IMG/VR virus record: IMGVR_UViG_2563366883_000018 | From: a virus | Taxonomy: Duplodnaviria; Heunggongvirae; Uroviricota; Caudoviricetes | Direction: 5' to 3' (one strand) | DNA length: 18,760 nucleotides | In this document: positions 1 to 18,760 of the stretch, piece after piece | How positions within the stretch are numbered: position 1 is the first letter of the stretch | Layout of the letters: each line of letters starts with the position of its first letter | The notes under the pieces: model-generated | What the model was told of the DNA's origin: nothing | Databases searched by the model: none | The model's input: only the letters and a program-made list of their open reading frames with translations | Program-made: the position numbers and the translations under genes

Positions 1-1284
1 TTACAGACTTCTGGAAGGTTGCGCAGCTCTTACAACACGCGGTTGATCTTCCGCAGCGTCTTCCAGTGCACTTAAATCACGGTCTTTCACTTCTGGCATT
101 TTCAGCGCAGAGATTAAACCAATCACTGAATATGCCATGATCATAATGGCGATTGGATACCAGGATTCCGTCATGGTGCAGAAAATACCTGCCAGGATAG
201 GACCAAAACCGGAAGCGATAAGACCACCAATTTCTTTTGAAATAGCCATCCGGGTAAAGCGGTTTTTACAGCCGAACATTTCTGCCATGGTAATGTTTTC
301 CAGAGCAAATAATCCCAGCACCGCACAGTTATGAATCACAATCAGTGCAACCATAATGGTGCTCGGGGCATAGCTTTTATCTACGATGATAGAAAGCATT
401 GGCCATGCCAGCACAATCGCGGAGGTATTCATAATAATATACGGGATCCGGCGACCAATTTTATCGGATAACCAACCAAGGAACGGAATGGTCATAAAGC
501 CGAGAATCGAACTGATCATCAATGCATCTGTTGGAATTGCTTTGTTAAACAATAACGTCTGTACTAAATAGCCTGCAAGGAAAGTCTGAATTAACCCGGA
601 GTTACCTGCCTGACCAAAACGCAGTCCTGTTGCCAGCCAGAAGGATTTGCTCTGGAACATGCTACCAGCAGGTGCAAGTTTTGCTGTCGGTTGGTTGCTG
701 TCGTTAACCTTCTCAAAGACCGGGCTTTCTTTCAGATTCATACGTAACCAGATAGCAAAGACCATCACGACAACGCTCGCCAGGAACGGTATACGCCATC
801 CCCACGCCAGCAGTTCCTCTTTACTGAGAATGAAGAACATAAAGGCCCAGATTGCCGTTGCGCTCAAGGTTCCGCAGTTAGTTCCCATAGCTACAAATGA
901 GGAGATAATTCCGCGCTTACCTTTTGGCGCATATTCCGCCAGCATCGTACCGGCACCGGAAATTTCCGCACCTGCACCCAACCCCTGAATAATACGCAGC
1001 GTCACCAGCAAGATGGGGGCAAAAACACCAATCTGTGCATAGGTCGGTAACACACCAATTAAGGTGGTACAGATCCCCATCATGGTGATGGTAATAAAGA
1101 GCACTTTTTTACGCCCTATTCTGTCGCCCATTTTGCCGAAAATAAATGCTCCGACAATACGCGCCACATAACCTGCACCGTAGGTTCCCATTGCCAAAAT
1201 TAACGCCATTGCCGTTGATGATTCAGGAAAAAATATTTCATGAAACACTAACGCTGCGCCGAGCGAATATAACTGGAAATCCAT
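1..1284 (-). CDS. ydfJ: MFS-family transporter (KgtP/ProP/ShiA-like), 427 aa; appears to lack the region before and including TM1, with an in-frame stop two codons upstream of the first Met
   Basis: ORF track 1..1284(-); ATG at 1284-1282, TAA at 3-1; translation has multiple hydrophobic spans and a GRK/GRR-type loop motif (DRIGRKK, DKIGRR) typical of MFS transporters; N-terminus aligns by recollection to about residue 35 of KgtP. Confidence 0.85.
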   Translation of the reverse strand: MDFQLYSLGAALVFHEIFFPESSTAMALILAMGTYGAGYVARIVGAFIFGKMGDRIGRKKVLFITITMMGICTTLIGVLPTYAQIGVFAPILLVTLRIIQGLGAGAEISGAGTMLAEYAPKGKRGIISSFVAMGTNCGTLSATAIWAFMFFILSKEELLAWGWRIPFLASVVVMVFAIWLRMNLKESPVFEKVNDSNQPTAKLAPAGSMFQSKSFWLATGLRFGQAGNSGLIQTFLAGYLVQTLLFNKAIPTDALMISSILGFMTIPFLGWLSDKIGRRIPYIIMNTSAIVLAWPMLSIIVDKSYAPSTIMVALIVIHNCAVLGLFALENITMAEMFGCKNRFTRMAISKEIGGLIASGFGPILAGIFCTMTESWYPIAIMIMAYSVIGLISALKMPEVKDRDLSALEDAAEDQPRVVRAAQPSRSL

Positions 1285-2069
1285 AATTCACAGGTGTTTT
1301 TTCCCATCCTGTGGTTTCCTTGGCGTTTTCTAGGTTTTTTCAGATAGTTGCATTTTTTAAAAAGCATCCTAAGTTCGATCTCAGTGTCTATCTGGGGCCT
1401 ATTTCTGTCCCATATATGCCCCAAAAAAACTCCCCAACAGATAAGTAGTTTTTTCATGGATTTATGCGTAAAATCAAGAACGGCTGGAAATCATTCAATA
1501 CTCACACTATCGAAAAATTTACCAGCCAACCGCAGCACGTTCTTGCATAAGGCGTGTCTGCGGTTTTTCAACTATTCAGATACATCACTCCCATCACATT
1601 CATTCCTCCGCATCAAAGGCATATAGGCTATATCACCTTGATATTTTTCTTCTTCAGATAAAAACTGTTATCTATGTATACTTTTAAACCCAATCCGTGT
1701 AGAGTCTCTGCATAAGATAGTTTGCAGTTGCCGCTTCAGCTTGCGCCATAAACCGCCTGATTTTTGCTGCCACCTGTTAGCATTCCTGTATACCTGAAAC
1801 GACAATGTTTATCTACGAACTTTAAGAACACCCAAGATAAAAATTGTCAACTATATCATATATAACACATTACTAATTCGAGGCTATATGAACAGCATAC
1901 TGATAATCACTTCTCTCCTTATCATGTTCAGCATTTTTAGTCATGCCCTAATAAAATTAGGGATTGGCATATCCAATAACCCAGACAAAACCGATGTATA
2001 AGCCAACATATCCTGAATCAGACATACAATATCGCAATGAAAATCAATAATATTTTAAGGAATATCTTC

Positions 2070-2303
2070 ATGAAATCAAAAGACACCCTAAAGTGGTTCC
2101 CTGCGCAGCTTCCTGAAGTAAGAATTATCCTAGGGGATGCTGTAGTGGAAGTAGCAAAACAGGGAAGACCTATCAATACCAGAACATTGCTTGATTACAT
2201 TGAAGGAAACATAAAGAAAAAATCATGGCTGGATAACAAAGAATTATTACAAACAGCGATATCAGTTCTTAAAGACAACCAAAATTTAAATGGTAAAATG
2301 TAA
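2070..2303 (+). CDS. ydfK: Small prophage protein, 77 aa (cold-shock-associated YdfK/YnaE family)
   Basis: ORF track 2037..2303(+); internal ATG at 2070 is preceded by AAGGAA (2056-2061) and gives the 77-aa length I recall for YdfK; the 2037 ATG has no SD. Confidence 0.75.
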   Translation: MKSKDTLKWFPAQLPEVRIILGDAVVEVAKQGRPINTRTLLDYIEGNIKKKSWLDNKELLQTAISVLKDNQNLNGKM

Positions 2304-2532
2304 TATAATAAACTTACTTTTTTATCATTTTTCCACTTTAACAACATTTTGCTCCACTTTTCCACGACCAAACAACTTGAAATCTGGTTAAAATAACACG
2401 CAACACTATTCTTCTTCCTTGAGTCCGCCCGGAACTCGAAAAACAAACCGAGTTAAAGCCATTTTTCACAAAATCGATTTTGGGTCTCACCAAAATTACG
2501 GGGTTGCATACGCATTCGTTTATTTTCGAACG

Positions 2533-2552
2533 TGTACATACAAATATGTACA
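2533..2552. promoter_or_regulatory. Perfect 8-bp-arm palindrome TGTACATA-CAAA-TATGTACA about 70 bp upstream of pinQ; candidate operator or protein-binding site
   Basis: Read directly from sequence; function not established. Confidence 0.3.
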
Positions 2553-2619
2553 AAAATAATCAAAATTATTTTCTGAGATGCATTATGATATGAACACCAA
2601 TTTCGTATAGAATCTCACT

Positions 2620-3210
2620 ATGTCTCGAATTTTTGCTTACTGTCGGATATCAACGCTGGATCAGACCACCGAAAATCAACGCCGGGAAATCGAAAGTGCA
2701 GGTTTTAAAATCAAACCTCAGCAAATAATCGAAGAACACATTAGCGGCTCAGCAGCAACCAGTGAGCGTCCTGGTTTTAACCGGTTGCTTGCTCGCCTGA
2801 AATGTGGTGATCAATTGATTGTGACAAAACTGGATCGCCTTGGTTGTAATGCAATGGATATCAGGAAAACAGTGGAACAACTGACCGAAACAGGTATCAG
2901 AGTGCATTGCTTAGCATTGGGGGGCATTGACCTGACCAGTCCAACAGGAAAAATGATGATGCAAGTAATTTCAGCAGTCGCTGAATTTGAACGAGACCTT
3001 TTACTTGAACGCACTCATTCCGGGATAGTAAGAGCCCGCGGCGCAGGGAAACGTTTTGGTCGACCACCTGTGTTAAATGAAGAACAGAAACAGGTGGTAT
3101 TCGAACGAATTAAGTCAGGTGTAAGTATAAGTGCCATTGCCCGGGAATTCAAAACCTCGCGGCAAACCATTTTAAGAGCCAAAGCAAAACTTCAGACACC
3201 TGACATATAA
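2620..3210 (+). CDS. pinQ: Serine recombinase (resolvase/invertase family, PinQ/PinR-like), 196 aa
   Basis: ORF track 2620..3210(+); N-terminal YCRISTLDQ motif with catalytic Ser10, C-terminal HTH region; strong recalled similarity to K-12 PinQ/PinR. Confidence 0.93.
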
Positions 3211-3307
3211 AAAATAATCTCGGTGTGAGATGCTTTACGTCTTCCAAGCCCCCTTCCTTGCCGTAAATGGAAAGATACATCTAATTATAGAATTTATATG
3301 TTTTACC

Positions 3308-3883
3308 CTACGGCAGTGCTGGCCATTCAATATCCTGTGCAGTTGACGTATCAACACGGTTCAGCAATACCCGATACTTTTTCCATGCTTCCAGCAACGA
3401 GATTTCTTCCTCCGTTGCAATTTCCAGATCTGCAGCATCCTGAAGCGGCGCAATATGCTCACTGGCTACCTGCATCAGGTTGTTTTTTGTTTCTTCCGCC
3501 TCCCGGATCCGGAACAGTTTTTCTGCTTCCGTATCCTTCACCCAGGCTGTGCCGTTCCACTTCTGAAACTCCCCTTCCGGGGATAACCAGGTGACATTTT
3601 CCGGTAATGGGCCAAGTTCAGAAATAAATAACGCGTCGCCGGAAGCCACGTCATAGACGGTTTTACCCCGATGATCTTCAACGAGATGCCACGATGCCTC
3701 ATCACTGTTGAAAACAGCCACGAAGCCAGCCGGAATATCTGGCGGTGCAATATAGGAACTGTTTGCTGGCAGACCTGTATGAGGCGGAATATATGCGTCA
3801 CCTTCACCAATAAATTCATTAGTTCCTGCCAGCAGATTATAAATTTTTATGGTCCGTGGTTGTTCACTCATTCTGAATGCCAT
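3308..3883 (-). CDS. tfaQ: Tail fibre assembly protein (Tfa family), 191 aa
   Basis: ORF track 3308..3883(-); ATG at 3883-3881 overlaps the stf stop by 1 nt (TAATG), indicating translational coupling; lambda Tfa-like sequence. Confidence 0.9.
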
Positions 3884-6798
3884 TATGCAAGCCTCACAAT
3901 GTAGTTAAATGCGATGTTTTTGACAGTGTTTTCCGCGTTACCAGCAGCGTTAACGGTGATGGTGTGTCCATGTGAGCCAATCGCAACAGAGTGCGTATGA
4001 GCACCAATACCGACAGTATGTGCGTGAGCACCTGCAGATGCAGCTGTGCCGCTGACACTATGAGTGTGCGCTCCTGCAGCACTTGTATTCACACTGGCCG
4101 CAGACACTACCTTATGTACTGACCCATTTTGTGACCACTGGCTGACTGCTGATGCGCCTGTGACACTATGAGTATGGTTTCCGGCACTTGCGGCTGTACC
4201 GCTCACACTGTGCGTATGCGCCCCGGTGTTATTCGTGGATTTAGTGCCGTAATCAAACGACGATGTGGTTTTCGTCCCCAAATCCGTACTGGATGCACTG
4301 GCGCTGTGGGTGTGCGATTTAATGCCGTCCTGTTCCTGAGATAATACGGCCCGACCACTGGCAGGTTTGCCCTTAATCGTCCAGCCACGCATATCAGGGA
4401 TCACGCCTGACGGATAAGCGGTTGCAAGTTTCGGGTAAGCGGATTTGTCAAAAGTCTGCCCCTGCATCAGGGCATAACCAGACGGAACGGTATCTGATGG
4501 CCACGGGATTGGTGCGCCAGGCGGATAAAACTGCTCTGATGGCGTATAGAGTGAATAAACTGTACCGTCCGTTAACCCTTCCGGCTTATTAGCAGAATAT
4601 GCTGGTGACGTATGAATAGTCACGCTGGCATTACTGGTATAATCCCATTGAATATTTACACCAGTCGCATAATTTCCGATTGCAACGTAAATATCGTAAG
4701 TATCACCAGATGTATTGACCCAGGCAAAATTTGTAAACCCTGTCGATGTGCGCTGCCATAAAGCACCAGTAATCCCCTTCGGATTACCATTACCTGCACG
4801 CAAAACAAGTTCAGATATACCTGCCTGTTGAGGTGACCCCACGTTAAATCCCGCGCCACCAATCAACGTAATTGAAACAACAGAACTCGCCTGTGGCATG
4901 GTTACCGTTGCTAATTTGAACCAACCAGCACCACCGCTGAAGGACATTGTTGTTGAGTTAAGCGTACCAATATCTTTCGGCGTCAGTGTTATATCCGCTG
5001 AAAGCGCCTTACCATTCACCTTACGGGCAGAAGGTACCCGACCATTCGCATTATCATTAGCTGCTTTCACTGCTTTCGGTGTCGCGGCAAGCGTTTCAGA
5101 TGCGCTGTTGGTTGCACTACTGAGCTGGACAATTCCTTTTTGTGCTGTCGTAGCGTCCTGAGCAGTATATTTCCCGTTAGCAAGGTCATAGGCTGCCTTT
5201 ACCGACTTTGGCGTTGCCGCCAGCATTTCAGATGTGCTGTTGGTCGCGCTGCTGAGCTGAACTATCCCTTTCTGTGCTGTCGTTGCATCCTGTGCGGTGT
5301 ATTTCCCGTTAGCCAGCTCATACGCGGCCTTAACGGCTTTTGGCGTTGCCGCCAGTGACTCGGAAGTGCTGTTAGTCGCACTGCTGAGCTGTACTATCCC
5401 CTTTTTCGTCGTGCTCGCATCCTCAAGCGCCACGGCGGATGCAATATCCTCTGCCCGTTTTGCCGCTGTCTCGGCGCGCGTTGCCGCGGATTCCGCCGTA
5501 CTTTTGCTCTGAGCTGCCGCCGTCGCACTGCCAGCTGCCTCTGTCGCCTTCGTGGATGCCGTCGTGGCGCTGCCCTTTGCTGCTGACGCCTGTCTGGTCG
5601 CCTCATCTTTTGAAGCAGACGCAGATGATGCCGATGACGCCGCCGAACTGGCGGACGATGCGGCAGCCGTTTTTGAGGATTCTGCGCTGGTTTCCGACGC
5701 TTTCGCGTTCGTCTCGGATGTCTTCGCTGCGGAAGCAGACCTCGCTGCTGCGCTGGCCTGTTCAGTGGCTTCGCCAGCCTTCGTTGTGGCTGTTGAAGCG
5801 GACGATGCGGCGCTTTCTGCCGATTTTCCGGCAGCGGTGGCACTGGCTGAGGCCTGCCCGGCACTTGTTGACGCGGCACTGGCAGACGACGCAGCCGCTG
5901 TTTTTGAGCCTGCCGCAGCTGAGGCGCTCTGTCCCGCTGCCGTCTCAGAAGACCTGGCGTTCGTCTCGGACGTTTTTGCCGCCTTCGCGGAATTTGCTGC
6001 CGCCGTTGCCGAGGAAGCTGCGCTACTGGCGCTCGAGGATGCGTTCGTTTCTGATGATTTTGCCGCCTCTTTTGAAGCCGACGCATCCCGGGCTGAGGTG
6101 GCAGCTTCTGACGCTTTCGTAGTCGCGGTGGATGCAGAAGTGGCGGCTGATTGTTGTGACGCTGCAGCATTCGTTTCTGACGTTTTCGCGGCAGCGGCAC
6201 TGGTAGCTGCCGCGCTTTTTGAGGACTCTGCAGCGGCAGCACTTTTTTCCGCTTCAGTGGCCTTTGTTGATGCCGTTCCTGCGCTGGAAGACGCTGACTG
6301 AGCCGACGAAGCGGCCTGTCCGGCTGACGTGCTGGCTGCACGTGCTGAATCTGCAGCATCAGTCGCATGGGTTGCCGCCTCACGGGCAGATGTGCCGGCA
6401 TCACTGGCTGACTTCTTCGCGGCTGCCGTGTTCTGTGCCACCACGGACGCGTTACGCGCCACCTCTTCCACCATCTGTTCAAAACGGCGCAGTGCCTCCG
6501 GACGGGCATCATCCTCCGTCATGGCACCGAGAAAATCATTCAGCGTACCGGGTTGAGAATCTTCATACACGGTGATGGTCCCGGCATGTGACGGCGGGAA
6601 TCCTTCCACCAACAGAATAACGCTGTACTGCCCGTACTCAACGTCCATGCTGTAACGCCCGGCTTCATCCGGATTTTCTGAGGCCAGCGTGTTCACCACC
6701 ACCGTGGTGCTGTTACGTTTTGCTTTCAGCTGGATTGTGCAGTTCTGTACCGGTTTTCCTGTGCCATCTTTCAGTACACCTGAAATCTTTACTGCCAT
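3883..6798 (-). CDS. stfQ: Side tail fibre protein, full length (about 971 aa from ATG at 6798): lambda-Stf-like N-terminus, long Ala/Ser/Thr-rich central region, three tandem fibre repeats, His-rich HTHS C-terminal domain
   Basis: ORF track 3883..6804(-) begins with GTG; the ATG two codons in gives [26 protein letters not shown] (lambda Stf N-terminus as recalled) and is preceded by GGGGTGA; C-terminus ...[39 protein letters not shown] matches the lambda Stf C-terminus. Confidence 0.9.
5040..5410. repeat. Three tandem copies of a repeat of about 129 bp inside stfQ, encoding ...[44 protein letters not shown] (third copy degenerate)
   Basis: Visible in the protein (three near-identical 43-aa units) and in DNA (e.g. 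5091-5210 versus 5221-5340); boundaries approximate. Confidence 0.8.
5420..6470. repeat. GC-rich low-complexity region of stfQ encoding the Ala/Ser/Thr-rich segment; source of several spurious long alternative-frame ORFs
   Basis: Protein shows reiterated [18 protein letters not shown] motifs; DNA is dominated by GCNGC triplets; boundaries approximate. Confidence 0.7.
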
Positions 6799-6814
6799 AT
6801 TCACCCCACAAAAA

Positions 6815-6836
6815 AGCCCGCCTGAACCGGCGGGCT
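6815..6836 (-). terminator. Rho-independent terminator on the minus strand downstream of the lom fragment: 7-bp GC stem (6816-6822 with 6829-6835), then a T-run on the minus strand
   Basis: Minus strand reads ACAGCCCGCCGGTTCAGGCGGGCTTTTTTGTGG; the T-run overlaps the stf ribosome-binding region. Confidence 0.6.
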
Positions 6837-6862
6837 GTCATAACACTGTGTTACCTGGCTAA

Positions 6863-7300
6863 TCAGAACTTATAACCGACACCCACGATGAAACCGTCAG
6901 TGCGCCAGTCGCCACTGCCGGAGCCTTCATAAGCAATATCAATGGCCACGGATTCGGTCGGGTTAAACTGCACGCCAGCTCCCCACGCCAGAGACGTGTT
7001 GCTGTGGCGACCGTCATCACTTCCGGTCAGCACGTCGTGCGTTTTCCCCTTGTTGTCAGTTACGCGGAGATAATCCCCGGAGAAAGTCGACACACGGCTG
7101 TAAGCCATACCCGCCATCGCATACGCGCTGAACCATTCATTCACGCGCACAGACGGCCCCACCATCACGCTGAACCAGCGGTTACGCACGGAATCTTCAT
7201 GCCAGCGGGTATCGCTGTAACGGGTAAGCTGGCGATTCTTGTCTCCTGCATAGCTGCCGGACCCTCCATCCAGAATGACGCAATACGTGAACGCCGGGGA
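6863..7300 (-). pseudogene. lom: C-terminal fragment of a Lom/Ail/PagC-family outer-membrane beta-barrel protein; N-terminal part and signal peptide absent
   Basis: ORF track 6863..7189(-); frame stays open upstream to a stop at 7301-7303; translation ...[22 protein letters not shown]...AYEGSGSGDWRTDGFIVGVGYKF matches lambda Lom from about residue 85 to its C-terminal F. Confidence 0.75.
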
Positions 7301-8259
7301 TCACCATAACGACTGCCATCTGCATTGATGGATTCACCATCCCGTAACCAGACCCCACGTCCGTTCAGCTCGCGTTTTTGTTCAGGCAAAATCCGTCCTG
7401 AACAGGAAGGACACTGAATATAAGCCGCCTCACTTGCCAGCACAGGATCGGCAATATCACGGAAACCAGCAACCACATCGCCGCAGGGCTGAAAATACTC
7501 ACCACAGTGTGGACAGGGCCAGTACCAGCGACGGCGATCGCCACGGTTATAGAGCGACAGGATCCCCGTGGTTGGTGGAGCCTCATGCGGTGAAGTCCGT
7601 CGCCATTTCACATCCTTCACATCCCTGCCGGGGGAACTCTCCACCAGCGTCATACCACTGGACATAAATGTGGTGGTACGTTTTGAGGCAAGAGAGAAGG
7701 CATCCCCCTCACCATCAATATCTTCCGGAAAACGGTCATAATCCGTCAGCGCCACGCATTTATAATCTGATGAAGACATGATATTGACTGACGGCCAGCC
7801 GATTTTCAGGTAGTTGCCAGCAAGGAATGTTCTGTCATAAACGTTGTTGTCATTTTTGTTCGGACTCAGGCGACTGACCACTTCCGGGCTGACGCGAAAC
7901 GTTCTGGCGAGTCGTTTTTTGGAGTGTTCGCGGGCTTTTTCCTCCGTCATCTGAATGATCAGCATATCAGCAGGATCGCAAATCACGTTGTAAATCACCC
8001 AGCCGTCAATCAGGCCGATAGTCTTGCCGGTTCGTGCCGGGCCAACAAATATCACTGCGTCGTATTCACGCGAGGCCAGGCAGTTCATAGGCTCAATAAC
8101 ATACGGTGCCACCAGCGGATCCCACGGGACTGAGTTCCCTGCCCCCATAGGCACCCGCATATACTGAGCAACGGCATCAGCAACCCGCATTCGTCTCGGT
8201 GCGCGAAGGATATAACCTGAATCGGTTCGTGCTGCCTTTGCGGTTTCCTGATTCAGCAT
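7165..8259 (-). pseudogene. N-terminal fragment of a GpA-family large terminase subunit; the last ~40 codons of the ORF are out-of-frame lom sequence
   Basis: ORF track 7165..8259(-), 364 aa; P-loop GPARTGKT and CPHCGE zinc-finger-like motif as in lambda gpA; lambda gpA is about 641 aa, so the C-terminal half is missing; ATG at 8259 overlaps the nohA stop (TAATG). Confidence 0.8.
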
Positions 8260-8753
8260 TACTCCTCCTGCTGTAATTCCTCCTCATCATCCGCACCTGC
8301 TTCAGTCACCCGCAGGGCTATCTGATCGCGCAGATCATCAATAATGGACTGAACACGGCTCACAGCGGCAGGCTGCAGACCGCAGTCACGTTCAAGAATA
8401 TCCGGTAATGTCTCCAGCACCTGCACGACCGCTTTTGCCCAGATGGCAAACTCCCGTCTGACATCACTGGCCGGAATGAGTTGTGCCGTTTCCTGTTCGA
8501 ACTTAAGACGCTCACGTTCAGACTGATACCAGGCTTTGCGCTCATGCGCGTCCATTTCGCCTTCTGCAACCGGCGGTGGTAATGCCAGAAATGCCGACAC
8601 AATATCAACCACCCGATAAAGCTTGAGGTTGCTTTCATGCCCCCCTGCAACGGGTAGATTTTGCAGCCTTGCCGCAGCAGTCTGGCGATGTACACCTGAC
8701 AATGCCGCCAGTTGACTGATATTCAGCGTCAGATTTTTTAACTCTCGATCCAT
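8259..8753 (-). CDS. nohA: Terminase small subunit (Nu1-like), 164 aa, with N-terminal HTH
   Basis: ORF track 8259..8753(-); N-terminal HTH-like [24 protein letters not shown], acidic C-terminus; position immediately downstream of a cos-like site and upstream of the large terminase; the gene symbol rests on position and on a recalled NohA/NohQ identity. Confidence 0.8.
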
Positions 8754-8899
8754 ACCCGCTCCAGAATGTTTTAAACATGTATCTTGCGAACAACTTTAGG
8801 CAAACGGTGTTAGTGATGAACAAAAAACAATCAGAATCGACACCATAAAAATAAAACCACTGTAATATCAATCAATTACAGTAGTGGTGATGACGAATA

Positions 8900-8968
8900 A
8901 AATTTCAAAAACTAGCCTTTTTCCGCGACGCTCCCGCCCCGTGGCAGGGGCCCCCACCGGGAGGACCC
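8900..8968 (-). other. cos site of the lambdoid prophage (cosQ-cosN-like segment, with cosB presumed between it and nohA)
   Basis: Minus strand reads GGGTCCTCCCGGTG-15 nt-GGGGCGGGAGCGTCGCGG...TTTTTGAAATTTTATTCGTCAT, paralleling the lambda cos junction GGGTCCTTTCCGGTG-15 nt-GGGCGGCGACCTCGCGGG...TGAAAATTTTCC...TTCGTCAT as I recall it. Confidence 0.5.
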
Positions 8969-8992
8969 GACAGCCTGACAGCCTGACAGCCG
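8969..8992. repeat. Three tandem copies of an 8-bp unit GACAGCCT (last copy GACAGCCG) next to the cos-like element
   Basis: Read directly from sequence. Confidence 0.8.
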
Positions 8993-9127
8993 TGATGAGC
9001 ATCTGATACAGCGCTTTACATAATGGCATAGGAATAATTCAGAAGGACATCACAGCATGCCCACACAAATTAGTGTGAGTGTCCTGTTTCTTCCTACGCA
9101 CAGGACTGACGAGCATGAGGGGAAAAT

Positions 9128-9295
9128 ATGCGAACCATAAATGCCTCATCTTCAGCAATGCAACCGGCATCCGAACAGGACGATATTGTAAATTCACCTA
9201 ATTACGAGGACATTGCAGTAGTTGAATTGCAGCTCTGTATTAGCCTGACAGTGACAGAATGCGATATTGACTCTGTCACAGGTGAAATAGTTTGA
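9128..9295 (+). CDS. Hypothetical acidic small protein, 55 aa (below the ORF-track threshold)
   Basis: ATG at 9128 preceded by GAGGGG (9117-9122) with 5-nt spacing; TGA at 9293-9295; no recognisable domain. Confidence 0.3.
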   Translation: MRTINASSSAMQPASEQDDIVNSPNYEDIAVVELQLCISLTVTECDIDSVTGEIV

Positions 9296-9315
9296 ATGAT
9301 TAGCAGTTATGGTGC

Positions 9316-9522
9316 TCAGTCAACCACCAGGGAATAATCCTTCGAATTCTTATCGTGCTTCACCAACGCTGCCTCAATTGCCCTGAATGCTTCCAGAGAC
9401 ACCTGATGTTCTATACATGCAATTACAACATCCGGGTAACTCATAGAAATGGTGCTATTAAGCATATTTTTTACACGAATCAGATCCAACGAGAGTTCAT
9501 CAGCAGATTGTTCTTTATTCAT
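9316..9522 (-). CDS. Hypothetical prophage protein, 68 aa
   Basis: ORF track 9316..9522(-); ATG start with upstream GGAG at 7-nt spacing; lies between nohA and ydfO, where K-12 Qin has ynfO, but I cannot confirm identity. Confidence 0.45.
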
Positions 9523-9822
9523 TTTGTCGCTCCATGCGTTTGCTCGTCATCTAGCGGTTAAAATATTACTTCAAATCTTACTGCATAAAAGAGGAAAAGT
9601 ATGAAAGTTTGAGTACATCGACCTTACATACATCTGTCGGTTGCATATCCCTCCTGGATGCCAGCAAGGCTCAATTTTGTTACGCAATCAACACTATTCA
9701 TTAAAAACAGGCTTAATATTTGACATAAATCATCAACAAAACACAAAGAGGTCAGACCAGATTGAAACAATAAACACGATAATGCTAACTACGCGCCATC
9801 GTATCACATGGAAGGTTTACCA

Positions 9823-10254
9823 ATGGCTCAGGCTGCCATTTTTAAAGAAATATTCGATCAAGTGCGTAAAGATTTAAACTGTGAATTATTTTATTCTGAG
9901 CTAAAACGTCACAATGTCTCACTTTATATTTACTATTTAGCCACAGATAATATTCACATTGTGTTAGAAAACGACAACATAGTGTTAGTAAAAGGACTCA
10001 AAAAGGTTGTAAATGTTAAATTCTCCAGAAACAAACATCTTATAGAGACCTCCTATAATAAGTTGTAATCAAAAGAAATCACATTTCAACAATACAGGGA
10101 AAATCTTGCTAAAGCAGGAGTTTTCCGATGGGTTACAAATATCCAGGAACACCAAAGATATTACTATGCCTTTGATAACTCATTACTATTTACTGAAAGC
10201 ATCCAGAAAATTACTGAAAGCATCCAGAAAACTACACAGATCTTACCACGCTAA
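9823..10254 (+). pseudogene. ydfO: YdfO-like (DUF1398-type) prophage gene interrupted by an in-frame TAA at 10066-10068, with an in-frame 21-bp tandem duplication near the 3' end
   Basis: ATG at 9823 preceded by GGAAGG; the frame is continuous from 9823 to TAA at 10252-10254 except for the single stop; the segment after the stop reads ...[44 protein letters not shown]..., which looks like genuine protein sequence. Confidence 0.65.
10190..10231. repeat. Perfect 21-bp tandem duplication (TTACTGAAAGCATCCAGAAAA x2), in frame within ydfO ([14 protein letters not shown])
   Basis: Read directly from sequence. Confidence 0.9.
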
Positions 10255-10405
10255 ACCATAACGTCTGGCTTCTCTCACTCCTGAGCCGGACTGCATTGGT
10301 TTAATAAAAACCATCAACAATTGTGATTTAGATATTCGGAACCATTCAAATATAACAAAACCCCGTAAAAACGAGGTTTATGGATAAATTTTATTATTGA
10401 ATACA

Positions 10406-10579
10406 TCAGATTAAATTAATCTTGACATCATAGCTTTCAAGACCCGTCATTTTTTCCCGTGCGGTAAACTGAATACTGGTAACTTCTTTCCCGGTCTTTT
10501 TCTTAAGTTCAATAATTTTTTTTGTTATATATTCAGAAATATCTGCTTCTGCTTTTGTTTTTAAGTCTTCAATATTCAT
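10406..10579 (-). CDS. gnsB: GnsA/GnsB-family small protein, 57 aa (below the ORF-track threshold)
   Basis: Manual translation of the minus strand: MNIEDLKTKAEADISEYITKKIIELKKKTGKEVTSIQFTAREKMTGLESYDVKINLI; GAGG 5 nt upstream of the ATG; length and sequence fit recalled GnsB. Confidence 0.8.
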   Translation of the reverse strand: MNIEDLKTKAEADISEYITKKIIELKKKTGKEVTSIQFTAREKMTGLESYDVKINLI

Positions 10580-10750
10580 CATTTCCTCTTTTAGTCTGTT
10601 ATGACTTTCCAGTTACACAGTAAGTCGATTATATGGTGCAAACGTGTAAAAGATAAGATGAAACATCGCAATAATCAACATACGATAGTCTAAATTTTAC
10701 ACAAACAGACAAAGAGAATTTTCCTGAATTATCAATGCAATAGCATCAAA

Positions 10751-10981
10751 TCAACTCAAGAGCCTTATTGCTGCTTCCAGAATTTCTTCTGAAGTAACAT
10801 GTCGATCCGCGGCTACATAAATGACTTTATGATCTCCGGTCAGAGATGGAAACCCTGCGGCCATTACAGTAAGGTGTGTTTTTTCGCCATTTGGATATTC
10901 ACGCATGATGGTGTTAACTCCAGTCATCGCTGGCACTACCACTGCTGGTTCAGAGTTAAAAAAAACTATGATTTTTTTCAT
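10751..10981 (-). CDS. Hypothetical prophage protein, 76 aa, immediately upstream of gnsB (possibly ynfN/YmcE-like)
   Basis: ORF track 10751..11023(-); the internal ATG at 10981 (MKKIIVFF...) gives 76 aa; identity with ynfN not confirmed. Confidence 0.5.
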   Translation of the reverse strand: MKKIIVFFNSEPAVVVPAMTGVNTIMREYPNGEKTHLTVMAAGFPSLTGDHKVIYVAADRHVTSEEILEAAIRLLS

Positions 10982-11252
10982 GATGTTACCGTAGTATGTG
11001 AGTATCCATCGAATAGACACCAAGCAAAAAAGCTCCCGAAGGAGCCTTCATTTTCACTTTTTTAAATCCAACGACAGACGGCTGGCATTTAAGTATTGTG
11101 AAATATTATCAAATGTAATCATCATTGATTTACAAAAGATACATTTTGCCCCGAAAGGATTCATGTCAGAAACATCAAAAGATGATGTTCTATACTGGGA
11201 ACCATGACAACACGGGCATCTAAAGTGAATATGGTTTGTAATATTGTCTACC

Positions 11253-11465
11253 TCAAAGCGCCACTACATGAACAGCGGCAGGACCTTTAGGTCCGTTCTC
11301 AATACCAAATTCAACTTCCTGATTCTCAGTTAATGTTTTGAAATCGTTGCTCTGAATTGCTGAGAAATGGACAAACACATCTTTGCTGCCATCTTTCGGC
11401 GTGATGAAACCAAAACCTTTTTCAGGGTTAAACCATTTCACTAAACCAGTCATTTTGTTAGACAT
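11253..11465 (-). CDS. cspI: CspA-family cold-shock protein, 70 aa
   Basis: ORF track 11253..11465(-); [13 protein letters not shown]...KGFGFI...FVHFSA cold-shock domain with RNP1/RNP2 motifs; followed on the minus strand by a long AT-rich leader (11466 to about 11650). Confidence 0.93.
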
Positions 11466-11826
11466 AATTATTACCTTTTGAAGAAATTAGCCCTTGGGCA
11501 GAATGGTCCGAAAAAAATATCAGAGAGAAAAACCAACAAGGAAATCTCAAGAGGTACAAATAATAAAATTATAACAATGACTGCTTCAGATAAATTTGTA
11601 ACAAACCAGAACACCATTAACGCATGATTAACCACCCATAGCAAGGATTACTTTTGTAAAGAAAAACACAGCAATGAAAGAATAGCTTTATTTATTAATA
11701 AAACGTGTCATTCTGATTAAGACCTTTTATCTTACCCTTAAGATTTCAGGAATTTTGGCTCATGGAAGAGTCCTTTTTATTCAAATTTTACATTCCGCGA
11801 TGTAAATGTTCCGATTTAATATTACC

Positions 11827-12850
<1,024 letters not shown>

Positions 12851-12854
<4 letters not shown>

Positions 12855-13162
12855 AGATATTTATGATGAGGACGCTCGTGCTTATTGGCAGGATTTTCAA
12901 TCTTAAAGGAGTACTGATGCTGCAGATAAGACTCAACTTTTTCTGACAATTTTTCTGCTACTTCCAGGAAGACTTGCCGGACGCTCCTTCTGGCTGCTGC
13001 CTCATAAAACTCCAGCGCAGCTCCTTCAACACGGTCCATGGCGACATCCAGGTCAAAAATTTCACCGTCAAAGCGTTCTTTGTCCTGTAAGGCTACAGTT
13101 ACCGTAACTTTATTCTCAAAATTACGGACTCCTTTCACAACCAGTTCATAGTCTTGAGTCAT
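12851..13162 (-). CDS. ydfR: Prophage protein of unknown function, 103 aa, between holin and endolysin
   Basis: ORF track 12851..13162(-); ATG start with GAGGAGAG 7 nt upstream; recalled YdfR. Confidence 0.8.
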
Positions 13163-13166
13163 TGGA

Positions 13167-13382
13167 TTACTCTCCTCTCGCAGCCTTACGCCTGTCTTCT
13201 TTAATCTTGAAATAAAGATTTGTCAGATACGTCAGCAGGCCAAAAACCAGGCTACCCAGCACACCGATTGCAGCCCACTGTGACGGAGTTACTTTATCGA
13301 GTAACTGCAATGCCCAGAAACCAGCATTACCCGCCGATGTGCCATAGGCAACACCTGTTGTTAACTTATCCATTGATTTCAT
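13167..13382 (-). CDS. essQ: Class II holin, phage-21 S-type pinholin, 71 aa, with dual-start motif MKSM
   Basis: ORF track 13167..13457(-); the internal ATG at 13382 gives [71 protein letters not shown], near-identical in pattern to recalled S21. Confidence 0.9.
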
Positions 13383-13601
13383 ATCCTCACCCCGATGTAC
13401 ACGGATGGTGCAATATGTTTGAAAAGATCGGAGTCTACGGGGTAGTTTTGACAGCACACGTTGTTCTCAACGGCGCTAAAAAAACATACACATTAAAAAT
13501 ATGGGTAATTATTTTGAAAGAAAGTCATATATAAAATAATAATACGAGAAATGTTTTCATATTTAGTGTACTGTATACGGCCATTTATACAGGAAAAGCC
13601 T

Positions 13602-13772
13602 ATGTCAGAACGTAAAAACTCAAAATCACGCCGTAATTATCTCGTTAAATGTTCCTGCCCAAACTGCACCCAAGAGTCAGAACACAGTTTTTCAAGAGTA
13701 CAAAAAGGTGCCCTTTTGATCTGCCCTCATTGCAACAAAGTATTCCAGACAAATCTTAAAGCTGTAGCCTGA
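13602..13772 (+). CDS. Small zinc-ribbon protein, 56 aa (CPNC ... CPHC)
   Basis: ORF track 13551..13772(+); the internal ATG at 13602 is preceded by AGGAAAAG; two CxxC pairs; diverges from the late operon. Confidence 0.55.
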   Translation: MSERKNSKSRRNYLVKCSCPNCTQESEHSFSRVQKGALLICPHCNKVFQTNLKAVA

Positions 13773-13825
13773 TTGATTTTATTAGTAACAAGTATTTTTT
13801 ATATTTTAATAATATATTTAAAGCA

Positions 13826-13853
13826 GATAATAAAAAACCCGCCTGAGCGGGTT
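13826..13853 (-). terminator. Rho-independent terminator hairpin (stem AACCCGC/GCGGGTT, loop CTGA) with a strong T-run on the minus strand; weaker on the plus strand
   Basis: Minus strand reads AACCCGCTCAGGCGGGTTTTTTATT; about 280 nt downstream of the cspB stop and 60 nt downstream of the zinc-ribbon ORF. Confidence 0.55.
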
Positions 13854-14135
13854 TGAGATTGTGGTGCTTTTTGTGGGAGTCATCCACTTACGCACTTTGT
13901 TTTGCCATGCCAGCAGTTAGCTTCTGCTGTAAAACTATTCAGGCAGCAAACCTGCACTTCACCACAATGGTTAGCATACTTTTCCTGATTAAGATTTTGC
14001 CAAATATGCTAGCCATTGTTTCATGTATTGGACCTCCTTACTTTTTATTAAAGAGATCCAATATTCACTACTCTGTCCGTATCTCTACTCAGGCATCAGC
14101 CTTCTTCGTTATCGTATACAGACGAGCGATGAATT

Positions 14136-14351
14136 TTAATCAGTAATGATGACATTTGCTGCTGCAGGACCTTTAGCACCACTCTCTATAGAGAAGGTAA
14201 CCTTTTGACCTTCAAATAAGGTTCGATAATTATCATTCTGAATCGCAGAAAAATGCACAAACACATCTTTACTACCATCAACAGGAGAAATAAAGCCGAA
14301 ACCTTTATCAGCGTTAAACCATTTTACTAAACCAGTCATTTTATTTGACAT
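14136..14351 (-). CDS. cspB: CspA-family cold-shock protein, 71 aa
   Basis: ORF track 14136..14351(-); [21 protein letters not shown]... cold-shock domain. Confidence 0.93.
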
Positions 14352-14651
14352 TCTACATTCCTTAACTTGAGCCTTTCGGCATAAATGGTTTGCATAACAG
14401 AAACGACTTCGTACTTAATTGGAGAGACTCAAAGAAGGAATAAGTGAATAACACCTGAAATGAGAACTGCTTTAGTAAACTACTTCGTATATCGTCTGTT
14501 CTTCAAACCGACGCAATCATTAACGCATAGTTGAACATATGAAGCAATGTTTATTTTAGACATCCAGCCATCTTCAACCCCATCAAAAAACTATAGCTTT
14601 CTTCAGGAACGTGTGTATAGTGCGCCAAGTTATCAGTATTAAGGAATTTTT

Positions 14652-14864
14652 TTGTCCCGTAAAATGACAGGAATTGTCAAAACCTTTGACGGCAAAAGCG
14701 GCAAGGGCCTTATCACCCCATCCGATGGTCGTATCGATGTCCAGCTTCATGTTTCAGCGCTCAATCTCCGCGATGCAGAAGAAATTACCACCGGATTACG
14801 CGTGGAATTTTGCCGGATAAATGGTCTGCGTGGCCCTTCAGCTGCCAATGTTTACCTTTCATGA
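14652..14864 (+). CDS. cspF: CspA-family cold-shock-like protein, 70 aa, divergent from cspB
   Basis: ORF track 14652..14864(+); apparent TTG start (MSRKMTG...); cold-shock domain with a divergent RNP region. Confidence 0.85.
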
Positions 14865-14918
14865 GCTATATTAAAGCTTTAATTTCAGGCCCCATCGGAT
14901 CACACATGGAGAGTTTTT

Positions 14919-15008
14919 ATGAATAACCCCGTCTGTCTTGATGACTGGTTGATTGGCTTTAAAAGCTTATGCTGTACTTTGGCCGTAATAGCTCTGCTAA
15001 TAATATAA
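14919..15008 (+). CDS. Candidate small hydrophobic protein, 29 aa ([29 protein letters not shown])
   Basis: ATG at 14919 preceded by GGAGAG at 5-nt spacing; hydrophobic C-terminal half; no homology known to me. Confidence 0.25.
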
Positions 15009-15156
15009 TAAGCAGACTCATTGTGTTTAGGGACATTGTACTGGAAGAAAACATTTTAAACATCAGGCAAATAACCAAGTCACCAGCTAAATAATAAGTT
15101 AACAGACATGAGTCCCGGGATGAGATTCAACATTACCATTGCCCCATTTAAAGCAC

Positions 15157-15192
15157 AAAACCCGCTCATCAGCGGGTTTTCTACTTTTTCTT
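15157..15192. terminator. Bidirectional rho-independent terminator (stem AACCCGCT/AGCGGGTT, loop CATC) between convergent cspF and quuQ; on the minus strand a candidate tR'
   Basis: Plus strand hairpin followed by TTTTCTACTTTTTC; minus strand hairpin followed by TTTTGTGCTTT. Confidence 0.6.
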
Positions 15193-15225
15193 AGCGTCGG
15201 GTATACAAAGCCCATCGTTGAAAAA

Positions 15226-15254
15226 ATTTTATCCATATTTTTTGAAAAATGCAA
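15226..15254 (-). promoter_or_regulatory. Candidate Q-dependent late promoter (pR'-like): -35 TTGCAT, 17-bp spacer, -10 TAAAAT on the minus strand
   Basis: Read from sequence; lies 32-60 nt downstream of the quuQ stop and about 40 nt upstream of the terminator hairpin. Confidence 0.4.
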
Positions 15255-15285
15255 ACATCATGTCGCCATCTTCAGCAAAAATCAT

Positions 15286-16038
15286 TTATCTCGTCACCTT
15301 CCTCAATTGCGCTTCCGCGTATGCTTCTTCCTGCCAGCACTTTGTTACCAGTTTACCAATGACGTCCGCATACCCCTTATACCACTGATAATCGGTCAGG
15401 TCTGGTACCAGCTTCTGGACATGACGTCGTGCCAGCGTGGTCGGTAAACGACTAAACCGGTTTCCATTACAACGCCCACAAATCTTATATACCGGTACGC
15501 CATGAAACCGGGTTCTTTTTTCATCCAGAACAATCCCTTTACCCTTACACCCTCTGCACGCTGTGCTGGCTTCGCCCTTACCATGGCAATGCTGACATAG
15601 TTCCTTCACCCATTCTTCCTTGATTACAGATTCCCCGCGTCTGTAGTGTTTCACCACTTCGCGCAATACATTATAAAATCCCGTACCTGAACAATGCTCA
15701 CAGCGAGCCTTACTTGCCGCAGACCTGGAGTAATCAGCAAAGGCAAAACTCACGAGGTAAGGAATAATCTGTAACCGGATTTCTTCACTCAATTTGTTCA
15801 ATGTCGGGTTATCCAGTGCCATCGCGTAATTTAGCAGGCCTTCAATCGCAAACTGAGGGTCCTGAACACCAACTTTTGCCAGAAATAAGGCCAACCCAAG
15901 TGGTGCTTTCGACTGCACCATCCCCTGCGCTGCCATTACATCCGTAATTGTTAAACAACCGGTGCCTGCCGCTGGAGCGTCATCGCTCAATTTTGGAGAT
16001 TTTGGGGAGTAATATTTTGGTAAGGCTTCAAGGTTCAT
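15286..16038 (-). CDS. quuQ: Late-gene antiterminator Q-like protein, 250 aa
   Basis: ORF track 15286..16068(-); the internal ATG at 16038 is preceded by GGAG and gives 250 aa; several CxxC pairs (CEHC, CQHC, CRGC, CGRC). Confidence 0.88.
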   Translation of the reverse strand: MNLEALPKYYSPKSPKLSDDAPAAGTGCLTITDVMAAQGMVQSKAPLGLALFLAKVGVQDPQFAIEGLLNYAMALDNPTLNKLSEEIRLQIIPYLVSFAFADYSRSAASKARCEHCSGTGFYNVLREVVKHYRRGESVIKEEWVKELCQHCHGKGEASTACRGCKGKGIVLDEKRTRFHGVPVYKICGRCNGNRFSRLPTTLARRHVQKLVPDLTDYQWYKGYADVIGKLVTKCWQEEAYAEAQLRKVTR

Positions 16039-16051
16039 GCTCGTTCTCCAC

Positions 16052-17101
16052 TTACGCCAGTACGCCAATTGCCAGCGCGCGATCGATAAAACGAAATATC
16101 AGCTCCAGTTGGGAGCCATACTTATCTTCAAATGCCACTGTATCCGTATGCAGCTCGTTGTGATGCTTTCTGCACAAAGGCAACACAAAGAGATCATGTG
16201 CTTTTGTTCCCATTCCGCCCTGCCCGTGACCAATCAGATGATGCGGATCGTCGGCTGGCATACCGCAGCAAGCACACGGCTGTGTCTTAACCCAACGTGT
16301 GTATTTCTCCTTAACCCAGCGGCGACGTTTAGGCAGCTTCATGAAAGATTCCGGAGACTCTGGATCAACGGTGATGCTTACCACCGTCTTTTCCTGTGGT
16401 GATTTTTGTTGCTGGTGGGCGTAAGGCAACGGTGCAAGATTTTTTGTGCGTTGTTTCAATATGCTGGTGGCGGTCTGCTCTCCCGGTACGATGTCGCTTT
16501 CGCGGTACACCGAGCAGATTTTTTCCGCTGGTAATCCCAGCGAACGACGCGATACAGCCTCAGGTAGTGCATCCACCACCTGATTGCAGACCGCCCACCA
16601 GGATAATTCAGCCAAAGATAATTCCCGCTCCTGCGTACCGCTTATTGCGTGACGGATGACGTCAATCACCCATGCTGTCAGATTTTGTTGAGCAAGCAGC
16701 TCCAGTGATTCCGATGTCTGGTCACGCAGTTGGTTGTCGCAGTGCCAGCACAACACCATTGCGCCGGTACCATAACGGTGAATGACTGTTTCAGTGTGAT
16801 GGTAATCGCCATTAGGCCACTGGCAGGATGTAACATGACGTAATAGCCAGTCGGACAATGCGCCAACGCCGCCAGCAGCACGAATCACCCGTTCGTTACT
16901 AAAAAACGGCAGCAATGTTTTGTCTTCCGCCAGCGGCTGGCGAACGGCAGGAACGACTCCGGATGGCAGATTACGCATGCTTTTTGGTTCCGGTTCCACC
17001 AGCACTCGAGGATTATGAAATATCTGTATGGATTCACGGCCCGGCTTAAGGACCACCAGCCCAAGCTCAGGCACCAGAACAGGTCTAAGTAATACCCGCA
17101 C
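16052..17101 (-). CDS. ydfU: DUF968-family prophage protein, 349 aa, with C-terminal Cys/His HNH-like motif
   Basis: ORF track 16052..17140(-); the GTG at 17101 gives the 349-aa length I recall for YdfU and sits 1 nt after the upstream ORF's stop; C-terminus CACCG...HHLIGHGQGGMGTKAHDLFVLPLCRKHHNELH. Confidence 0.8.
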   Translation of the reverse strand: MRVLLRPVLVPELGLVVLKPGRESIQIFHNPRVLVEPEPKSMRNLPSGVVPAVRQPLAEDKTLLPFFSNERVIRAAGGVGALSDWLLRHVTSCQWPNGDYHHTETVIHRYGTGAMVLCWHCDNQLRDQTSESLELLAQQNLTAWVIDVIRHAISGTQERELSLAELSWWAVCNQVVDALPEAVSRRSLGLPAEKICSVYRESDIVPGEQTATSILKQRTKNLAPLPYAHQQQKSPQEKTVVSITVDPESPESFMKLPKRRRWVKEKYTRWVKTQPCACCGMPADDPHHLIGHGQGGMGTKAHDLFVLPLCRKHHNELHTDTVAFEDKYGSQLELIFRFIDRALAIGVLA

Positions 17102-17102
17102 G

Positions 17103-17381
17103 TTACCTCCAGATCCGTTGCTGGAAAGTGCGGGACGCACGTGGTGGGCGTTCGGAATAAGGCAGCCTGACAGAGATTATCCAGTGCCGATAGTCGAGAC
17201 TGAGAGCTTTCTTAACCTCGAACCCGCGCCTGCGGTAAGAATGAATCAGCCATTCGGCCTGTTCTGCAGTGCATGGAGGGTGCTGGAACCATTCAGACTT
17301 GAATGCGTGAGAATACCGCCCGTGCGTGCAGGCAAGAACGGGCGAATTATCAGAATTGTAATATTTTGCGTTGCGTGCCAT
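17103..17381 (-). CDS. Hypothetical prophage protein, 92 aa
   Basis: ORF track 17103..17381(-); ATG start with GGAG 8 nt upstream; stop abuts the ydfU start. Confidence 0.6.
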   Translation of the reverse strand: MARNAKYYNSDNSPVLACTHGRYSHAFKSEWFQHPPCTAEQAEWLIHSYRRRGFEVKKALSLDYRHWIISVRLPYSERPPRASRTFQQRIWR

Positions 17382-17447
17382 CGGTTTTCTCCGGTGGCAC
17401 GGTGTTACTCAGCGGGAGTTCAGCCCCGCGCAAGATTGTAGATGAGT

Positions 17448-17699
17448 TTATTCTCCTGAAAAAGCAGAAAAGCCAGCTTTTATTCCGATCTCTTTCAATG
17501 CCTGTAATGAAGTGACAAACTCACCTTCGCGCAAGATAAATCCGTCCGTGACCCGAGCATCCACAAAATTAATTAACGCAGCCCCATTCTTTCGCAAACA
17601 CATAATGCGGTAATGACTAACAAGATTTCCATTTTCAACGCACACAGCATAGAGGCCATCTTCACAAAAAATTTTACGCAGTTCTTCGATGTTCATCAT
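17448..17699 (-). CDS. Hypothetical prophage protein, 83 aa (position and length fit K-12 rem, sequence identity not verified)
   Basis: ORF track 17448..17699(-); begins MMNIEEL... Confidence 0.6.
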   Translation of the reverse strand: MMNIEELRKIFCEDGLYAVCVENGNLVSHYRIMCLRKNGAALINFVDARVTDGFILREGEFVTSLQALKEIGIKAGFSAFSGE

Positions 17700-17814
17700 C
17701 AGAATCCTTCCGGATAATTAGCTCTCCCCTTTAAGGGACCATCCCTCTTATCCCTGCGCGCTACTTAAGTATTTTTGATTCTATTCCGGCACCGTCCAGA
17801 ACTTCAAACGCGTT

Positions 17815-17847
17815 GAAAATAAAAACAAAAACCCGCCGAAGCGGGTT
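17815..17847 (-). terminator. Rho-independent terminator of the relB-relE-hokD operon (stem AACCCGC/GCGGGTT, loop CGAA, then a long T-run on the minus strand)
   Basis: Minus strand reads AACCCGCTTCGGCGGGTTTTTGTTTTTATTTT, about 70 nt downstream of the hokD stop. Confidence 0.65.
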
Positions 17848-17915
17848 AAGTGCGGGTGCGTTGAGGATGCCTGCCACATCAGAGGTGGCGAGGGATTTCT
17901 CCCCCGCCGGGTCTC

Positions 17916-18071
17916 TTACTCCTCAGGTTCGTAAGCTGTGAAGACAGCGACCTCCGTCTGGCCGGTTCGGATTCGTACCTCGCAGAGGTCTTTCCTCGTT
18001 ACCAGTGCCGTCACTATGACGGTTAAACAGATGACGATCAGGGCGATTAACATCGCCTTTTGCTGCTTCAT
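17916..18071 (-). CDS. hokD: Hok-family type I toxin, 51 aa (below the ORF-track threshold)
   Basis: Manual translation of the minus strand: MKQQKAMLIALIVICLTVIVTALVTRKDLCEVRIRTGQTEVAVFTAYEPEE. Confidence 0.9.
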   Translation of the reverse strand: MKQQKAMLIALIVICLTVIVTALVTRKDLCEVRIRTGQTEVAVFTAYEPEE

Positions 18072-18142
18072 AGCCTGCTTCTCCTGTCAACGCAAAGCAG
18101 AAGTGTCACCTTCGGTGCGAAACAGAGATGTCATGCTTTGGT

Positions 18143-18430
18143 TCAGAGAATGCGTTTGACCGCCTCGCTATATACTTCCGAGCGTTCTCTTTTCCCAACA
18201 GAAATCACGAAAACGACAACTTTCTCGTCTATAACCTGGTATACAAGGCGATAGCCTGAAGACCGGAGCTTAATCTTGTAACAATCAGGCATACCACGGA
18301 GCTTGTTTGCTTCAATCCGGGGTGACTCAAGTACTTCAACCAGCTTCTTTTTCAACTGTTCACGTACCGTCGAGCCCAGCTTTCGTCATTCCTTTAGTGC
18401 CCGCTCGTCAAAATCCAGAAAATACGCCAT
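18143..18430 (-). pseudogene. relE: relE mRNA-interferase toxin gene with an in-frame TGA at codon 15
   Basis: Minus strand from ATG 18430: MAYFLDFDERALKE-TGA-RKLGSTVREQLKKKLVEVLESPRIEANKLRGMPDCYKIKLRSSGYRLVYQVIDEKVVVFVISVGKRERSEVYSEAVKRIL; the stop occupies 18388-18386 where recalled K-12 RelE has Trp; the ORF-track 70-aa ORF is only the part after an internal TTG. Confidence 0.85.
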
Positions 18431-18666
18431 CAGAGTTCATCCAGCGTCACACGTACTGGCTTAGGATTACGAAGCCGTTCTTTCACTATCTCCACAAGTT
18501 CAGCATCTTCATCACTCAGGAGTGTCTGTTTGAACGGCAAGCGTTCATTGTCAGCGATATACTCGAGCATGAGACGAAGCGCTTCAGAAGGAGTTACACC
18601 CATTTTTTCAAGCGCGGCGTAAGAACGCGCTTTAAGTTCATCGTCAATACGCAGGTTAATGCTACC
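18430..18666 (-). CDS. relB: RelB antitoxin coding sequence (codons 2-79 plus stop); the native ATG is split by the IS1 end
   Basis: ORF track 18430..18681(-) starts at a TTG inside the IS1 inverted repeat; translation from codon 2 is GSINLRIDDELKARSYAALEKMGVTPSEALRLMLEYIADNERLPFKQTLLSDEDAELVEIVKERLRNPKPVRVTLDEL; the stop overlaps the relE ATG (ATGA). Confidence 0.85.
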   Translation of the reverse strand, partial: GSINLRIDDELKARSYAALEKMGVTPSEALRLMLEYIADNERLPFKQTLLSDEDAELVEIVKERLRNPKPVRVTLDEL

Positions 18667-18667
18667 C

Positions 18668-18760
18668 GGTAATGACTCCAACTTATTGATAGTGTTTTAT
18701 GTTCAGATAATGCCCGATGACTTTGTCATGCAGCTCCACCGATTTTGAGAACGACAGCGA
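18668..18760 (-). mobile_element. insB: IS1 insertion sequence, partial (terminal inverted repeat plus the last 26 codons of insB); continues beyond the window
   Basis: 18668-18760 reads GGTAATGACTCCAACTTATTGATAGTGTTTTATGTTCAGATAATGCCCGATGACTTTGTCATGCAGCTCCACCGATTTTGAGAACGACAGCGA, the canonical IS1 end as I recall it; the minus strand encodes ...SLSFSKSVELHDKVIGHYLNIKHYQ-stop. Confidence 0.9.

Follow-up and report, generated by a model that had tools for sequence, protein, structure and literature searches.

The ydfJ locus and its surroundings

The window (the whole 18,760-nt stretch that we analyzed, from IMGVR_UViG_2563366883_000018) begins with ydfJ, on the minus strand, and continues into prophage genes (Table 1). 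The product of the ydfJ reading frame has 427 amino acids and begins with MDFQLYSLGAALVFHEIFFPE (ORF call and translation). Its ATG lies at 1284-1282, and the frame ahead of it translates to ...KKHL*I-M, with the stop (TGA) at 1290-1288; as the first-pass annotation had said, the ORF begins at the first methionine right after an in-frame stop. YdfJ from the window belongs to the metabolite/H+ symporter family TIGR00883, with a score of 451.5 bits (the curated cut-off is 443.45 bits); an intact YdfJ allele scores 462.9 bits. The DNA past the break in ydfJ is the tail-fiber end of a lambdoid prophage, with ynfT, ydfK, pinQ, tfa, and stf.

Table 1. Features at the ydfJ end of the window.
Feature	Coordinates	Strand	Basis or remark
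Truncated ydfJ (codons 29-455, MHS-family MFS transporter)	1..1284	minus	427-codon open ORF; start is internal Met29
Attachment core TTATGGATTTC (exact, 11 bp)	1276..1286	minus (read)	Four-way alignment; contains the Met29 ATG
In-frame TGA, from the phage arm	1288..1290	minus	One codon 5' of the remnant's ATG
Non-coding phage arm, tail-fiber side	1287..1586	.	Contiguous with the integrase-side arm in free phages
ynfT, first small prophage gene (37 aa)	1888..2001	plus	Sequence; annotation in relatives and K-12
ydfK, prophage cold-shock gene	2070..2303	plus	ORF; annotation in relatives; K-12 comparison
pinQ, serine recombinase	2620..3210	plus	Adjoins tail-fiber genes in free phage as well
Tail-fiber ORF (973 aa)	3883..6804		

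The first 28 codons of ydfJ are missing

In the prophage-free E. coli strains SA53-3 and U15A, ydfJ has 1368 nt and encodes 455 amino acids. The intact protein starts with MTIEKHERSTKDLVKAAVSGWLGTALEF, followed by MDFQLYSLG... The gene order in both strains is ydfI, ydfJ, rspB, rspA, with no prophage; in empty-site strains, rspA, rspB, ydfJ, and ydfI all have the same orientation and are spaced by 11, 57, and 88 bp. Compared to the 455-residue alleles, ydfJ in the window lacks exactly codons 1-28. When the window is aligned to the empty-site DNA, the two are identical up to the ATG region and unrelated beyond ~1291. Because the DNA beyond the ATG is unrelated to the empty site, the 28 codons are truly absent from the window and not merely uncalled. 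A protein search found orthologs of YdfJ with 454-458 amino acids in Citrobacter, Enterobacter, Lelliottia, and Pantoea. The first-pass annotation's claim that ydfJ lacks its 5' end is thus correct.

Comparisons with MFS family models also show an incomplete N-terminus. The alignment of the window's YdfJ to TIGR00883 begins at profile position 7, and Pfam's MFS_1 aligns only from profile position 33 (the intact allele aligns from position 2). In the ShiA model and in the 432-position model NF007710/PRK10406, residue 2 of the window's protein falls on position 37; in the ProP model, it falls on position 40. The given name of NF007710/PRK10406 is "MFS family transporter"; we take it to be the model for KgtP. 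These positions confirm the earlier estimate that the N-terminus aligns to about residue 35 of KgtP-type transporters.

Could the 427-residue form be the natural protein, with the 455-residue forms being over-extended start calls and no truncation at all? A few homologs from other genera also have 427 amino acids (P0023 and P0118). But the 28 extra codons are missing from the window's DNA itself, and in an alignment of 29 YdfJ orthologs from several genera, residues 12-14 and 16-28 (DLV.AAVSGWLGTALEF) are invariant. Also, the lost residues align to the start of the MFS_1, TIGR00883, ShiA, ProP, and NF007710 models. As for P0118, an Enterobacter-like protein that does start at the same position, it is flanked by phage genes: it is preceded by genes for Arc, a Bro-N/P22 antirepressor, a tailspike head-binding domain, and a Peptidase_S24 repressor. 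Such short forms were thus truncated by phages, too. We rejected a natural 427-residue start because of the absent DNA, the invariance of residues 12-28, and the phage genes before P0118, and we give this explanation almost no weight.

The effect of the truncation on the first membrane helix (TM1) is less clear. The first-pass annotation had proposed that TM1 is missing. The N-terminus is indeed lost (28 residues), but part of TM1 remains (residues 29-47), so the helix is cut short instead. The window's YdfJ does not have the complete N-terminus and first membrane helix of its orthologs, and the cut falls inside the first predicted helix. The MFS_1 match begins at residue 21 of YdfJ, and the TIGR00883 match begins at residue 23. 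No 19-residue stretch in the N-terminal (TM1) region is more hydrophobic than residues 29-47 (mean 1.08); a Kyte-Doolittle scan gave weak and broad maxima at 13-31 and 24-46. An AlphaFold2 model of intact 455-residue YdfJ, built from 29 close orthologs, has low confidence (mean pLDDT of 40.8) and was used only as a hint of secondary structure; it places the first helix at residues 10-46. Among solved structures, a sequence search turned up distant MFS proteins (a fungal phosphate transporter, E = 3.5e-5, and SV2A) but no member of the MHS family. What is lost appears to be the cytoplasmic tail plus about half of TM1 (its first part), with TM1 shortened and not deleted.

The junction carries half of a phage attachment site

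To identify the attachment site, we compared four sequences: the empty site, the junction in the window, the integrase-side junction (from E. coli K-12 and from strain Res13-Sevr-PER07-33), and attP from the free phage mEp460. Written 5' to 3' along the coding strand of ydfJ, these are GCGCTTGAATTTATGGATTTCCAGTTATAT for attB (the empty site), ACACCTGTGAATTATGGATTTCCAGTTATAT for the junction in the window, GCGCTTGAATTTATGGATTTCAAGAGTCAT for the integrase-side junction, and ACACCTGTGAATTATGGATTTCAAGAGTCAT for attP of mEp460_ev081. The 11-bp core, which spans codons 28-31 of ydfJ, is present without mismatches in attB, in attP, and in both prophage junctions. The window contains one of the two junctions, and the duplication of the core, which the first-pass annotation had proposed looking for, is seen in the relatives K-12 and Res13. 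Past the core, imperfect identity runs on to ~1291 (TGAATT-ATGG in the window versus TGAATTTATGG in attB).

The match to the empty site breaks off sharply at 1286-1291 of the window (at 1290 for many prophage-less genomes). This pattern is not due to chance: thousands of genomes share the break point, and the flanking arm is 98.7-99.7% identical to attP of sequenced phages. In genomes with a split site, the two halves of attB overlap at query positions 82/85-100.

We then rebuilt attP as the core flanked by 300 nt from each arm, tail-side and integrase-side (611 nt in all), and we searched for it in sequenced phages. It matched in one piece, with 100% coverage and 98.7-99.7% identity, in mEp460_ev081, PhiR42_1, Tritos, and HannyBb. 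The two prophage arms are thus contiguous in these four free phages, which shows that half of a phage attP is what adjoins ydfJ in the window. The genome of mEp460_ev081 is arranged as tail fiber, tfa, serine recombinase, ydfK homolog, attP, integrase, and excisionase, and the 832 nt between the ydfK homolog and the integrase gene contain no annotated CDS. An integrase and an excisionase lie next to attP in mEp460_ev081 and, in Res13, next to rspB at the far junction, where the integrase is of the tyrosine type.

We also considered whether the 5' end of ydfJ was lost by a deletion, an IS element, or illegitimate recombination, without site-specific integration. The region is rich in IS elements and deletions: IS2 lies within intQ of K-12, an IS5-like element is beside the junction in SCPM-O-B-7615, and the prophage in the window has a 17-kb internal deletion. 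However, such events would not explain why the break is at the identical base in thousands of genomes, why an 11-bp core shared by attB, attP, and both junctions flanks it, why the two arms adjoin each other in four free phages, or why the lost codons are intact at the other end of the prophage. The contiguity of attP and the four-way shared core rule out this class of explanations for practical purposes; its chance of being correct is minute.

Instead, positions 1276-1291 are almost certainly the tail-fiber-side junction (attR, in the lambda convention) of a lambdoid prophage of the Qin / mEp460 type. The first-pass annotation's proposal of prophage integration inside the 5' end of ydfJ is borne out by the lambdoid tail-fiber-end DNA past the break and by the contiguous attP of the four phages.

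The attP arms also contain short repeats. The motif CAACTAT(C/T)TGA(A/T)AAA is present on both sides of the attP core (at 1336-1350 of the window and, in the integrase-side arm, at L009 4328-4342), and a 9-nt inverted copy lies further out (L009 4011-4019). These copies may be arm-type sites for the integrase or IHF-like sites, or they may be chance matches. As each family has just two copies, we do not claim them as binding sites.

The displaced 5' fragment

In K-12, the other end of Qin contains ynfP (b4534; L003 24729-24839), beside the pseudogene intQ and rspB. Its translation is MTIEKHERSTKDLVKAAVSGWLGTALEFMDFKSHAC (36 amino acids). YnfP consists of 31 residues of YdfJ, namely the 28 that the remnant lost plus M-D-F, which is encoded in the core, and of five phage-encoded residues. 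YnfP is expressed in K-12, where it was found as a small protein (PMC6001520, Table 1). In Res13-Sevr-PER07-33, the displaced fragment of ydfJ adjoins the intact integrase and excisionase genes. The displaced fragment had been expected at the other prophage end, beyond the window, and that is where it is found in both of these genomes.

The right end of the window is near relB, and the far junction of K-12 lies ~7 kb further on. We infer that the source genome still carries a far junction with ydfJ codons 1-28 next to rspB, which would read ...CTTGAATTTATGGATTTCAAGAGTCAT...

The prophage in the window

The prophage resembles Qin from K-12 in its insertion site, in its gene order, and in its high DNA identity: positions 1-4051 and 9745-18667 of the window are 98.7% identical to Qin. 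The tail-fiber gene is a mosaic. Positions 4181-4532 are only 92.9% identical to K-12, and positions 4518-5339, which lie inside the tail-fiber ORF, have no megablast match in Qin from K-12 or in the Res13 prophage. Relative to the Res13 prophage, ~17 kb are deleted at 7252-7256 of the window (L004 24073 to 41161). As a result, the lom region adjoins the 5' part of the large terminase gene, and the genes in between (portal, capsid, tail, and J) are gone. With these head and tail genes missing, the element is defective. Still, it is less decayed than Qin of K-12. Near pinQ and the tail-fiber genes, we looked for a Pin-type invertible segment and found no inverted repeats of at least 18 nt.

The whole window has an identical match in none of the 5426 complete E. 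coli genomes; the best match has 91% coverage and 97.5% identity. The source of the window, whether a strain or a close relative (for example, Shigella), is outside of this collection.

Occupation of the site across E. coli and in other genera

To see how often the site is occupied, we searched the 5426 complete E. coli genomes with a 200-nt probe across the empty site. The probe was unsplit in 2009 of the genomes (about 37%). We also compared positions 1-2600 of the window to the same genomes with megablast and required at least 80% coverage to count the junction. By this measure, the ydfJ-ynfT-ydfK junction is present in 1986/5426 genomes (about 37%). Among the remaining genomes, we inspected two, and both carry other prophages at the same base, with ydfJ flagged as "missing N-terminus." Overall, the run of rspA-rspB-ydfJ-ydfI is physically split in about 60% of E. 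coli genomes; this same Qin-type element accounts for the split in about 37% of genomes, and in the examples that we inspected, other prophages were found at the same base.

The two other prophages are lambdoid but not of the Qin type. E. coli O157:H7 C1-057 (L007 4285-7746) has a lambdoid prophage with a DinI-like gene and three DUF1076 (NleG-like) effector genes. SCPM-O-B-7615 (L008) has a remnant bearing nleC in the ydfJ site, and an IS5-like element lies beside the junction.

Similar arrangements occur outside of E. coli. In two Enterobacter-like contigs (L005 and L006, 2945-3045 plus the upstream genes), the ydfJ ortholog is truncated at the same Met29. The upstream genes are P22-like, encoding Arc, Bro-N/antirepressor, a tailspike head-binding domain, and an S24 repressor. 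The Enterobacter-like phage arm next to the core (GCACCTTTAAATCATGG) resembles the Qin arm (ACACCTGTGAATTATGG). This resemblance suggests that one integrase/attP module could be common to several genera and phage morphotypes.

A bolder reading is that codon 29 of ydfJ is a cross-genus hot spot for phages of differing morphotypes that share this integrase/attP module, and/or that YnfP and the Met29-initiated YdfJ have acquired new roles. As a hot spot, it would serve lambdoid phages in E. coli, including the effector prophages of O157:H7, and P22-like prophages in Enterobacter. We mention this as speculation and consider it unlikely.

Fate of the ydfJ remnant

In our best explanation, the tyrosine integrase of the phage recombined attP with the bacterial core TTATGGATTTC inside ydfJ. 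The promoter, the ribosome-binding site, and codons 1-28 remained with rspB at the integrase end (ynfP in K-12). Codons 29-455 remained at the tail-fiber end, behind phage DNA. Because this DNA has a TGA one codon upstream of Met29, the phage arm does not provide a replacement N-terminus.

We found no sign of new expression signals. A scan of 1150-2100 for promoters and terminators gave nothing above chance (upstream, 2 promoter-like sites were found, versus 3.3 expected), and the sequence contains no Shine-Dalgarno-like purine run within 15 nt of the remnant's ATG. Most likely, the 427-codon remnant is non-functional, having lost its own promoter and start signals as well as the first half of its first membrane helix. 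The prophage also probably cuts the remnant (ydfJ') and ydfI off from the upstream rspAB promoter.

On the other hand, the remnant might be alive: transcribed from phage promoters or by read-through, translated from Met29, and working as a transporter with a shortened first helix. Its ORF is open over all 427 codons, the cluster of the 427-residue form has 3723 members (from the protein search), the hydrophobic residues 29-47 are retained, and RefSeq keeps the remnant of K-12 as a CDS. Also, the RNA of ydfJ changed upon over-expression of DicC, which implies that some transcription occurs and that the loss of function may be incomplete. Set against these points are the lack of above-chance promoter-like sites or a Shine-Dalgarno upstream, the invariance of the lost segment in orthologs, the pseudogene flag given by NCBI's pipeline in other strains, and the loss of the promoter as described in a review (PMC6379469). 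On balance, we doubt that the remnant is a working transporter, and a non-functional remnant remains our preferred explanation. As to what the rspAB-ydfJ-ydfI cluster does, the literature on L-gulonate gave nothing usable, and we do not propose a substrate.

These findings bear on how ydfJ is annotated. RefSeq lists the 427-residue remnant of K-12 as a normal CDS named "putative transporter YdfJ," whereas the name in many records is "MHS family MFS transporter YdfJ." In the three prophage-occupied loci that we read (Res13, C1-057, and SCPM-O-B-7615), NCBI's pipeline marked the ORF as a pseudogene ("missing N-terminus"; in Res13, "incomplete; missing N-terminus"). Given the junction, ydfJ in the source strain of the window should be regarded as a remnant that is truncated at its 5' end, not as an intact transporter. 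Beyond correct annotation, the junction matters little.

Comparison with known prophages

The junction within ydfJ is already known, as it is described in the annotation of E. coli K-12 and in the literature. In the RefSeq annotation of K-12, the cryptic prophage Qin spans 1632277..1652745, with ydfJ (b1543, 427 amino acids) at one end and ynfP at the other. According to a 2019 review, the integration of Qin at the 5' end of ydfJ led to the loss of the promoter and to a truncation by 28 codons (PMC6379469). ydfJ is the insertion site of Qin in strains W, K-12, B, and Crooks (PMC3032704).

The element in the window shares with Qin of K-12 MG1655 the site, the core, the junction sequence, the 427-residue remnant of ydfJ, the order ynfT-ydfK-pinQ-tfaQ-stfQ, and the above-mentioned identity across two blocks of 4 kb and 8.9 kb. 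The two are not identical in sequence, however, and ~5 kb (window 4532-9745) that were lost in K-12 are kept here. These contain the 973-residue tail-fiber ORF, the gene for the small terminase subunit, and the 5' part of the large terminase gene. In K-12, intQ is a pseudogene that is interrupted by IS2.

The four phages mEp460_ev081, PhiR42_1, Tritos, and HannyBb match the window in their attP half (phage arm plus core, 98.7-99.7% identical) and in the order of the ydfK homolog, serine recombinase, tfa, and tail fiber. They differ in being complete genomes of 45-49 kb, whereas the element in the window is integrated and defective. Res13-Sevr-PER07-33 has a complete 46-kb prophage between rspB and ydfJ, with an intact tyrosine integrase and an excisionase. 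In two of the three blocks that it shares with the window, identity is 99.3-99.7%; in the tail-fiber block (5339-7256), it is 96.7%.

More broadly, the insertion in ydfJ resembles that of e14 in icd and of Rac in ttcA, as in these cases, too, a phage integrated site-specifically into one end of a protein-coding gene and a short core was duplicated (PMC6379469). The outcomes for the target genes are different. For e14, the 3' end of icd is duplicated, and a 163-bp pseudo-icd' copy is left behind; for Rac, only the N-terminus of TtcA is changed (PMC6379469). In the case of ydfJ, the phage arm closes the frame with a TGA just one codon ahead of Met29 and brings no substitute N-terminus, so the gene has lost 28 conserved codons and its promoter.

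Follow-up and report, generated by a model that had tools for sequence, protein, structure and literature searches.

The window (the whole stretch of DNA analysed, 18,760 nt) carries, with a probability of about 0.9, one end of a lambdoid prophage inserted in ydfJ, in which a 17,094-bp deletion has left a standard side tail fibre gene, stf, as a stranded coding cassette. The locus would correspond to the right-arm end (lom'-stf-tfa-pin-ydfK) of such a prophage, at the site that holds Qin in K-12. The Stf protein is a confirmed, standard lambda-type side tail fibre; the observation is real and correctly read, but ordinary and already known. Its identity is settled by matches to solved structures and by a RefSeq protein, WP_000279113.1 from E. 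coli 2017C-4173W12 (NZ_CP030768.1), that is 100% identical to it over 971 aa. Nor is the locus unusual, as the K-12 Rac prophage also keeps a full-length cassette. The features are listed in Table 1.

Table 1. Features of the fibre cassette and its surroundings (window coordinates)
Feature	Position	Strand	Basis or remark
pin, serine recombinase, 196 aa, convergent with tfa	2620..3210	+	Resolvase + HTH_7
tfa, tail fibre assembly chaperone, 191 aa	3308..3883	-	PF02413 (Caudo_TAP), E 3.7e-43
stf, side tail fibre gene	3883..6798	-	ORF list, Pfam, identity to WP_000279113.1
gp37-like collar, needle and head tip, aa 751-971	3886..4548	-	2XGF; seven HxH
Hypervariable head segment, aa 878-910	4069..4167	-	between third and fourth HxH motifs
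Distal shaft module, aa 594-750	4549..5019	-	not in StfR or 2H10 Stf
Three tandem 132-nt/44-aa Phage_fiber_2 repeats	5042..5437	-	PF03406 + DNA repeats
Ala/Ser/Thr-rich shaft, aa 137-455	5434..6390	-	composition, 38% Ala, 25% Ser
N-terminal tail-attachment domain, aa 1-136	6391..6798	-	PF08400; 9E7M/9MGH
Terminator-like hairpin, 8 pairs (7 G-C), then T run	6815..6836	-	between lom and stf
lom 3' fragment (Ail/Lom family), cut at junction	6863..7256	-	PF06316, profile positions 92-199
Deletion junction, 5-bp microhomology AGCTG on terminase and lom sides	7252..7256	.	three-way alignment
Terminase large subunit gene, 5' fragment	7257..8259	-	GpA_ATPase, E 3.7e-72
DUF1441 gene upstream of terminase fragment	8259..8753	-	PF07278; presumed small terminase subunit, by position

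An earlier note on this DNA had described an uninterrupted stf of about 971 aa, translationally coupled to tfa, with a lambda-Stf-like N-terminus, three tandem fibre repeats and a His-rich C-terminal domain, and had taken tfa and pin to be intact. All of these features were borne out. The minus-strand reading frame at 3883-6804 encodes 973 aa counted from a GTG at 6804, and the ATG at 6798, lying 5 nt downstream of a Shine-Dalgarno-like GGGGTGA motif, gives the 971-aa protein without a single internal stop; the PGAP annotation of the identical protein in NZ_CP030768.1 starts at the same ATG. The stf stop and the tfa start share one base, 3883 (GCA-TAATG-GCA), and the product of tfa would serve as the folding chaperone of the fibre. 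Tfa shares 98% identity with TfaQ and with TfaR and 94% with its lambda counterpart, and both tfa and pin encode the expected Pfam domains. Given the strong terminator-like hairpin directly upstream, stf would be transcribed only through Q-type antitermination or read-through; the cassette is still co-oriented with the Q-dependent late genes.

Pfam coordinates refer to the 973-aa GTG form, from which 2 is subtracted for ATG numbering. The full phage_tail_N profile was matched at aa 3-136 of that form, that is, 1-134 from the ATG (E 7.5e-72), and aa 1-94 match the solved N-terminal (collar) domain of lambda Stf (E 4e-52), with about 93% identity between the two N-terminal domains. In Ur-lambda, this domain forms a dodecameric collar that anchors four trimers to the tail tip (PMC12617516); Stf would likewise form Tfa-dependent trimers. 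The DNA encoding the shaft has a GC content of 0.61-0.63, a strong AT skew and short internal repeats. The Phage_fiber_2 family was recognised in three stretches of Stf (E 8.7e-52), and the sequence of the repeat matches the Mu tail fibre S (5YVQ/8JU3). The underlying DNA contains three copies of the 132-nt unit, of which two match the reference copy at 77% and 62% (TRF period 132). Pfam also detected Collar and Phage_fiber domains. For the distal shaft module, no Pfam family was matched, and its PHROG assignments were 3299/21552/6722. This module is 80-87% identical to tail fibres of JL22, CMS-2020a and Cyrano (phages of about 100-108 kb), of the 45-kb phage phi458 and of 37-49-kb Yersinia phages, and 58-62% identical to those of ST64B and the phages 3sent1 and Kenya-K18, of about 110-120 kb. 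Phages of widely different genome sizes, from about 37 to 120 kb, have this module in common.

The C-terminal residues 744-971 match the receptor-binding tip of T4 gp37 (2XGF, E 2.9e-88), with 68% identity over the last ~228 aa. T4 gp37 belongs to the long fibre of a contractile tail and uses other chaperones (gp57A, gp38). The seven HxH motifs, at aa 829, 861, 875, 911, 925, 934 and 943, are invariant in an alignment with StfQ, StfR, lambda Stf and T4 gp37, and should coordinate metal ions. The head segment is the sole strongly divergent stretch of the same alignment and differs from all four of the other heads; the similarity of the DNA to K-12 is interrupted at the same place (window 4052-4180). 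An outer-membrane receptor is the expected target of this short variable head. The OmpC specificity of lambda cannot be carried over to it, because extra insertions and another head set the lambda tip apart. Phages 2H10, PhiR29_1/2 and SPF_0923 carry the 130-aa tip at 100% identity; a literature search by phage name for their receptor retrieved nothing relevant.

The closest relative of the window is the prophage of strain 2017C-4173W12, a complete-looking lambdoid element inserted at the same ydfJ site. Its DNA is 99.38% identical to window 1-18085 on either side of a single 17-kb gap and diverges beyond 18085. This prophage keeps what the window lacks, namely the rest of the terminase gene, the portal, protease/capsid and tail genes, J and the 5' part of lom, and thus has a full J-lom-stf-tfa series. 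Its stf differs from that of the window by five nucleotides, all of them synonymous, and many other complete genomes carry the cassette at about 99.8% identity.

In the window, the usual position of an Stf-class gene, downstream of lom and directly followed by tfa, is preserved as lom fragment-stf-tfa, and all that separates the small terminase gene from stf is a 5' fragment of the terminase large subunit gene fused to a 3' fragment of lom. The earlier description of the prophage as gutted is therefore accurate. Up to window 7256, the lom fragment follows the full-length lom of NZ_CP030768.1 colinearly; the reading frame of the terminase fragment continues into lom in another frame and stops at 7165. 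BLAST places window 1-7256 and 7252-18085 at a distance of 17 kb from each other in NZ_CP030768.1; relative to that genome, the 17,094 bp from mid-terminase to mid-lom are absent at the junction. The same DUF1441 gene (WP_000373425.1) is found in related prophages. Illegitimate recombination at the 5-bp microhomology would have removed the missing segment. Prophage DNA from ydfJ to the junction (1285-7256) has only 8 differences from the intact relative, and the deletion may be recent.

Comparison with K-12 relates the prophage to Qin. The ydfJ site, the ynfT-ydfK-pin-tfa end, cspI/cspB/cspF and the lysis, Q, hokD and relBE modules of Qin were all found in the window. The flanks of Qin are 98.7% identical to window 1-4051 and 9745-18667, and its stfQ-tfaQ-pinQ series (b1545-b1547) sits at the same site with the same tfa and pin. 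However, window 4532-9745 has no K-12 counterpart, and neither the neighbouring K-12 gene nohA nor the segment coding for the N-terminal part of StfQ is represented in the window. The deletions also differ, as Qin joins nohA to mid-stf whereas the window joins terL to lom. K-12 stfQ spans 963 nt (320 aa) and aligns only to Stf aa 750-971 (752-973 of the GTG form); StfQ lacks the attachment domain, the shaft and the repeats, and has another head segment, longer by 16 aa. The locus thus shows StfQ to be a remnant, in agreement with the earlier expectation that it was much shorter.

A close K-12 analogue is Rac, where lomR-stfR-tfaR-pinR-ynaE (b1372-b1375) has the same gene order and orientation and where, as in the window, a defective prophage retains a full-length fibre gene, albeit at a different chromosomal site. 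StfR (1120 aa) is 97% identical to the window Stf over aa 1-494 and 84% over the C-terminal 220 aa. It has one fibre repeat, without a Pfam Phage_fiber_2 hit, and a Gp34_trimer-containing middle, whereas the window protein has three repeats, another distal shaft module and another head. Ur-lambda Stf/Tfa (orf-401 + orf-314, orf-194) shares the architecture, the collar/needle tip and the one-base stop/start overlap, but lambda Stf is the shorter protein and has a single Phage_fiber_2 hit, and lambda has no pin after tfa. The isolated lambdoid Escherichia phage 2H10 (NC_049950.1) has the same gene order, J-lom-stf-tfa-invertase; its Stf (1117 aa) is 95% identical over aa 1-494, carries an StfR-type middle module in place of aa 495-752, and is 97% identical to the window protein over aa 753-971. 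It had been proposed that the window holds a more ancestral or a recombinant allele. Both descriptions apply: the protein is identical to the Stf allele of a complete prophage at the same site, and relative to StfR and 2H10 it is a three-part mosaic.

We considered whether stf-tfa, possibly with pin, has been kept for the benefit of the host, either by masking receptors against superinfecting phages or by supplying fibres in trans to lambdoid virions. None of the five nucleotide changes that separate stf from the intact-prophage allele alters the protein, for which P is about 0.001 under neutrality, and an N-terminal domain so close to that of lambda makes attachment to a lambda-like tail conceivable. 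Moreover, PinQ and PinR were reported to be active, conferring T2 resistance through inversion of the e14 P segment, and the e14 chimera StfE2 produced by this inversion was reported to block superinfecting phages (PMC12529663); the window Pin is 100% identical to PinR. However, the reported defence works through e14 genes, not through the stf of Qin or Rac, and the window has neither an e14-type crossover site nor an invertible segment. The synonymous differences may date from a time when both alleles sat in functional phages, and the intactness of stf says little about selection because the surrounding prophage DNA differs from the intact relative at so few positions. Independent deletion derivatives in K-12, APEC O78 and ZH177 truncate or destroy stf, so retention is inconsistent across strains. 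Host benefit is improbable, and retention by selection was rejected as unsupported, given the truncations in other strains and the near identity of the window to an intact prophage. A slightly smaller chance still is given to maintenance of the cassette for a host or community function, in which expression from the residual Q-dependent late operon would arm Stf-less lambdoid virions in trans, or the fibre would occupy a surface receptor and keep out competing phages, together with the adjacent, active PinQ/PinR-type recombinase.

It is very improbable that the gutted structure is an assembly artefact and that stf is the fibre gene of a complete, functional phage. The complete version of the prophage is common, and the junction was absent from the complete E. 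coli genomes searched, with zero matches to its exact 42-nt pattern in GTDB species representatives. Nevertheless, the junction is a clean microhomology between unique sequences rather than a repeat on which an assembly would collapse, and several other strains have lost different internal parts of this module, indicating that decay is usual at the ydfJ locus. Within the prophage family at this site, decay proceeds by separate internal deletions, and in some cases the fibre cassette is spared.

The gene adjoining tfa encodes a serine recombinase of the invertase type (PHROG 125, DNA invertase), an arrangement typical of Mu, P1 and e14, and this raises the question of a Gin/Cin/Pin-type host-range switch in which inversion swaps the C-terminal part of the fibre. 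Pin is 99% identical to PinQ but only 39% to PinE, with whose R-x-S-T motif its own aligns, and it has the catalytic domain and C-terminal HTH of the Gin/Cin/Pin/Hin recombinases; the inverted sites that would bracket alternative C-termini or tfa genes are absent. Neither the 3' end of stf nor tfa has a second copy in the window. The inverted-repeat search of 2400-7300 yielded chance-like pairs alone (72-94% complementary), with no repeat longer than 14 nt bracketing a fibre segment. The AAACCNNGGTTT core is no commoner than in shuffled sequence and is absent from 2000-8500, and neither the e14 P-segment crossover sequence, at up to 3 mismatches, nor an extended version of it matched anywhere in the window. 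With no invertible segment, no excess of the core motif and no e14 site, the fibre switch as an explanation of pin was rejected as having practically no chance of being correct: an intact pin does not, on these sequence features, mean a fibre switch, and the fibre is not switchable because the recombinase has no invertible segment in the window.

The preferred reading, a cassette stranded by deletion, leaves a fibre that is unusable by its own element because J and the tail and head genes are gone. The cassette could nonetheless act as a reservoir, because homology arms flank its variable segments and isolated phages carry an identical tip. Infecting lambdoid phages are known to exchange tail fibres with cassettes of this kind, an established concept to which this locus adds little beyond bookkeeping. 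DNA homology to lambda extends at 87% over 1101 bp (stf 5' end and lom), at 86% over 286 bp (collar) and at 93% over 715 bp (tfa and stf 3' end), so that an infecting lambdoid phage could take up the cassette by homologous recombination. Such a donor role would have its precedent in Qin and Rac of K-12, as recombination between lambda and their stf-tfa DNA was shown experimentally in 2014, at a frequency of ~2e-6 (PMC3945230).

The earlier note described an uninterrupted stf gene of about 971 aa, and the reading frame indeed runs open from 6798 to 3883. The start at 6798 is an ATG lying 5 nt downstream of a GGGGTGA motif, and is the start chosen by PGAP for an identical protein in another genome; numbering from the alternative GTG is higher by two. 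In keeping with the coupling to tfa proposed there, the stf stop and the tfa start share one base at 3883 (GCA TAA/ATG GCA). The stf feature is, thus, real and had been read correctly. The protein is already annotated, its gene arrangement is familiar, and the biological idea drawn from it is an established one.

Features of the stf-tfa-pin region and the deletion junction (window coordinates)
Feature	Position	Strand	Description
stf	3883-6804	minus	ORF open throughout; 973 aa from GTG (ORF list)
tfa	3308-3883		directly after stf; 191-aa Caudo_TAP tail fibre assembly protein (Pfam)
pin	2620-3210	convergent with tfa	resolvase/invertase-type serine recombinase, 196 aa (Pfam)
Deletion junction	7252-7256		AGCTG, 5-bp microhomology between lom and the terminase large subunit gene

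The domain structure likewise bore out the description of a lambda-Stf-like N-terminus, three fibre repeats and a His-rich C-terminus. In Pfam searches the full profile of the prophage tail fibre N-terminal domain was matched (E=7.5e-72; aa 3-136 in GTG-start numbering), together with three Phage_fiber_2 repeats (E=8.7e-52; seen in the DNA as three 132-nt units at 5042-5437), a Collar domain and a short His-containing Phage_fiber repeat. Among solved structures, residues 1-94 matched the lambda Stf collar domain in the Ur-lambda tail tip (9E7M/9MGH, E=4e-52), the repeat region matched the Mu tail fibre S, and residues 744-971 matched the T4 gp37 receptor-binding tip (2XGF, E=2.9e-88). The final 220 residues contain seven HxH motifs, all of them conserved without exception when aligned with K-12 StfQ and StfR, lambda Stf and T4 gp37. 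The stretch of some 35-55 residues that separates motif three from motif four could not be aligned. By homology with gp37, whose head is established from 2XGF, this stretch would be the head, the part that contacts the receptor (PMC12617516).

No Pfam family matched aa 594-750, a segment sharing 80-87% identity with fibre segments of the ~100-108-kb phages JL22, CMS-2020a and Cyrano, the 45-kb phage phi458 and 37-49-kb Yersinia phages, and 58-62% with ST64B and the ~110-120-kb phages 3sent1 and Kenya-K18. Phages 2H10 and PhiR29_1/2 and Salmonella phage SPF_0923, all of them isolates, carry the 130-aa tip without any change, and a 91% match occurs in vB_EcoM_G2285 (167 kb); this module circulates in active phages. 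Ala makes up 38% and Ser 25% of residues 137-455, and the shaft is overlapped, in other frames or on the opposite strand, by long ORFs at 5394-6512 (minus, 372 aa), 5439-6122 (plus, 227 aa) and 5552-6301 (plus, 249 aa). These ORFs most likely arise as artefacts of a codon composition that is repetitive and rich in GC; in lambda, the annotated orf206b likewise lies opposite orf-401.

The window is a Qin-type prophage integrated in ydfJ. Over 1-4051 and 9745-18667 it matches the Qin region of K-12 at 98.7% identity; 4532-9745 has no counterpart in K-12. The note's statement that K-12 stfQ is much shorter proved right (963 nt, 320 aa): the alignment of StfQ is confined to residues 752-973 in GTG-start numbering (78% identity), and StfQ has a different, longer head segment and lacks both the attachment domain and the repeats. 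Rac, the other lambdoid remnant in K-12, shows exactly the same arrangement (lomR-stfR-tfaR-pinR-ynaE) with a full-length, 1120-aa StfR; the two fibres share 97% identity over residues 1-494 and 84% in the C-terminal 220 residues but differ in the middle. Tfa shares 98% identity with TfaQ and TfaR and 94% with lambda Tfa; for Pin the identities are 100% (PinR), 99% (PinQ) and 39% (e14 PinE). At tfa codons 43-44 (3754 and 3757) the window encodes Ser-Tyr instead of the Thr-Asp of TfaQ, TfaR, lambda Tfa and the intact-prophage allele, a natural variant found in 32 complete E. coli records, including APEC O78 and several STEC strains.

A serine invertase adjoining a fibre gene suggests a switch of the Mu/P1/e14 type. 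We rejected this possibility, as no invertible fibre segment was found: the window has a single tfa and a single 3' end of stf, no meaningful inverted repeats bracket any fibre segment, the invertase core motif is no commoner than in shuffled sequence, and the e14 crossover sequence is absent. The stf-tfa-invertase order is usual in this phage family, and the isolated phage 2H10 has it too. PinQ and PinR reportedly work in trans on the P segment of e14, thereby lowering T2 adsorption (2025 paper, PMC12529663), an effect that does not involve the adjacent stf.

The stf-tfa-lom segment was 99.8% identical in at least 25 complete E. coli genomes among the matches listed, with a best match of at least 99% in 130 records. 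The 971-aa protein is 100% identical to WP_000279113.1 ('prophage tail fiber N-terminal domain-containing protein') of E. coli 2017C-4173W12, whose prophage, also at ydfJ, has lom, J, all tail genes, a ClpP-protease/capsid fusion, portal and both terminase genes. The window matches it at 99.38% in two blocks (1-7256 and 7252-18085) lying 17 kb apart in the intact genome, so that 17,094 bp are missing. The deletion creates a 364-aa ORF (7165-8259) running from the terminase large subunit gene out of frame into lom; this junction was absent from all 5,426 complete E. coli genomes searched and from all GTDB species representatives. Only eight differences separate 1285-7256, the prophage DNA from ydfJ to the junction, from the intact relative, whereas the ydfJ fragment (1-1284) differs by 2.9% (37 positions). 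That the prophage is far more alike between strains than the adjoining chromosome suggests recent horizontal spread or recombination. All five stf differences from the intact-prophage allele are synonymous. The deletion may simply be recent, and the intactness of stf, therefore, needs no special explanation. Past 18085, at a mosaic boundary in the early region, the window (18085-18760) follows K-12 (relE-relB), where 2017C-4173W12 has a DUF4209 gene.

In other strains, the same ydfJ prophage has lost parts of its morphogenetic module through at least four further independent internal deletions, all with different end points. They join nohA to mid-stf in K-12, the protease gene to mid-stf in APEC O78, terminase to J and stf to tfa in ZH177, and terminase to lom in MB06233, which retains a 1092-aa stf; some of these deletions truncate stf. 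This locus, therefore, decays as a rule by independent deletion, and whether stf survives is set by the deletion end points.

In complete phages, Stf trimers are most likely anchored by residues 1-94, which form a dodecameric tail-tip collar, and Stf reaches the cell ahead of the central fibre, speeding adsorption; OmpC is the receptor bound by Ur-lambda Stf (PMC12617516). The window fibre has no autonomous function because there is no tail on which it could be mounted. The gene is still co-oriented with the late genes but lies behind a strong terminator-like hairpin (6815-6836), so its expression would presumably need antitermination. Three arms of lambda homology flank the variable middle and head of stf: 87% over 1101 bp (stf 5' end and lom), 86% over 286 bp (collar) and 93% over 715 bp (tfa and stf 3' end). 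Lambda has picked up markers from the K-12 Qin and Rac stf-tfa regions at about 2e-6, mainly via Red-beta (PMC3945230). Given these arms and this precedent, the stf-tfa cassette is a plausible donor for recombination with infecting lambdoid phages.

Elsewhere in the window, relE (18143-18430, minus strand) carries a premature stop at codon 15 (18386-18388; W15* relative to K-12 RelE), with the remainder identical to K-12, and the adjoining relB ORF (18430-18681) seems to be undamaged. In this relE/relB toxin-antitoxin pair, carried by the prophage, the toxin is probably inactivated.

Follow-up and report, generated by a model that had tools for sequence, protein, structure and literature searches.

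The fusion of the N-terminal half of a large terminase gene to the C-terminal part of lom described here is very probably a scar of neutral decay in a Qin-type lambdoid prophage, left by one deletion between two copies of the pentamer CAGCT in a mEp460-like ancestor. The DNA analyzed is 18,760 nt long and is hereafter called the window. Judged from its integration in ydfJ and its gene order, the window is a Qin-type cryptic prophage of E. coli, and all carriers of the junction show the same context. That one deletion removed the head and tail module and joined the two gene parts had been proposed by a first-pass annotation from the sequence alone, and this core reading is supported by flanks collinear with those of a near-intact prophage and of phage mEp460, by a 5-bp microhomology without filler and by the Pfam-incomplete state of both genes.

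The Deletion Junction

The main reference for the breakpoint was the near-intact prophage of strain TUM14664 (L004), which occupies the same ydfJ locus. By BLAST, window 7252-9000 aligns to L004 26054-27802 at 99.9% (terminase homology) and window 6500-7256 aligns to L004 7434-8190 at 98.2% (lom/stf homology), and the high-scoring segment pairs from the two sides share exactly 5 bp. The breakpoint thus falls inside the range of 7165-7330 given by the first-pass annotation; the start of lom, placed there at about 7300, has to be moved to 7256, where homology to lom begins in the comparison with L004.

7252-7256, minus strand: deletion junction with a single retained microhomology, CAGCT (AGCTG on the plus strand), placed by three-way alignment and overlap of the BLAST segment pairs.

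When the window is aligned three-way with the terminase side and the lom side of L004, a clean switch from the terminase parent to the lom parent is seen across the pentamer, with no filler DNA. The pentamer corresponds to nt 1004-1008 of the terminase gene (codons 335-336) and to nt 207-211 of lom (from position 3 of codon 69 to position 1 of codon 71). Phage mEp460, an independent reference, likewise carries CAGCT at both parental sites, 17,112 bp apart. The probability that a random join has a junctional homology of 5 bp or more is about 0.005. The junction hence combines the features by which a microhomology-deletion scar is recognized: collinear flanks, a repeat at both parental sites, one remaining copy and no inserted bases.

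The Truncated Terminase and Its Upstream Partner

The terminase side of the junction consists of the following features:

8259-8753, minus strand: intact 164-aa DUF1441 gene in the small-terminase position (Pfam PF07278, E=2.7e-41).
7252-8259, minus strand: large terminase (GpA family) remnant, codons 1-336 of 700 (Pfam; 0 differences to L004).
7165-7251, minus strand: 28 codons and the TGA stop that close the 364-aa ORF, lom DNA read one base off the lom frame (translation and frame arithmetic).

The 364-aa ORF spans 7165-8259 on the minus strand. It had been described as bearing terminase GpA hallmarks and ending out of frame, and Pfam and the frame analysis agree with that description. The stub carries an ATPase domain with the Walker A motif GPARTGKT and the zinc motif CPHCGE, so that the N-terminal ATPase domain and Walker A motif expected of the GpA family are both present. 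The only Pfam match of the ORF is to GpA_ATPase (PF05876), at residues 41-304 with E=3.7e-72. The intact 700-aa orthologue of L004 contains GpA_ATPase plus GpA_nuclease (PF20454) at 326-644; no Pfam match to the PF20454 nuclease domain was found in the 364-aa ORF, which is also short of the full length of ~640-700 aa. The 364-aa protein is thus no full-length family member, full length being 700 aa with the nuclease domain. On its domain content, the ORF is classed as a gene remnant and not as a GpA family member in the functional sense.

Over its 1008 nt, the stub differs from L004 at 0 nt and 0 aa. Past residue 336 (...EGPAA), the intact terminase reads on as ...GPAAAYQTLSQL, whereas the window reads different residues: ORF residues 337-364 are lom DNA in the wrong frame, closed by the stop at 7165-7167.

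The stop of the upstream DUF1441 gene overlaps the terminase start (ATGA), and its product is labelled "terminase small subunit" in phage mEp460 and relatives. The first-pass annotation had called this small gene NohA/Nu1 and the packaging module lambda/21-type. Neither label holds, as Pfam assigns the protein to DUF1441, BLASTP finds no similarity between it and the Nu1-type NohA of strain MLI105 (E=18), and the module is of the mEp460/cdtI type, with TerS and TerL 98.7% identical to those of mEp460. As to cos, which the first-pass annotation took to be kept, the lambda cosN 12-mer has no match in the window when up to 2 mismatches are allowed. The start of the mEp460 record was considered as a proxy for cos and rejected; the record merely begins at the annotated TerS start codon.

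Two unrelated packaging modules share one Qin position in different strains (window 8259-8753 versus L012 9250-9795 and K-12 nohA). One, of the mEp460 type, consists of DUF1441 and a 700-aa GpA-type TerL and is found in the window, while the other consists of a Nu1-like NohA and a lambda-type A and is found in K-12, MLI105, 52F4 and ET979. The late genes around both modules are >98% identical, which makes this a clean mosaic boundary.

The lom Remnant

Two features were identified on the other side of the junction:

6863-7256, minus strand: lom remnant, codons 70-199 plus stop, ending in GYKF (Pfam Ail_Lom; compared with L004 Lom).
6815-6836, minus strand: Rho-independent terminator-like hairpin and T-run directly 3' of lom (terminator scan).

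The minus-strand frame 6863-7258 matches Ail_Lom (PF06316) at profile positions 70-199 of 199 with E=1.9e-74, and the fragment differs from residues 70-199 of L004 Lom at 2 aa. The suggestion that another frame of this DNA encodes a Lom/Ail-like C-terminus ending in GYKF is confirmed by this match, and the 6863-7256 part of the proposed 6863-7300 frame is indeed Lom. Homology over the retained part and the aromatic C-terminal residue of the Ail/Lom family are both present. A complete barrel would comprise profile positions 1-199 and a signal peptide, and only positions 70-199 are found. Missing are codons 1-69, including the signal peptide MRKLYAAILSAAICLAVSGAPAWA and ~45 mature N-terminal residues. 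Without its signal peptide or first strands, the Lom fragment would be unable to form an outer-membrane barrel.

The fragment also lacks a start of its own; the ORF that gene callers place here is 100-108 aa long, and its ATG overlaps the TGA of the chimeric ORF. At window 7163-7167, the two codons lie in gtGATGg, where the 100-aa Lom-fragment ORF begins. From this arrangement, the deletion appears to have accidentally made a translationally coupled pair of the chimeric ORF and the Lom-fragment ORF, both of which are called as genes. The hairpin at 6815-6836 is the normal lom terminator, untouched by the deletion; in mEp460, too, a terminator is annotated 3' of lom, at the corresponding position.

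Genes Lost and Genes Retained

The loss amounts to 17,868 bp when measured on L004 and to ~17.1 kb (17,112 bp) on the viable phage mEp460, and the L004 interval is longer because an IS1 sits in the L004 tape-measure gene. The gene order of L004 is DUF1441, the 700-aa terminase, DUF6148, portal, a ClpP/major-capsid fusion, the tail genes through J, lom, stf, tfaQ and pinQ. As annotated in L004, 16 complete morphogenesis genes lie in the deleted interval: on the tail side J, I, K, L, M, the tape measure, T, G, V, U and a Z-like tail gene, and on the head side two small head/tail genes, protease/capsid, portal and adaptor. Terminase codons 337-700, with the GpA_nuclease domain, were lost as well. 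The comparison with intact prophages that the first-pass annotation had called for is thus provided by L004, where the flanks are collinear at the Qin locus and the whole module is present. A single short-homology deletion would in this way account for the loss of 38% of an mEp460-sized genome.

The right flank of the deletion retains the following genes:

3883-6804, minus strand: stf, intact 973-aa side tail fibre gene (ORF list, collinear-locus annotation).
3308-3883, minus strand: tfa (ORF list, collinear-locus annotation, Pfam labels).
2620-3210, plus strand: pinQ (ORF list, collinear-locus annotation, Pfam labels).

Of the genes lom, stf and tfa, all previously taken to have been kept, stf and tfa are present, while lom is itself truncated to codons 70-199. 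The stf gene is intact in a dead prophage, and has a long Ala/Ser-rich low-complexity middle as well as a 132-nt tandem repeat of 2.4 copies (especially 5090-5400). Window 4518-5318 is the sole stf-side part that does not align to L004, and is thus a hypervariable segment.

Window 1-4051 and 9745-17797 align to the Qin prophage of K-12 MG1655 at 98.6-98.7%. One flank reads ydfJ-ydfK-pinQ-tfaQ and the other gnsB-ynfN-cspI-rzpQ-rrrQ-ydfR-essQ-cspB-cspF-ydfT-ydfU-rem-hokD. Three further features of the window were observed. The DUF1398 (ydfO-like) ORF at 9808-10068 is 86 aa long (81 aa as called in carriers) versus 136 aa in L004 and K-12, so that this prophage probably bears another, minor truncation here. 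A 258-bp stretch of the cspF region at 14855-15112 is also found in K-12 and is absent from L004, in which cspF is annotated as truncated. The last 100 nt (18661-18760) match an IS1 end at 98%, which places the end of the window at an early-region IS1 insertion.

Distribution of the Junction

Over 18,259 nt, the window shows 100% identity to a scaffold of 5.15 Mb from NCBI assembly GCA_000351025.1, a draft genome of the KTE112/KTE193 type. The exact 364-aa protein has been deposited as "hypothetical protein" from E. coli KTE112 (ELC88492.1) and KTE193 (ELI29290.1), annotations that are here corrected to terminase::lom chimeric pseudogene. Located by exact-protein look-up, the chimeric protein is found on 60 contigs in 132 collection blocks (NCBI, ENA and Logan), always with the same neighbours, and it was assembled both in several draft genomes at NCBI and in gut metagenomes of different ENA studies. 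The copies retrieved match the window at 99.8-100% over 18 kb; the carriers are almost clonal. With 0 differences to L004 and nearly clonal carriers, dN/dS on the stub is uninformative.

Among the 5426 complete RefSeq genomes of E. coli, none matches the window contiguously from one side of the junction to the other, and the two records with both halves have DNA between them. Scans for the junction 31-mer in GTDB species representatives and for a 25-mer in JGI metagenome contigs gave no exact match. The junction is known from draft and metagenome assemblies only. These observations, together with the draft scaffold from which the window comes, are what would be expected if assembly or scaffolding had joined contigs that end in prophage repeats. 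That an assembler produced the junction is nevertheless extremely unlikely, as the identical chimeric ORF and its neighbours were assembled independently in NCBI genomes and in ENA metagenomes of different studies, on 60 contigs in all. Their recurrence in independent assemblies marks the junction as a genuine allele that is inherited within a lineage.

Origin of the Deletion

We propose that the ancestor of the window had a mEp460-like late region of the order TerS-TerL-head-tail-J-lom-stf-tfa. Illegitimate recombination of a RecA-independent type would have joined the CAGCT copies at terminase nt 1004-1008 and lom nt 207-211, ~17.1 kb apart, the likely route being replication slippage or short-homology end-joining. 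The interval and one copy of the repeat would have been lost and one CAGCT kept, which would leave an ATPase-only terminase stub followed by 28 out-of-frame codons and a lom fragment deprived of its start, signal peptide and first beta-strands. Given the established roles of the missing genes, both remnants would be non-functional, and the element would no longer be able to cut cos, package DNA or build heads and tails. A deletion mediated by an insertion sequence was considered and rejected: neither IS sequence nor target duplication is present at 7252-7256, and the IS1 found in the tape-measure gene of L004 is particular to its lineage.

The alignment is most simply read as one step, and earlier nested deletions inside the interval would leave the same junction. 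Several events might have led up to the junction, either deletions nested in one another or an exchange between two different lambdoid prophages with a later loss. Consistent with such a history, the window differs from L004 at 0 of 1008 nt on the terminase side versus 14 of 757 nt on the lom/stf side, and some other alleles of this locus are multi-step, for instance with a 63-nt J scrap in MB06233 and an IS3 at the junction of ML775. The unequal flank identities (100% for terminase and 98.2% for lom/stf) do imply that L004 is not the direct parent and that recombination touched the stf side. However, stf/lom regions tend in general to be more mosaic, and the lower identity is accounted for in this way with no need of extra events; moreover, the junction contains no filler or foreign DNA, its 5-bp microhomology matches the intact terminase and the intact lom on both sides, and both flanks are syntenic with one Qin locus. 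We consider a multi-event origin unlikely. The polarity of the change could formally also be reversed, with the short form ancestral and the 17-kb block of TUM14664 and mEp460 an insertion. There is next to no chance of this, because both genes at the junction fall short of their family profiles, Lom by positions 1-69 including its signal peptide and the terminase by its entire nuclease domain, whereas the long form, a viable phage, has each of them whole and uninterrupted.

Other Deletion Alleles at the Qin Locus

At least 11 further virion-module deletion alleles are found at the ydfJ locus, including nohA::stfQ of K-12, all with different breakpoints. They were examined in the Qin loci of other E. 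coli strains (L002, L003 and L011-L018), with window 6863-8753 as the reference, and include the following:

MB06233, mEp460-type: TerL ~333 codons, a 63-nt J scrap and the lom C-terminus.
ZH177, mEp460-type: TerL ~427 codons joined to the J C-terminus, lom intact.
EC21Z-137, mEp460-type: TerL ~150 codons joined to tail-assembly gene I.
MB06234, mEp460-type: TerL ~366 codons, then the stf C-terminus.
ML775, mEp460-type: TerL 186 nt, IS3 and intact lom.
MLI105, lambda-type nohA/A: A ~635 codons joined to lom.
ET979, lambda-type nohA/A: A ~483 codons joined to lom.
52F4, lambda-type nohA/A: A 83 codons joined to lom codon 71, in frame.
19SZHZ713Rt, lambda-type nohA/A: nohA 131 nt joined to J.
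K-12, lambda-type nohA/A: nohA joined to stfQ.

A further TerL::lom scar occurs in a different prophage of strain EC27 (L001). No left end among the seven GpA-type alleles reaches into the DUF1441 gene, and the right end lies inside the 600-nt lom in five alleles here and in the EC27 prophage, in a sample that is for both counts biased towards window-like alleles. PGAP annotates the remnants of other alleles as "incomplete" pseudogenes, and Qin has been reported to measure 11-97 kb in a set of 189 strains (PMC6379469). Events of this sort are already well known and are commonplace at the locus; it is only this particular junction that is undescribed.

Strain 52F4 (L015 7155-7787) has an open chimera of 210 aa in which codons 1-83 of the lambda-type A run in frame into codons 71-199 of Lom. 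Here lom is broken at TAT (nt 211-213 of the gene), which has one base in common with the CAGCT of the window (nt 207-211). A breakpoint hot spot in lom was considered; with 6 breakpoints in 600 nt, some pair falls within 4 bp with p ~0.2, and the proximity was treated as coincidence. Derivation of the window allele from a 52F4-type allele, through homology-facilitated illegitimate recombination at the old junction, was rejected, because the CAGC at the window junction matches intact lom on the upstream side of the 52F4 break, and such a derivation would require a 1/256 coincidence.

The truncated terminase might be a domesticated, expressed product that works with the DUF1441 small subunit and not a dead remnant; for instance, it could bind TerS or cos in a dominant-negative manner and so poison packaging by superinfecting mEp460-type phages. 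Its ORF is open, its Walker A motif intact and its ATPase domain complete, all seven GpA-type alleles keep an intact DUF1441 gene upstream, the 60 contigs carry the ORF without change, and prophage defences that target terminase exist in Listeria (10.1101/2025.02.27.640495). A working stub is very unlikely all the same. Carriers 99.8-100% identical over 18 kb are so nearly clonal that conservation says nothing on selection, stub length varies from ~62 to ~635 codons between alleles, the C-terminal tail is an accidental out-of-frame read, and any stub that begins at the intact start codon is bound to be open.

More broadly, repeated loss of the virion module could result from selection (domestication) and not from neutral decay, if the ATPase stub and TerS hindered mEp460-type packaging or if retention of stf-tfa-pinQ constrained the right ends. 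In at least 12 alleles, counting that of the window, left ends of the GpA type stay short of the DUF1441 gene and most right ends lie in J or lom just before stf-tfa-pinQ, and Stf variants generated by PinQ block T2 adsorption in K-12 (PMC12529663). Such selection is improbable, and neutral decay is preferred for the window allele. As a natural data set, the Qin allelic series could allow measurement of how often prophage-inactivating deletions arise and which end points they prefer, and could be used to ask whether selection holds the flanking genes.

Comparison with Known Systems

The window is a base-pair-resolved example of a lambdoid prophage made permanently defective, which matters little alone. 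The Qin prophage of K-12 MG1655 (b1543-b1580 region) is likewise integrated in ydfJ, has the same flanking order with 98.6-98.7% identity over ~12 kb, and has also lost its entire head/tail module through an internal deletion. It differs from the window in carrying a lambda/Nu1-type nohA in place of the mEp460-type module of DUF1441 and GpA. The K-12 deletion runs from the end of nohA to the C-terminal third of stfQ and leaves no terminase stub, lom fragment or stf N-terminus, all three of which are found in the window.

Phage mEp460 (NC_019716) and its relatives (Ayreon, phi458 and the cdtI-type late region) share the TerS (DUF1441)/TerL pair at the 98.7% identity given above. From the mEp460 order TerS-TerL-adaptor-portal-protease/MCP-...-J-Lom-Stf, the window can be derived by one deletion between CAGCT pentamers. 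Unlike the window, mEp460 has a full set of morphogenesis genes and is viable, with a genome of 44.5 kb; the 17.1 kb that separate TerL codon 336 from Lom codon 70 are missing from the window. The early and lysis regions of the window, with their cold-shock genes, gnsB and hokD, are of the Qin type and unlike those of mEp460.

Short-homology spontaneous deletions in E. coli are classically described for lacI, where they occur between short direct repeats. Like the scar in the window, the lacI-type deletions end in short direct repeats, keep one copy and contain no inserted DNA; in comparison, the repeat of the window is just 5 bp and its interval ~17 kb, a length that is rare among slippage-type events. 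The other terminase::lom and terminase::J alleles of the Qin locus resemble the window in outcome: the virion module is gone while the TerS side and the stf-tfa-pinQ side are kept.

Follow-up and report, generated by a model that had tools for sequence, protein, structure and literature searches.

The window, by which we mean the whole stretch of 18,760 nucleotides analysed here, represents a cryptic prophage of the Qin type, inserted in ydfJ; over 18,259 nt it matches scaffold KB732454.1 of GCA_000351025.1 with 100% identity. Read along the minus strand, the genes for the Q antiterminator and lysis (essD, ydfR, rrrQ, and rzpQ), cspI, gnsB, and a ybcW-like ORF precede a cos region. This region is followed by a DUF1441-family small terminase gene (TerS), a truncated large terminase gene (TerL'), a truncated lom (lom'), the gene for a 973-aa side tail fibre (stf), tfa, pinQ, ydfK, and ydfJ. 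Positions within the site are also given in bp, counted from the first base of the predicted cohesive end (bp 1, at 8939).

Positions 8991-8890 of the minus strand read GGCTGTCAGGCTGTCAGGCTGTC-GGGTCCTCCCGGTG-GGGGCCCCTGCCACG-GGGCGGGAGCGT-CGCGG-AAAAAGGCTAGTTTTTGAAATTTTATTCGTCAT. In a pattern search, GGGTCCT-N22-GGGCGG-N6-CGCGG gave a single match in the window, on the minus strand at 8968-8923, and with two mismatches tolerated the pattern was found in 0 of 200 dinucleotide-preserving shuffles. A chance resemblance to the cosQ-cosN layout is thus ruled out, and the lambda-type cos junction that an earlier note had recognized here is confirmed.

cosQ (GGGTCCT; 8962..8968, minus strand), which is a packaging-termination signal (PMC4669245), is identical to lambda bp 48473-48479 and was unchanged in 17/17 aligned sequences, even in those with unrelated sequence upstream. 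It lies 29 nt upstream of the nick, compared with 30 nt in lambda, because the first element of the junction (GGGTCCTCCCGGTG) is 14 nt long, one base shorter than the 15-nt GGGTCCTTTCCGGTG of lambda; the length of 15 nt given previously has to be corrected. cosN (CG/GGGCGGGAGCGT/CG, slashes marking nick positions; 8926..8941, minus strand) contains the cohesive end at 8939-8928. The nicks are predicted at 8940/8939 on the minus strand and at 8928/8927 on the plus strand, which would leave the 12-nt 5' overhang GGGCGGGAGCGT. The context reads CACG/GGGCGGGAGCGT/CGCGG, with the left half GGGCGG and a CG pair flanking each nick position.

Between cosN and the cosB region is a conserved segment (bp 15-41, 8899..8925, minus strand; CGGAAAAAGGCTAGTTTTTGAAATTTT) that is equivalent by position to the lambda cosN-R3 interval. 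Its block CGCGGRAAWNGGCTRGTTTTT is common to different cosB types, including those of Gifsy-2, Fels-1, mEp213, and Chris1. The TGAAA-TTTT element described earlier was found as TGAAATTTT at 8907-8899 (bp 33-41), a position equivalent to that of its lambda counterpart TGAAAATTTT (bp 32-41). A TTCGTCAT element is likewise present, at 8897-8890 (bp 43-50), but it lies just beyond the range of 8900-8992 previously assigned to the site and not at the position of the lambda copy (bp 67-74). That range does hold cosQ and cosN, but the functional site would run on through the probable cosB to about 8813.

Directly upstream, cosQ is abutted by a tandem octamer repeat (8969..8991, minus strand), whose unit reads GGCTGTCA on the minus strand and GACAGCCT on the plus strand. 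Tandem Repeats Finder reported a period of 8, 2.9 copies, and 100% matches for the unit GACAGCCT; of the three tandem octamers noted earlier beside cos, the third is therefore incomplete, ending in G instead of T. Most relatives have two copies; the window, GMF065, and Tritos have three. In phi458, L081, and L129, unrelated sequence takes the place of the octamers, yet the cos is the same. Since phages without the repeat have the same cos, it was rejected as a part of cos; it is instead a slippage repeat of variable copy number that belongs with the upstream module. The DNA secondary structure across cosQ-cosN was no better than that of shuffles (z = +0.5). A known RNA family at the cos region was also rejected, as an Rfam scan of the whole window gave no family in 8800-9000; elsewhere its only hits were to the IS009 family, within tfa, and to cspA thermoregulators (two).

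Relatives of the site and the deletion beside it

We aligned 17 distinct sequences sharing the window's cosB, namely the window and 16 relatives. Unchanged in all 17 were cosQ, cosN bp 1-10, bp 13-35, CGTCATCACCAC (bp 45-56), and GGTGTCGAT. The variable parts were the cosQ-cosN spacer, bp 11-12 of the cohesive end, the arms of a hairpin, and mostly the N positions of an IHF consensus. From cosQ through the R1-like block, the window equals the consensus of the 16 relatives at every conserved position. Its single substitution absent from these relatives, G to A at bp 160 (8780), lies outside the repeats and is common to its own clone.

Five plaque-forming or induced phages (cdtI, Tritos, phi458, vB_EcoS-569R4, and mEp460) are identical to the window in cosQ, spacing, and cosN, except for a G at bp 12 in mEp460, and PhiR40_1 has the same cosQ-cosN. 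Unlike the window, all five carry a full TerL and complete head and tail genes. In phi458, 569R4, and mEp460 the cosB is also that of the window and TerS is 99-100% identical, whereas Tritos and cdtI have another cosB from bp 35 on and a TerS only 42% identical to the window's. The records of both cdtI and Tritos open with GGGCGGGAGCGT (GGGCGGGAGCGTCGCGG), and their last bases are ...CTGCCACG (...CCACG), exactly as the predicted nick positions require, although these ends were possibly set by analogy to lambda. Tritos is prophage 3 of LF82 and forms plaques and virions (PMC9928086); the cos of the related mEp213 has been termed "putative" in the literature (PMC12315714). Furthermore, in an arbitrary IMG/VR sample of 120 contigs matching ACGGGGCGG-N6-CGCGG (126 sites), the cohesive end GGGCGGGAGCGT was the second commonest after that of lambda (12 vs 51 sites), and cosQ was located at -29 in 12/12 contigs with this end. 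The cosN core was thus not disrupted relative to those of plaque-forming or induced phages, being identical in the cdtI/Tritos group and different from lambda at bp 7, 8, 9, and 11 only. Because the window matches a consensus that includes plaque-forming or induced phages, these results support the earlier description of the site as apparently intact.

The relatives diverge from the window at two places, directly upstream of cosQ (phi458, L081, and L129) or after bp 34, at a mosaic breakpoint at bp 34/35 (Tritos, cdtI, and PhiR40_1), and cosQ-cosN therefore behaves like a shared linker between exchangeable modules. Such junctions are consistent with cos-stimulated recombination; cos cutting has been reported to stimulate recombination with defective prophages (PMC3945230).

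Downstream of TerS, the 364-aa ORF of TerL' (7165..8259, minus strand) retains the ATPase domain (in Pfam, GpA_ATPase only, 3.7e-72). Its identity to the 700-aa TerL of mEp460_4F5 is 99% over residues 1-336, after which the two diverge and the ORF continues into lom sequence; the parts for nuclease activity and portal binding have been deleted. Lom homology begins at about 7256, and the C-terminal 108 aa of Lom (6863..7189, minus strand; Pfam Ail_Lom, profile positions 92-199 of 199) mark the far edge of the deletion. The TerL'::lom' fusion protein was found in 132 blocks of the public collection. The relative GMF065, 99.9% identical across cos (701 bp), still has head genes; at the place of the deletion it carries a full terminase, an IS-interrupted portal, a protease-capsid fusion, and tail genes. 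About 17 kb, from mid-TerL to mid-lom, has thus been lost, and since GMF065 has head and tail genes where the window joins TerL' to lom', the prophage was correctly described as lacking head genes.

Among six loci with the same deletion, compared out of at least 24 contigs, cos was identical in 6/6, which says nothing on selection because the overall identity of these loci to the window is 99.84-100%. Preferential retention of cos and TerS in decayed prophages was unsupported, as the cos-TerS module was found in 1362 of 5426 complete E. coli genomes (about 25%) and the 3' half of TerL in 1901. The deletion end points differ between strains (ZH177 and L047). The differing end points and the lack of an excess of cos-TerS are as random decay predicts, and the intactness of cos is most likely due to a recent deletion rather than to selection.

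It is possible, at somewhat below even odds in our estimate, that the site is an inert fossil that looks intact but is never used and has had too little time to decay since the deletion. The near-identity of the window to other carriers of the TerL'::lom' fusion over 18 kb, and to the prophage that still has its head genes, means that non-functional spacers are preserved as well as the cos subsites, and the genome counts show no greater retention of cos and TerS than of the lost half of TerL. However, this explanation bears on use rather than identity and would also fit a competent substrate. As about one in four complete E. coli genomes has a cognate cos-TerS module, meetings with a matching terminase are likely, and the cos region of the cryptic prophage DLP12 is demonstrably engaged during lambda infection (PMC3945230).

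Candidate cosB region

Downstream of cosN, three blocks and an IHF consensus extend to about 8813 in an arrangement that probably mirrors a lambda-style cosB. The first block, CGTCATCACCAC (bp 45-56; 8884..8895, minus strand), is a candidate R3-like TerS-binding site; analogous CATCATCATC blocks are present at the R3-like position in other phages with a DUF1441 TerS. R3 occupies bp 50-65 in lambda and bp 48-59 in N15 (PMC9026076, PMC4669245). The second block, GGTGTCGATT (bp 96-105; 8835..8844, minus strand), is a candidate R2-like site in inverted orientation and contains the invariant GGTGTCGAT. Other family members have GATGTCGAA or GATGATGA at the R2-like place, inverted relative to an R1 of TTCGACATC or TTCATCATC. 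The third block, TTGTTCATCAC (bp 117-127; 8813..8823, minus strand), is a candidate R1-like site and was conserved in 14/17 sequences; the exceptions are L018, in which a cosB duplication junction lies there, and L084 and L129, which have substitutions. The 7-mer TCATCAC is common to the R1-like and R3-like blocks; similarity among the three blocks is imperfect (6-8 of 11). The R3, R2, and R1 assignments are putative and are based on position and conservation.

The IHF consensus WATCAANNNNTTR (TATCAATCAATTA) is located on the plus strand at 8866..8878 (bp 62-74), between the R3-like and R2-like blocks, and may act as an I1-like bend site. It is one of only two exact matches in the window, where 1.19 would be expected in 18.7 kb. 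The relatives are polymorphic mainly in the NNNN positions, and the ATTG-TATT core has one exception (L084). In 8/10 cosB types of phages with a DUF1441 TerS, an IHF match (0-1 mismatches) begins at bp 61-65 on the same strand. The order R3-I1-R2-R1 is that of the "complex cosB" described by Feiss for many lambda-like phages.

An 11-bp imperfect inverted repeat followed by TTTTATTTTT (8856..8885, minus strand) surrounds the IHF site and resembles an intrinsic terminator. The segment 8885-8846 could thus be mainly an RNA hairpin governing late read-through into the terminase genes instead of an IHF/TerS region, and its 11-pair stem with a T-run and its predicted RNA fold (-12.7 kcal/mol, z = -3.6) fit such a role. 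However, the hairpin has no compensatory changes among the relatives, pairing was no better than in shuffled controls (127/500), only three of the stem pairs are G-C, and phage 569R4 and L081 have a disrupted stem. In addition, other cosB types retain an IHF-like core at the equivalent position but not the hairpin. The absence of compensatory changes and the broken stem in 569R4 do not favour a terminator role, which we regard as improbable, and a cosB with an IHF site remains the preferred assignment of this segment.

Small terminase and use of the site in trans

The TerS gene (8259..8753, minus strand) is intact and encodes a 164-aa protein of the DUF1441 family (Pfam PF07278, E=2.7e-41). 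Its start is 187 bp from bp 1, in agreement with the earlier placement of cos upstream of the small terminase gene. With the annotated small terminases of Ayreon, 569R4, and 813R6 the protein shares 100% identity, with that of mEp460 99.4%, and with those of Gifsy-2 and of Tritos and cdtI 47% and 42%, respectively. Conversely, the naming of this gene as nohA (Nu1) does not hold: BLASTP against lambda Nu1 gave E=20, Pfam returned only DUF1441, and no match was obtained against PDB sequences, so that membership in the Nu1/NohA family is rejected. A single-sequence AlphaFold model of the protein had a pLDDT of 66, too low for a comparison of folds.

The cos lies just upstream of terS and of a terL of the gpA family, but TerL comprises only residues 1-336 of 700. 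TerL' is followed directly by lom' and stf, and no portal or capsid genes are present in the window, which is thus not a self-sufficient packaging module. With a probability of roughly 0.85, we consider that the site is a complete cos (cosQ, cosN, and cosB) belonging to a lambda-like cdtI/mEp460/Tritos/Gifsy-type phage, kept in a Qin-like cryptic prophage in ydfJ as a substrate in trans.

By analogy to lambda, in an intact phage the DUF1441 TerS would bind the R-like repeats of cosB while IHF bends the DNA at the consensus between them. TerL would thereby be placed to nick cosN 12 bp apart, producing the 5' cohesive end GGGCGGGAGCGT; packaging would proceed from cosN toward the TerS gene and would be ended at the next cos by cosQ and cosN. 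The element in the window is unable to cut or package itself, because its TerL lacks the nuclease and portal-docking half and the head and tail genes are deleted. The site could therefore be cut only in trans, by the terminase of a co-resident or superinfecting phage of matching TerS/cosB type. Such helpers are common, as judged from the numbers of genomes with cos-TerS (1362) and with the 3' half of TerL (1901).

A cut in trans would give a double-strand break that stimulates recombination with the helper phage. One-ended packaging would run toward lower coordinates, first across a ~9-kb remnant and after that into ydfJ, ydfI, and further host DNA, away from the early genes of the prophage. 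Without a downstream cos, filling would be one-ended, of the lambda "docL" type, and mature particles would not be expected. Complete transducing particles would need a second cos downstream, or excision and multimers; complete packaging in the manner of lambda would demand a longer remnant and more than a single cos in the chromosome. Within these limits, packaging of the remnant in trans is plausible by analogy.

The cos, TerS, and TerL' could in principle do more than wait for a helper. As a trio, they might act as a decoy or poison for the terminase of phages with the same cosB (packaging-level exclusion) or as a launch point from which a helper mobilizes ydfJ-ydfI in a manner resembling lateral transduction; we hold either role to be very improbable. 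Nor do we give much weight, the chance being slight, to a satellite or interference module that hijacks a helper terminase like a cos-type PICI or poisons an incoming one. In its favour, a helper terminase is known to be redirected by cos-bearing PICIs (PMC6739421, PMC9026076), TerS is intact, TerL' has an N-terminal and ATPase part but no nuclease or portal-docking parts, and the fusion ORF is open and present in many assemblies. However, none of the hallmarks of PICIs was seen in the window. The arrangement of a cos-type PICI (EcCI), with cos and then rpp in a small island, is not found there: where such an island would have rpp, the window has an unremarkable phage TerS gene (its product identical to that of Ayreon), and the surroundings are those of a lambdoid late region in decay at the Qin site, not of a small island that carries int, alpA, and replication genes of its own. 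The varying deletion end points are expected of random decay, and the open fusion ORF is meaningless because the carrier clone is too young. The preferred reading thus remains that of a phage cos that could be used in trans.

The present analysis locates cosQ, cosN, and a probable cosB to the base in an E. coli prophage family that is very common, being found in about one-quarter of complete genomes. The small terminase of this family is still annotated only as "DUF1441", and the "nohA" label is corrected here. At this site, a cognate terminase could cut the chromosome, set off recombination, or initiate packaging of host DNA from one end. Cos sites in cryptic prophages, helper packaging via a shared cos, and variation in cosN's right half have all been described already, the phage group carrying this type of cos is common and already catalogued, and the practical value of mapping the site is modest.

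Comparison with known systems

Packaging in trans through a shared cos has a precedent in E. coli O157 Sakai, in which Sp4, a prophage without an intact terminase, was found in particles; the authors credited the terminase of the co-resident Sp14, whose cos they describe as nearly identical (PMC2669165). The earlier proposal that the remnant could be packaged by a phage of the same cos specificity is therefore sound but not new. Sp4 excises and is amplified.

In the K-12 prophages DLP12 (nohD) and Qin (nohA), as in the window, the lambdoid late region (Q, lysis, cos, and TerS) is kept and the downstream morphogenetic genes are deleted. Qin of K-12 occupies the same chromosomal site (ydfJ) and shares the flanking genes cspI, gnsB, rzpQ, pinQ, and stf/tfa; its nohA presumably encodes a Nu1-type TerS. 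DLP12 has a Nu1-type TerS and a lambda-like cos region (98% identity), in contrast to the DUF1441 TerS and cosB and the GAGCGT cohesive end of the window. Both cos and nu1 of DLP12 are functional in combination with lambda, and its cos has been identified as a hotspot of recombination (PMC3945230).

The junction of lambda itself reads GGGTCCTTTCCGGTGATCCGACAGGTTACG/GGGCGGCGACCT/CGCGG. The window agrees with it in the 7-bp cosQ, in cosN's left half (GGGCGG) and both flanking CG pairs, in the overhang length (12 nt, predicted for the window), in the position of TGAAA(A)TTTT, in the IHF consensus lying between an R3-positioned block and an inverted block, and in a TerL of the gpA family; the TerS start is 191 bp from bp 1 in lambda and 187 bp in the window. 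cosQ and the CG pairs flanking the nicks are conserved in lambda-like phages (PMC4669245). By contrast, GGGCGGGAGCGT differs from GGGCGGCGACCT at 4/12 positions (bp 7, 8, 9, and 11), cosQ is one nucleotide closer to the nick, the cosB repeats of the window are closer together and unrelated in sequence to the CGTTTCC repeats of lambda, TerS is of the DUF1441 family with no similarity to Nu1 detected by BLASTP, TerL is only 23% identical to gpA, and the head module of the window's group is of the Gifsy-2 type, with a protease-capsid fusion. Right-half differences in cosN (bp 7-12) are common among lambda-like phages (N15 at bp 9 and 12; Gifsy-1 at bp 8, 9, and 11), and the right half tolerates change, C11G being without phenotype in lambda (PMC4669245).

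The four altered bases and the distance of 29 nt could still suggest a degraded, non-functional lambda cosN, but we give this next to no credence, since the same cosN and spacing are carried by cdtI, Tritos, phi458, 569R4, PhiR40_1, and 12 IMG/VR contigs, all of the differences fall in the tolerant right half, and the divergence of TerL from gpA points to a distinct lineage instead of a decayed lambda. Because TerS belongs to DUF1441 without similarity to Nu1 and TerL is so far from gpA, the packaging module of the window is, as judged from its genes, a distinct lambda-like lineage with Gifsy-2-type heads (PMC12315714) that keeps the cosQ and left cosN of lambda. An alignment with lambda only would appear disrupted, as the cohesive end differs at one-third of its positions. 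The present cosN variant is probably listed in the natural history of cosN by Vahanian et al. (2017). On these comparisons, the appropriate reference set for the predicted cohesive end of the window is the cdtI/Tritos/mEp460 group rather than lambda.

Sequence variation around cos

The part of the cos site that varies most is the spacer between cosQ and cosN. On the minus strand of the window, this spacer contains a perfect 8-bp GC palindrome, GGGGCCCC (8947-8954), which was also found in GMF065, a close relative strain that has head genes, and in phage Tritos (LF82 prophage 3), while most relatives carry GGGTGGCC instead. Between cos and terS, the gene of the small terminase subunit TerS, only one substitution separates the clone of the window from all 16 aligned relatives sharing its cosB. 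This is a G-to-A change at 8780, bp 160 counted from the cohesive end on the minus strand, and it converts GATGCATG to GATACATG. The substituted position lies outside the candidate binding sites, and the TerS start codon is located 27 nt downstream of it.

Irregular and repeated cos sites in compared sequences

Several deposited phage genomes were irregular precisely at cos. In Ayreon (MF807953), the cosN core is replaced by ~150 bp annotated as 'late gene regulator', and in mEp460_ev081 (LR597641), cosB is duplicated in tandem. In ASU11 (ON416862), cosN is missing between cosQ and the R3-like block, a candidate small-terminase binding site in cosB, and the cosN of mEp460_4F5 (LR595868) is short by 3 nt. 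The oddities in the four records probably arose during assembly of the genome ends, although genuine variants are also possible. Furthermore, a 12-kb viral contig (IMGVR_UViG_2574179916_000005, L047) contains three lambda-like cosQ-cosN sites that all point the same way, with bp 1 of the cohesive end at 95, 8230, and 10766. A different cosB type follows each of the three sites, and the first (bp 1 at 95) is succeeded by the same TerS as in the window and by a large terminase (TerL) truncated at 331 aa. The three sites of L047 look like stacked cos-terS remnants.

The TerL::Lom fusion and other features of the window

In the window, the first 336 residues of TerL are joined to Lom in a TerL(1-336)::Lom fusion ORF on the minus strand (7165-8259 and 6863-7189), which is uninterrupted over 364 aa. 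In the public collection, exactly this fusion protein occurs in 132 blocks, gut metagenomes among them; therefore, the TerL::Lom deletion is a marker of a widespread E. coli clone.

Three Rfam matches were located elsewhere, all on the minus strand. RF02111 'IS009' was matched at full length (220.9 bits) at 3342-3540, within the tail-fibre assembly gene tfa, and two cspA-type thermoregulator 5' UTRs (RF01766; 11226-11610 and 14120-14512) are located upstream of cspI and cspB, cold-shock genes of the prophage.

At 2620-6804, the pinQ invertase gene adjoins tfa and a full-length side tail fibre gene (973 aa). This gene order is that of the PinQ-invertible segment, which has recently been linked to a block of phage T2 adsorption (PMC12529663).

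Follow-up and report, generated by a model that had tools for sequence, protein, structure and literature searches.

The DNA analysed here (18,760 nt, hereafter the window) is a Qin-like defective lambdoid prophage of E. coli, inserted beside ydfJ. Its genes are arranged as in the Qin prophage of strain K-12: ydfJ, ydfK, pinQ, tfa, stf, a lom fragment, a terminase large-subunit fragment, a DUF1441 gene, and a ydfO-like gene are followed by gnsB, ynfN, cspI, rzpQ, rrrQ, ydfR, essQ, cspB, cspF, ydfT, ydfU, rem, hokD, and relE. The ydfO-like gene matches ydfO of K-12 Qin in both position and orientation, between the terminase remnant and gnsB. It is interrupted by an in-frame stop codon and contains a 21-bp tandem duplication, and the following features were identified in and around it:

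9319–9522 (−): divergent 68-aa ORF, 91% identical to lambda p79 (protein comparison)
9810–9815 (+): Shine-Dalgarno-like GGAAGG, 7 nt before the ATG at 9823 (read from the sequence)
9823–10254 (+): ydfO-like gene (DUF1398/lambda p78 family), here a predicted pseudogene of 81 codons, TAA, 61 codons, and TAA (translation; one base from the intact CDS WP_000035576.1; Pfam PF07166)
9823–10065 (+): the only segment still open to translation, 81 aa, DUF1398 profile positions 1–73 of 119 (translation, Pfam)
10066–10068 (+): premature ochre stop TAA in place of AAA (Lys82), caused by A-to-T at 10066; the next base is T, giving UAAU (base-by-base comparison with the two closest complete genomes)
10069–10251 (+): presumably untranslated remnant of 61 codons, a perfect match to the intact allele, covering DUF1398 profile positions 77–119 (base comparison, Pfam)
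10190–10210 (+): copy 1 of the 21-bp tandem duplication, TTACTGAAAGCATCCAGAAAA (Tandem Repeats Finder and a second repeat search)
10211–10231 (+): copy 2, 100% identical to copy 1 and an insertion relative to the 136-aa alleles (repeat searches, alignments)
10252–10254 (+): original stop codon of the gene, TAA (sequence, translation)
10266 (+): second single-nucleotide polymorphism (SNP), T in the window as against C in the closest complete genomes; lies 12 nt past the gene and is linked to the TAA haplotype (base comparison)
10358–10379 (−): terminator-like hairpin between the convergent ydfO-like (+) and gnsB (−) genes (consensus match only)
10406–10582 (−): gnsB (GnsAB family), convergent with the pseudogene (gene calls)

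The initial annotation, made from the sequence alone, had described a frame that runs from an ATG preceded by GGAAGG to 10254 and is broken only by the TAA, and the sequence and its translation agree with this description. In identical sequence, RefSeq calls the start at the position equivalent to 9823. A further in-frame ATG lies five codons upstream at 9808 (MEGLP...), where the additional segment (9808–9822) overlaps the Shine-Dalgarno sequence; some gene callers use this start, and the gene therefore also appears in databases with products of 86 aa and 141 aa. No consensus sigma-70 site was found upstream of the ydfO-like gene, and the promoter-scan matches were below the shuffled expectation and hence uninformative.

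The assignment to YdfO and DUF1398, also proposed in that annotation, is borne out by both homology and position. With the stop codon repaired, residues 8–126 of the ORF match the complete Pfam profile PF07166 (positions 1–119, E 1.7e-43, 147.9 bits; curated cut-off 22 bits), and the ORF matches the NMR structure of YdfO (PDB 2HH8) with an E-value of 6.6e-64, in keeping with the YdfO fold typical of the family. Residues 1–81 alone (positions 1–73, E 1.3e-21, 77.3 bits) and the 61 codons past the TAA alone (positions 77–119, E 2e-16, 60.6 bits) hit DUF1398 independently, so that a single coherent protein in this frame is not a chance finding. The gene thus belongs to the family that includes K-12 YdfO, YbcV, and phage lambda p78. 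An intact member would be expected to have an uninterrupted frame of about 130–143 codons, which in the window copy is broken by the TAA, making it a predicted DUF1398 pseudogene and not a functional member. The location is also that expected in a lambdoid genome, between the lysis/cold-shock moron region and the cos/terminase end: the late genes essQ, ydfR, rrrQ, and rzpQ are encoded on the minus strand, and the ydfO-like gene, flanked by gnsB and the p79 homologue, on the plus strand. Together with its upstream ORF, it constitutes the lambda p78/p79 module of the right end of the lambdoid genome, oriented opposite to the late genes.

At the protein level, the window gene is closer to lambda p78 than to its K-12 counterpart. 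Lambda p78 (lambdap78, NP_597781.1) is 85% identical over lambda residues 42–177, which span the whole DUF1398 part, whereas K-12 YdfO (b1549, 136 aa, PDB 2HH8, Qin cryptic prophage) shares about 76–78% identity and lacks both the 21-bp duplication and the premature stop. In the phage, the gene likewise lies at the right end of the genome, with the lysis genes before it, cos and terminase behind it, and p79 beside it, and runs opposite to the late operon. In contrast to the window gene, it is intact in a viable phage, has a single copy of the TESIQ segment, and is annotated with a 41-residue N-terminal extension; database entries describe its product as a "putative envelope protein" or "head protein". 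The upstream neighbour also differs between the two Qin-type prophages, being ynfO (DUF3950) in K-12 and the p79-like ORF in the window.

Elsewhere in the window, two gene fragments are directly joined (6863–8259, minus strand), one encoding 100 aa of Ail/Lom and the other 364 aa of the terminase large subunit (GpA_ATPase). This junction is a deletion joint at which head and tail genes were removed, and the prophage is therefore defective, like K-12 Qin. An Rfam scan of the window identified no RNA element in or near the ydfO-like gene. Its matches are located in other regions and comprise the IS009 RNA family (3342–3540, minus strand; full length, 220.9 bits), which lies inside the tail-fibre-assembly gene at 3308–3883, and two cspA-type thermoregulator 5' leaders (11226–11610 and 14120–14512, minus strand; 114 and 159 bits). 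The latter two matches extend from the 5' part of a cold-shock gene through its leader (cspI, 11253–11465, and cspB, 14136–14351, respectively).

DUF1398 and ybcV are mentioned only incidentally in the literature found. When lambdap78 was knocked down, the efficiency of plating was about 1.3–1.9, and plaque formation was concluded not to require the gene, which was scored as non-essential (PMC10695390). For K-12, induction of the ydfO transcript by the ionic liquid [C2mim]Cl, dependent on growth phase, has been described (PMC4077768). The same study also credits overexpressed YdfO with greater resistance to oxidative stress, with reference to Wang et al. 2010 (PMC3105296), but that paper does not contain "ydfO" and reports on YfdK, YfdO, and YfdS of prophage CPS-53. 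The claim thus apparently results from a mix-up of the gene names YdfO and YfdO, and we set the oxidative-stress phenotype aside. As this is the sole phenotype cited for YdfO in the literature found, DUF1398 is left without an experimentally supported function.

Predicted structure and the truncated product

An AlphaFold2 (AF2) model of the protein consists of two successive helix–helix–strand–strand–strand units, the first formed by helices 2–17 and 20–29 and strands 32–38, 43–48, and 53–56, and the second by helices 71–82 and 88–97 and strands 102–106, 111–115, and 121–126. The stop at codon 82 coincides with the end of the first helix of unit 2, so that helix 88–97 and all three strands of this unit are lost, corresponding to 46 of the 119 DUF1398 profile positions. 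As the second half of the fold is removed, the stop is expected to be inactivating. The 61-codon remnant contains no in-frame ATG, GTG, or TTG and is thus presumably not made. We also considered a restart that would yield the C-terminal part, but this can be ruled out, since no in-frame start codon is available and a 51-aa ORF beginning with TTG (10106–10261) lies in another frame. Because gnsB is convergent with the pseudogene, no downstream cistron is exposed to a polar effect of the stop.

The duplicated residues (124–137) affect a different part of the model. They begin in the last strand and extend into the C-terminal tail, for which the confidence of the prediction is low (pLDDT <50 for residues 131–143), and in an alignment with distant homologues the protein length varies freely beyond this region. 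The duplication would thus merely lengthen a low-confidence tail at a position where homologues differ in length anyway, which argues that it is tolerated.

The two-unit architecture raises the question of whether the 81-residue product might itself be a working protein, with unit 1 functioning by itself or restoring the two-unit fold as a homodimer, and the stop representing a functional shortening. In the AF2 model, both units have the same order of elements and the stop falls after unit 1 plus one helix; moreover, many samples contain the lineage in which the allele persists. However, the two halves of the protein share no detectable sequence similarity (hhalign probability 1.3%), and the 61 codons downstream of the stop are still those of the intact allele, as a neutral lesion of very recent date would leave them. 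Clearly decayed forms of this gene also exist, namely one with a frameshift after VTNIQ (about 40 contigs) and one lacking 8 aa in frame. The family itself provides a further counterargument. The initial annotation had named homologues ending at the position of the TAA as the observation that would speak against pseudogenization, and we looked for such proteins among the 221 representatives of this small family (50% identity, E ≤1e-3), many of which are fragments. Full-length members extend to about residue 127–132, the segment past the TAA matches the family, and no genuine full-length member ends near residue 81, the short matches being fragments from short contigs. Taken together, we consider a working 81-residue protein very improbable.

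A related scenario is that the truncated product, which comprises one complete unit, could still fold and then associate either with a second copy of itself or with a full-length paralogue from a different prophage of the host cell. This is very improbable; if true, such pairing might preserve or alter the DUF1398 activity, and the allele would be a naturally occurring "half-protein". The interpretation that the TAA allele is a pseudogene that has lost its function, as predicted from the sequence, is thus retained below.

Origin and distribution of the premature stop codon

The closest relatives of the locus were sought by comparing 701 bp around the gene with 5,426 complete RefSeq E. coli genomes. 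The best matches are gapless and 99.7% identical, and in these genomes the gene is annotated as the intact 143-aa DUF1398 family protein WP_000035576.1 (e.g. in strain 504239 and the O157:H7 strain 493/89). Only two positions differ across the 701 bp, T instead of A at 10066 within the gene and T instead of C at 10266 outside of it. The genomes encoding WP_000035576.1 contain the same duplication and the same neighbourhood, with the p79-like ORF upstream and gnsB, ynfN, and cspI downstream. Over the 432 bp of the gene, the A-to-T transversion at 10066 is thus the sole difference; codon 82 is AAA (Lys) in these genomes and TAA in the window, where the product is cut to 81 aa. Of the 5,426 complete genomes, 441 matched a 76-bp probe with the stop at its centre, none of them at 100% identity, and codon 82 encodes lysine in all 441. 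The TAA is therefore present in none of the complete genomes.

In contrast, the exact 81-aa product is found in 87 blocks of the assembly collection, on 58 contigs (a count of contigs and not of independent lineages). Carriers among NCBI isolates are E. coli KTE193, in which it is annotated as hypothetical protein A13W_05100, GCA_000351025.1, and GCA_013353075.1; others are contigs from several unrelated human-gut metagenome studies. A 5.15-Mb scaffold of GCA_000351025.1 is 100% identical to window positions 1823–18068. All nine full-length TAA carriers examined are identical to the window over the 432-bp gene, and differences in their flanks occur in clustered patches typical of recombination.

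These carriers bear directly on the suspicion that the TAA is a sequencing or assembly error in a gene that is truly intact. That T at 10066 occurs in no complete RefSeq E. coli genome and is a single-base difference from an intact allele would fit an error, but the affected contigs come from different sequencing centres and unrelated metagenomes, and the carriers examined agree in the whole gene sequence and also in the linked SNP haplotype. Indirect support for base 10066 of the window assembly thus comes from identical independent assemblies. Finding the identical allele in many such assemblies, of isolates as well as metagenomes, indicates that the stop is real, and an error is highly unlikely.

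The TAA haplotype appears to have a single and young origin, to judge from the gene sequences compared, with its youth indicated by the lack of further decay in the gene. The proposal of a recent pseudogenization by the TAA in the initial annotation agrees well with these observations, a single A-to-T change from an intact allele, its absence from all 441 related complete genomes, and the lack of further differences among the carriers. The comparison of alleles across E. coli genomes that had been suggested there also recovered the intact 143-aa allele, with the duplication in 33 and the TAA in 0 of the 5,426 complete genomes.

In principle, a full-length protein could still be made if the stop were read through, either in a programmed manner or by an ochre-suppressor tRNA of the host. 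The frame past the stop is indeed open and undamaged, but this is expected anyway after a recent mutation. Furthermore, the stop is not conserved, as it is absent from the related complete genomes and as K-12, lambda, and distant homologues have a sense codon at this position, and the Rfam scan revealed no RNA element in or near the gene that might be involved. UAAU, the sequence formed by the stop and the following base, is also the most efficient termination context in E. coli. Readthrough is therefore hardly to be expected.

Two side observations concern variation around the TAA gene. One metagenome contig (L010, positions 1–660) matches the TAA gene exactly but diverges in a patch upstream of it, with 18 differences in about 100 bp relative to window positions 9170–9290, and, still further upstream, encodes a ynfO-like (DUF3950) gene, like K-12. 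This pattern reflects either recombination beside the pseudogene or a chimeric metagenome assembly. In addition, 891 bp of the ydfT/ydfU region (15764–16653) are missing in two otherwise near-identical TAA carriers (L004 and L008), for which gene calling instead yields shorter ORFs (155 and 152 aa); this is a polymorphic deletion inside the TAA lineage.

The 21-bp duplication and the history of the allele

Tandem Repeats Finder (TRF) and a second repeat search agree on two head-to-tail copies of 21 nt that are 100% identical, in frame, and encode 14 residues. Both the perfect tandem at 10190–10231 and the gain of seven residues that had been read from the sequence are thus corroborated. A perfect 21-nt tandem would be expected by chance about 4e-9 times in 18.8 kb (18760 × 4^-21). 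In the alignment with K-12 ydfO, a clean 21-bp gap falls exactly on one repeat copy, and the segment is present as a single copy in K-12 YdfO, in the 136-aa sister allele WP_000035577.1, and in lambda p78. Among 23 aligned family members, down to 24% identity, the seven extra residues occur in just two 143-aa E. coli alleles. The single-copy state in all of these relatives, including the distant homologues, identifies the duplication as derived. WP_000035577.1 (e.g. in strain E2865) is the same protein as the repaired window allele outside the duplication, but lacks the seven duplicated residues as well as the stop and is the commoner form. The lengths of the two intact proteins match the arithmetic put forward in the initial annotation, 136 plus 7 residues giving 143.

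Slippage during replication is a textbook route to short perfect tandem duplications and is a plausible mechanism here. The microhomology at the junction amounts to only 3 nt (TAC; the unit starts with TTAC and is followed by CTAC), which is weak though compatible with slippage. A form with three copies of the unit was not found in the 5,426 complete genomes.

The duplication is far more widespread than the stop. A 40-mer across its junction is present in 33 of the 5,426 complete genomes, and an intact CDS is annotated over the junction among the matches listed. These genomes include the O157:H7 strain 493/89 and represent diverse pathotypes from human, cattle, pig, rat, and soil sources. Considering only complete genomes with the allele type of the window, about 33 of 441 contain the duplication and about 408 lack it. 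The exact 143-aa protein is encoded on at least 999 contigs (again contigs and not independent lineages). The same duplicated C-terminal segment is also found in a 94%-identical mosaic allele (P0032, representing a cluster of 1,577 sequences), the N-terminal two-thirds of which resemble a different allele (P0060). Although the two copies are still 100% identical, a private and recent slippage event of this genome or a repeat assembly artefact is thus practically excluded, as the same junction occurs in 33 finished genomes, the exact 143-aa protein on the many contigs, and the duplication also in the mosaic allele. The description as an in-frame, slippage-type duplication given in the initial annotation stands, since relatives have exactly one copy; any reading of it as private or recent does not, because, on the evidence of these sequences, the duplication is an inherited, widespread allele of intact genes that is older than the stop.

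Within the same gene, at 9956–9997, lies another 21-bp tandem repeat, an imperfect one (71% identity ungapped, 85% according to TRF), which encodes 14 residues that correspond to two neighbouring strands of the AF2 model (43–48 and 53–56). It could be an old internal duplication or merely similar hairpin sequence.

Since the duplication is found in intact, spreading genes and the stop in one lineage, the duplication came first and the nonsense mutation later, and we propose the following sequence of events. The in-frame tandem duplication would have a single origin in an ancestral allele, with slippage during replication as the most likely cause. It added seven residues at the extreme C-terminal edge of the domain, where the resulting longer flexible tail is tolerated. 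This 143-aa form is still intact in many E. coli strains and has entered a second allelic background by recombination. Later, in one lineage represented by KTE193-type isolates and the matching gut-metagenome contigs, the A-to-T transversion converted Lys82 from AAA to TAA. Translation would since end after 81 residues, with one helix and three strands of unit 2 lost and 61 codons silent. For this final step, a cost-free, selectively neutral loss is probable because the gene belongs to an accessory family and is oriented opposite to the late operon, and because its lambda homologue is dispensable for plaque formation. The other decayed variants of the gene fit weak selection on it. Overall, the locus very probably represents a recent, lineage-specific nonsense pseudogene of a known DUF1398 prophage accessory gene, beneath which lies an older, tolerated 21-bp duplication.

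Read in this way, the locus would provide a clean, well-dated example of the decay of a cryptic-prophage accessory gene, in which a tolerated duplication spreads by recombination before a nonsense mutation disrupts the gene in one commensal lineage. The stop-bearing and the intact duplicated alleles are both already in public databases, and their annotation would benefit from this context. The 81-aa "hypothetical protein" (KTE193 A13W_05100) and entries labelled "DUF1398 family protein, partial" are the front half of a nonsense-disrupted gene, and the 143-aa RefSeq form is a duplication allele of the 136-aa protein. A further group of database entries comprises dozens of ENA contigs of about 3.5 kb (P0061–P0073 and similar), which encode proteins of 180–210 aa whose first ~135 residues are DUF1398 with 77–90% identity. 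Their uniform size of ~3.5 kb suggests that these sequences are amplicon or error-prone long-read data and not real fusions.

Follow-up and report, generated by a model that had tools for sequence, protein, structure and literature searches.

Five genes of the window, the 18,760-nucleotide stretch of DNA from a virus of the Caudoviricetes (IMG/VR record IMGVR_UViG_2563366883_000018) analysed here, follow one another on the minus strand in the order cspI, ynfQ, ynfR, ynfN and gnsB. The first in the cassette, cspI (11253..11465), encodes a 70-aa cold-shock protein of the CspA family (Pfam CSD, E=1.6e-31; RefSeq) and is followed after 10 nt by ynfQ (11054..11242; termed "ymcF" in PGAP), which encodes a cysteine-rich, YmcF-like protein of 62 aa (Pfam PF23641, E=6.9e-32; RefSeq; YmcF alignment). 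Two nucleotides further lies ynfR (10986..11051; RefSeq annotation), a 21-aa small ORF (MKAPSGAFLLGVYSMDTHILR) that runs through a GC-rich, terminator- or attenuator-like hairpin with a T6 run (GGCTCC-TTCG-GGAGC; 11024..11050), located by scanning and assigned -14.9 kcal/mol. Another 4 nt separate ynfR from ynfN (10751..10981), whose full-length, 76-aa product (MKKIIVFFNSEPAVVV...RLLS) begins at an ATG at 10981 within a longer ORF spanning 10751-11023, and whose codons 6-8 contain a run of eight T residues (10958..10965; A8 on the plus strand). A non-coding spacer of 171 nt (10580..10750) leads from the stop codon of ynfN to the ATG of gnsB. The ORF bearing gnsB spans 10406-10582 and has in-frame ATG codons at 10582 and 10579, the second of which begins the 57-aa GnsB protein (10406..10579); a terminator-like intrinsic hairpin with a T-run (10358..10379; RNAfold -12.1 kcal/mol for the region) starts 27 nt past the gnsB stop codon.

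A first-pass annotation of this DNA had placed gnsB directly downstream of the 76-aa ORF, on the same strand and near cspI; strand, order and proximity to cspI are correct, but with 171 nt between them the two genes are not directly adjacent. It also passed over ynfR and ynfQ ("ymcF"), which lie between ynfN and cspI and are annotated in the RefSeq genome NZ_CP050998 (99.9% identical), where the two genes at issue are carried as gnsB and "ynfN: protein YnfN" (231 nt). RefSeq genomes in which these annotations are already present match the window over 3.4 kb at 99.9% identity. Both small genes are real but not new, being the ynfN and gnsB that annotation already records for an E. coli prophage of the Qin type. 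The prophage setting previously assigned to the region is borne out by nearby genes for an Rz-like protein, lysozyme, a DUF1327 protein, terminase and tail fibres, and the stretch is best read as the known accessory ("moron") region between the lysis and packaging genes of Qin/Tritos-type lambdoid prophages. Genes, order, strand and spacing are those of cspI-ynfQ-ynfR-ynfN-gnsB in the Qin prophage of K-12 (b1552, b4724, b4749, b1551, b1550) and of the corresponding region in phage Tritos / mEp460_ev081 / 2H10.

The assignment of the 57-aa ORF as a GnsB homologue is secure. Its product belongs to the GnsA/GnsB family by its match to Pfam PF08178 (E=5.4e-35; 119.6 bits, the cutoff being 27; positions 1-54 of 54 in the profile), and RefSeq names it gnsB; it is 67% identical to K-12 GnsA, matches the GnsA crystal structures 4XO1 and 4XO2 (E~1e-20), and differs from K-12 GnsB by a single residue (D5N). 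In the sources citing Sugai et al. 2001 (bioRxiv 2024.03.27.586906; PMC10607373), over-expression of K-12 GnsB is described as raising unsaturated fatty acids and suppressing fabA6 and secG-null mutations, the change in lipid composition making the membrane more fluid. Plasmids carrying gnsA or gnsB rescued growth, rather than killing, with increased 16:1 and 18:1 fatty acids (bioRxiv 2024.03.27.586906; PMC10607373), and the effects of GnsA/B are strongest at low temperature (PMC10607373).

A strong Shine-Dalgarno sequence (AAGAGGA) lies 5-7 nt before the gnsB start. The spacer upstream contains a sequence block, TTGATTATTG...TTTC...TATCTTTTA, that is kept in the ynfN-gns spacers of Citrobacter and found also upstream of K-12 gnsA, within the "ymcE" ORF. 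Scanning of the ynfN-gnsB spacer for sigma-70 promoters yielded no site matching at 9/12 positions or better. Inspection by eye picked out a conserved TTGATT-N17-TATCTT (8/12) and a perfect TATAAT hexamer in this interval, for which we claim no promoter.

The 76-aa ORF is identical in sequence to RefSeq WP_000720962.1 ("protein YnfN") and matches phrog_3425 over positions 1-76 of 76 (E=7.2e-54), establishing it as a member of the YnfN family. When 1.8 billion representative sequences were searched exhaustively with an HMM, only 46 clusters, of proteins of ~75 aa, were returned, and the homologues (75-76 aa) are confined to the Enterobacteriaceae. Of the 46 species-level ynfN loci, from ~14 genera, 43 have an intact ORF of 70-80 aa beginning at the same ATG. 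The median dN/dS is 0.13, pooled pN/pS is 0.32 both for the first 25 codons and for the remainder, indicating equal constraint on the two parts, and residues M1, K3, V6, F7, F8 and N9 are invariant among homologues down to 52% identity. The AF2 model is confident (pLDDT 88) and compact, and predicts a small soluble protein of five beta-strands and a C-terminal helix. Profile searches of YnfN against Pfam, NCBIfam, PADLOC and PDB sequences gave no match; Foldseek searches of the model against PDB and BFVD returned none with E<0.06 or TM>0.52, and neither these nor the PDB profile search recognised an antitoxin or DNA-binding fold. YnfN is a genuine small protein of the Enterobacteriaceae, rich in beta structure and kept by selection.

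The chromosomal gnsA gene of E. coli lies in the array cspG-ymcF-ymcE-gnsA, and, as the first-pass annotation noted, a toxin-antitoxin relationship between GnsA and YmcE has been put forward (Wei et al. 2015, cited by PMC8484670 and PMC6265476). The analogy drawn from that proposal to the present locus holds at the level of the cassette and fails at the 76-aa ORF. The two arrays are paralogous, each having on one strand a CspA-family gene (CspI/CspG), a YmcF-like protein (YnfQ/YmcF), a hairpin, a gns leader and a GnsA/B gene. YnfN is nevertheless not YmcE-like: BLASTP produced no alignment of the two proteins at E<=100; the 76-aa ORF gave nothing at E<=10 against the Pfam profile PF15939 (YmcE_antitoxin), which YmcE itself matches at 1.6e-56; their best Smith-Waterman match comprises six residues; and tblastn with YmcE found nothing in the 46 ynfN loci. 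That YnfN and YmcE both have 76 aa is coincidence. Nor do the two genes sit alike, since ymcE overlaps gnsA by 11 nt and ynfN and gnsB are 171 nt apart.

The DNA of ymcE corresponds instead to sequences flanking ynfN. Its body aligns to the ynfN-gns spacers of Citrobacter (z=5.9-9.2; 0-1 of 300 dinucleotide shuffles reach the score), compared with z<=1.7 against ynfN itself, placing the 76-aa ORF outside the segment homologous to ymcE, and the N-terminal part of YmcE runs through the same hairpin as ynfR, with YnfR aligning to YmcE residues 10-19. With its body matching the spacer and its N-terminus matching ynfR, ymcE leaves nothing in the cspG-gnsA locus of E. coli that corresponds to ynfN. 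The ymcE ORF is confined to Escherichia/Shigella, where it overlies the 3' end of ymcF, the hairpin (the equivalent of ynfR) and the gns leader. An origin of ymcE as a decayed ynfN, raised by islands of similarity in a MAFFT three-way alignment of the ymcE body and ynfN, was ruled out by shuffle-controlled scores of z=1.7 for the window and <=0.8 for Citrobacter ynfN.

The neighbourhoods of the 46 species-level ynfN loci identify the genes with which ynfN is regularly found. A same-strand csp gene precedes it in 37 and ynfQ/ymcF precedes it in 36, one or both being present in 41 of the 46. By comparison, a gns gene follows ynfN at only 17 loci; the other 29 have none within 3 kb, and their downstream content differs from locus to locus. 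Where both occur elsewhere, ynfN and gns are separated by 130-450 nt, with a terminator inside the gap in two distant prophages (L045 and L047). These two and a third (L040), representing UBA3516, Siccibacter and Silvania, retain ynfN and gns without csp or ynfQ, a hint that the two are linked in function or as a cassette. Homologues of ynfN occupy the place of ymcE, after cspH(-)/cspG(+)/ymcF, in several other genera: such chromosomal loci, found in Kluyvera, Citrobacter amalonaticus, Phytobacter, Enterobacter and others, are not prophage-borne and encode a YnfN homologue of 75 aa (51-60% identical) directly after csp, with or without a ymcF-like gene, and have no gns gene after ynfN. The hairpin that follows ynfQ is conserved behind ymcF in the cspG locus and also, by way of compensatory changes, in the loci of Citrobacter, Raoultella and Klebsiella. 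YnfN has its evolutionary partner in the gene pair of csp/ymcF type rather than in gns. A second, prophage-borne module of the ymcE-gnsA type, as the first-pass annotation had envisaged, is contradicted both by these distributions and by the dissimilarity of the 76-aa ORF to YmcE.

Published expression data follow the same division. SPA-tagged YnfR is strongly induced by cold shock (PMC6001520); cspI, ynfQ and ynfN are induced 6.5-, 5.9- and 5.8-fold, with SspA dependence of 38, 42 and 51 (PMC11228462); and the profiles of cspI and ynfN in long-term stationary phase are near-identical (PMC7406224). In phage Tritos, which also has gnsB and whose YnfN is 100% identical to that of the window, CspI and YnfN are 93-fold and 27-fold above prophage background, and GnsB does not appear in the set of genes that exceed this background at least 5-fold (PMC9928086). 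One microarray clustering does place gnsB with cspB, cspC and cspI (PMC2717919). Published lists that show cspI and ynfN varying together do not include gnsB, such tables being subject to cut-offs, and the papers searched contain no report of its induction by cold. The placement of ynfN in a cold-shock (CspA-family) cassette derives from its synteny downstream of csp, the evidence of co-regulation coming entirely from the literature.

We consider it probable, at roughly 0.6, that the locus comprises two units, a cold-shock-type cassette cspI-ynfQ-ynfR-ynfN and a separate, loosely linked gnsB, and not a toxin-antitoxin pair. The four tightly packed genes of the first unit would be transcribed from the cspI promoter; the terminator-like hairpin between ynfQ and ynfN implies that ynfN is expressed through partial read-through, possibly assisted by Csp-mediated antitermination, so that ynfN would follow the regulation of cspI but reach only part of its level. 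The second unit would consist of gnsB with its own conserved leader, strong ribosome-binding site and terminator, and presumably with separate control from a promoter of its own. Cold adaptation is a plausible function of GnsB; by association with its neighbours, YnfN may serve in it as well.

Transcription of gnsB could, on the other hand, occur wholly by read-through from cspI, and all five genes would then form one cold-shock operon in which YnfN and GnsB cooperate in remodelling membrane lipids, with no toxin logic. Consistent with such an operon are the common strand of the genes, the position of the only strong terminator after gnsB, the paralogous cspG-ymcF-gnsA array, in which gnsA lies 194 nt past ymcF with no other promoter evident, the low-temperature peak of GnsA/B effects (PMC10607373), and the microarray clustering of gnsB with csp genes (PMC2717919). 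We judge this arrangement unlikely nonetheless, given the omission of gnsB from the lists of cspI/ynfN co-variation, the lack of gns at most ynfN loci, and the independent conservation of the gns leader, which suggests that gnsB has its own control. The opposite simplification, that the 76-aa ORF is a functionless, decaying passenger and only cspI and gnsB matter, might appeal to the commonness in E. coli of a frameshifted allele of the K-12 type and to the failure to recognise any domain or fold relative; set against the intact ORF in 43 of 46 loci across ~14 genera, its dN/dS of 0.13, the conserved N-terminus, the confidently predicted compact fold and the transcription of ynfN in lysogens (PMC9928086), it merits hardly any credence.

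There remains the proposal that YnfN and GnsB form a genuine toxin-antitoxin or regulator-neutraliser pair, in which YnfN, though no relative of YmcE, would bind and control GnsB as a partner of a new kind. A small gene precedes gns on the same strand at 17 of 46 loci, among them the three divergent prophages without csp and ynfQ, and the GnsA/B family carries the label "addiction module toxin" in Pfam and RefSeq. Like type II toxin-antitoxin operons such as relBE and yefM-yoeB, moreover, ynfN-gnsB is a pair of small same-strand genes carried by a mobile element, the putative "toxin" coming second. Unlike those operons, it shows no overlap, a long gap, no strict co-occurrence and no antitoxin-type fold. 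The partners do not consistently occur together, gns being missing within 3 kb at 29 of 46 ynfN loci and E. coli gnsA being present without any ynfN; the intervals between them, in places containing a terminator, are not those of tightly coupled genes; YnfN resembles neither an antitoxin family nor a DNA-binding fold, and PADLOC identified nothing; and published over-expression of GnsA/B rescues mutants without killing. The K-12 lineage, furthermore, combines an intact gnsB with a frameshifted ynfN, and the resulting 51-aa form occurs on at least 1000 contigs; so wide a spread of the frameshifted gene beside gnsB speaks against an essential antitoxin, whose loss should not be tolerated. We regard such a pair as very unlikely, and nothing here supports a second toxin-antitoxin module.

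A more speculative extension concerns the chromosomal model itself. Conceivably, the "YmcE antitoxin" is not a real partner of GnsA, and YnfN was the ancestral occupant of the interval between csp/ymcF and gns, its loss from the E. coli cspG locus having left the ymcE ORF behind. We hold this to be doubtful; if true, YnfN rather than YmcE would be the candidate partner or modulator of GnsA/B-type proteins, and the "addiction module" labels of the family in Pfam and RefSeq would rest on a spurious ORF. The position of ymcE over a terminator and a gns leader, and its restriction to Escherichia/Shigella, in any case weaken the basis for the labels "GnsAB toxin" and "YmcE antitoxin" used by Pfam, RefSeq and toxin-antitoxin surveys.

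The consequences for biology at large are small, and the value of these results is mainly corrective: ynfN-gnsB should not be propagated as a second module of the GnsA/YmcE type. As a companion of csp/ymcF-type cold-shock genes with an unmatched predicted fold, YnfN is a reasonable small target for studies of cold adaptation, and work on its function should take the 76-aa allele of the window, the 51-aa form of K-12 being the remnant of a frameshift. DNA alignment and translation show that K-12 ynfN has T7 where the window has an intact T8, a 1-nt deletion that shifts the frame, as a consequence of which the annotated reference YnfN of the Qin prophage starts at an internal ATG and has 51 aa; exact-sequence look-ups place the 76-aa form, like the shorter one, on at least 1000 contigs. 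A further departure of the window from the known Qin-type region is a premature stop in its neighbouring DUF1398 (ydfO-like) gene.

The five genes of the locus are all encoded on the minus strand and are transcribed in the order cspI (11253-11465; 70 aa), ynfQ (11054-11242; 62 aa; PGAP label 'ymcF'), ynfR (10986-11051; 21 aa), the 76-aa ORF, ynfN (10751-10981), and gnsB (10406-10579; 57 aa), with intervening gaps of 10, 2, 4 and 171 nt. The first-pass annotation had set gnsB directly downstream of the 76-aa ORF, next to cspI: both genes are indeed present on one strand with cspI upstream, but gnsB is separated by the 171-nt gap rather than adjacent, and ynfR and ynfQ, which had been overlooked, intervene before cspI. 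The observation holds, and annotations of these genes already existed: window positions 9000-12400 show 99.9% identity with many RefSeq E. coli chromosomes, and RefSeq annotation of NZ_CP050998 names the 231-nt ORF 'ynfN: protein YnfN' and the 174-nt ORF 'gnsB'.

As a whole, the stretch from cspI to gnsB is a paralogue of the K-12 cspG-gnsA region (locus L002), which comprises cspH (minus strand), cspG, ymcF, ymcE (76 aa) and gnsA; for the cassette, the resemblance seen in the first-pass annotation is correct. GnsB and GnsA are 67% identical, and the pairs CspI/CspG and YnfQ/YmcF are both clearly homologous. The likeness does not extend to the 76-aa gene, which has no counterpart in YmcE. BLASTP of YnfN against YmcE gave no alignment at E<=100, their best local alignment comprises six residues, and YnfN has no match to the Pfam model YmcE_antitoxin (PF15939) at E<=10, against 1.6e-56 for YmcE itself. 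The kinship with YmcE, which the first-pass annotation had staked on a blastp comparison, is thereby refuted, and the equal length of the two products is coincidence. (The annotated start codon of both ynfQ and ymcF, the latter at L002 2185-2373, is a non-canonical ATT; their 62-aa, cysteine-rich products (CxCC...CxxC; Pfam YmcF-like) are probably zinc-ribbon-like.)

What occupies the position of ynfN in the cspG locus became apparent from alignments at the DNA level. The 151-nt body of ymcE aligns to the non-coding ynfN-gns spacer of Citrobacter loci (z=5.9, 9.2 and 8.6; 0-1 of 300 dinucleotide shuffles attain the observed score) and does not align to the ynfN ORFs from these loci (z<=0.8). 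Because ymcE matches the spacer and not ynfN, the E. coli cspG locus, unlike the five-gene arrangement, lacks ynfN, and the ymcE ORF spans the ymcF 3' end, a terminator hairpin (in the frame of ynfR) and a conserved non-coding gns leader. YmcE residues 10-19 (RLPRGAFFI) and YnfR residues 1-10 (MKAPSGAFLL) derive from the corresponding hairpin, read in the same frame. That ymcE might be a decayed ynfN had been suggested by islands of similarity in a first MAFFT alignment; shuffle-controlled alignments argue against it (z=1.7). K-12 ymcE (L002 2348-2578) shares 26 nt with ymcF and 11 nt with gnsA, and YmcE homologues occur only in Escherichia, Shigella and E. albertii; it is therefore doubtful that the 'YmcE antitoxin' of PF15939 is a genuine protein-coding gene, a status worth recording.

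Equally worth recording is the K-12 allele of ynfN, whose product is annotated as 51 aa (b1551). Alignment with the K-12 Qin prophage region (L003) revealed a single difference within the gene, a run of T8 in the window (A8 on the plus strand, 10958-10965) versus T7 in K-12 (L003 4162-4168). The missing nucleotide displaces the reading frame beyond codon 7, so that no start other than an internal ATG is usable. K-12 ynfN is thus a frameshift allele of a conserved 76-aa gene. Judged by sequence conservation, the 76-aa protein is the ancestral, functional form, since phrog_3425 covers 76/76 positions (E=7e-54), homologues to as low as 52% identity are 75-76 aa long, M1, K3, V6, F7, F8 and N9 are invariant while the internal Met is not conserved, the ORF is intact in 43 of 46 species-representative loci, and median dN/dS is 0.13, with constraint on the first 25 codons equal to that on the rest. 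Both alleles are frequent in E. coli, each exact protein occurring on at least 1000 contigs, and YnfN is present in about 14 enterobacterial genera.

YnfN matches no family in Pfam, NCBIfam or PADLOC, and when 1.8 billion representatives were searched exhaustively with its profile, only 46 clusters emerged, all of ~75-aa proteins or their fragments. A confident AlphaFold2 model (pLDDT 88) predicts five strands and a C-terminal helix; Foldseek found nothing convincing for it in PDB (best E=0.38, TM<=0.32) or BFVD (best E=0.06), and a profile search of PDB sequences gave no match. None of these family, profile and fold searches revealed features of a DNA-binding antitoxin. Over-expressed GnsA and GnsB increase unsaturated fatty acids and suppress fabA6, secG-null and lapC190 mutations, as well as the cold sensitivity of fadR mutants unable to make ppGpp (bioRxiv 2024.03.27.586906; PMC10607373). 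The toxin-antitoxin label of GnsA/B reportedly traces to a single structural study (Wei et al. 2015); surveys carry it on as a prediction.

Scanning one genome per species yielded 46 ynfN loci, whose neighbours were identified by tblastn and HMM search over all ORFs. A CspA-family gene lies upstream on the same strand in 37, a YnfQ/YmcF-like gene immediately upstream in 36, and one or both in 41; of its neighbours, ynfN is accompanied most constantly by genes of the ynfQ/ymcF type. A gns gene lies downstream in only 17 of the 46, confined to Escherichia/Shigella, Citrobacter and three divergent prophages, and at the other loci the downstream genes differ from case to case. The order cspH(-)/cspG(+)/ymcF/ynfN is found in Kluyvera, C. 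amalonaticus, Phytobacter, Enterobacter and others, where ynfN occupies the chromosomal slot of E. coli ymcE. In the distant prophages of UBA3516 (L040), Siccibacter (L045) and Silvania (L047), ynfN and gns occur together, and csp and ynfQ are absent. Some 450 nt separate the two genes in L045 and L047; this stretch holds a strong intrinsic terminator and, after it, a TATAAT-like element (~3420-3480 and ~3440-3500, respectively), so that ynfN and gns are separate transcription units there. The ynfN-gns association is a loose cassette linkage and falls short of the close coupling that one would expect in a toxin-antitoxin operon. Two loci bearing cspI-ynfQ-ynfN, on contigs labelled as a Veillonella parvula MAG (L004) and Chryseobacterium sp. 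(L031), are of E. coli or Scandinavium type (identity up to 100%); their labels most likely reflect binning or assembly contamination.

Between ynfQ and ynfN, a GC-rich terminator-like hairpin with a T-run (11024-11050, minus strand) lies inside the ynfR ORF, whose frame passes through it, with the ynfQ stop codon just a few nucleotides 5' of the stem. The element follows both ynfQ and ymcF in the two paralogous loci, and compensatory changes in the stem maintain it across Escherichia, Citrobacter, Raoultella and Klebsiella (L009-L021). It could serve as an attenuator, perhaps relieved by translation or by Csp antitermination. CspA-family proteins are established transcription antiterminators, which would make a self-reinforcing read-through of the hairpin plausible.

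Published expression data agree with co-transcription of ynfN and cspI through a leaky terminator, and with different control of gnsB. YnfR-SPA, whose ORF crosses the hairpin and stops downstream, is strongly cold-shock induced (PMC6001520); AZT induces cspI 6.5-fold, ynfQ 5.9-fold and ynfN 5.8-fold, with like SspA dependence (PMC11228462); and cspI and ynfN profiles in long-term stationary phase are almost identical (PMC7406224). Phage Tritos encodes a YnfN 100% identical to that of the window, and gnsB; in its lysogens CspI and YnfN are 93-fold and 27-fold above prophage background, and GnsB is not among genes at least 5-fold above it (PMC9928086). That all five genes form a single operon, as their common strand might suggest, appears unlikely. 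Still less probable is a non-canonical YnfN-GnsB pair: the two genes do persist together in the three divergent prophages, but YnfN shows no feature of a DNA-binding antitoxin in the family, profile and fold searches, and the coupling is loose, with a terminator between the genes in two of those prophages. The original proposal, with the 76-aa gene as a YmcE-like partner and the locus as a further copy of a toxin-antitoxin module, fails on sequence, on homology at the DNA level, on co-occurrence and on the distance between the genes. We favor, at a probability of roughly 0.6, a reading in which cspI-ynfQ-ynfR-ynfN form an accessory cassette of the prophage, of cold-shock type, and gnsB is a lipid-modulating gene loosely linked to it; ynfN would be transcribed along with cspI past the leaky terminator, Csp antitermination may reinforce its own read-through, and gnsB would be controlled differently.

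The window itself is a Qin/Tritos-type lambdoid prophage remnant, carrying an MFS transporter gene at its left edge, a Pin-type invertase gene, a tail-fibre assembly gene and tail-fibre gene (3883-6804, minus strand), a terminase large-subunit ORF (7165-8259, minus strand), a DUF1441 gene and, farther right, an Rz-like gene (DUF2514), lysozyme, DUF1327 and DUF968 genes; the cspI to gnsB stretch sits between packaging and lysis genes. The terminase is 364 aa, versus ~699 aa in a related prophage, and retains the GpA ATPase domain only. Some 360 nt separate it from the tail-fibre gene (region 3883-8753, minus strand); head and tail structural genes have thus been deleted and the prophage is defective. 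A premature TAA at 10066-10068, a codon that reads AAA in both K-12 and strain F8704-2, truncates the DUF1398 (ydfO-like) gene (plus strand, 9808-10068 and 10190-10231), which also contains a 21-nt in-frame tandem duplication absent from K-12 ydfO. Between the DUF1398 gene and the packaging genes lies a conserved 68-aa ORF (9316-9522, minus strand; phrog_657, E=5e-47), a hypothetical protein in RefSeq.

Follow-up and report, generated by a model that had tools for sequence, protein, structure and literature searches.

ynfU, a known small gene of a Qin-type prophage, and its recurrent neighbourhood of cold-shock genes

The 18,760-nucleotide stretch of DNA under study (the window) carries at 13602-13772 a short open reading frame (ORF) that lies on the strand opposite to the late operon and between the holin gene essQ and the cspB region, an arrangement that the initial annotation had read correctly. 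The ORF stands on the plus strand, essQ and cspB on the minus strand. Which gene is this, and does its product serve the lysis region in which it stands or the cold-shock genes on its other side?

Identity, translation and start of the gene

The frame opens with an ATG at 13602 and closes with a TGA at 13770-13772 on the plus strand, and the 56-aa ORF described at the outset is borne out by both the sequence and the ORF list (56 codons and a stop). It is preceded by a good Shine-Dalgarno sequence and encodes two CxxC pairs, both of which had been recognised from the start:

13602-13772, plus strand: ynfU coding sequence, 56 aa and stop; product MSERKNSKSRRNYLVKCSCPNCTQESEHSFSRVQKGALLICPHCNKVFQTNLKAVA
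13591-13594, plus strand: Shine-Dalgarno AGGA, 7 nt ahead of the ATG, seen in the sequence
13656-13667, plus strand: zinc knuckle 1, CPNC, residues 19-22
13677-13691, plus strand: SEHSF motif, residues 26-30, the most conserved stretch outside the cysteines
13722-13733, plus strand: zinc knuckle 2, CPHC, residues 41-44

Comparison with the catalogued small proteins of E. coli, a step that the initial annotation had proposed, settles the identity of this ORF as ynfU. The protein of the window is 100% identical to YnfU of E. coli K-12 MG1655 (b4776, WP_211180497.1), which is encoded in the Qin prophage between essQ (essD is its PGAP name) and cspB, and the DNA identity to K-12 ynfU is 99.7%, with 2 mismatches across a 601-bp region. 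A 601-bp query around the ORF was matched in 1,653 of 5,426 complete E. coli genomes, with at least 99% identity at 1,281 of 1,655 records, and the annotation under the match reads 'ynfU: putative zinc-binding protein YnfU'. Two family models recognise the protein over nearly their whole length, namely Pfam PF23499 (YnfU; 107.3 bits for a cut-off of 27, E=3.5e-31, positions 1-49 of 49) and NCBIfam NF038384 ('YnfU family zinc-binding protein'; 79.4 bits for a cut-off of 36, E=1.1e-22, positions 1-51 of 52). The window and the K-12 locus share the same set of neighbours (essQ / ynfU / cspB / cspF) and a protein without difference; the Qin prophage of the window is less decayed than that of K-12, the tail-fibre ORF at 3883-6804 being intact in the former and a truncated pseudogene in the latter. 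The segment 13602-13772 is very probably ynfU as a genuine, translated and conserved gene of a Qin-type lambdoid prophage.

The gene is not an undescribed one. A publication of 2019 had already described the gene together with its zinc-knuckle motif and the evidence that it is translated, and the gene has entries in RefSeq, Pfam and NCBIfam. Weaver, Mohammad, Buskirk and Storz (bioRxiv 10.1101/511675, later mBio; 2019) found ynfU by ribosome profiling of initiation complexes stalled with Onc112 and retapamulin, which places its start at the equivalent of 13602, and confirmed the protein with a chromosomal SPA tag; none of their other new small proteins was as abundant, and YnfU was present at 37 C in LB in exponential as well as stationary phase. 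The translation signal, the lack of which had been named beforehand as fatal to the proposed gene, is therefore present in published profiling and tagging. YnfU ranks among the more abundant of the recently discovered E. coli small proteins, and it was detected independently by PIRT-Seq in 2025 (PMC12350097). Mentions of YnfU in later papers go no further than calling it a putative metal-binding small protein or counting it with the literature-dark genes of E. coli; a paper on silver nanoparticles reports only a low-frequency intergenic ynfU/cspB polymorphism without functional test (PMC13306010), and the cold induction of the neighbouring small protein YnfR (PMC6001520) says nothing direct about YnfU. 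Our literature search found no functional experiment on YnfU, no published measurement of its zinc binding and no report of ynfU expression at low temperature.

Conservation was examined in 80 loci, one per species-level genome, together with four phage loci, and the synonymous and non-synonymous changes that the initial annotation had wished to see compared were counted over the first 49 codons of 70 distinct homologous nucleotide sequences. The mean pN is 0.17 for a mean pS of 0.75, and the 1,019 pairs in which dS is unsaturated have a median dN/dS of 0.11. The ORF is far beyond chance and under strong purifying selection, and this dN/dS excludes a non-coding reading.

The start codon deserved separate attention, because the ORF called mechanically is longer and begins with an ATG at 13551 (73 aa), and N-terminally extended versions of YnfU exist in some database entries. 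However, the 17 upstream codons are unconserved in both sequence and length, and among 28 diverse homologous loci the CAGGA and the ATG vary little or not at all while the sequence further upstream diverges. The 56-aa start is supported by this invariant CAGGA-N7-ATG spacing, by the RefSeq annotation and by the published initiation peak, all of which point to 13602, and the predicted -10 box at 13538-13543 would put the transcript start at or after 13551. That the 73-aa form is the true product, or that the frame is a chance one overlying a functional RNA element, is scarcely credible, the latter version being contradicted by the dN/dS of 0.11.

Two further elements can be proposed upstream of the gene:

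13514-13543, plus strand: candidate sigma-70 promoter, TTGAAA, 18 nt, AATAAT, predicted by a consensus scan (10/12 matches)
13566-13574, plus strand: conserved leader or promoter motif, consensus CGTGTATGGT, here GTGTACTGT

In the alignment of upstream regions an A-rich AATAA box is partly conserved. The CGTGTATGGT motif, about 30 nt ahead of the Shine-Dalgarno sequence, hardly varies among 28 homologous upstream regions from genera with otherwise unrelated flanks, and is a second candidate -10 box beside AATAAT. The E. coli leader also contains a perfect 7-bp hairpin (CTGTATA...TATACAG) that abuts the Shine-Dalgarno sequence. An RNA thermometer in this leader was considered and rejected, the folding of 13550-13640 being no better than that of shuffled sequence (z = -0.07) and the stem unconserved in other genera. 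Lastly, a study that predates the annotation of ynfU (PMC5493296) placed genomic SELEX peaks of the RpoH and RpoE holoenzymes in the 'essQ/cspB' spacer, and a promoter of ynfU might account for them; this weak hint is not relied on, because the region is AT-rich and the mapping of the peak coordinates to the window is approximate.

A small family with a predicted zinc-ribbon core

The initial annotation had called the product a small zinc-ribbon protein, and both the YnfU family models and structure prediction support this description. An AlphaFold2 model built on a 36-sequence alignment that includes distant members (a first model from 26 sequences, with a pLDDT of 58, was set aside) has a mean pLDDT of 75.7, with values of 82-87 for the core residues 11-50 and disorder in both tails. 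Strands at residues 14-18, 25-29, 38-40 and 47-49 flank both CPxC turns, and the core is, as modelled, a C4 zinc ribbon in which two knuckles, held in beta-hairpins, surround one putative metal site. C19, C22, C41 and C44 are invariant in the 84 homologues, as is the SEHS[F/Y] stretch, of which S26, H28 and S29 are retained even in the most distant members of the family. The preceding cysteine, C17, is replaced by Ser or Asn in 3 of 84 homologues and is therefore not a ligand. Between the two knuckles lies an invariant SEHSF-R-x-Q-K-G surface, the disordered residues 1-13 are rich in Arg and Lys, and the protein (6.4 kDa) has a pI of 9.6, all 84 homologues falling between 9.4 and 10.0.

Four invariant putative cysteine ligands, in a protein that the literature names only 'putative zinc-binding' or 'metal-binding', may suggest that YnfU is mainly a metal-binding protein, acting in zinc storage, buffering or delivery without a macromolecular partner. 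We consider this very improbable. A single structural zinc site in a 56-aa protein makes a poor buffer, metal handling leaves the conserved non-ligand residues and the basic tail unexplained, and neither a Zur-type context nor metal-homeostasis neighbours were seen at the ynfU loci.

YnfU proteins form a tiny family of very basic, stand-alone chains, most of them from enterobacteria. When 1.84 billion representative proteins were searched exhaustively with an HMM, only 41 clusters came out at E<=1e-3; once the evident extension miscalls and the repeat proteins are set aside, these are stand-alone proteins of 50-60 aa, and the most distant of them retain CPxC, S-x-H-S, R/K-V/I-x-K and L-I/L-C-P-x-C. 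All 26 aligned family members match PF23499, and YnfU itself has the hallmarks of the family, a stand-alone chain of about 50-60 aa with four cysteines (CPxC...CPxC) and the SEHSF core. No significant link to a characterised family was found in Pfam, NCBIfam, PHROGs, PADLOC, PDB profiles searched with two alignments, the 1.84-billion-protein HMM search, or Foldseek against the PDB and BFVD. Matches to characterised zinc ribbons are sub-threshold and typical of the fold: the best PDB structures in Foldseek (E about 0.1, TM about 0.45) are archaeal ribosome-bound small zinc-finger proteins, Tim15, HVO_2753 and ZitP, and the BFVD search returned generic viral zinc ribbons.

Neighbours of ynfU in prophages and on chromosomes

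Three neighbours and one intergenic element of the window bear on the question of which genes ynfU belongs with:

13167-13382, minus strand: essQ holin, divergent neighbour, not conserved with ynfU
13835-13854, no strand assigned: G+C-rich hairpin AAACCCGC-CTGA-GCGGGTTT, 8-bp stem and 4-nt loop, between the convergent ynfU and cspB
14120-14512, minus strand: cspB mRNA (coding sequence 14136-14351), with a cspA-type thermoregulator leader (Rfam RF01766, 158.8 bits), convergent with ynfU
14652-14864, plus strand: cspF, third member of the recurrent ynfU / cspB-like / cspF-like arrangement

The spacer from essQ to ynfU measures 219 bp. On the other side, the hairpin that had been noticed after the ORF is indeed present and begins 63 nt after the ynfU stop, but it has the form of a canonical terminator on the minus strand only. 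Along the ynfU strand an A-run stands ahead of the hairpin and no more than UUUGAGAUU comes after it; the T-tract falls on the minus strand, so that a terminator score is obtained for the cspB direction alone. A similar hairpin with an A-run and CCCGC is retained in Citrobacter, Raoultella, Klebsiella, Superficieibacter and UBA5654 loci. It is primarily a terminator for the cspB direction, and probably has a shared, bidirectional role.

Across the 80 species loci, which are not independent of one another, a csp gene lies within 1.2 kb of ynfU in 58, usually tail-to-tail with it and of the cspA-type, cold-inducible kind. The window shows the commonest layout, with ynfU on the plus, a cspB-like gene on the minus and a cspF-like gene on the plus strand (about 26 of the 80), while 10 loci have the convergent cspB-like gene alone, 8 the co-directional cspF-like gene alone, and several variants have a csp gene upstream. 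An adjacent csp gene carries the thermoregulator in every case tested, RF01766 scoring above its gathering threshold in 18 of 18 csp-linked loci from Citrobacter to Kosakonia and phage PHB10, and the physical linkage of ynfU is thus to thermoregulator-bearing csp genes. With about nine csp genes per 4.6-Mb genome, adjacency of ynfU and csp by chance can be estimated at near 0.5%. Outside the pair the flanks are diverse (LysR, short-chain dehydrogenases (SDR), malic enzyme and transporters, occasionally phage lysozyme, Q or SRAP), and since these outer flanks differ, the ynfU-csp pair travels together. The 22 loci that have no csp gene nearby, together with two distant members, sit in ordinary chromosomal neighbourhoods, where HSP20 (3 loci), YmcF-like (2), IraP (2) and Usp (1) genes are among the neighbours; no partner gene other than csp was seen to co-occur consistently across the ynfU loci.

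The lysis genes keep ynfU company far less often. When EssQ, YdfR, RrrQ, CspB and CspF of the window were searched by tblastn against all loci, lysis genes were found in a handful and csp genes in most, and outside Escherichia homologues of EssQ or RrrQ adjoin ynfU in no more than a few loci. The placement in a prophage late region made at the outset is true of the E. coli locus and is otherwise incidental, the conserved neighbour over the 80 species being csp and not the holin. Nor does ynfU have the features of a member of the lambdoid late/lysis cassette: it is read from the opposite strand, a holin or endolysin gene stands alongside it in a minority of the 80 loci, and it matches no PHROG family.

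Could YnfU nevertheless serve the prophage, as a superinfection-exclusion or anti-phage moron, or as a modulator of late genes or lysis read antisense to the late transcript? ynfU is found between the antiterminator gene Q and the holin gene in E. coli Qin-like prophages in the active phages HannyBb, PhiR42_1, 2H10 and Tritos, and in Klebsiella phage ST13-OXA48phi12.4, and the Q-S interval is a classic moron site. However, tblastn detects a YnfU homologue in only 8 of 50,697 phage records, the protein has no PADLOC defence-protein model match at E<=0.1, and the gene is oriented against the lysis genes. Most of the 80 species have chromosomal flanks with no lysis gene near ynfU, and in phage PHB10 ynfU and its csp pair adjoin the integrase gene, away from the lysis genes. 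A role of this kind is, on this evidence, improbable.

In essence, ynfU is a small gene of enterobacterial chromosomes that is carried along with cold-inducible csp genes, and the Qin copy is such a csp-linked cassette in the Q-S moron site. There it behaves as a moron expressed in the lysogen, given its own Shine-Dalgarno sequence and its transcription away from the lysis genes. The csp association is a modest new lead on YnfU.

Proposed role and likeness to known systems

How might such a protein act? The invariant SEHSF surface would bind a macromolecule, and the zinc ribbon and basic tail may together bind RNA or the ribosome, in which case YnfU would work in the same stress or cold-adaptation module as the linked cspA-type RNA chaperone gene and not in lysis or late functions. 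That YnfU is an RNA- or ribosome-binding protein in a csp-linked stress module is tentatively the reading we favour, on account of the csp linkage in 58 of 80 loci and the mostly chromosomal flanks, and it is held as a possibility that may well turn out wrong. A more specific form of it, on which we would place somewhat less weight, makes YnfU the partner protein in a cold-shock cassette (ynfU / cspB-like / cspF-like) that is mobile between the chromosomes and the lambdoid prophages of Enterobacteriaceae, YnfU perhaps binding RNA or the ribosome and working with, or modulating, the adjacent cspA-type chaperone. Since YnfU is plentiful in LB at 37 C, it does not strictly depend on cold.

The reading of YnfU as an RNA or ribosome binder takes its basis from charge, fold neighbours and csp linkage. 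Counting against it, the csp linkage may reflect a co-inherited cassette rather than a shared function. The basic charge would also fit DNA binding, or the binding of an acidic protein. The csp linkage, the mostly non-phage flanks and the basic ribbon with its invariant SEHSF stretch lead to a hypothesis that is cheap to test, namely that YnfU has to do with cold shock rather than with phage lysis.

The best sequence and fold neighbours of YnfU, none of them significant, are ribosome-associated zinc ribbons. With eL42/L44e and the archaeal HVO_2753-like proteins of the 30S/70S it has in common its size, its basic charge, a two-knuckle ribbon and a stretch resembling CPxC-x3-EHS. The archaeal 70S/30S small zinc-finger proteins and HVO_2753 reach Foldseek probabilities of 0.66-0.95, with E about 0.1-1 and TM about 0.45, while in the case of eL42/L44e only the first knuckle aligns, over 17-22 residues (E 0.008-0.06; E 0.73 with the NCBIfam L44e model). 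Against PDB profiles, eL42/L44e and Tim15 match at E about 0.008-0.03. The ribosome-associated ribbons come from archaea or eukaryotes, and YnfU belongs to none of their families.

A second likeness is to the DNL zinc finger (Tim15/Zim17/Hep1, PF05180), an escort of Hsp70, which resembles YnfU in a local pattern across both knuckles (C-x2-C...S-x-H...KG..LI.CPHC). The Tim15 structure 2e2z is among the top three matches by sequence (E 0.009-0.012) and also by fold (probability 0.90), and this similarity bears on a further alternative, in which YnfU is a small regulatory protein with a larger one as its target, be it a chaperone of the Hsp70 type as Tim15/Hep1 does, RNA polymerase in the manner of phage P2 Ogr, or a Csp protein. 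Precedent among small proteins agrees with it, most of them being expected to have protein partners (Weaver et al., bioRxiv 10.1101/511675), and the invariant SEHSF..R.QKG surface suggests a single specific interface. Yet YnfU scores 13.5 bits with zf-DNL, below the cut-off of 27, and is not a PF05180 protein. It lacks the DNL motif and the C-terminal half, what follows CPHC being NKVFQTNLKAVA with no DNL-containing helix, and the DNL family is mitochondrial and plastid. Ogr_Delta gives no match at E<=1, and csp is the only gene that co-occurs consistently with ynfU, so that no other partner is indicated by the loci. We regard this alternative as possible and, on balance, doubtful. The functions weighed here, from RNA or ribosome binding, the tentative favourite, through protein partnership and service to the prophage down to metal handling, leave a remainder of probability that is given to none of them.

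A third neighbour is the N-terminal zinc ribbon of PhnA/YjdM (PF08274), a match already reported by Weaver et al. (bioRxiv 10.1101/511675). It is the best Pfam match outside YnfU itself, with 22.4 bits and E=1.3e-4, and does not reach its cut-off of 30.8. Weak matches to it occur in 15 of 26 YnfU family members, YnfU lacks the C-terminal domain of PhnA, and the PDB profile of the PA0128 structure 2akl matches at E about 0.5-1.5.

A system that resembles ynfU in its setting is the YmcF/YnfQ family (PF23641), whose members are also stand-alone proteins of about 60 aa with a CxxC...CxxC pattern and whose genes also adjoin a cold-inducible csp gene. One of them is encoded in the same window, at about 11054-11242 on the minus strand, directly after cspI. 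The two families differ in layout and in charge: YmcF/YnfQ genes lie co-directionally downstream of their csp gene while ynfU is convergent with its own, and the pI is 8.7 for the former and 9.6 for YnfU. Homology between the two was rejected at the level of BLASTP, which gave no alignment at E<=100. Should ynfU prove to be part of a mobile cold-shock cassette, YmcF/YnfQ beside cspG and cspI would be a second, unrelated example of the same kind of pairing.

Flanks of ynfU and a related phage record

A motif with the consensus CGTGTATGGT is nearly invariant about 30 nt 5' of the ynfU Shine-Dalgarno sequence in the aligned upstream regions of 28 homologous loci, and it is kept across genera with otherwise unrelated ynfU flanks. 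The motif possibly serves as an atypical -10 region, or else as an operator or leader element. On the other side of the gene, the gap between ynfU and cspB is occupied by an ORF that runs into the cspB 3' end.

13566-13574, plus strand: CGTGTATGGT-type motif, located from the same alignment
13853-14146, plus strand: 97-aa ORF with a TTG start

The records of phages PhiR42_1 and HannyBb annotate portions of this ORF as "hypothetical protein". The ORF is probably spurious, in which case the approximately 280 nt from the cspB stop codon to the terminator at 13835-13854 would constitute a long cspB 3' UTR. The csp part of the HannyBb record itself appears to be mis-annotated, since the deposited annotation gives many 30-aa "hypothetical proteins" where tblastn finds intact csp homologues.

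HannyBb locus (L002) 4538-4750, minus strand: cspB homologue (100%)
HannyBb locus (L002) 5051-5260, plus strand: cspF homologue (98%)

Cold-related genes and RNA elements

The prophage is unusually rich in cold-related genes, with cspI and cspB, both of which carry a cspA-type thermoregulator mRNA (Rfam RF01766), together with ydfK, ynfR, ynfQ, gnsB and cspF. At homologous loci, Rfam STnc100 sRNA matches lie just 5' of ynfU and a FourU thermometer lies near it, which adds to the RNA elements linked to temperature or stress in the neighbourhood of the YnfU family.

11253-11465, minus strand: cspI, upstream of the YmcF-like ORF
11226-11610, minus strand: RF01766 on cspI
14120-14512, minus strand: RF01766 on cspB
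Superficieibacter locus 3740-3869, minus strand: STnc100 sRNA
Phage PHB10 locus 2820-3021, minus strand: STnc100 sRNA
Enterobacter locus 2717-2781, minus strand: FourU thermometer

A second small Cys-rich protein gene of the window also adjoins a csp gene, lying directly 3' of cspI (~11054-11242, minus strand). Its 62-aa YmcF-like product matches PF23641 (E=1.7e-32), carries the Cys pairs CPCC...CIFC and is named "ynfQ: cold-shock protein" in RefSeq K-12. The annotated length requires an ATT start codon (11242-11240), and only 36 aa are encoded from the first ATG. Similarity between this protein and YnfU was not detectable by BLASTP at E<=100.

IS insertions, IS009 match and state of the prophage

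The 601-bp ynfU region is interrupted by IS1 or IS200C in several E. coli genomes, in one record of which ynfU is annotated as two pieces.

IS-split ynfU region (H1-H6): E. coli strains cS76a, F3_13_1_3, EH01-18-04-A, FDAARGOS_1370, FDAARGOS_1371 and FDAARGOS_1291

Within the tfaQ/pinQ region of the window, IS009 (Rfam RF02111) gives a full-length match of 220.9 bits (3342-3540, minus strand). At the tail-fibre position, the window has an intact 973-aa ORF (3883-6804, minus strand), whereas the corresponding annotation in K-12 is limited to a pseudogene for a truncated "phage tail protein"; the Qin-like prophage of the window's source strain has thus decayed less than that of K-12.

Follow-up and report, generated by a model that had tools for sequence, protein, structure and literature searches.

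The window analyzed here (the whole stretch of 18,760 nucleotides) is the Qin cryptic prophage of Escherichia coli K-12, to which it was found to be 99.8% identical. Positions 14900-15400 were matched at an identity of at least 99% by more than 1,200 complete E. coli genomes, K-12 derivatives included. K-12 coordinates equal window coordinates + 1,627,203, a conversion derived from gene positions relative to MG1655. The region 15157-15285 represents the first 129 nt 3' of the stop codon of quuQ (ydfT) on the minus strand, and only a single base within it differs from MG1655, with C15194 (+26) in the window being a T in K-12. Read on the minus strand, the order of elements is CATGATGT-TTGCAT-17 nt-TAAAAT-TTTTTC-AACGATGGGCTTTGTAT. 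The individual features were located as follows:

15286..16038, minus strand: quuQ (ydfT), lambda-family antiterminator Q of 250 aa (Pfam PF03589; K-12 annotation ydfT)
15288-15286, minus strand: stop codon TAA of quuQ (sequence)
15254-15249, minus strand: -35 sequence TTGCAT of a pR'-type late promoter (sequence; phi80 has the same TTGCAT annotated as the pR' -35)
15248-15232, minus strand: 17-nt spacer TTTTCAAAAAATATGGA, putative Q-binding element, QBE (by position only)
15231-15226, minus strand: -10 sequence TAAAAT (sequence)
15225-15220, minus strand: TTTTTC, the 6 nt between the -10 and the predicted +1 (sequence)
15219-15211, minus strand: predicted +1 and putative sigma-dependent pause element AACGATGGG, consisting of a -10-like AACGAT (+1 to +6) followed by GGG (homology)
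15180-15157, minus strand: tR'-type hairpin AAAACCCGCT-GATG-AGCGGGTTTT, +40 to +63, followed by GTGCTTT (sequence, folding)
15160-15150, minus strand: U-tract TTTTGTGCTTT, with a mapped RNA 3' end at C15153 (sequence; Term-seq)
15219-15153, minus strand: predicted constitutive short transcript of ~67 nt (5' end by homology, 3' end by Term-seq)

The antiterminators Q fall into different families, with Q-lambda belonging to PF03589, Q21 to PF06530 and Q82 to PF06323 (PMC9388147). QuuQ matched PF03589 (E 1e-53) and the DnaJ_CXXCXGXG zinc motif, and no other Pfam entries. It also matched the lambda Q structures 7ubm/4mo1 (E 2e-35), and was ~33% identical to the Q proteins of lambda and P22 over the whole length (tblastn, E ~6e-30). 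Judged by these matches, QuuQ is a member of the lambda Q family (PF03589). The earlier note had pointed to phages 82 and 21 for comparison; both were ruled out because QuuQ carries neither PF06323 nor PF06530, and comparison should instead be made with lambda, P22, and phi80. QuuQ is longer than lambda Q (250 vs 207 aa), and in the alignment the ~40 extra residues were found within the zinc-ribbon arm, where they add two CxxC motifs. Q of phi80, SF6, Klebsiella phage 5 LV-2017, Gifsy-2, and YeP1 carries an arm insertion of the same kind, 45-75 residues in length. QuuQ is full length, 99.6% identical to Q of phage PhiR42_1 and 92-94% identical to Q of Stx2c-converting phages, SKA5, and HannyBb.

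The -35 sequence TTGCAT begins 31 nt 3' of the quuQ stop codon. By direct reading, the hexamers TTGCAT and TAAAAT were present with a 17-nt spacing on the minus strand, just where the earlier note had placed them, although a consensus scanner gave the promoter shifted by one base (TTTGCA-18-TAAAAT). Generic hexamer matches were not significant alone, as 12 promoter-like sites were found in 4.5 kb vs 7.2 ± 2.6 expected. The composite pattern TTGCAT-N17-TAAAAT-N6-AACGAT occurred once in the window, even when 3 mismatches were allowed, vs 0.05 expected. No second candidate late promoter was thus found in the window. The -10 sequence is TAAATT in lambda and P22, and TAAGAT or TAGGAT in the closer relatives of Qin; TAAAAT of Qin is nearer to the consensus than the -10 of its active relatives.

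The core of the spacer, TTTTCAAAAAA..TGG, is kept across the QuuQ clade and differs from the lambda sequence TATTGAATAAAATTGGG. Since the Q-binding site annotated in phi80 covers spacer positions 2-8, the QBE of Qin was placed in the spacer, which by analogy may serve as the binding element for QuuQ. The QBEs of lambda and phi80 were reportedly the subject of work by Guo and Roberts in 2004.

The late RNA of P22 is annotated as probably starting with the first A of AACGAT, and for this reason A15219 (1642422 of K-12 NC_000913.3, minus strand; about 1640446 in version.2) is predicted to be the +1 of the Qin promoter. This homology to lambda and P22 also favors the start near 15219 that had been suggested previously. 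The supplement of in vitro transcription start sites obtained by ROSE contained no coordinates matching the Qin promoter, the SfV-type promoter sequence was not present in the dRNA-seq supplements for Shigella M90T, and a 2026 preprint on an sRNA pipeline did not mention the Qin late locus. SMRT-Cappable-seq selects for long RNAs.

From the predicted +1 the Qin sequence reads AACGATGGG, which is identical to lambda over +1 to +9 and to P22 over +1 to +8 (AACGATGG). The latter sequence was found once in the whole window, and the element is conserved in the QuuQ clade. In lambda, Q loads at the sigma-dependent pause element, whose -10-like core is AACGAT (PMC9388147). The putative pause element, identical to that of lambda, is the strongest single piece of evidence at this locus, and had been overlooked in the earlier note.

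The hairpin at +40 to +63 agrees with the GC-stem and T-run terminator noted earlier about 40 nt downstream of the promoter. It has a CCCGCT/AGCGGG stem extended by A/U pairs and a GAUG loop, and the plus strand can fold as well. The scanner listed the hairpin on the plus strand only, since on the minus strand a stem extended into the T's no longer satisfies its T-run rule. Terminator-like sites numbered 8 in 4.5 kb vs 4.4 ± 2.4 expected, which is again not significant alone. In active relatives the tract has 6-7 U's, but that of Qin is interrupted (UUUUGUGCUUU).

Term-seq of MG1655 has identified a minus-strand 3' end at position 1642356, classified as "orphan," with a flanking sequence that is the Qin hairpin (PMC7815308, supplement 1). 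The Term-seq file covers three growth conditions and holds three coordinates beginning with 16423; two passages, both on the 1642356 site, give scores of 103591 and 55367 (PMC7815308). Position 1642356 corresponds to C15153 of the window, located 8 nt past the hairpin as predicted for intrinsic termination. Combining this mapped 3' end with the start suggested by homology gives an RNA of ~67 nt. The 3' end listed in these passages is consistent with an active promoter, and it could also stem partly or wholly from transcripts reading through from quuQ. The ~67-nt RNA is predicted to be the Qin counterpart of the lambda 6S RNA and of the short late RNA of P22. Its predicted fold has a free energy of -24 kcal/mol (z = -5.3 relative to shuffled sequences). 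A search against Rfam gave no family over 15100-15300. The RNA was also considered as the message for a small peptide, from an AUG at +5 and a 38-codon frame running through the terminator. This was rejected, as the start lies too near the 5' end for a ribosome-binding site to fit and the length of the frame is not conserved (SfV, 28 codons; SKA5, 11; lambda, 2).

We proceeded to compare 15120-15300 with phage genomes by sensitive blastn, which gave 35 matching records. These include SfV, mEp460, 15 Stx2c-converting phages, one Stx2k phage, Tritos, 2H10, and Ayreon. Most of the 35 matches stop exactly at 15157, the last base of the hairpin, which indicates that the hairpin travels together with Q and the promoter rather than with cspF. 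In the alignment of relatives the -35, the spacer, and CAACGATGGGCTTTGTAT were nearly invariant, the linker from +22 to +38 was variable, and the hairpin and T-run were kept. Among 129 IMG/VR sites with the promoter pattern, 120 are preceded by a full-length QuuQ-type gene of at least 89.9% identity, whose end is exactly 66 nt from the predicted +1. Conversely, when viral loci were chosen by their Q protein alone, the module was found at the same offset in 80 of 80; these loci are close relatives only (at least 93% identical) and provide an unbiased test of linkage, as distinct from a family-wide survey of arm length vs TTGACT. The relaxed module pattern was exact in 74 of them, and the remaining six differed by 1-3 bases across the -35, the -10, and AACGATGG. 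Nearly all of the ~43 distinct downstream variants had a hairpin of -8 to -15.5 kcal/mol followed by a T-run, with a few being degenerate and one recombinant. RNAalifold gave no consensus for 14 terminator variants, as the stems were out of register, and was replaced by folding of each sequence and by a gap-free subset of 11 variants. In that subset 98.7% of the cells were paired, and two stem pairs carried compensatory double changes.

The Qin module resembles pR'-qut-tR' of lambda in having a PF03589 Q, a promoter just 3' of the Q gene, a -35/17 nt/-10/6 nt layout, and a terminator before the lysis genes. The lambda sequence reads CATGATA-TTGACT-17 nt-TAAATT-TGACTC-AACGATGGGTTAATTCG, and the P22 sequence differs little from it. 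The layout CATGAT..-35..17 nt..-10..6 nt..AACGATGG is common to lambda and P22, and Qin has the same layout. The spacers are different (TTTTCAAAAAATATGGA in Qin and TATTGAATAAAATTGGG in lambda). Lambda has a TTGACT by the pause element whereas Qin does not, and the arm of the Qin Q is ~40 residues longer with two more CxxC motifs. The short RNA would be ~67 nt in Qin compared to 194 nt for lambda 6S, and in this respect Qin resembles P22.

For P22, the promoter and pause element of P-late/gene 23/t-late are homologous to those of Qin, and the P22 record annotates a promoter, a qut-like site, a probable late RNA 5' end, and a terminator at positions matching Qin. The terminator is near the start in both (+31 to +59 in P22, +40 to +63 in Qin), but the two terminators have no sequence relationship. 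P22 gp23 is a short-arm, lambda-like Q of 207 aa, and P22 retains TTGACT by the pause element. The likeness to phi80 pR' and its Q, gp17, lies in a long-arm Q (269 aa, four CxxC), a TTGCAT -35, the lack of TTGACT, and a terminator a short distance from the start; annotations in the phi80 record cover the TTGCAT -35, a Q-binding site, the -10, and a nearby terminator. On the other hand, the phi80 and Qin Q proteins are only ~36% identical, the annotated Q-binding site of phi80 is TCGCGGA where Qin has TTTCAAA, and the pause element is AACGCT vs AACGAT.

SfV, mEp460, Ayreon, Tritos, 2H10, and the Stx2c- and Stx2k-converting phages carry the same module as Qin in the strict sense. The control region of these relatives is 80-94% identical to Qin at the DNA level and lies at the same offset, and Q of the Stx2c and Stx2k phages is 92.8-94% identical to QuuQ. 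They differ from Qin in the -10 (TAAGAT/TAGGAT), in having longer U-tracts, and in linkers and cargo, the latter including a methylase, tRNAs, and presumably stx in the Stx2c phage. In Stx2c-converting phages, Q (93.6% identical) and the control DNA (82.6% identical to Qin) precede the late region. Records of related phages annotate no more than the terminator, as is the case for SfV and Ayreon.

Several genes are located between the Qin terminator and the lysis genes. The inserted genes span 13602..15008, and the downstream features are:

14919-15008, plus strand: ynfS, between tR' and the lysis genes (K-12 annotation)
14652-14864, plus strand: cspF, between tR' and the lysis genes (K-12 annotation; CSD Pfam match)
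14136-14351, minus strand: cspB, between tR' and the lysis genes (K-12 annotation; CSD Pfam match)
14120-14512: cspA thermoregulator (Rfam match)
13602-13772, plus strand: ynfU, between tR' and the lysis genes (K-12 annotation)
11827..13382, minus strand: late (lysis) genes essQ (13167-13382), ydfR, rrrQ, and rzpQ/rzoQ (Pfam: P21-type holin, DUF1327, phage lysozyme; K-12 annotation)

The ynfS gene product is a validated small protein (PMC6001520). In phage Tritos, deposited as a complete genome, the order is Q, pR', cspB, and lysis gene S as in Qin, and inserted cargo therefore occurs in at least one deposited complete phage genome.

In the Q cassette of lambda, the Q gene is followed by a sigma-70 promoter, a pause element within the initially transcribed sequence, an intrinsic terminator and, farther along that strand, the lysis genes (PMC9388147). 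The observations support reading the Qin arrangement as precisely this kind of Q-dependent cassette. What we established are the sequence elements and their homologous counterparts in lambda, P22, and phi80, along with the strict linkage to QuuQ-type genes and the conservation of the hairpin. By sequence comparison, lambda pR'-qut-tR' and P22 P-late/t-late are homologs of the Qin cassette. The stretch following quuQ, which is unannotated in Qin, is thus very probably a late-gene switch of the lambda/P22 type, made up of a promoter, a pause signal, and a terminator. The idea of a Q-modified promoter and its terminator, put forward in the earlier note, gains support from the homology to lambda, P22, and phi80, from the linkage to Q, and from the minus-strand 3' end listed in vivo 8 nt past the hairpin. 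In a full-text literature search on quuQ/ydfT and antitermination we found no paper describing a late cassette for Qin. Literature matches to ydfT and cspF dealt with unrelated topics.

The start site, the pause, the binding of QuuQ, and the readthrough in Qin would then be expected to follow what is described for lambda. Host sigma-70 RNA polymerase would initiate constitutively at A15219 from TTGCAT-17-TAAAAT. Re-binding of AACGAT(GGG), +1 to +9, by sigma region 2 would make the polymerase pause in the mid-teens. Without Q, transcription would terminate at the hairpin and U-tract (+40 to ~+67), giving an RNA of ~67 nt that ends at 15153. When made, QuuQ would bind the promoter spacer (the putative QBE) and load onto the paused polymerase, which would become terminator-resistant. 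The Q-modified polymerase would then cross tR', ynfS and cspF in antisense, cspB with its terminator, and ynfU in antisense before reaching essQ-ydfR-rrrQ-rzpQ, which would in this way be transcribed from the Qin late promoter. Taken as a whole, we consider this explanation of the Qin late cassette highly likely. Qin is a cryptic prophage, and opposite-strand ynfS, cspF, and ynfU lie between tR' and the lysis genes; both are points against the proposal. Others are the interrupted U-tract, the TTTTTT that stands in place of TTGACT, the possible origin of the 3' end in quuQ readthrough, and the frequency of promoter-like and terminator-like hits in DNA as AT-rich as this.

A simpler explanation would be that the hairpin is a mere bidirectional terminator for the convergent quuQ and cspF-ynfS mRNAs, with promoter hexamers that arose by chance and no separate short RNA. 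The hairpin does fold on both strands, the scanner found TTTTT after CTAC on the plus strand, cspF and ynfS converge on the hairpin, and promoter-like matches are not enriched in this AT-rich DNA. However, chance hexamers do not account for a promoter, spacer, and AACGATGGG with homology to the late promoters annotated in lambda, P22, and phi80, or for a module kept at a fixed distance from the Q stop codon in all 80 loci selected by Q. Homology also ends at the hairpin in SfV, mEp460, the Stx2c phages, and Ayreon despite their different downstream genes, and neither of the two Term-seq passages lists a plus-strand 3' end there. Because of the homology and the fixed linkage to Q, this explanation is very unlikely.

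The proposed late-gene switch may on the other hand be a relic in K-12, where the promoter fires and yields a short by-product RNA while QuuQ is never made or no longer works, so that the lysis genes are not switched on. This is compatible with the main reading and quite possible, although we hold it to be somewhat improbable. It would fit the annotation of Qin as a cryptic prophage, the interruption of the path to essQ by opposite-strand genes and the cspB terminator, and a full-text literature search in which no paper linked quuQ/ydfT with antitermination. Decay is not evident in QuuQ itself, given its full length and its near identity to the PhiR42_1 protein (99.6%) and to those of Stx2c phages, SKA5, and HannyBb (92-94%), nor in the -10, which is nearer to the consensus than that of active relatives; and the complete genome of phage Tritos shares the order Q, pR', cspB, lysis gene S. 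The ~67-nt RNA might in addition act in trans as a regulatory sRNA. Short RNAs made constitutively from antitermination-controlled prophage late promoters, like that predicted for Qin, are known as StxS of an Stx phage and IsrK of Gifsy-1. StxS, a pR'-tR' RNA, has a 258-nt precursor, RNase E processing, Hfq binding, and demonstrated targets, and its authors propose antiterminated phage promoters as a source of sRNAs (PMC7547250); the Qin RNA in comparison is known as a predicted transcript and a mapped 3' end. The predicted fold has a single-stranded A-rich linker AAGAAAAAGUAGAAAA followed by the terminator hairpin and a U tail, the 3' end is strong in the Term-seq passages, and Hfq RIL-seq contains a node "cspF.ydfT.IGR" with 70 chimeric fragments and 2 partners. 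However, the sRNA probability of that node is only 0.0024, and with its strand unstated it may represent the then-unannotated ynfS mRNA. Furthermore, no part of the module is less conserved among relatives than the linker, the region has no Rfam match, and lambda 6S RNA is likewise without a known function (PMC7547250). We therefore regard a function in trans as a distinctly unlikely addition to the late-gene switch.

The late-gene switch of Qin differs from that of lambda in one more respect. In lambda and P22 a -35-like TTGACT (-9 to -4) is located one base upstream of the pause element, while Qin has TTTTTT at this position and its relatives TTTTCC or TTCTCC. In lambda this TTGACT receives the repositioned sigma region 4, which touches the tip of the Q arm in the Q-loading complex, i.e., the Q arm contacts sigma region 4. 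The loading of QuuQ may differ, as TTGACT is replaced by TTTTTT. TTGACT is also missing beside the pause element of phi80, SF6, Klebsiella phage 5 LV-2017, Gifsy-2, and YeP1, and it consequently looks specific to the lambda/P22 lineage rather than defining for the family. All long-arm lineages examined (Qin/SfV, phi80, SF6, Klebsiella phage 5 LV-2017, Gifsy-2, YeP1) are without TTGACT, while lambda and P22 have it. Based on this we tentatively suggest, as a rather speculative idea, that long-arm Q proteins of the lambda family (250-272 aa, two extra CxxC) load onto the paused polymerase differently from lambda Q, without docking of sigma region 4 on -35-like DNA and with the two-zinc arm perhaps taking over that contact. 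The correlation between arm length and TTGACT is a lead and not a result, the short-arm group being effectively one lineage (n = 1 on that side).

Altogether, these observations suggest a function for an unannotated intergenic stretch of the most-studied bacterial genome. The orphan 3' end that the Term-seq passages give at K-12 position 1642356 would most simply be where a lambda-6S-like RNA transcribed from the Qin late promoter terminates. The current understanding of antitermination is unchanged, and a specialist would not be surprised by the finding. As a natural lambda-family cassette that lacks the -35-like site for sigma region 4 and has an enlarged Q arm, Qin would be useful for comparison with the lambda Q structures. 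Since the module is shared with Stx2c phages, Qin of K-12 could also serve as a safe model for the control that the Q allele of these phages exerts on the transcription of late genes and toxin genes.

A second minus-strand 3' end, classed as "orphan", is reported at position 14985 (K-12 1642188) in one condition in the Term-seq data of PMC7815308. It lies approximately 170 nt past tR' and is antisense to ynfS, which suggests that either some transcripts read through tR' or an antisense RNA is made separately. The features of the window taken up here are:

14919-15008, plus strand: ynfS, a gene converging on the tR' hairpin, as does cspF
15029-15002, minus strand: weak promoter-like site TAAACA-16-TATATT (consensus scan)
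15286-16038, minus strand: quuQ, with an insertion in the zinc-ribbon arm of its product at residues about 121-159 (alignment A2 of lambda-family Q proteins)
16052-17140, minus strand: ydfU, upstream of quuQ, encoding a DUF968 protein (Pfam)
14120-14512, minus strand: cspA-type thermoregulator 5' UTR ahead of cspB (Rfam)
11226-11610, minus strand: cspA-type thermoregulator 5' UTR ahead of cspI (Rfam)
3342-3540, minus strand: IS009 RNA match (Rfam)

The predicted late RNA contains an AUG at +5 to +7, which opens a 38-codon frame running through the terminator (15099-15215, minus strand) and is part of a 51-amino-acid ORF at 15099..15254. The length of this frame was not conserved among relatives, and it is therefore probably non-coding.

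The product of ynfS is a validated 29-amino-acid protein (PMC6001520). Read on the plus strand, the tR' hairpin region (15157-15190) has CTACTTTTTC after the hairpin, so that tR' may double as a terminator for ynfS and cspF. A plus-strand 3' end at the hairpin was absent from both Term-seq passages of PMC7815308 considered here.

Upstream of quuQ, the ydfU product gave a weak HNH-nuclease-like match. Synteny of ydfU with Q was found in SfV, mEp460, Tritos, SKA5 and other phages, and the counterparts in these records are annotated as HNH endonuclease or YdfU family protein. In QuuQ and most of the lambda-family Q proteins sampled, the zinc-ribbon arm is enlarged by an insertion of 40-75 residues that holds two additional CxxC motifs; the short-arm exceptions are the Q proteins of lambda and P22. 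Given the extra motifs, the long-arm proteins probably have two zinc sites. TTGACT, the -35-like site that adjoins the pause element in lambda and P22, was absent from all long-arm lineages sampled.

Phage HannyBb was found to carry two pR'-tR'-like copies (786-997 and 2480-2691 of its locus). A diverged copy is located directly 3' of Q, while a second, Qin-like copy lies 1.7 kb beyond it, just after what is left of a Q 3' end in degenerate form. Only tiny hypothetical ORFs are annotated in the 1.7 kb between the copies, and no tRNAs were found there. Seven further viral contigs (L029, L036, L076, L078, L080, L082, and L083) had the module, but the 1 kb upstream of it contained no Q gene.

In a Stx2c-converting phage (L006), the Qin-type Q-pR'-tR' is followed, at 2500-5143, by a 141-amino-acid ORF, a 352-amino-acid ORF in the position of an annotated DNA methylase in related phages, tRNA-Met and tRNA-Arg. 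Such an arrangement is the usual run-up to the stx genes. The stx genes of this phage are presumably located beyond the stretch covered.

At its promoter-pattern site, the IMG/VR contig L100 combines a Qin-type -35, spacer and -10 with the lambda-type 6S transcribed sequence (TTAATTCGCTCGTTGTGG...) downstream of a junction. Its late region is a recombinant. Since the junction falls exactly at AACGATGGG, the pause element common to both modules acts as the mosaic joint between them.

Follow-up and report, generated by a model that had tools for sequence, protein, structure and literature searches.

In the DNA analysed here, a GTG-initiated DUF968 gene, ydfU, abuts the stop codon of a 92-aa open reading frame (ORF) and precedes a Q antiterminator gene. 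This arrangement raises the questions of whether the two genes form a unit and what YdfU, the C-terminus of which resembles an HNH nuclease, would do for the phage. The window, that is, the whole 18,760-nt stretch that was analysed, corresponds to Qin, a cryptic prophage of E. coli. Its positions 15900-17800 are 99.9% identical to thousands of genomes, and comparison with MG1655 revealed three substitutions across 15797-18667, with divergence starting only at 18668. The minus strand carries, in this order, rem (17699-17448), the 92-aa ORF (17381-17103), ydfU (17101-16052) and ydfT/quuQ (16038-15286), which is assigned to the Q antiterminators by annotation and by Pfam Antiterm (E 9e-54) and starts 13 nt past the ydfU stop. 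The names annotated at the Qin locus are ydfT, ydfU and rem; hokD and relBE adjoin the region of ydfU and the 92-aa ORF. No rusA lies between ydfU and Q in this Qin copy, and no RNA families were found by Rfam within 15000-18760. The locus is best explained as the promoter-distal end of a delayed-early (ninR-type) operon of the Qin lambdoid prophage.

The ydfU start codon and the stop-start junction

The ydfU CDS (349 aa, His-Me finger) was called in the ORF list and in the PGAP and MG1655 annotations, and matched by Pfam DUF968 and phrog_96. PGAP annotation of E. coli C600 gave exactly two CDSs at this place, ydfU (DUF968 protein) and the hypothetical protein WP_012304870.1, which is the 92-aa ORF of our ORF list, with a 1-nt gap between them. 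The preliminary description had placed the stop of the 92-aa ORF against the ydfU GTG, and the sequence bears this out: the ORF runs from the ATG at 17381 to the TAA at 17105-17103, and after one base (17102) the GTG follows at 17101-17099. An SD-like GGAGG (17110-17106) is located within the last codons of the 92-aa ORF, 4 nt before the GTG, and the whole junction (17099-17110, minus strand) reads GGAGG-TAA-C-GTG. Stop-start junctions of such a kind are the rule throughout these operons. On the other side, a 66-nt spacer (17382-17447, minus strand) lies between rem and the 92-aa ORF and contains a GGAG (17392-17389) 7 nt ahead of the ATG. The junction TGGAGGTAAcGTGCGGGTATT is essentially invariant across 160 IMG/VR loci; the loci with the long form of the small ORF are close relatives of one module, and their counts are not independent events.

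The ydfU frame is open upstream to a GTG at 17140, which corresponds to an older 362-aa reading, and a different start would have broken the coupling that the preliminary description proposed. The start at GTG 17101 was upheld by two lines of evidence. All eight diverse homologues, down to 27% identity, align at this position and begin with MR(V/A)LL or MKAII. In the segment overlapped by the 362-aa reading, dN/dS was 0.09 in the frame of the small ORF and 2.4 in the ydfU-extension frame (53 distinct alleles). Because the homologues start at this GTG and the overlapping frame evolves as non-coding, the 349-aa start is confirmed against the 362-aa reading, which was rejected; a frameshift fusion of the two ORFs was rejected on the same grounds. 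With the upstream stop within a few bases of the start and an SD sequence inside the upstream gene, the junction has the geometry of a coupled pair, from which translational coupling of the 92-aa ORF and ydfU is plausible. Ribosomes ending the 92-aa ORF would probably re-initiate at the ydfU GTG, as the stop abuts this start.

The C-terminal and N-terminal Cys/His regions of YdfU

The preliminary description also saw an HNH-type motif in the C-terminus of YdfU and suggested HMM searches for DUF968 and HNH. The first of these gave a match of 256.8 bits (PF06147; gathering cut-off 27.8 bits; E 1.4e-76) between residues 160-346 and profile positions 1-171 of 171, and DUF968 matched all 8 diverse homologues as well. 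The HNH search fell just short, with HNHc_6 scoring 26.3 bits (E 6e-6) on YdfU against a Pfam cut-off of 26.6 bits, and matching 4 of the 8 homologues (best E 9e-7). RecA_dep_nuc, the P1 Ref family, matched YdfU at E 0.004, below its gathering score; the weak HNHc_6 and RecA_dep_nuc matches both cover the HNH core (residues 268-328). Among the PHROGs, phrog_96 (“HNH endonuclease”) spans full-length YdfU, and phrog_131 (the YbcO family) also matches it (E 2e-6). When the YdfU C-terminus was compared with an alignment of YbcO by hhalign, E was 2.4e-5 and the probability 75%, the matched columns being H288, the GxGxK loop, D303 and the start of the C-x-x-(C/H)-H helix, with H288 and D303 aligned with the His and Asp of YbcO. 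No match was obtained in NCBIfam, nor in PDB searches with full-length YdfU, the 8-sequence profile, the N-terminal profile or the C-terminal 95 residues.

Alignment, HMMs, hhalign and AlphaFold2 (AF2) point to a C-terminal HNH, or predicted beta-beta-alpha-metal, domain at residues 256-349 (16055-16336, minus strand), and the motif quoted earlier, QPCACCGMPADDPHHLIGHGQGGMGTKAHDLFVLPLCRKHHNELH, corresponds to residues 274-318. C276, H287, H302, D303, P308 and L309 are invariant in the 8-sequence alignment (down to 27% identity); H288 and H318 are each kept in 7 of the 8 homologues, and C279 and C310 in most. The pairs C276-x2-C279 and C310-x2-H313 are present, with Cys at position 313 in several homologues. 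H287, H288, H302, D303 and H318 are the candidate catalytic residues. The Qin YdfU retains every motif residue; some are missing in the homologues from P1 and Vibrio (HH changed to H..Y, the last His changed to Glu, or the Cys ligands gone). In the AF2 model, built from 61 sequences and of moderate quality (mean pLDDT 68), strands 285-288 and 306-309 and helix 311-319 form a predicted beta-beta-alpha unit at 285-319, in which the loop 292-302 has pLDDT below 50. A Foldseek search of this model against PDB found nothing significant, the best hit having E 1.6 and the HNH proteins Cap5 and ScoMcrA appearing at E 3-5. An Orf/NinB-like domain, as proposed for Gram-positive DUF968 proteins, was rejected for YdfU on the basis of a helical middle region in the AF2 model and no NinB match.

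Across 71 distinct alleles, dN/dS of ydfU was 0.11 overall, 0.08 in the HNH domain and 0.04 in residues 60-130, and the best-conserved columns of the HNH domain are those expected to be catalytic. Such a value in the HNH domain reveals ongoing selection, and YdfU is therefore not decaying. The HNH-type motif of the DUF968 C-terminus is thus supported by HMMs, by phrog_96 and phrog_131, by hhalign to YbcO and by the predicted beta-beta-alpha unit. This relationship is already known and stands in standard annotation, ydfU being a listed “y-ome” gene: an HNH motif was noted in DUF968 proteins (Curtis et al., 2014), and YdfU/DUF968 was placed with YbcO/DUF1364 in group 7 of the His-Me finger superfamily, with a proposed role in recombination (Jablonska et al., 2017; PMC5714182).

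The N-terminal half holds another conserved Cys/His region, at residues 60-130 (16712-16924, minus strand), which was recognised from the alignment, the AF2 model and dN/dS and is the most constrained part of YdfU. The 8-sequence alignment showed a cluster of C93, H/C101, C118 and C/H121, with Q94, W119, D122 and N123 invariant. AF2 predicted a hairpin (strands 105-110 and 113-118) followed by a helix (119-125) and gave the region pLDDT 81-93, the highest confidence in the model. No relative of residues 1-160 turned up in Pfam or PDB. Judging from this model, the region probably resembles a treble-clef-type zinc finger, and zinc would be bound by it. We also considered the motif as a second HNH and rejected it, as strand 1 does not end in a conserved His and hhalign gave no significant match to the C-terminal HNH, to YbcO or to NinG.

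The 92-aa gene and its neighbours

Residues 27-92 of the 92-aa ORF match phrog_1212 over its full length (E 1.7e-35, profile positions 1-66 of 66) and constitute a conserved basic core, with the pattern W-F-x-H-x2-C-T ... Y-x2-R-G ... L-P ... P-R-P-S-R-x2-Q-x3-W; residues 1-26 are a variable extension, which is confined to the YdfU-linked long form of Escherichia. Aligned homologues of ~66 aa come from Gifsy-2, mEp237, PY54, phiES15, GF-2, an Erwinia phage and Klebsiella phages, and the phrog_1212-type family is small (60 representatives at 50% identity among 1.84 billion proteins). The pI was 10.2 for the 92-aa protein and 10.6 for the core. In the AF2 model of the small protein, residues 1-23 are disordered and the core adopts a beta-alpha-beta-beta arrangement (pLDDT about 85). 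Foldseek with this model against PDB and BFVD found no significant neighbour; apart from a protein of N15 that is likely a sequence homologue, the hits were small alpha/beta folds of a generic kind. The extension had a dN/dS of 0.65, as against 0.10 in the core (residues 27-75) and 0.09 in the tail, and the other frames looked non-coding. Purifying selection is confined to its own frame, which shows the 92-aa ORF to be a real gene and, judged by these alignments and rates, a separately conserved ninR gene of Enterobacterales phages. The curated MG1655 record has nothing annotated between ydfU and rem; PGAP does call the small gene in other assemblies.

The synteny of the small gene was then compared between loci. 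Qin-type YdfU was next downstream of the long-form small ORF in all 79 loci, and a His-Me finger nuclease (YdfU, NinG or YbcO) lay directly downstream of the small-gene family in 152 of 153 IMG/VR loci. The genes downstream of the short form were NinG (59 distinct small proteins), YbcO (10), RusA (1) and others (2), and short-form copies 92% identical to each other were followed by NinG in one locus and by YbcO in another. The downstream exceptions comprised a Dcm methylase (Erwinia phage 59), an unrelated ORF (PY54) and RusA (one Enterobacter genome). On the upstream side, a 4-5 nt gap joins the short form to a DUF1367 gene (NinB/Orf-like family) in 21 of 22 species-representative genomes, and the long-form loci have a variable neighbour (rem, hok-like genes, methylase or lipoproteins) at a gap that differs in length between relatives but is >60 nt.

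Full-length YdfU homologues without the small gene upstream were found in SfV, KpF5, YeP1, Serratia BZS1, EPP-1, Vibrio phage Her and P1 (PdcB), preceded by genes for KilA-N proteins, RusA, replication protein O, a LexA-like protein, a deoxyribosyltransferase or PdcA, none of which is related to the 92-aa ORF; PdcA of P1 was considered as a counterpart and rejected for want of any similarity. These carriers are SfV, P1 and phages of Klebsiella, Yersinia, Serratia, Edwardsiella and Vibrio. RusA directly followed YdfU in 59 of 80 Qin-type loci (order YdfU, RusA, Q), and NinG and YbcO were absent from all 80. Other YdfU homologues adjoin RusA and lie just ahead of Q or Lpa, and other arrangements of the small gene are small gene-YbcO-RusA-Q and small gene-NinG-Q. 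The two-gene unit suggested by the preliminary description therefore holds in part: the junction is invariant and the pairing constant in the Escherichia long form, but a dedicated unit is not supported, as the genes separate outside that group. Because of this separation, the small gene is a fixed ninR element with nuclease genes swapped directly downstream of it, and it is best explained by the synteny as a movable neighbour of YdfU, not as a dedicated YdfU subunit.

The likely role of YdfU and comparison with known systems

Gene structures, family membership, conservation and synteny are the observations from which we infer nuclease activity, substrate, zinc binding and coupling. On this sequence-level evidence, the reading that we favour, and hold to be fairly probable, is that YdfU would be a structure-specific endonuclease for intermediates of phage recombination or replication, with an N-terminal recognition domain and with the small gene as a movable neighbour. 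The N-terminal Cys/His domain, a predicted zinc finger, would recognise DNA or branches, and the predicted helical and variable middle part would serve as a linker. In the C-terminal part, H287, D303 and H318 would hold the catalytic metal, and C276, C279, C310 and H313 would hold a structural zinc. YdfU would then most likely cut or nick DNA intermediates of phage recombination or replication, filling the YbcO slot ahead of RusA and Q, a slot that NinG/Rap fills in other lambdoid phages. We counted against this reading the fact that this Qin copy lacks an adjacent RusA. Rho reportedly blocks transcription into ydfU strongly in K-12 (PMC9160355), and given this block ydfU may be silent there. 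The P1 gene pdcB is nonessential.

The synteny bears directly on whether the 92-aa protein and YdfU could instead be a specific two-protein system, in which the small protein would be an inhibitor, immunity factor or specificity subunit kept at a fixed ratio by coupling. The invariant 1-nt junction with its internal SD, the unbroken succession of long-form small ORF and Qin-type YdfU, the family-wide presence of a His-Me finger nuclease next downstream, and the basic nature of the small protein, with a disordered N-terminal extension only in the YdfU-linked form, would all suit such a system. However, seven diverse full-length YdfU homologues do without the small gene, PdcA of P1 being unrelated, and the nearly identical short forms before NinG or YbcO argue against a co-evolving interface. 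The short form has a more constant partner in its upstream DUF1367/NinB-like gene; the methylase, the unrelated ORF and RusA break the downstream pattern, and the IMG/VR counts come from close relatives. We consider a dedicated two-protein system unlikely. To a broader proposal we give the same low credence: that the phrog_1212 small protein is a general component of the NinR module, working with whichever His-Me nuclease follows, and that the YdfU N-terminus is a new branch-recognition zinc finger. As such a component, the small protein might load the NinG, YbcO or YdfU nuclease onto branched DNA, or restrain the nuclease.

A toxin-antitoxin or phage-exclusion cargo, with an HNH toxin and a small neutralising protein, like the nearby relBE and hokD, would explain why those genes adjoin the pair and why the DNA upstream of the small ORF is variable and cargo-rich; moreover, Rho-dependent termination upstream of ydfU was described as silencing toxic prophage genes (PMC9160355), and unregulated His-Me nucleases are generally toxic (PMC5714182). 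Nevertheless, no PADLOC defence model matches either protein, and in phages that are functional and inducible (mEp460, SfV, Gifsy-2 and P1) the two genes have fixed places within ninR and are not on mobile islands. YdfU is also exchangeable with the recombination-region genes YbcO and NinG, and ydfU and the small gene occur independently, all of which makes this the least credible of the explanations and a very improbable one. It seems only slightly less improbable that YdfU is not, or never was, a nuclease, the HNH-like module being a structural zinc or DNA-binding domain of a regulator or of a decaying cryptic-prophage remnant. The partial loss of the motif in P1 PdcB and the Vibrio homologues, the annotation of one group 7 member as a transcriptional regulator (PMC5714182), the constant position of the gene just ahead of a late-gene activator and the defectiveness of Qin agree with this idea. 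It is contradicted by the intact motif of the Qin copy, by the selection on the HNH domain across the sampled alleles and by the coincidence of the most conserved columns with the expected catalytic ones.

The finding matters little beyond annotation, and the locus is ordinary except for the gene missing from the K-12 reference. This conserved 92-aa gene under purifying selection could be added to the MG1655 record. The contrast between small gene-YbcO/YdfU-RusA-Q and small gene-NinG-Q offers a lead, according to which YdfU/YbcO would be the nuclease partner in RusA-type modules. Of further interest are the small gene left out of the annotation, the constraint on the N-terminal Cys/His domain, and the way in which NinG alternates with YbcO/YdfU plus RusA.

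Several known phage proteins can be set beside YdfU. P1 Ref (RecA_dep_nuc, PDB 3plw) and the Orf-HNH proteins of Listeria and Staphylococcus (HNHc_6) are recombination-associated HNH proteins of phages and the source of the weak Pfam matches to YdfU; the AF2 model of YdfU has a helical middle region and contains no alpha/beta domain of the Orf type. P1 PdcB is a full-length homologue (26% identity over residues 32-348; phrog_96, E 2e-128), shares the N-terminal CQ...LCWxxDN motif with YdfU and sits just ahead of the late-gene activator Lpa. Unlike in the Qin YdfU, the HNH motif of PdcB is degenerate, and the preceding PdcA (phrog_3345) is unrelated to the 92-aa ORF.

Lambda NinG/Rap (PF05766) is a structure-specific recombination endonuclease. 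It is the alternative occupant between the small-gene family and Q and was mutually exclusive with YdfU in the 80 loci; RusA usually comes next after YdfU but is usually missing beside NinG. Besides its His-Me finger, NinG has a zinc finger at the N-terminus (PMC5714182). YdfU itself had no Pfam NinG match, and hhalign against a 53-sequence NinG alignment was not significant. Membership of YdfU in the NinG/Rap family was therefore rejected, the slot being the same but the NinG profile not being matched.

A further comparison is with YbcO of the DLP12/82 prophage (PF07102, formerly DUF1364; PDB 3g27), which belongs to the same His-Me finger group 7 (PMC5714182). Direct sequence searches did not link the two proteins, and the hhalign comparison revealed the H, GxGxK, D, C-x-x-(C/H)-H, E pattern common to YbcO and the YdfU C-terminus. 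YbcO consists of the nuclease domain only (96 aa), whereas YdfU has ~255 extra N-terminal residues including the Cys/His domain. Both fill one slot, downstream of the phrog_1212 small gene and ahead of RusA and Q. As judged from synteny and profile comparison, YdfU is the long-form positional equivalent of YbcO, within the same His-Me finger group.

Annotation and neighborhood of the 92-aa ORF

The 92-aa ORF directly 5′ of ydfU (17103-17381, minus strand) is under purifying selection. It is unannotated in the MG1655 reference NC_000913.3, where the gap between ydfU (b1560) and rem (b1561) is empty, and it was called by PGAP in assemblies other than this reference. According to a published RT-qPCR study (PMC9160355), the Rho-dependent terminator upstream of ydfU, which would fall somewhere within about 17100-17800 on the minus strand, is one of the strongest in K-12.

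A weak match to phrog_4916 (E 5e-4) was observed at residues 31-58 of the 92-aa ORF. The family phrog_4916 is the counterpart of the C-terminal 70 residues of NinG (residues 136-203 of Gifsy-2 NinG, E 1e-27), and its match to the 92-aa ORF may have arisen by chance.

On the 3′ side, rusA lies between ydfU and Q in 59 of the 80 Qin-type relative loci (L287-L366); in the window, as in K-12, Q follows ydfU after 13 nt (16038-16052) without rusA. Where the small gene has its short form of 66 aa (loci L265-L286, L002 and L003), a DUF1367 gene (NinB/Orf-like) nearly always precedes it with a gap of 4-5 nt, so that DUF1367, the small gene and a nuclease gene form a recurrent trio.

Fused proteins were also found in the databases. 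The 438-aa entry P0122, from one contig, joins the 92-aa ORF and YdfU in frame (...RTFQQRMRVLLRPV...), and several entries of 584-607 aa join YdfU and Q. Both kinds of fusion are probably artefacts of sequencing or gene calling.

Other features of the window

Comparison of the window with MG1655 revealed total divergence at 18668-18760, beginning just upstream of relB, and only three substitutions elsewhere (15969, 16476, and 18386), so the source either is a non-K-12 strain or carries a rearrangement at 18668-18760. Rfam matches above the gathering score comprised IS009 and two cspA-type thermoregulator leaders (3342-3540, 11226-11610, and 14120-14512, respectively), all on the minus strand, the two leaders being located upstream of cspI-like and cspB-like genes.

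YdfU and phage P1 PdcB

Within YdfU, residues 60-130 (16712-16924, minus strand) were found to be under the strongest constraint (dN/dS 0.04). A hairpin followed by a helix is predicted for this segment, in which the cluster C93, H/C101, C118 and C/H121 is conserved and W119, D122 and N123 are invariant. Searches of Pfam and the PDB found no relatives of residues 60-130, which may represent a new zinc-finger domain.

In phage P1 (locus L015), pdcB is located at 2405-3448, just 5′ of the late activator gene lpa. PdcB, whose HNH motif is partly degenerate, is homologous to YdfU over its full length, with 26% identity and phrog_96 in common. The 66-aa PdcA, which precedes PdcB, bears no relation to the 92-aa ORF.

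What the first reader, a model, noticed from the sequence alone, without database searches (positions are those of the whole stretch)
18660..18760. IS1 inserted exactly within the relB start codon, separating relBE-hokD from its native promoter and operator
The relB frame is intact from codon 2 (GGT AGC ATT...) but the preceding codon is CCG, and the sequence from 18668 to the window edge is a canonical IS1 terminal inverted repeat plus the insB 3' end. Only the G of the ATG remains. IS1 transcription runs in the same direction as relB, so read-through or an outward hybrid promoter could still drive relB-relE-hokD, but autoregulation through the native operator would be lost.
Basis: partly seen in the sequence, partly recalled or inferred. 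Interest (0 to 1): 0.6.

Follow-up and report, generated by a model that had tools for sequence, protein, structure and literature searches.

The report
IS1 beheads an already-dead relBE module
An IS1 insertion sequence sits exactly in the start codon of the relB antitoxin gene of a Qin-type cryptic prophage of E. coli, but the partner toxin gene relE already carried a premature stop before the insertion, so this is ordinary decay of a toxin-antitoxin module.

Summary
Window 17900-18667 matches the K-12 Qin hokD-relE-relB region (minus strand) at every base but one. Homology stops at 18667, the G of the relB ATG. Bases 18668-18760 are the right end of IS1, 100% identical to an annotated IS1A-family copy. 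A related contig with the same junction shows a full 768-bp IS1, transcribed in the same direction as relB. The window ends there because IS1 repeats break the draft assemblies.

It is relE codon 15, TGG to TGA (window 18386), a premature stop. Two independent assemblies differ from the window at 1 of 10,525 bases. Both carry this stop together with an intact relB start codon, operator, ydfV and flxA. The toxin was therefore disabled before IS1 arrived.

relB' now has no ATG, no ribosome-binding site, and no promoter-like site at the junction. The far side of IS1, with any target duplication or displaced promoter, could not be recovered. One scaffold hints at an adjacent deletion of about 6-7 kb.

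Verdict: a real, lineage-specific IS1 insertion allele. It was found in 13 contigs and in none of 5,426 complete E. coli genomes. It is a known kind of event and of low interest.

The parts
18668..18760 (-). Right end of IS1: the 23-bp IRR at 18668-18690 and the last 25 codons plus the TAA stop of insB at 18683-18760. The window and contig edge falls inside the element.
   Evidence: 94/94 identity to an annotated IS1A-family copy. InsB C-terminus translation. Full 768-bp element with the same junction in L006. NCBIfam NF033558 for insA and insB of L006.
18430..18667 (-). relB' : the G of the ATG (18667), codons 2-79 and the TGA stop. The 'AT' of the start codon, the ribosome-binding site, the promoter and the operator are missing.
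   Evidence: Identical to K-12 relB from the third base of the ATG. Translation. NF008412 RelB/DinJ antitoxin, 129.8 bits against a cut-off of 96. Operator 25-mer absent from the window at up to 3 mismatches.
18430..18681 (-). Mechanical 83-aa ORF (TTG start inside the IS1 IRR, one base after the insB stop; product MESLP-GSINL...). Gene callers report it as RelB. No Shine-Dalgarno sequence lies upstream.
   Evidence: ORF list. This exact product is called on 13 public contigs.
18143..18430 (-). relE pseudogene. Codon 15 is TGG to TGA (codon at 18386-18388, changed base 18386). The start overlaps the relB stop (ATGA), as in K-12.
   Evidence: Translation MAYFLDFDERALKE*. It is the only difference from K-12 in window 16900-18667. 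The allele is absent from all 1,247 complete E. coli genomes that have relE. It is present in all 10 junction-bearing contigs shown.
17916..18071 (-). hokD (relF), an intact 51-codon Hok-family toxin gene and the third gene of the K-12 relBEF operon. Here it has no known upstream promoter.
   Evidence: Identical to K-12 hokD. Co-transcription with relBE from one promoter is from PMC3598666.
17830..17847 (-). Terminator-like hairpin followed by a T run, downstream of hokD; the likely end of the former operon.
   Evidence: Consensus scan. One such site is about what shuffled sequence gives, so this is weak evidence.

Best explanation
The window is the right-hand part of a Qin-type cryptic prophage of Escherichia coli, from ydfJ to relB. 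In one E. coli lineage the relBE-hokD module decayed in two steps.

Step 1 is shown. A G-to-A transition turned relE codon 15 (Trp, TGG) into TGA. This left an antitoxin with no working toxin.

Step 2 is shown. IS1 transposed into the AT-rich relB start region, and its IRR end now abuts the G of the ATG. This removed the relB start codon, ribosome-binding site, promoter and operator.

The consequences are inferred. Because the toxin was already disabled, the insertion was selectively neutral. What remains is a silent or nearly silent relB'-relE'-hokD remnant.

A further step is inferred more weakly, at about 60-65%. The insertion was accompanied or followed by an IS1-mediated adjacent deletion, or by IS1-IS1 recombination, that removed the early region from about dicB to ydfV. 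If so, there would be no target duplication and no displaced promoter on the far side.
For: The junction and the IS1 identity are established.

The relE W15* stop is the only change from K-12 in 1,768 bp.

All 10 retrieved junction contigs carry W15*.

Order of events: L028 (GCA_052517665.1) and L031 (GCA_011881625.1) are each 10,524/10,525 identical to window 8143-18667. Both carry W15* TGA. Both also have an intact relB ATG, Shine-Dalgarno sequence and operator, with ydfV and flxA upstream and no IS1.

Neither the junction nor W15* occurs in 5,426 complete RefSeq E. coli genomes, so both are young and lineage-specific. All junction contigs are 100% identical to the window where they overlap, apart from one mismatch in L005.

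No promoter-like site lies at the junction.

relBEF is one operon driven from one promoter; deleting that promoter abolishes its induction (PMC3598666).

Deletion hint: in scaffold KB732454.1 (L003) a 1,330-N gap separates the IS1 tail from a prophage exonuclease gene, which breaks off 385 bp short of its start. In the close relative L028 the same point is about 7.5 kb from the relB ATG. IS1 is known to make adjacent deletions that leave the element without direct repeats (PMC9330008).
Against: No contig crosses the far end of IS1. Simple insertion and insertion plus deletion therefore cannot be told apart.

The scaffold gap size is an estimate made by the assembler.

The order of events rests on parsimony. 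Precise IS1 excision, or recombination that restored relB in L028 and L031, would reverse it, but both are rare.

'Silent' is inferred from sequence only, with no expression data. IS1 fusion promoters and read-through are documented elsewhere (PMC9330008).

A UGA at a Trp codon can be misread by tRNA-Trp (background knowledge). W15* may therefore be a strong attenuation of relE and not an absolute null.
Confidence: 0.8

Rival explanations
1. IS1 came first and the relE stop is a suppressor. In this account the insertion cut relB off from its start codon and promoter. Residual read-through still expressed relE. The unneutralised toxin then selected for the W15* knock-out.
For: The only substitution relative to K-12 in 1,768 bp is a relE knock-out. 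A random substitution has about a 1% chance (54 of 5,304) of being a nonsense or start-loss change in relE. W15* and the junction co-occur in all 10 junction contigs.
Against: Two assemblies that differ from the window at 1 of 10,525 bases have W15* TGA with an uninterrupted relB and operator. Early relE stops arise repeatedly in genomes with an intact relB: W15* TAG, E9* TAG, Y3* TAA and an IS3-family insertion. No antitoxin defect is therefore needed to explain the stop.
Confidence: 0.05
2. IS1 supplies transcription, by read-through from its own promoter or by an outward hybrid promoter. As a result relB' (from the TTG in the IRR), hokD or both are expressed constitutively and without RelB autoregulation. 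One possible outcome is an orphan antitoxin that neutralises plasmid-borne RelE.
For: insA and insB point toward relB. The relB' ORF opens one base after the insB stop. IS1 fusion promoters are documented (PMC9330008). The relB' and hokD coding sequences are still perfect. relBE-hok cassettes occur on plasmids: 90 plasmid places, and the F-like contig L025.
Against: No hexamer pair reaches 9 of 12 at or near the junction. The IRR's TTGGAG, 17 nt from TAACCT, scores only 6 of 12 by my own count on the sequence. There is no ATG and no Shine-Dalgarno sequence for relB'. The InsB frame is translated only after a rare frameshift, and IS1 insertions are classically polar (both background knowledge). 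The perfect coding sequence is explained by youth: the flank is identical to close relatives.
Confidence: 0.1
3. Assembly artefact. In this account the IS1 end was joined to relB by mis-assembly at a repeat, and the native locus is intact.
For: The window ends inside a multicopy repeat, and every available contig stops in or at the edge of IS1.
Against: The same base-exact junction was recovered independently in 13 contigs: at least 3 isolate assemblies, several ENA metagenome assemblies made with different assemblers, and a Logan contig. The junction lies 93-768 bp inside those contigs, not at their edges.
Confidence: 0.01

Closest known systems
relBE-hokD (relBEF) operon of the Qin cryptic prophage, E. 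coli K-12
   Same: Same genes, order and chromosomal setting (rem, ydfU and ydfT downstream; ydfJ at the prophage end). Identity is 1,767 of 1,768 bases over hokD-relE-relB and the downstream flank.
   Different: Here relB lacks its start codon, ribosome-binding site, promoter and operator because of IS1. relE also has a stop at codon 15.
Chromosomal hok/sok loci of E. coli K-12 inactivated by insertion sequences, point mutations or rearrangements (as summarised in PMC2654758)
   Same: A toxin-antitoxin locus on the chromosome or in a prophage is disabled by an IS element together with a point mutation, and the remaining coding sequence is still recognisable.
   Different: Those are type I loci. 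Here the disabled pair is the type II relBE, and the IS sits in the antitoxin's start codon.
Decay of the chromosomal ccdO157 toxin-antitoxin system within E. coli (Mine et al. 2009, cited in PMC2654758)
   Same: Within-species erosion of a chromosomal type II module. The order seen here, toxin first, matches what I recall of that work, but I did not read that paper.
   Different: A different toxin-antitoxin family. Here the second hit is an IS1 insertion and not point mutations.
IS1 fusion (hybrid) promoters (Prentki et al. 1986, cited in PMC9330008)
   Same: An IS1 end directly abuts a coding sequence in the activating orientation.
   Different: A fusion promoter needs a correctly spaced -10 hexamer in the flank. 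None is present here.
IS1-mediated adjacent deletions by intramolecular replicative transposition (Turlan and Chandler 1995, cited in PMC9330008)
   Same: It would explain an IS1 flanked on one side by relB and, about 0.7 kb of unassembled sequence away on the other side, by the prophage exonuclease gene. The surviving IS then has no direct repeats.
   Different: It is not demonstrated here, because the far junction is not in any retrieved sequence.

Membership tests
IS1 (IS1 family insertion sequence) | An element of about 768 bp with imperfect terminal inverted repeats of about 23 bp | tested here: met
   L006 has the same junction and a 768-bp element with IRL and IRR matching at 18 of 23 positions. 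It is 764/768 identical to an annotated IS1A-family copy. The window itself holds only the last 93 bp, at 100% identity.
IS1 (IS1 family insertion sequence) | insA and insB' reading frames that encode the IS1 transposase | tested here: met
   NCBIfam NF033558 (IS1 family transposase) matches both frames of L006, at E = 7.5e-26 and E = 1.8e-42. The window encodes the last 25 residues of InsB.
IS1 (IS1 family insertion sequence) | An 8-9-bp direct duplication of the target flanking the element | not testable with these tools
   No contig crosses the IRL end. A scan of JGI metagenome contigs for the predicted far junction found nothing. The control scan for the known junction also found nothing, so the negative result is uninformative.
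RelBE type II toxin-antitoxin module | A RelB-family antitoxin gene immediately upstream of, and overlapping, a RelE-family toxin gene | tested here: met
   NF008412, 129.8 bits against a cut-off of 96, for relB'. TIGR02385 matches the K-12 RelE sequence, which I entered with Trp restored at codon 15. The ATGA stop/start overlap lies at 18430-18433.
RelBE type II toxin-antitoxin module | An intact toxin reading frame | tested here: not met
   TGA at codon 15 of relE.
RelBE type II toxin-antitoxin module | A translatable antitoxin gene with an autoregulated promoter and operator upstream | tested here: not met
   The ATG is reduced to G. The operator 25-mer is absent from the window at up to 3 mismatches, while it is present in K-12, L028 and L031.
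Hok family type I toxin (hokD/relF) | An intact Hok-type toxin reading frame | tested here: met
   A 51-aa ORF identical to K-12 HokD, WP_000813254.1. The NCBIfam Hok subfamily match is 48.5 bits, below its curated cut-off of 73. Identity to the annotated K-12 protein is therefore the basis for this call.
Hok family type I toxin (hokD/relF) | A cognate Sok antisense RNA and mok leader | tested here: inconclusive
   No Rfam family other than IS009 and two cspA elements reaches its gathering score in the window. From memory, K-12 hokD is described as lacking these elements.

The most novel reading that the evidence does not exclude
The remnant may not be inert. IS1 read-through plus reinitiation at the TTG one base after the insB stop could yield a low, unregulated level of a 4-residue-extended RelB. 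That protein could act as an orphan 'anti-addiction' antitoxin against the relBE-hok cassettes that circulate on F-like plasmids. Alternatively, UGA read-through by tRNA-Trp could regenerate authentic RelE at trace level in a cell that now has little or no antitoxin.
Probability: 0.04. Interest if true: 0.35.

Novelty: already known. Interest (0 to 1): 0.1.

Why it matters
It matters little beyond annotation. For this lineage relB and relE should both be flagged as pseudogenes. Gene callers currently report an 83-aa 'RelB' and a 78-aa 'ParE-like toxin'.

The locus is a tidy natural example of the expected order of toxin-antitoxin decay. The toxin is lost first, and the orphaned antitoxin is then free to be hit. 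The pre-insertion state is preserved in sister assemblies.

The by-product may be of more general use. Several independent early stops in relE occur in genomes with an intact relB. This suggests that Qin relE is frequently dispensable or counter-selected in natural E. coli, which bears on claims of physiological roles for chromosomal relBE.

Tried and rejected
1. I searched the junction in 5,426 complete RefSeq E. coli genomes. No record holds it in one piece. The 7 records with at least 80% coverage have IS1 beyond ydfV, which is a different site.

2. An exact scan for the 33-mer junction in GTDB species-representative genomes gave 0 hits.

3. I scanned JGI metagenome contigs for the predicted far-side junction (CATGGGTAGC, 0-3 further bases, then IRL), which allows duplications of about 7-10 bp. 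There were 0 hits. The control scan for the known junction was also 0. That collection simply lacks the lineage, so the test is void.

4. I tried to read across IS1 in related contigs. L003 has a 1,330-N gap. L004 and L005 end inside IS1. L006 starts exactly at the first base of IRL.

5. I considered Shigella as the source because of IS1 richness. This is not supported by what was retrieved: every source contig is a generic NCBI, ENA or Logan accession, and the flanks match E. coli genomes at 97-99.9%.

6. I first favoured the reading that the relE stop is a compensatory suppressor of the IS1 hit, based on the 1% chance argument. I rejected it once the sister assemblies with W15* and an intact relB were found.

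7. The promoter and terminator consensus scan and my own hexamer scoring found nothing at the junction.

8. Literature searches for relBE with IS1 found no description of this allele.

Full report
**What is at the coordinates**

relB, relE and hokD lie on the minus strand. Read in the relB sense, the sequence across the finding is ...CACTATCAATAAGTTGGAGTCATTACC|GGGTAGCATTAACCTGCGT....

Aligned with K-12 MG1655 (locus L001, annotated), window 17900-18667 is identical except for one base. The alignment collapses after 18667, which is the complement of the G of the relB ATG. K-12 continues with 'AT', the Shine-Dalgarno sequence, the operator and ydfV. The window continues with GGTAATGACTCCAAC....

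Window 18667-18760 is 94/94 identical to the end of a copy annotated 'IS1-like element IS1A family transposase' in strain MB20. Window 18683-18760 encodes the InsB C-terminus ending in TAA.

**Does the sequence beyond the window continue as IS1?**

Yes. I looked up the exact 83-aa ORF that gene callers make from this junction (TTG in the IS1 repeat, MESLPGSINL...). It returned 13 public contigs.
- L003 (scaffold KB732454.1 of GCA_000351025.1) and L004 (GCA_000326565.1) are 100% identical to window 8430-18760.
- L006, a 1,210-bp Logan contig, shows a complete 768-bp IS1. IRL (GGTGATGCTGCCAAC...) is at base 1, and the IRR end at base 768 abuts GGGTAGC.
- In L006 insA and insB read toward relB. 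Both frames hit NCBIfam NF033558. The element is 764/768 identical to the annotated copy, and its terminal repeats match at 18 of 23 positions.

The window stops where it does because short-read assemblies break in the IS1 repeat. L003 has a 1,330-N gap two bases beyond the window end. The recurrence of the same junction in isolate, metagenome and Logan assemblies rules out a chimeric assembly.

The single difference from K-12 in window 16900-18667 is at 18386, T in place of C. On the coding strand it changes relE codon 15 from TGG (Trp) to TGA. The frame reads MAYFLDFDERALKE*.

All 10 retrieved junction contigs carry this stop. None of the 1,247 complete RefSeq E. coli genomes that contain relE has it, because every hit to a 61-mer centred on the site has at least one mismatch. 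No complete genome has the IS1|relB junction either. Both lesions are therefore young and confined to one lineage.

**Which lesion came first?**

A random substitution in these 1,768 bp has only about a 1% chance (54 of 5,304) of knocking out relE. I therefore first suspected a suppressor selected after the antitoxin was beheaded.

Looking up the 78-aa truncated RelE ORF settled the question the other way. Two independent assemblies, L028 (GCA_052517665.1) and L031 (GCA_011881625.1), are each 10,524/10,525 identical to the window. The match starts exactly at the G of the ATG, and the only difference is at window 14708. Both carry W15* TGA. Both also have an uninterrupted relB with its ATG, Shine-Dalgarno sequence and operator, with ydfV and flxA upstream.

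These assemblies preserve the pre-insertion state. The toxin was stopped first, and IS1 later hit an antitoxin that no longer had anything to neutralise. The alternative, precise excision of IS1 in two relatives, is far less parsimonious.

The same look-up showed that early relE knock-outs with an intact relB are recurrent:
- W15* by TAG (L015);
- E9* (L017, L019, L026);
- Y3* (L023);
- an IS3-family element inside relE (L016, L018, L025, L027).

**Functional state of the remnant (inferred)**

relBEF is one transcription unit with one promoter, and deleting that promoter abolishes its induction (PMC3598666). That promoter and operator are absent from the window.

The consensus scan finds no sigma-70-like site at or near the junction. 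My own scoring finds nothing above 8 of 12, and nothing with the key -10 positions. The IRR's TTGGAG followed 17 nt later by TAACCT scores 6 of 12 by my own count.

relB' retains only a TTG inside the IRR, one base after the insB stop, with no Shine-Dalgarno sequence. InsB is itself translated only after a rare frameshift, and IS1 insertions are classically polar (both background knowledge).

IS1 fusion promoters do exist (PMC9330008), but they need a correctly spaced -10 in the flank, which is missing here. I therefore rate IS1-driven expression of relB' or hokD as unlikely (about 0.1), though not excluded.

One caveat applies. UGA at a Trp codon can be misread by tRNA-Trp (background knowledge), so W15* may be a severe attenuation and not an absolute null.

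**The far side of IS1**

This could not be recovered. A scan of JGI metagenome contigs for the predicted duplicated-target junction was negative. The control scan for the known junction was negative too, so the test is void.

The only indirect evidence is scaffold L003. Beyond the 1,330-N gap lies the prophage exonuclease gene, broken off 385 bp short of its start. In the close relative L028 that point is about 7.5 kb from the relB ATG. The interval holds ydfD, dicB, the dicA-like repressor, cro, ydaT, a DUF977 gene, ydfW, flxA and ydfV. In K-12 the distance from the exonuclease start to relB is about 4.2 kb.

About 670 bp of IS1 is missing from the assembly, so the gap leaves room for only about 0.7 kb more. 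If the gap estimate is right, about 6-7 kb next to IS1 has been lost. That is what IS1 adjacent deletions or IS1-IS1 recombination produce, and such events leave the element without direct repeats (PMC9330008). I give this about 60-65%.

**Comparison with what is known**

Every component is known:
- IS1;
- the Qin relBE-hokD operon, which PMC2654758 names as the prophage-borne relBE;
- erosion of chromosomal toxin-antitoxin loci.

[quoted passage not shown] Orphan antitoxins are reported as abundant in E. coli (PMC10790755). I found no paper that describes this particular allele.

As a RelBE module the locus fails two defining features, an intact toxin frame and a translatable, autoregulated antitoxin. 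It should be filed as a relBE remnant and not as a working module.

**Verdict**

This is an ordinary, recent, lineage-specific pseudogenisation in a cryptic prophage. The kind of event is already known, and the interest score is about 0.1.

Noticed in passing
window 18386 (relE codon 15); loci L015, L017, L019, L023, L026, L016, L018, L025, L027, L028, L030, L031: Independent early knock-outs of Qin-type relE with an intact relB recur in public assemblies: W15* TGA, W15* TAG, E9* TAG, Y3* TAA, and an IS3-family element inserted near codon 19. All were found through a single look-up of one truncated ORF, so the true frequency is probably higher.
   Followed up: partly
L025 (GCA_014104215.1 contig JABXRP010000004.1), 5844-10467: The flxA-ydfV-relB-relE-hok segment of Qin sits on an F-like conjugative plasmid contig (psiB, psiA, traM, traA, traL, traE), next to transposase genes. 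The same IS-interrupted relB-IS-relE' segment also lies on a 4.4-Mb contig of the same assembly (L027), without the downstream hok gene. In one search, 90 of the relE matches in complete E. coli genomes are on plasmids.
   Followed up: no
window 18679-18685: The TTG that opens the 83-aa 'RelB' ORF lies one base after the insB stop codon (TAAgTTG). Gene callers therefore report an apparently intact RelB (83 aa) and a 78-aa 'ParE-like toxin' for what are two pseudogenes.
   Followed up: yes
window 4532-9745: This stretch has no counterpart in K-12 Qin. It holds a much longer tail-fibre ORF (3883-6804, 973 aa) and terminase-like ORFs (7165-8259, 8259-8753). The rest of the window is 98.7% identical to K-12 Qin.
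   Followed up: partly
window 3342-3540 (-), 11226-11610 (-), 14120-14512 (-): Rfam matches above the gathering score: the IS009 sRNA (inside the tfaQ-like tail fibre assembly ORF, 3308-3883) and two cspA-type thermoregulator leaders lying near the prophage's cold-shock-domain genes. These are ordinary features of Qin.
   Followed up: no
L003 8590-9919: The scaffold gap of 1,330 N between the prophage exonuclease gene and the IS1 tail is far shorter than the 7.5 kb seen in the closest IS1-free relative. This hints that the dicB-dicA-ydfV early region was deleted next to IS1.
   Followed up: partly
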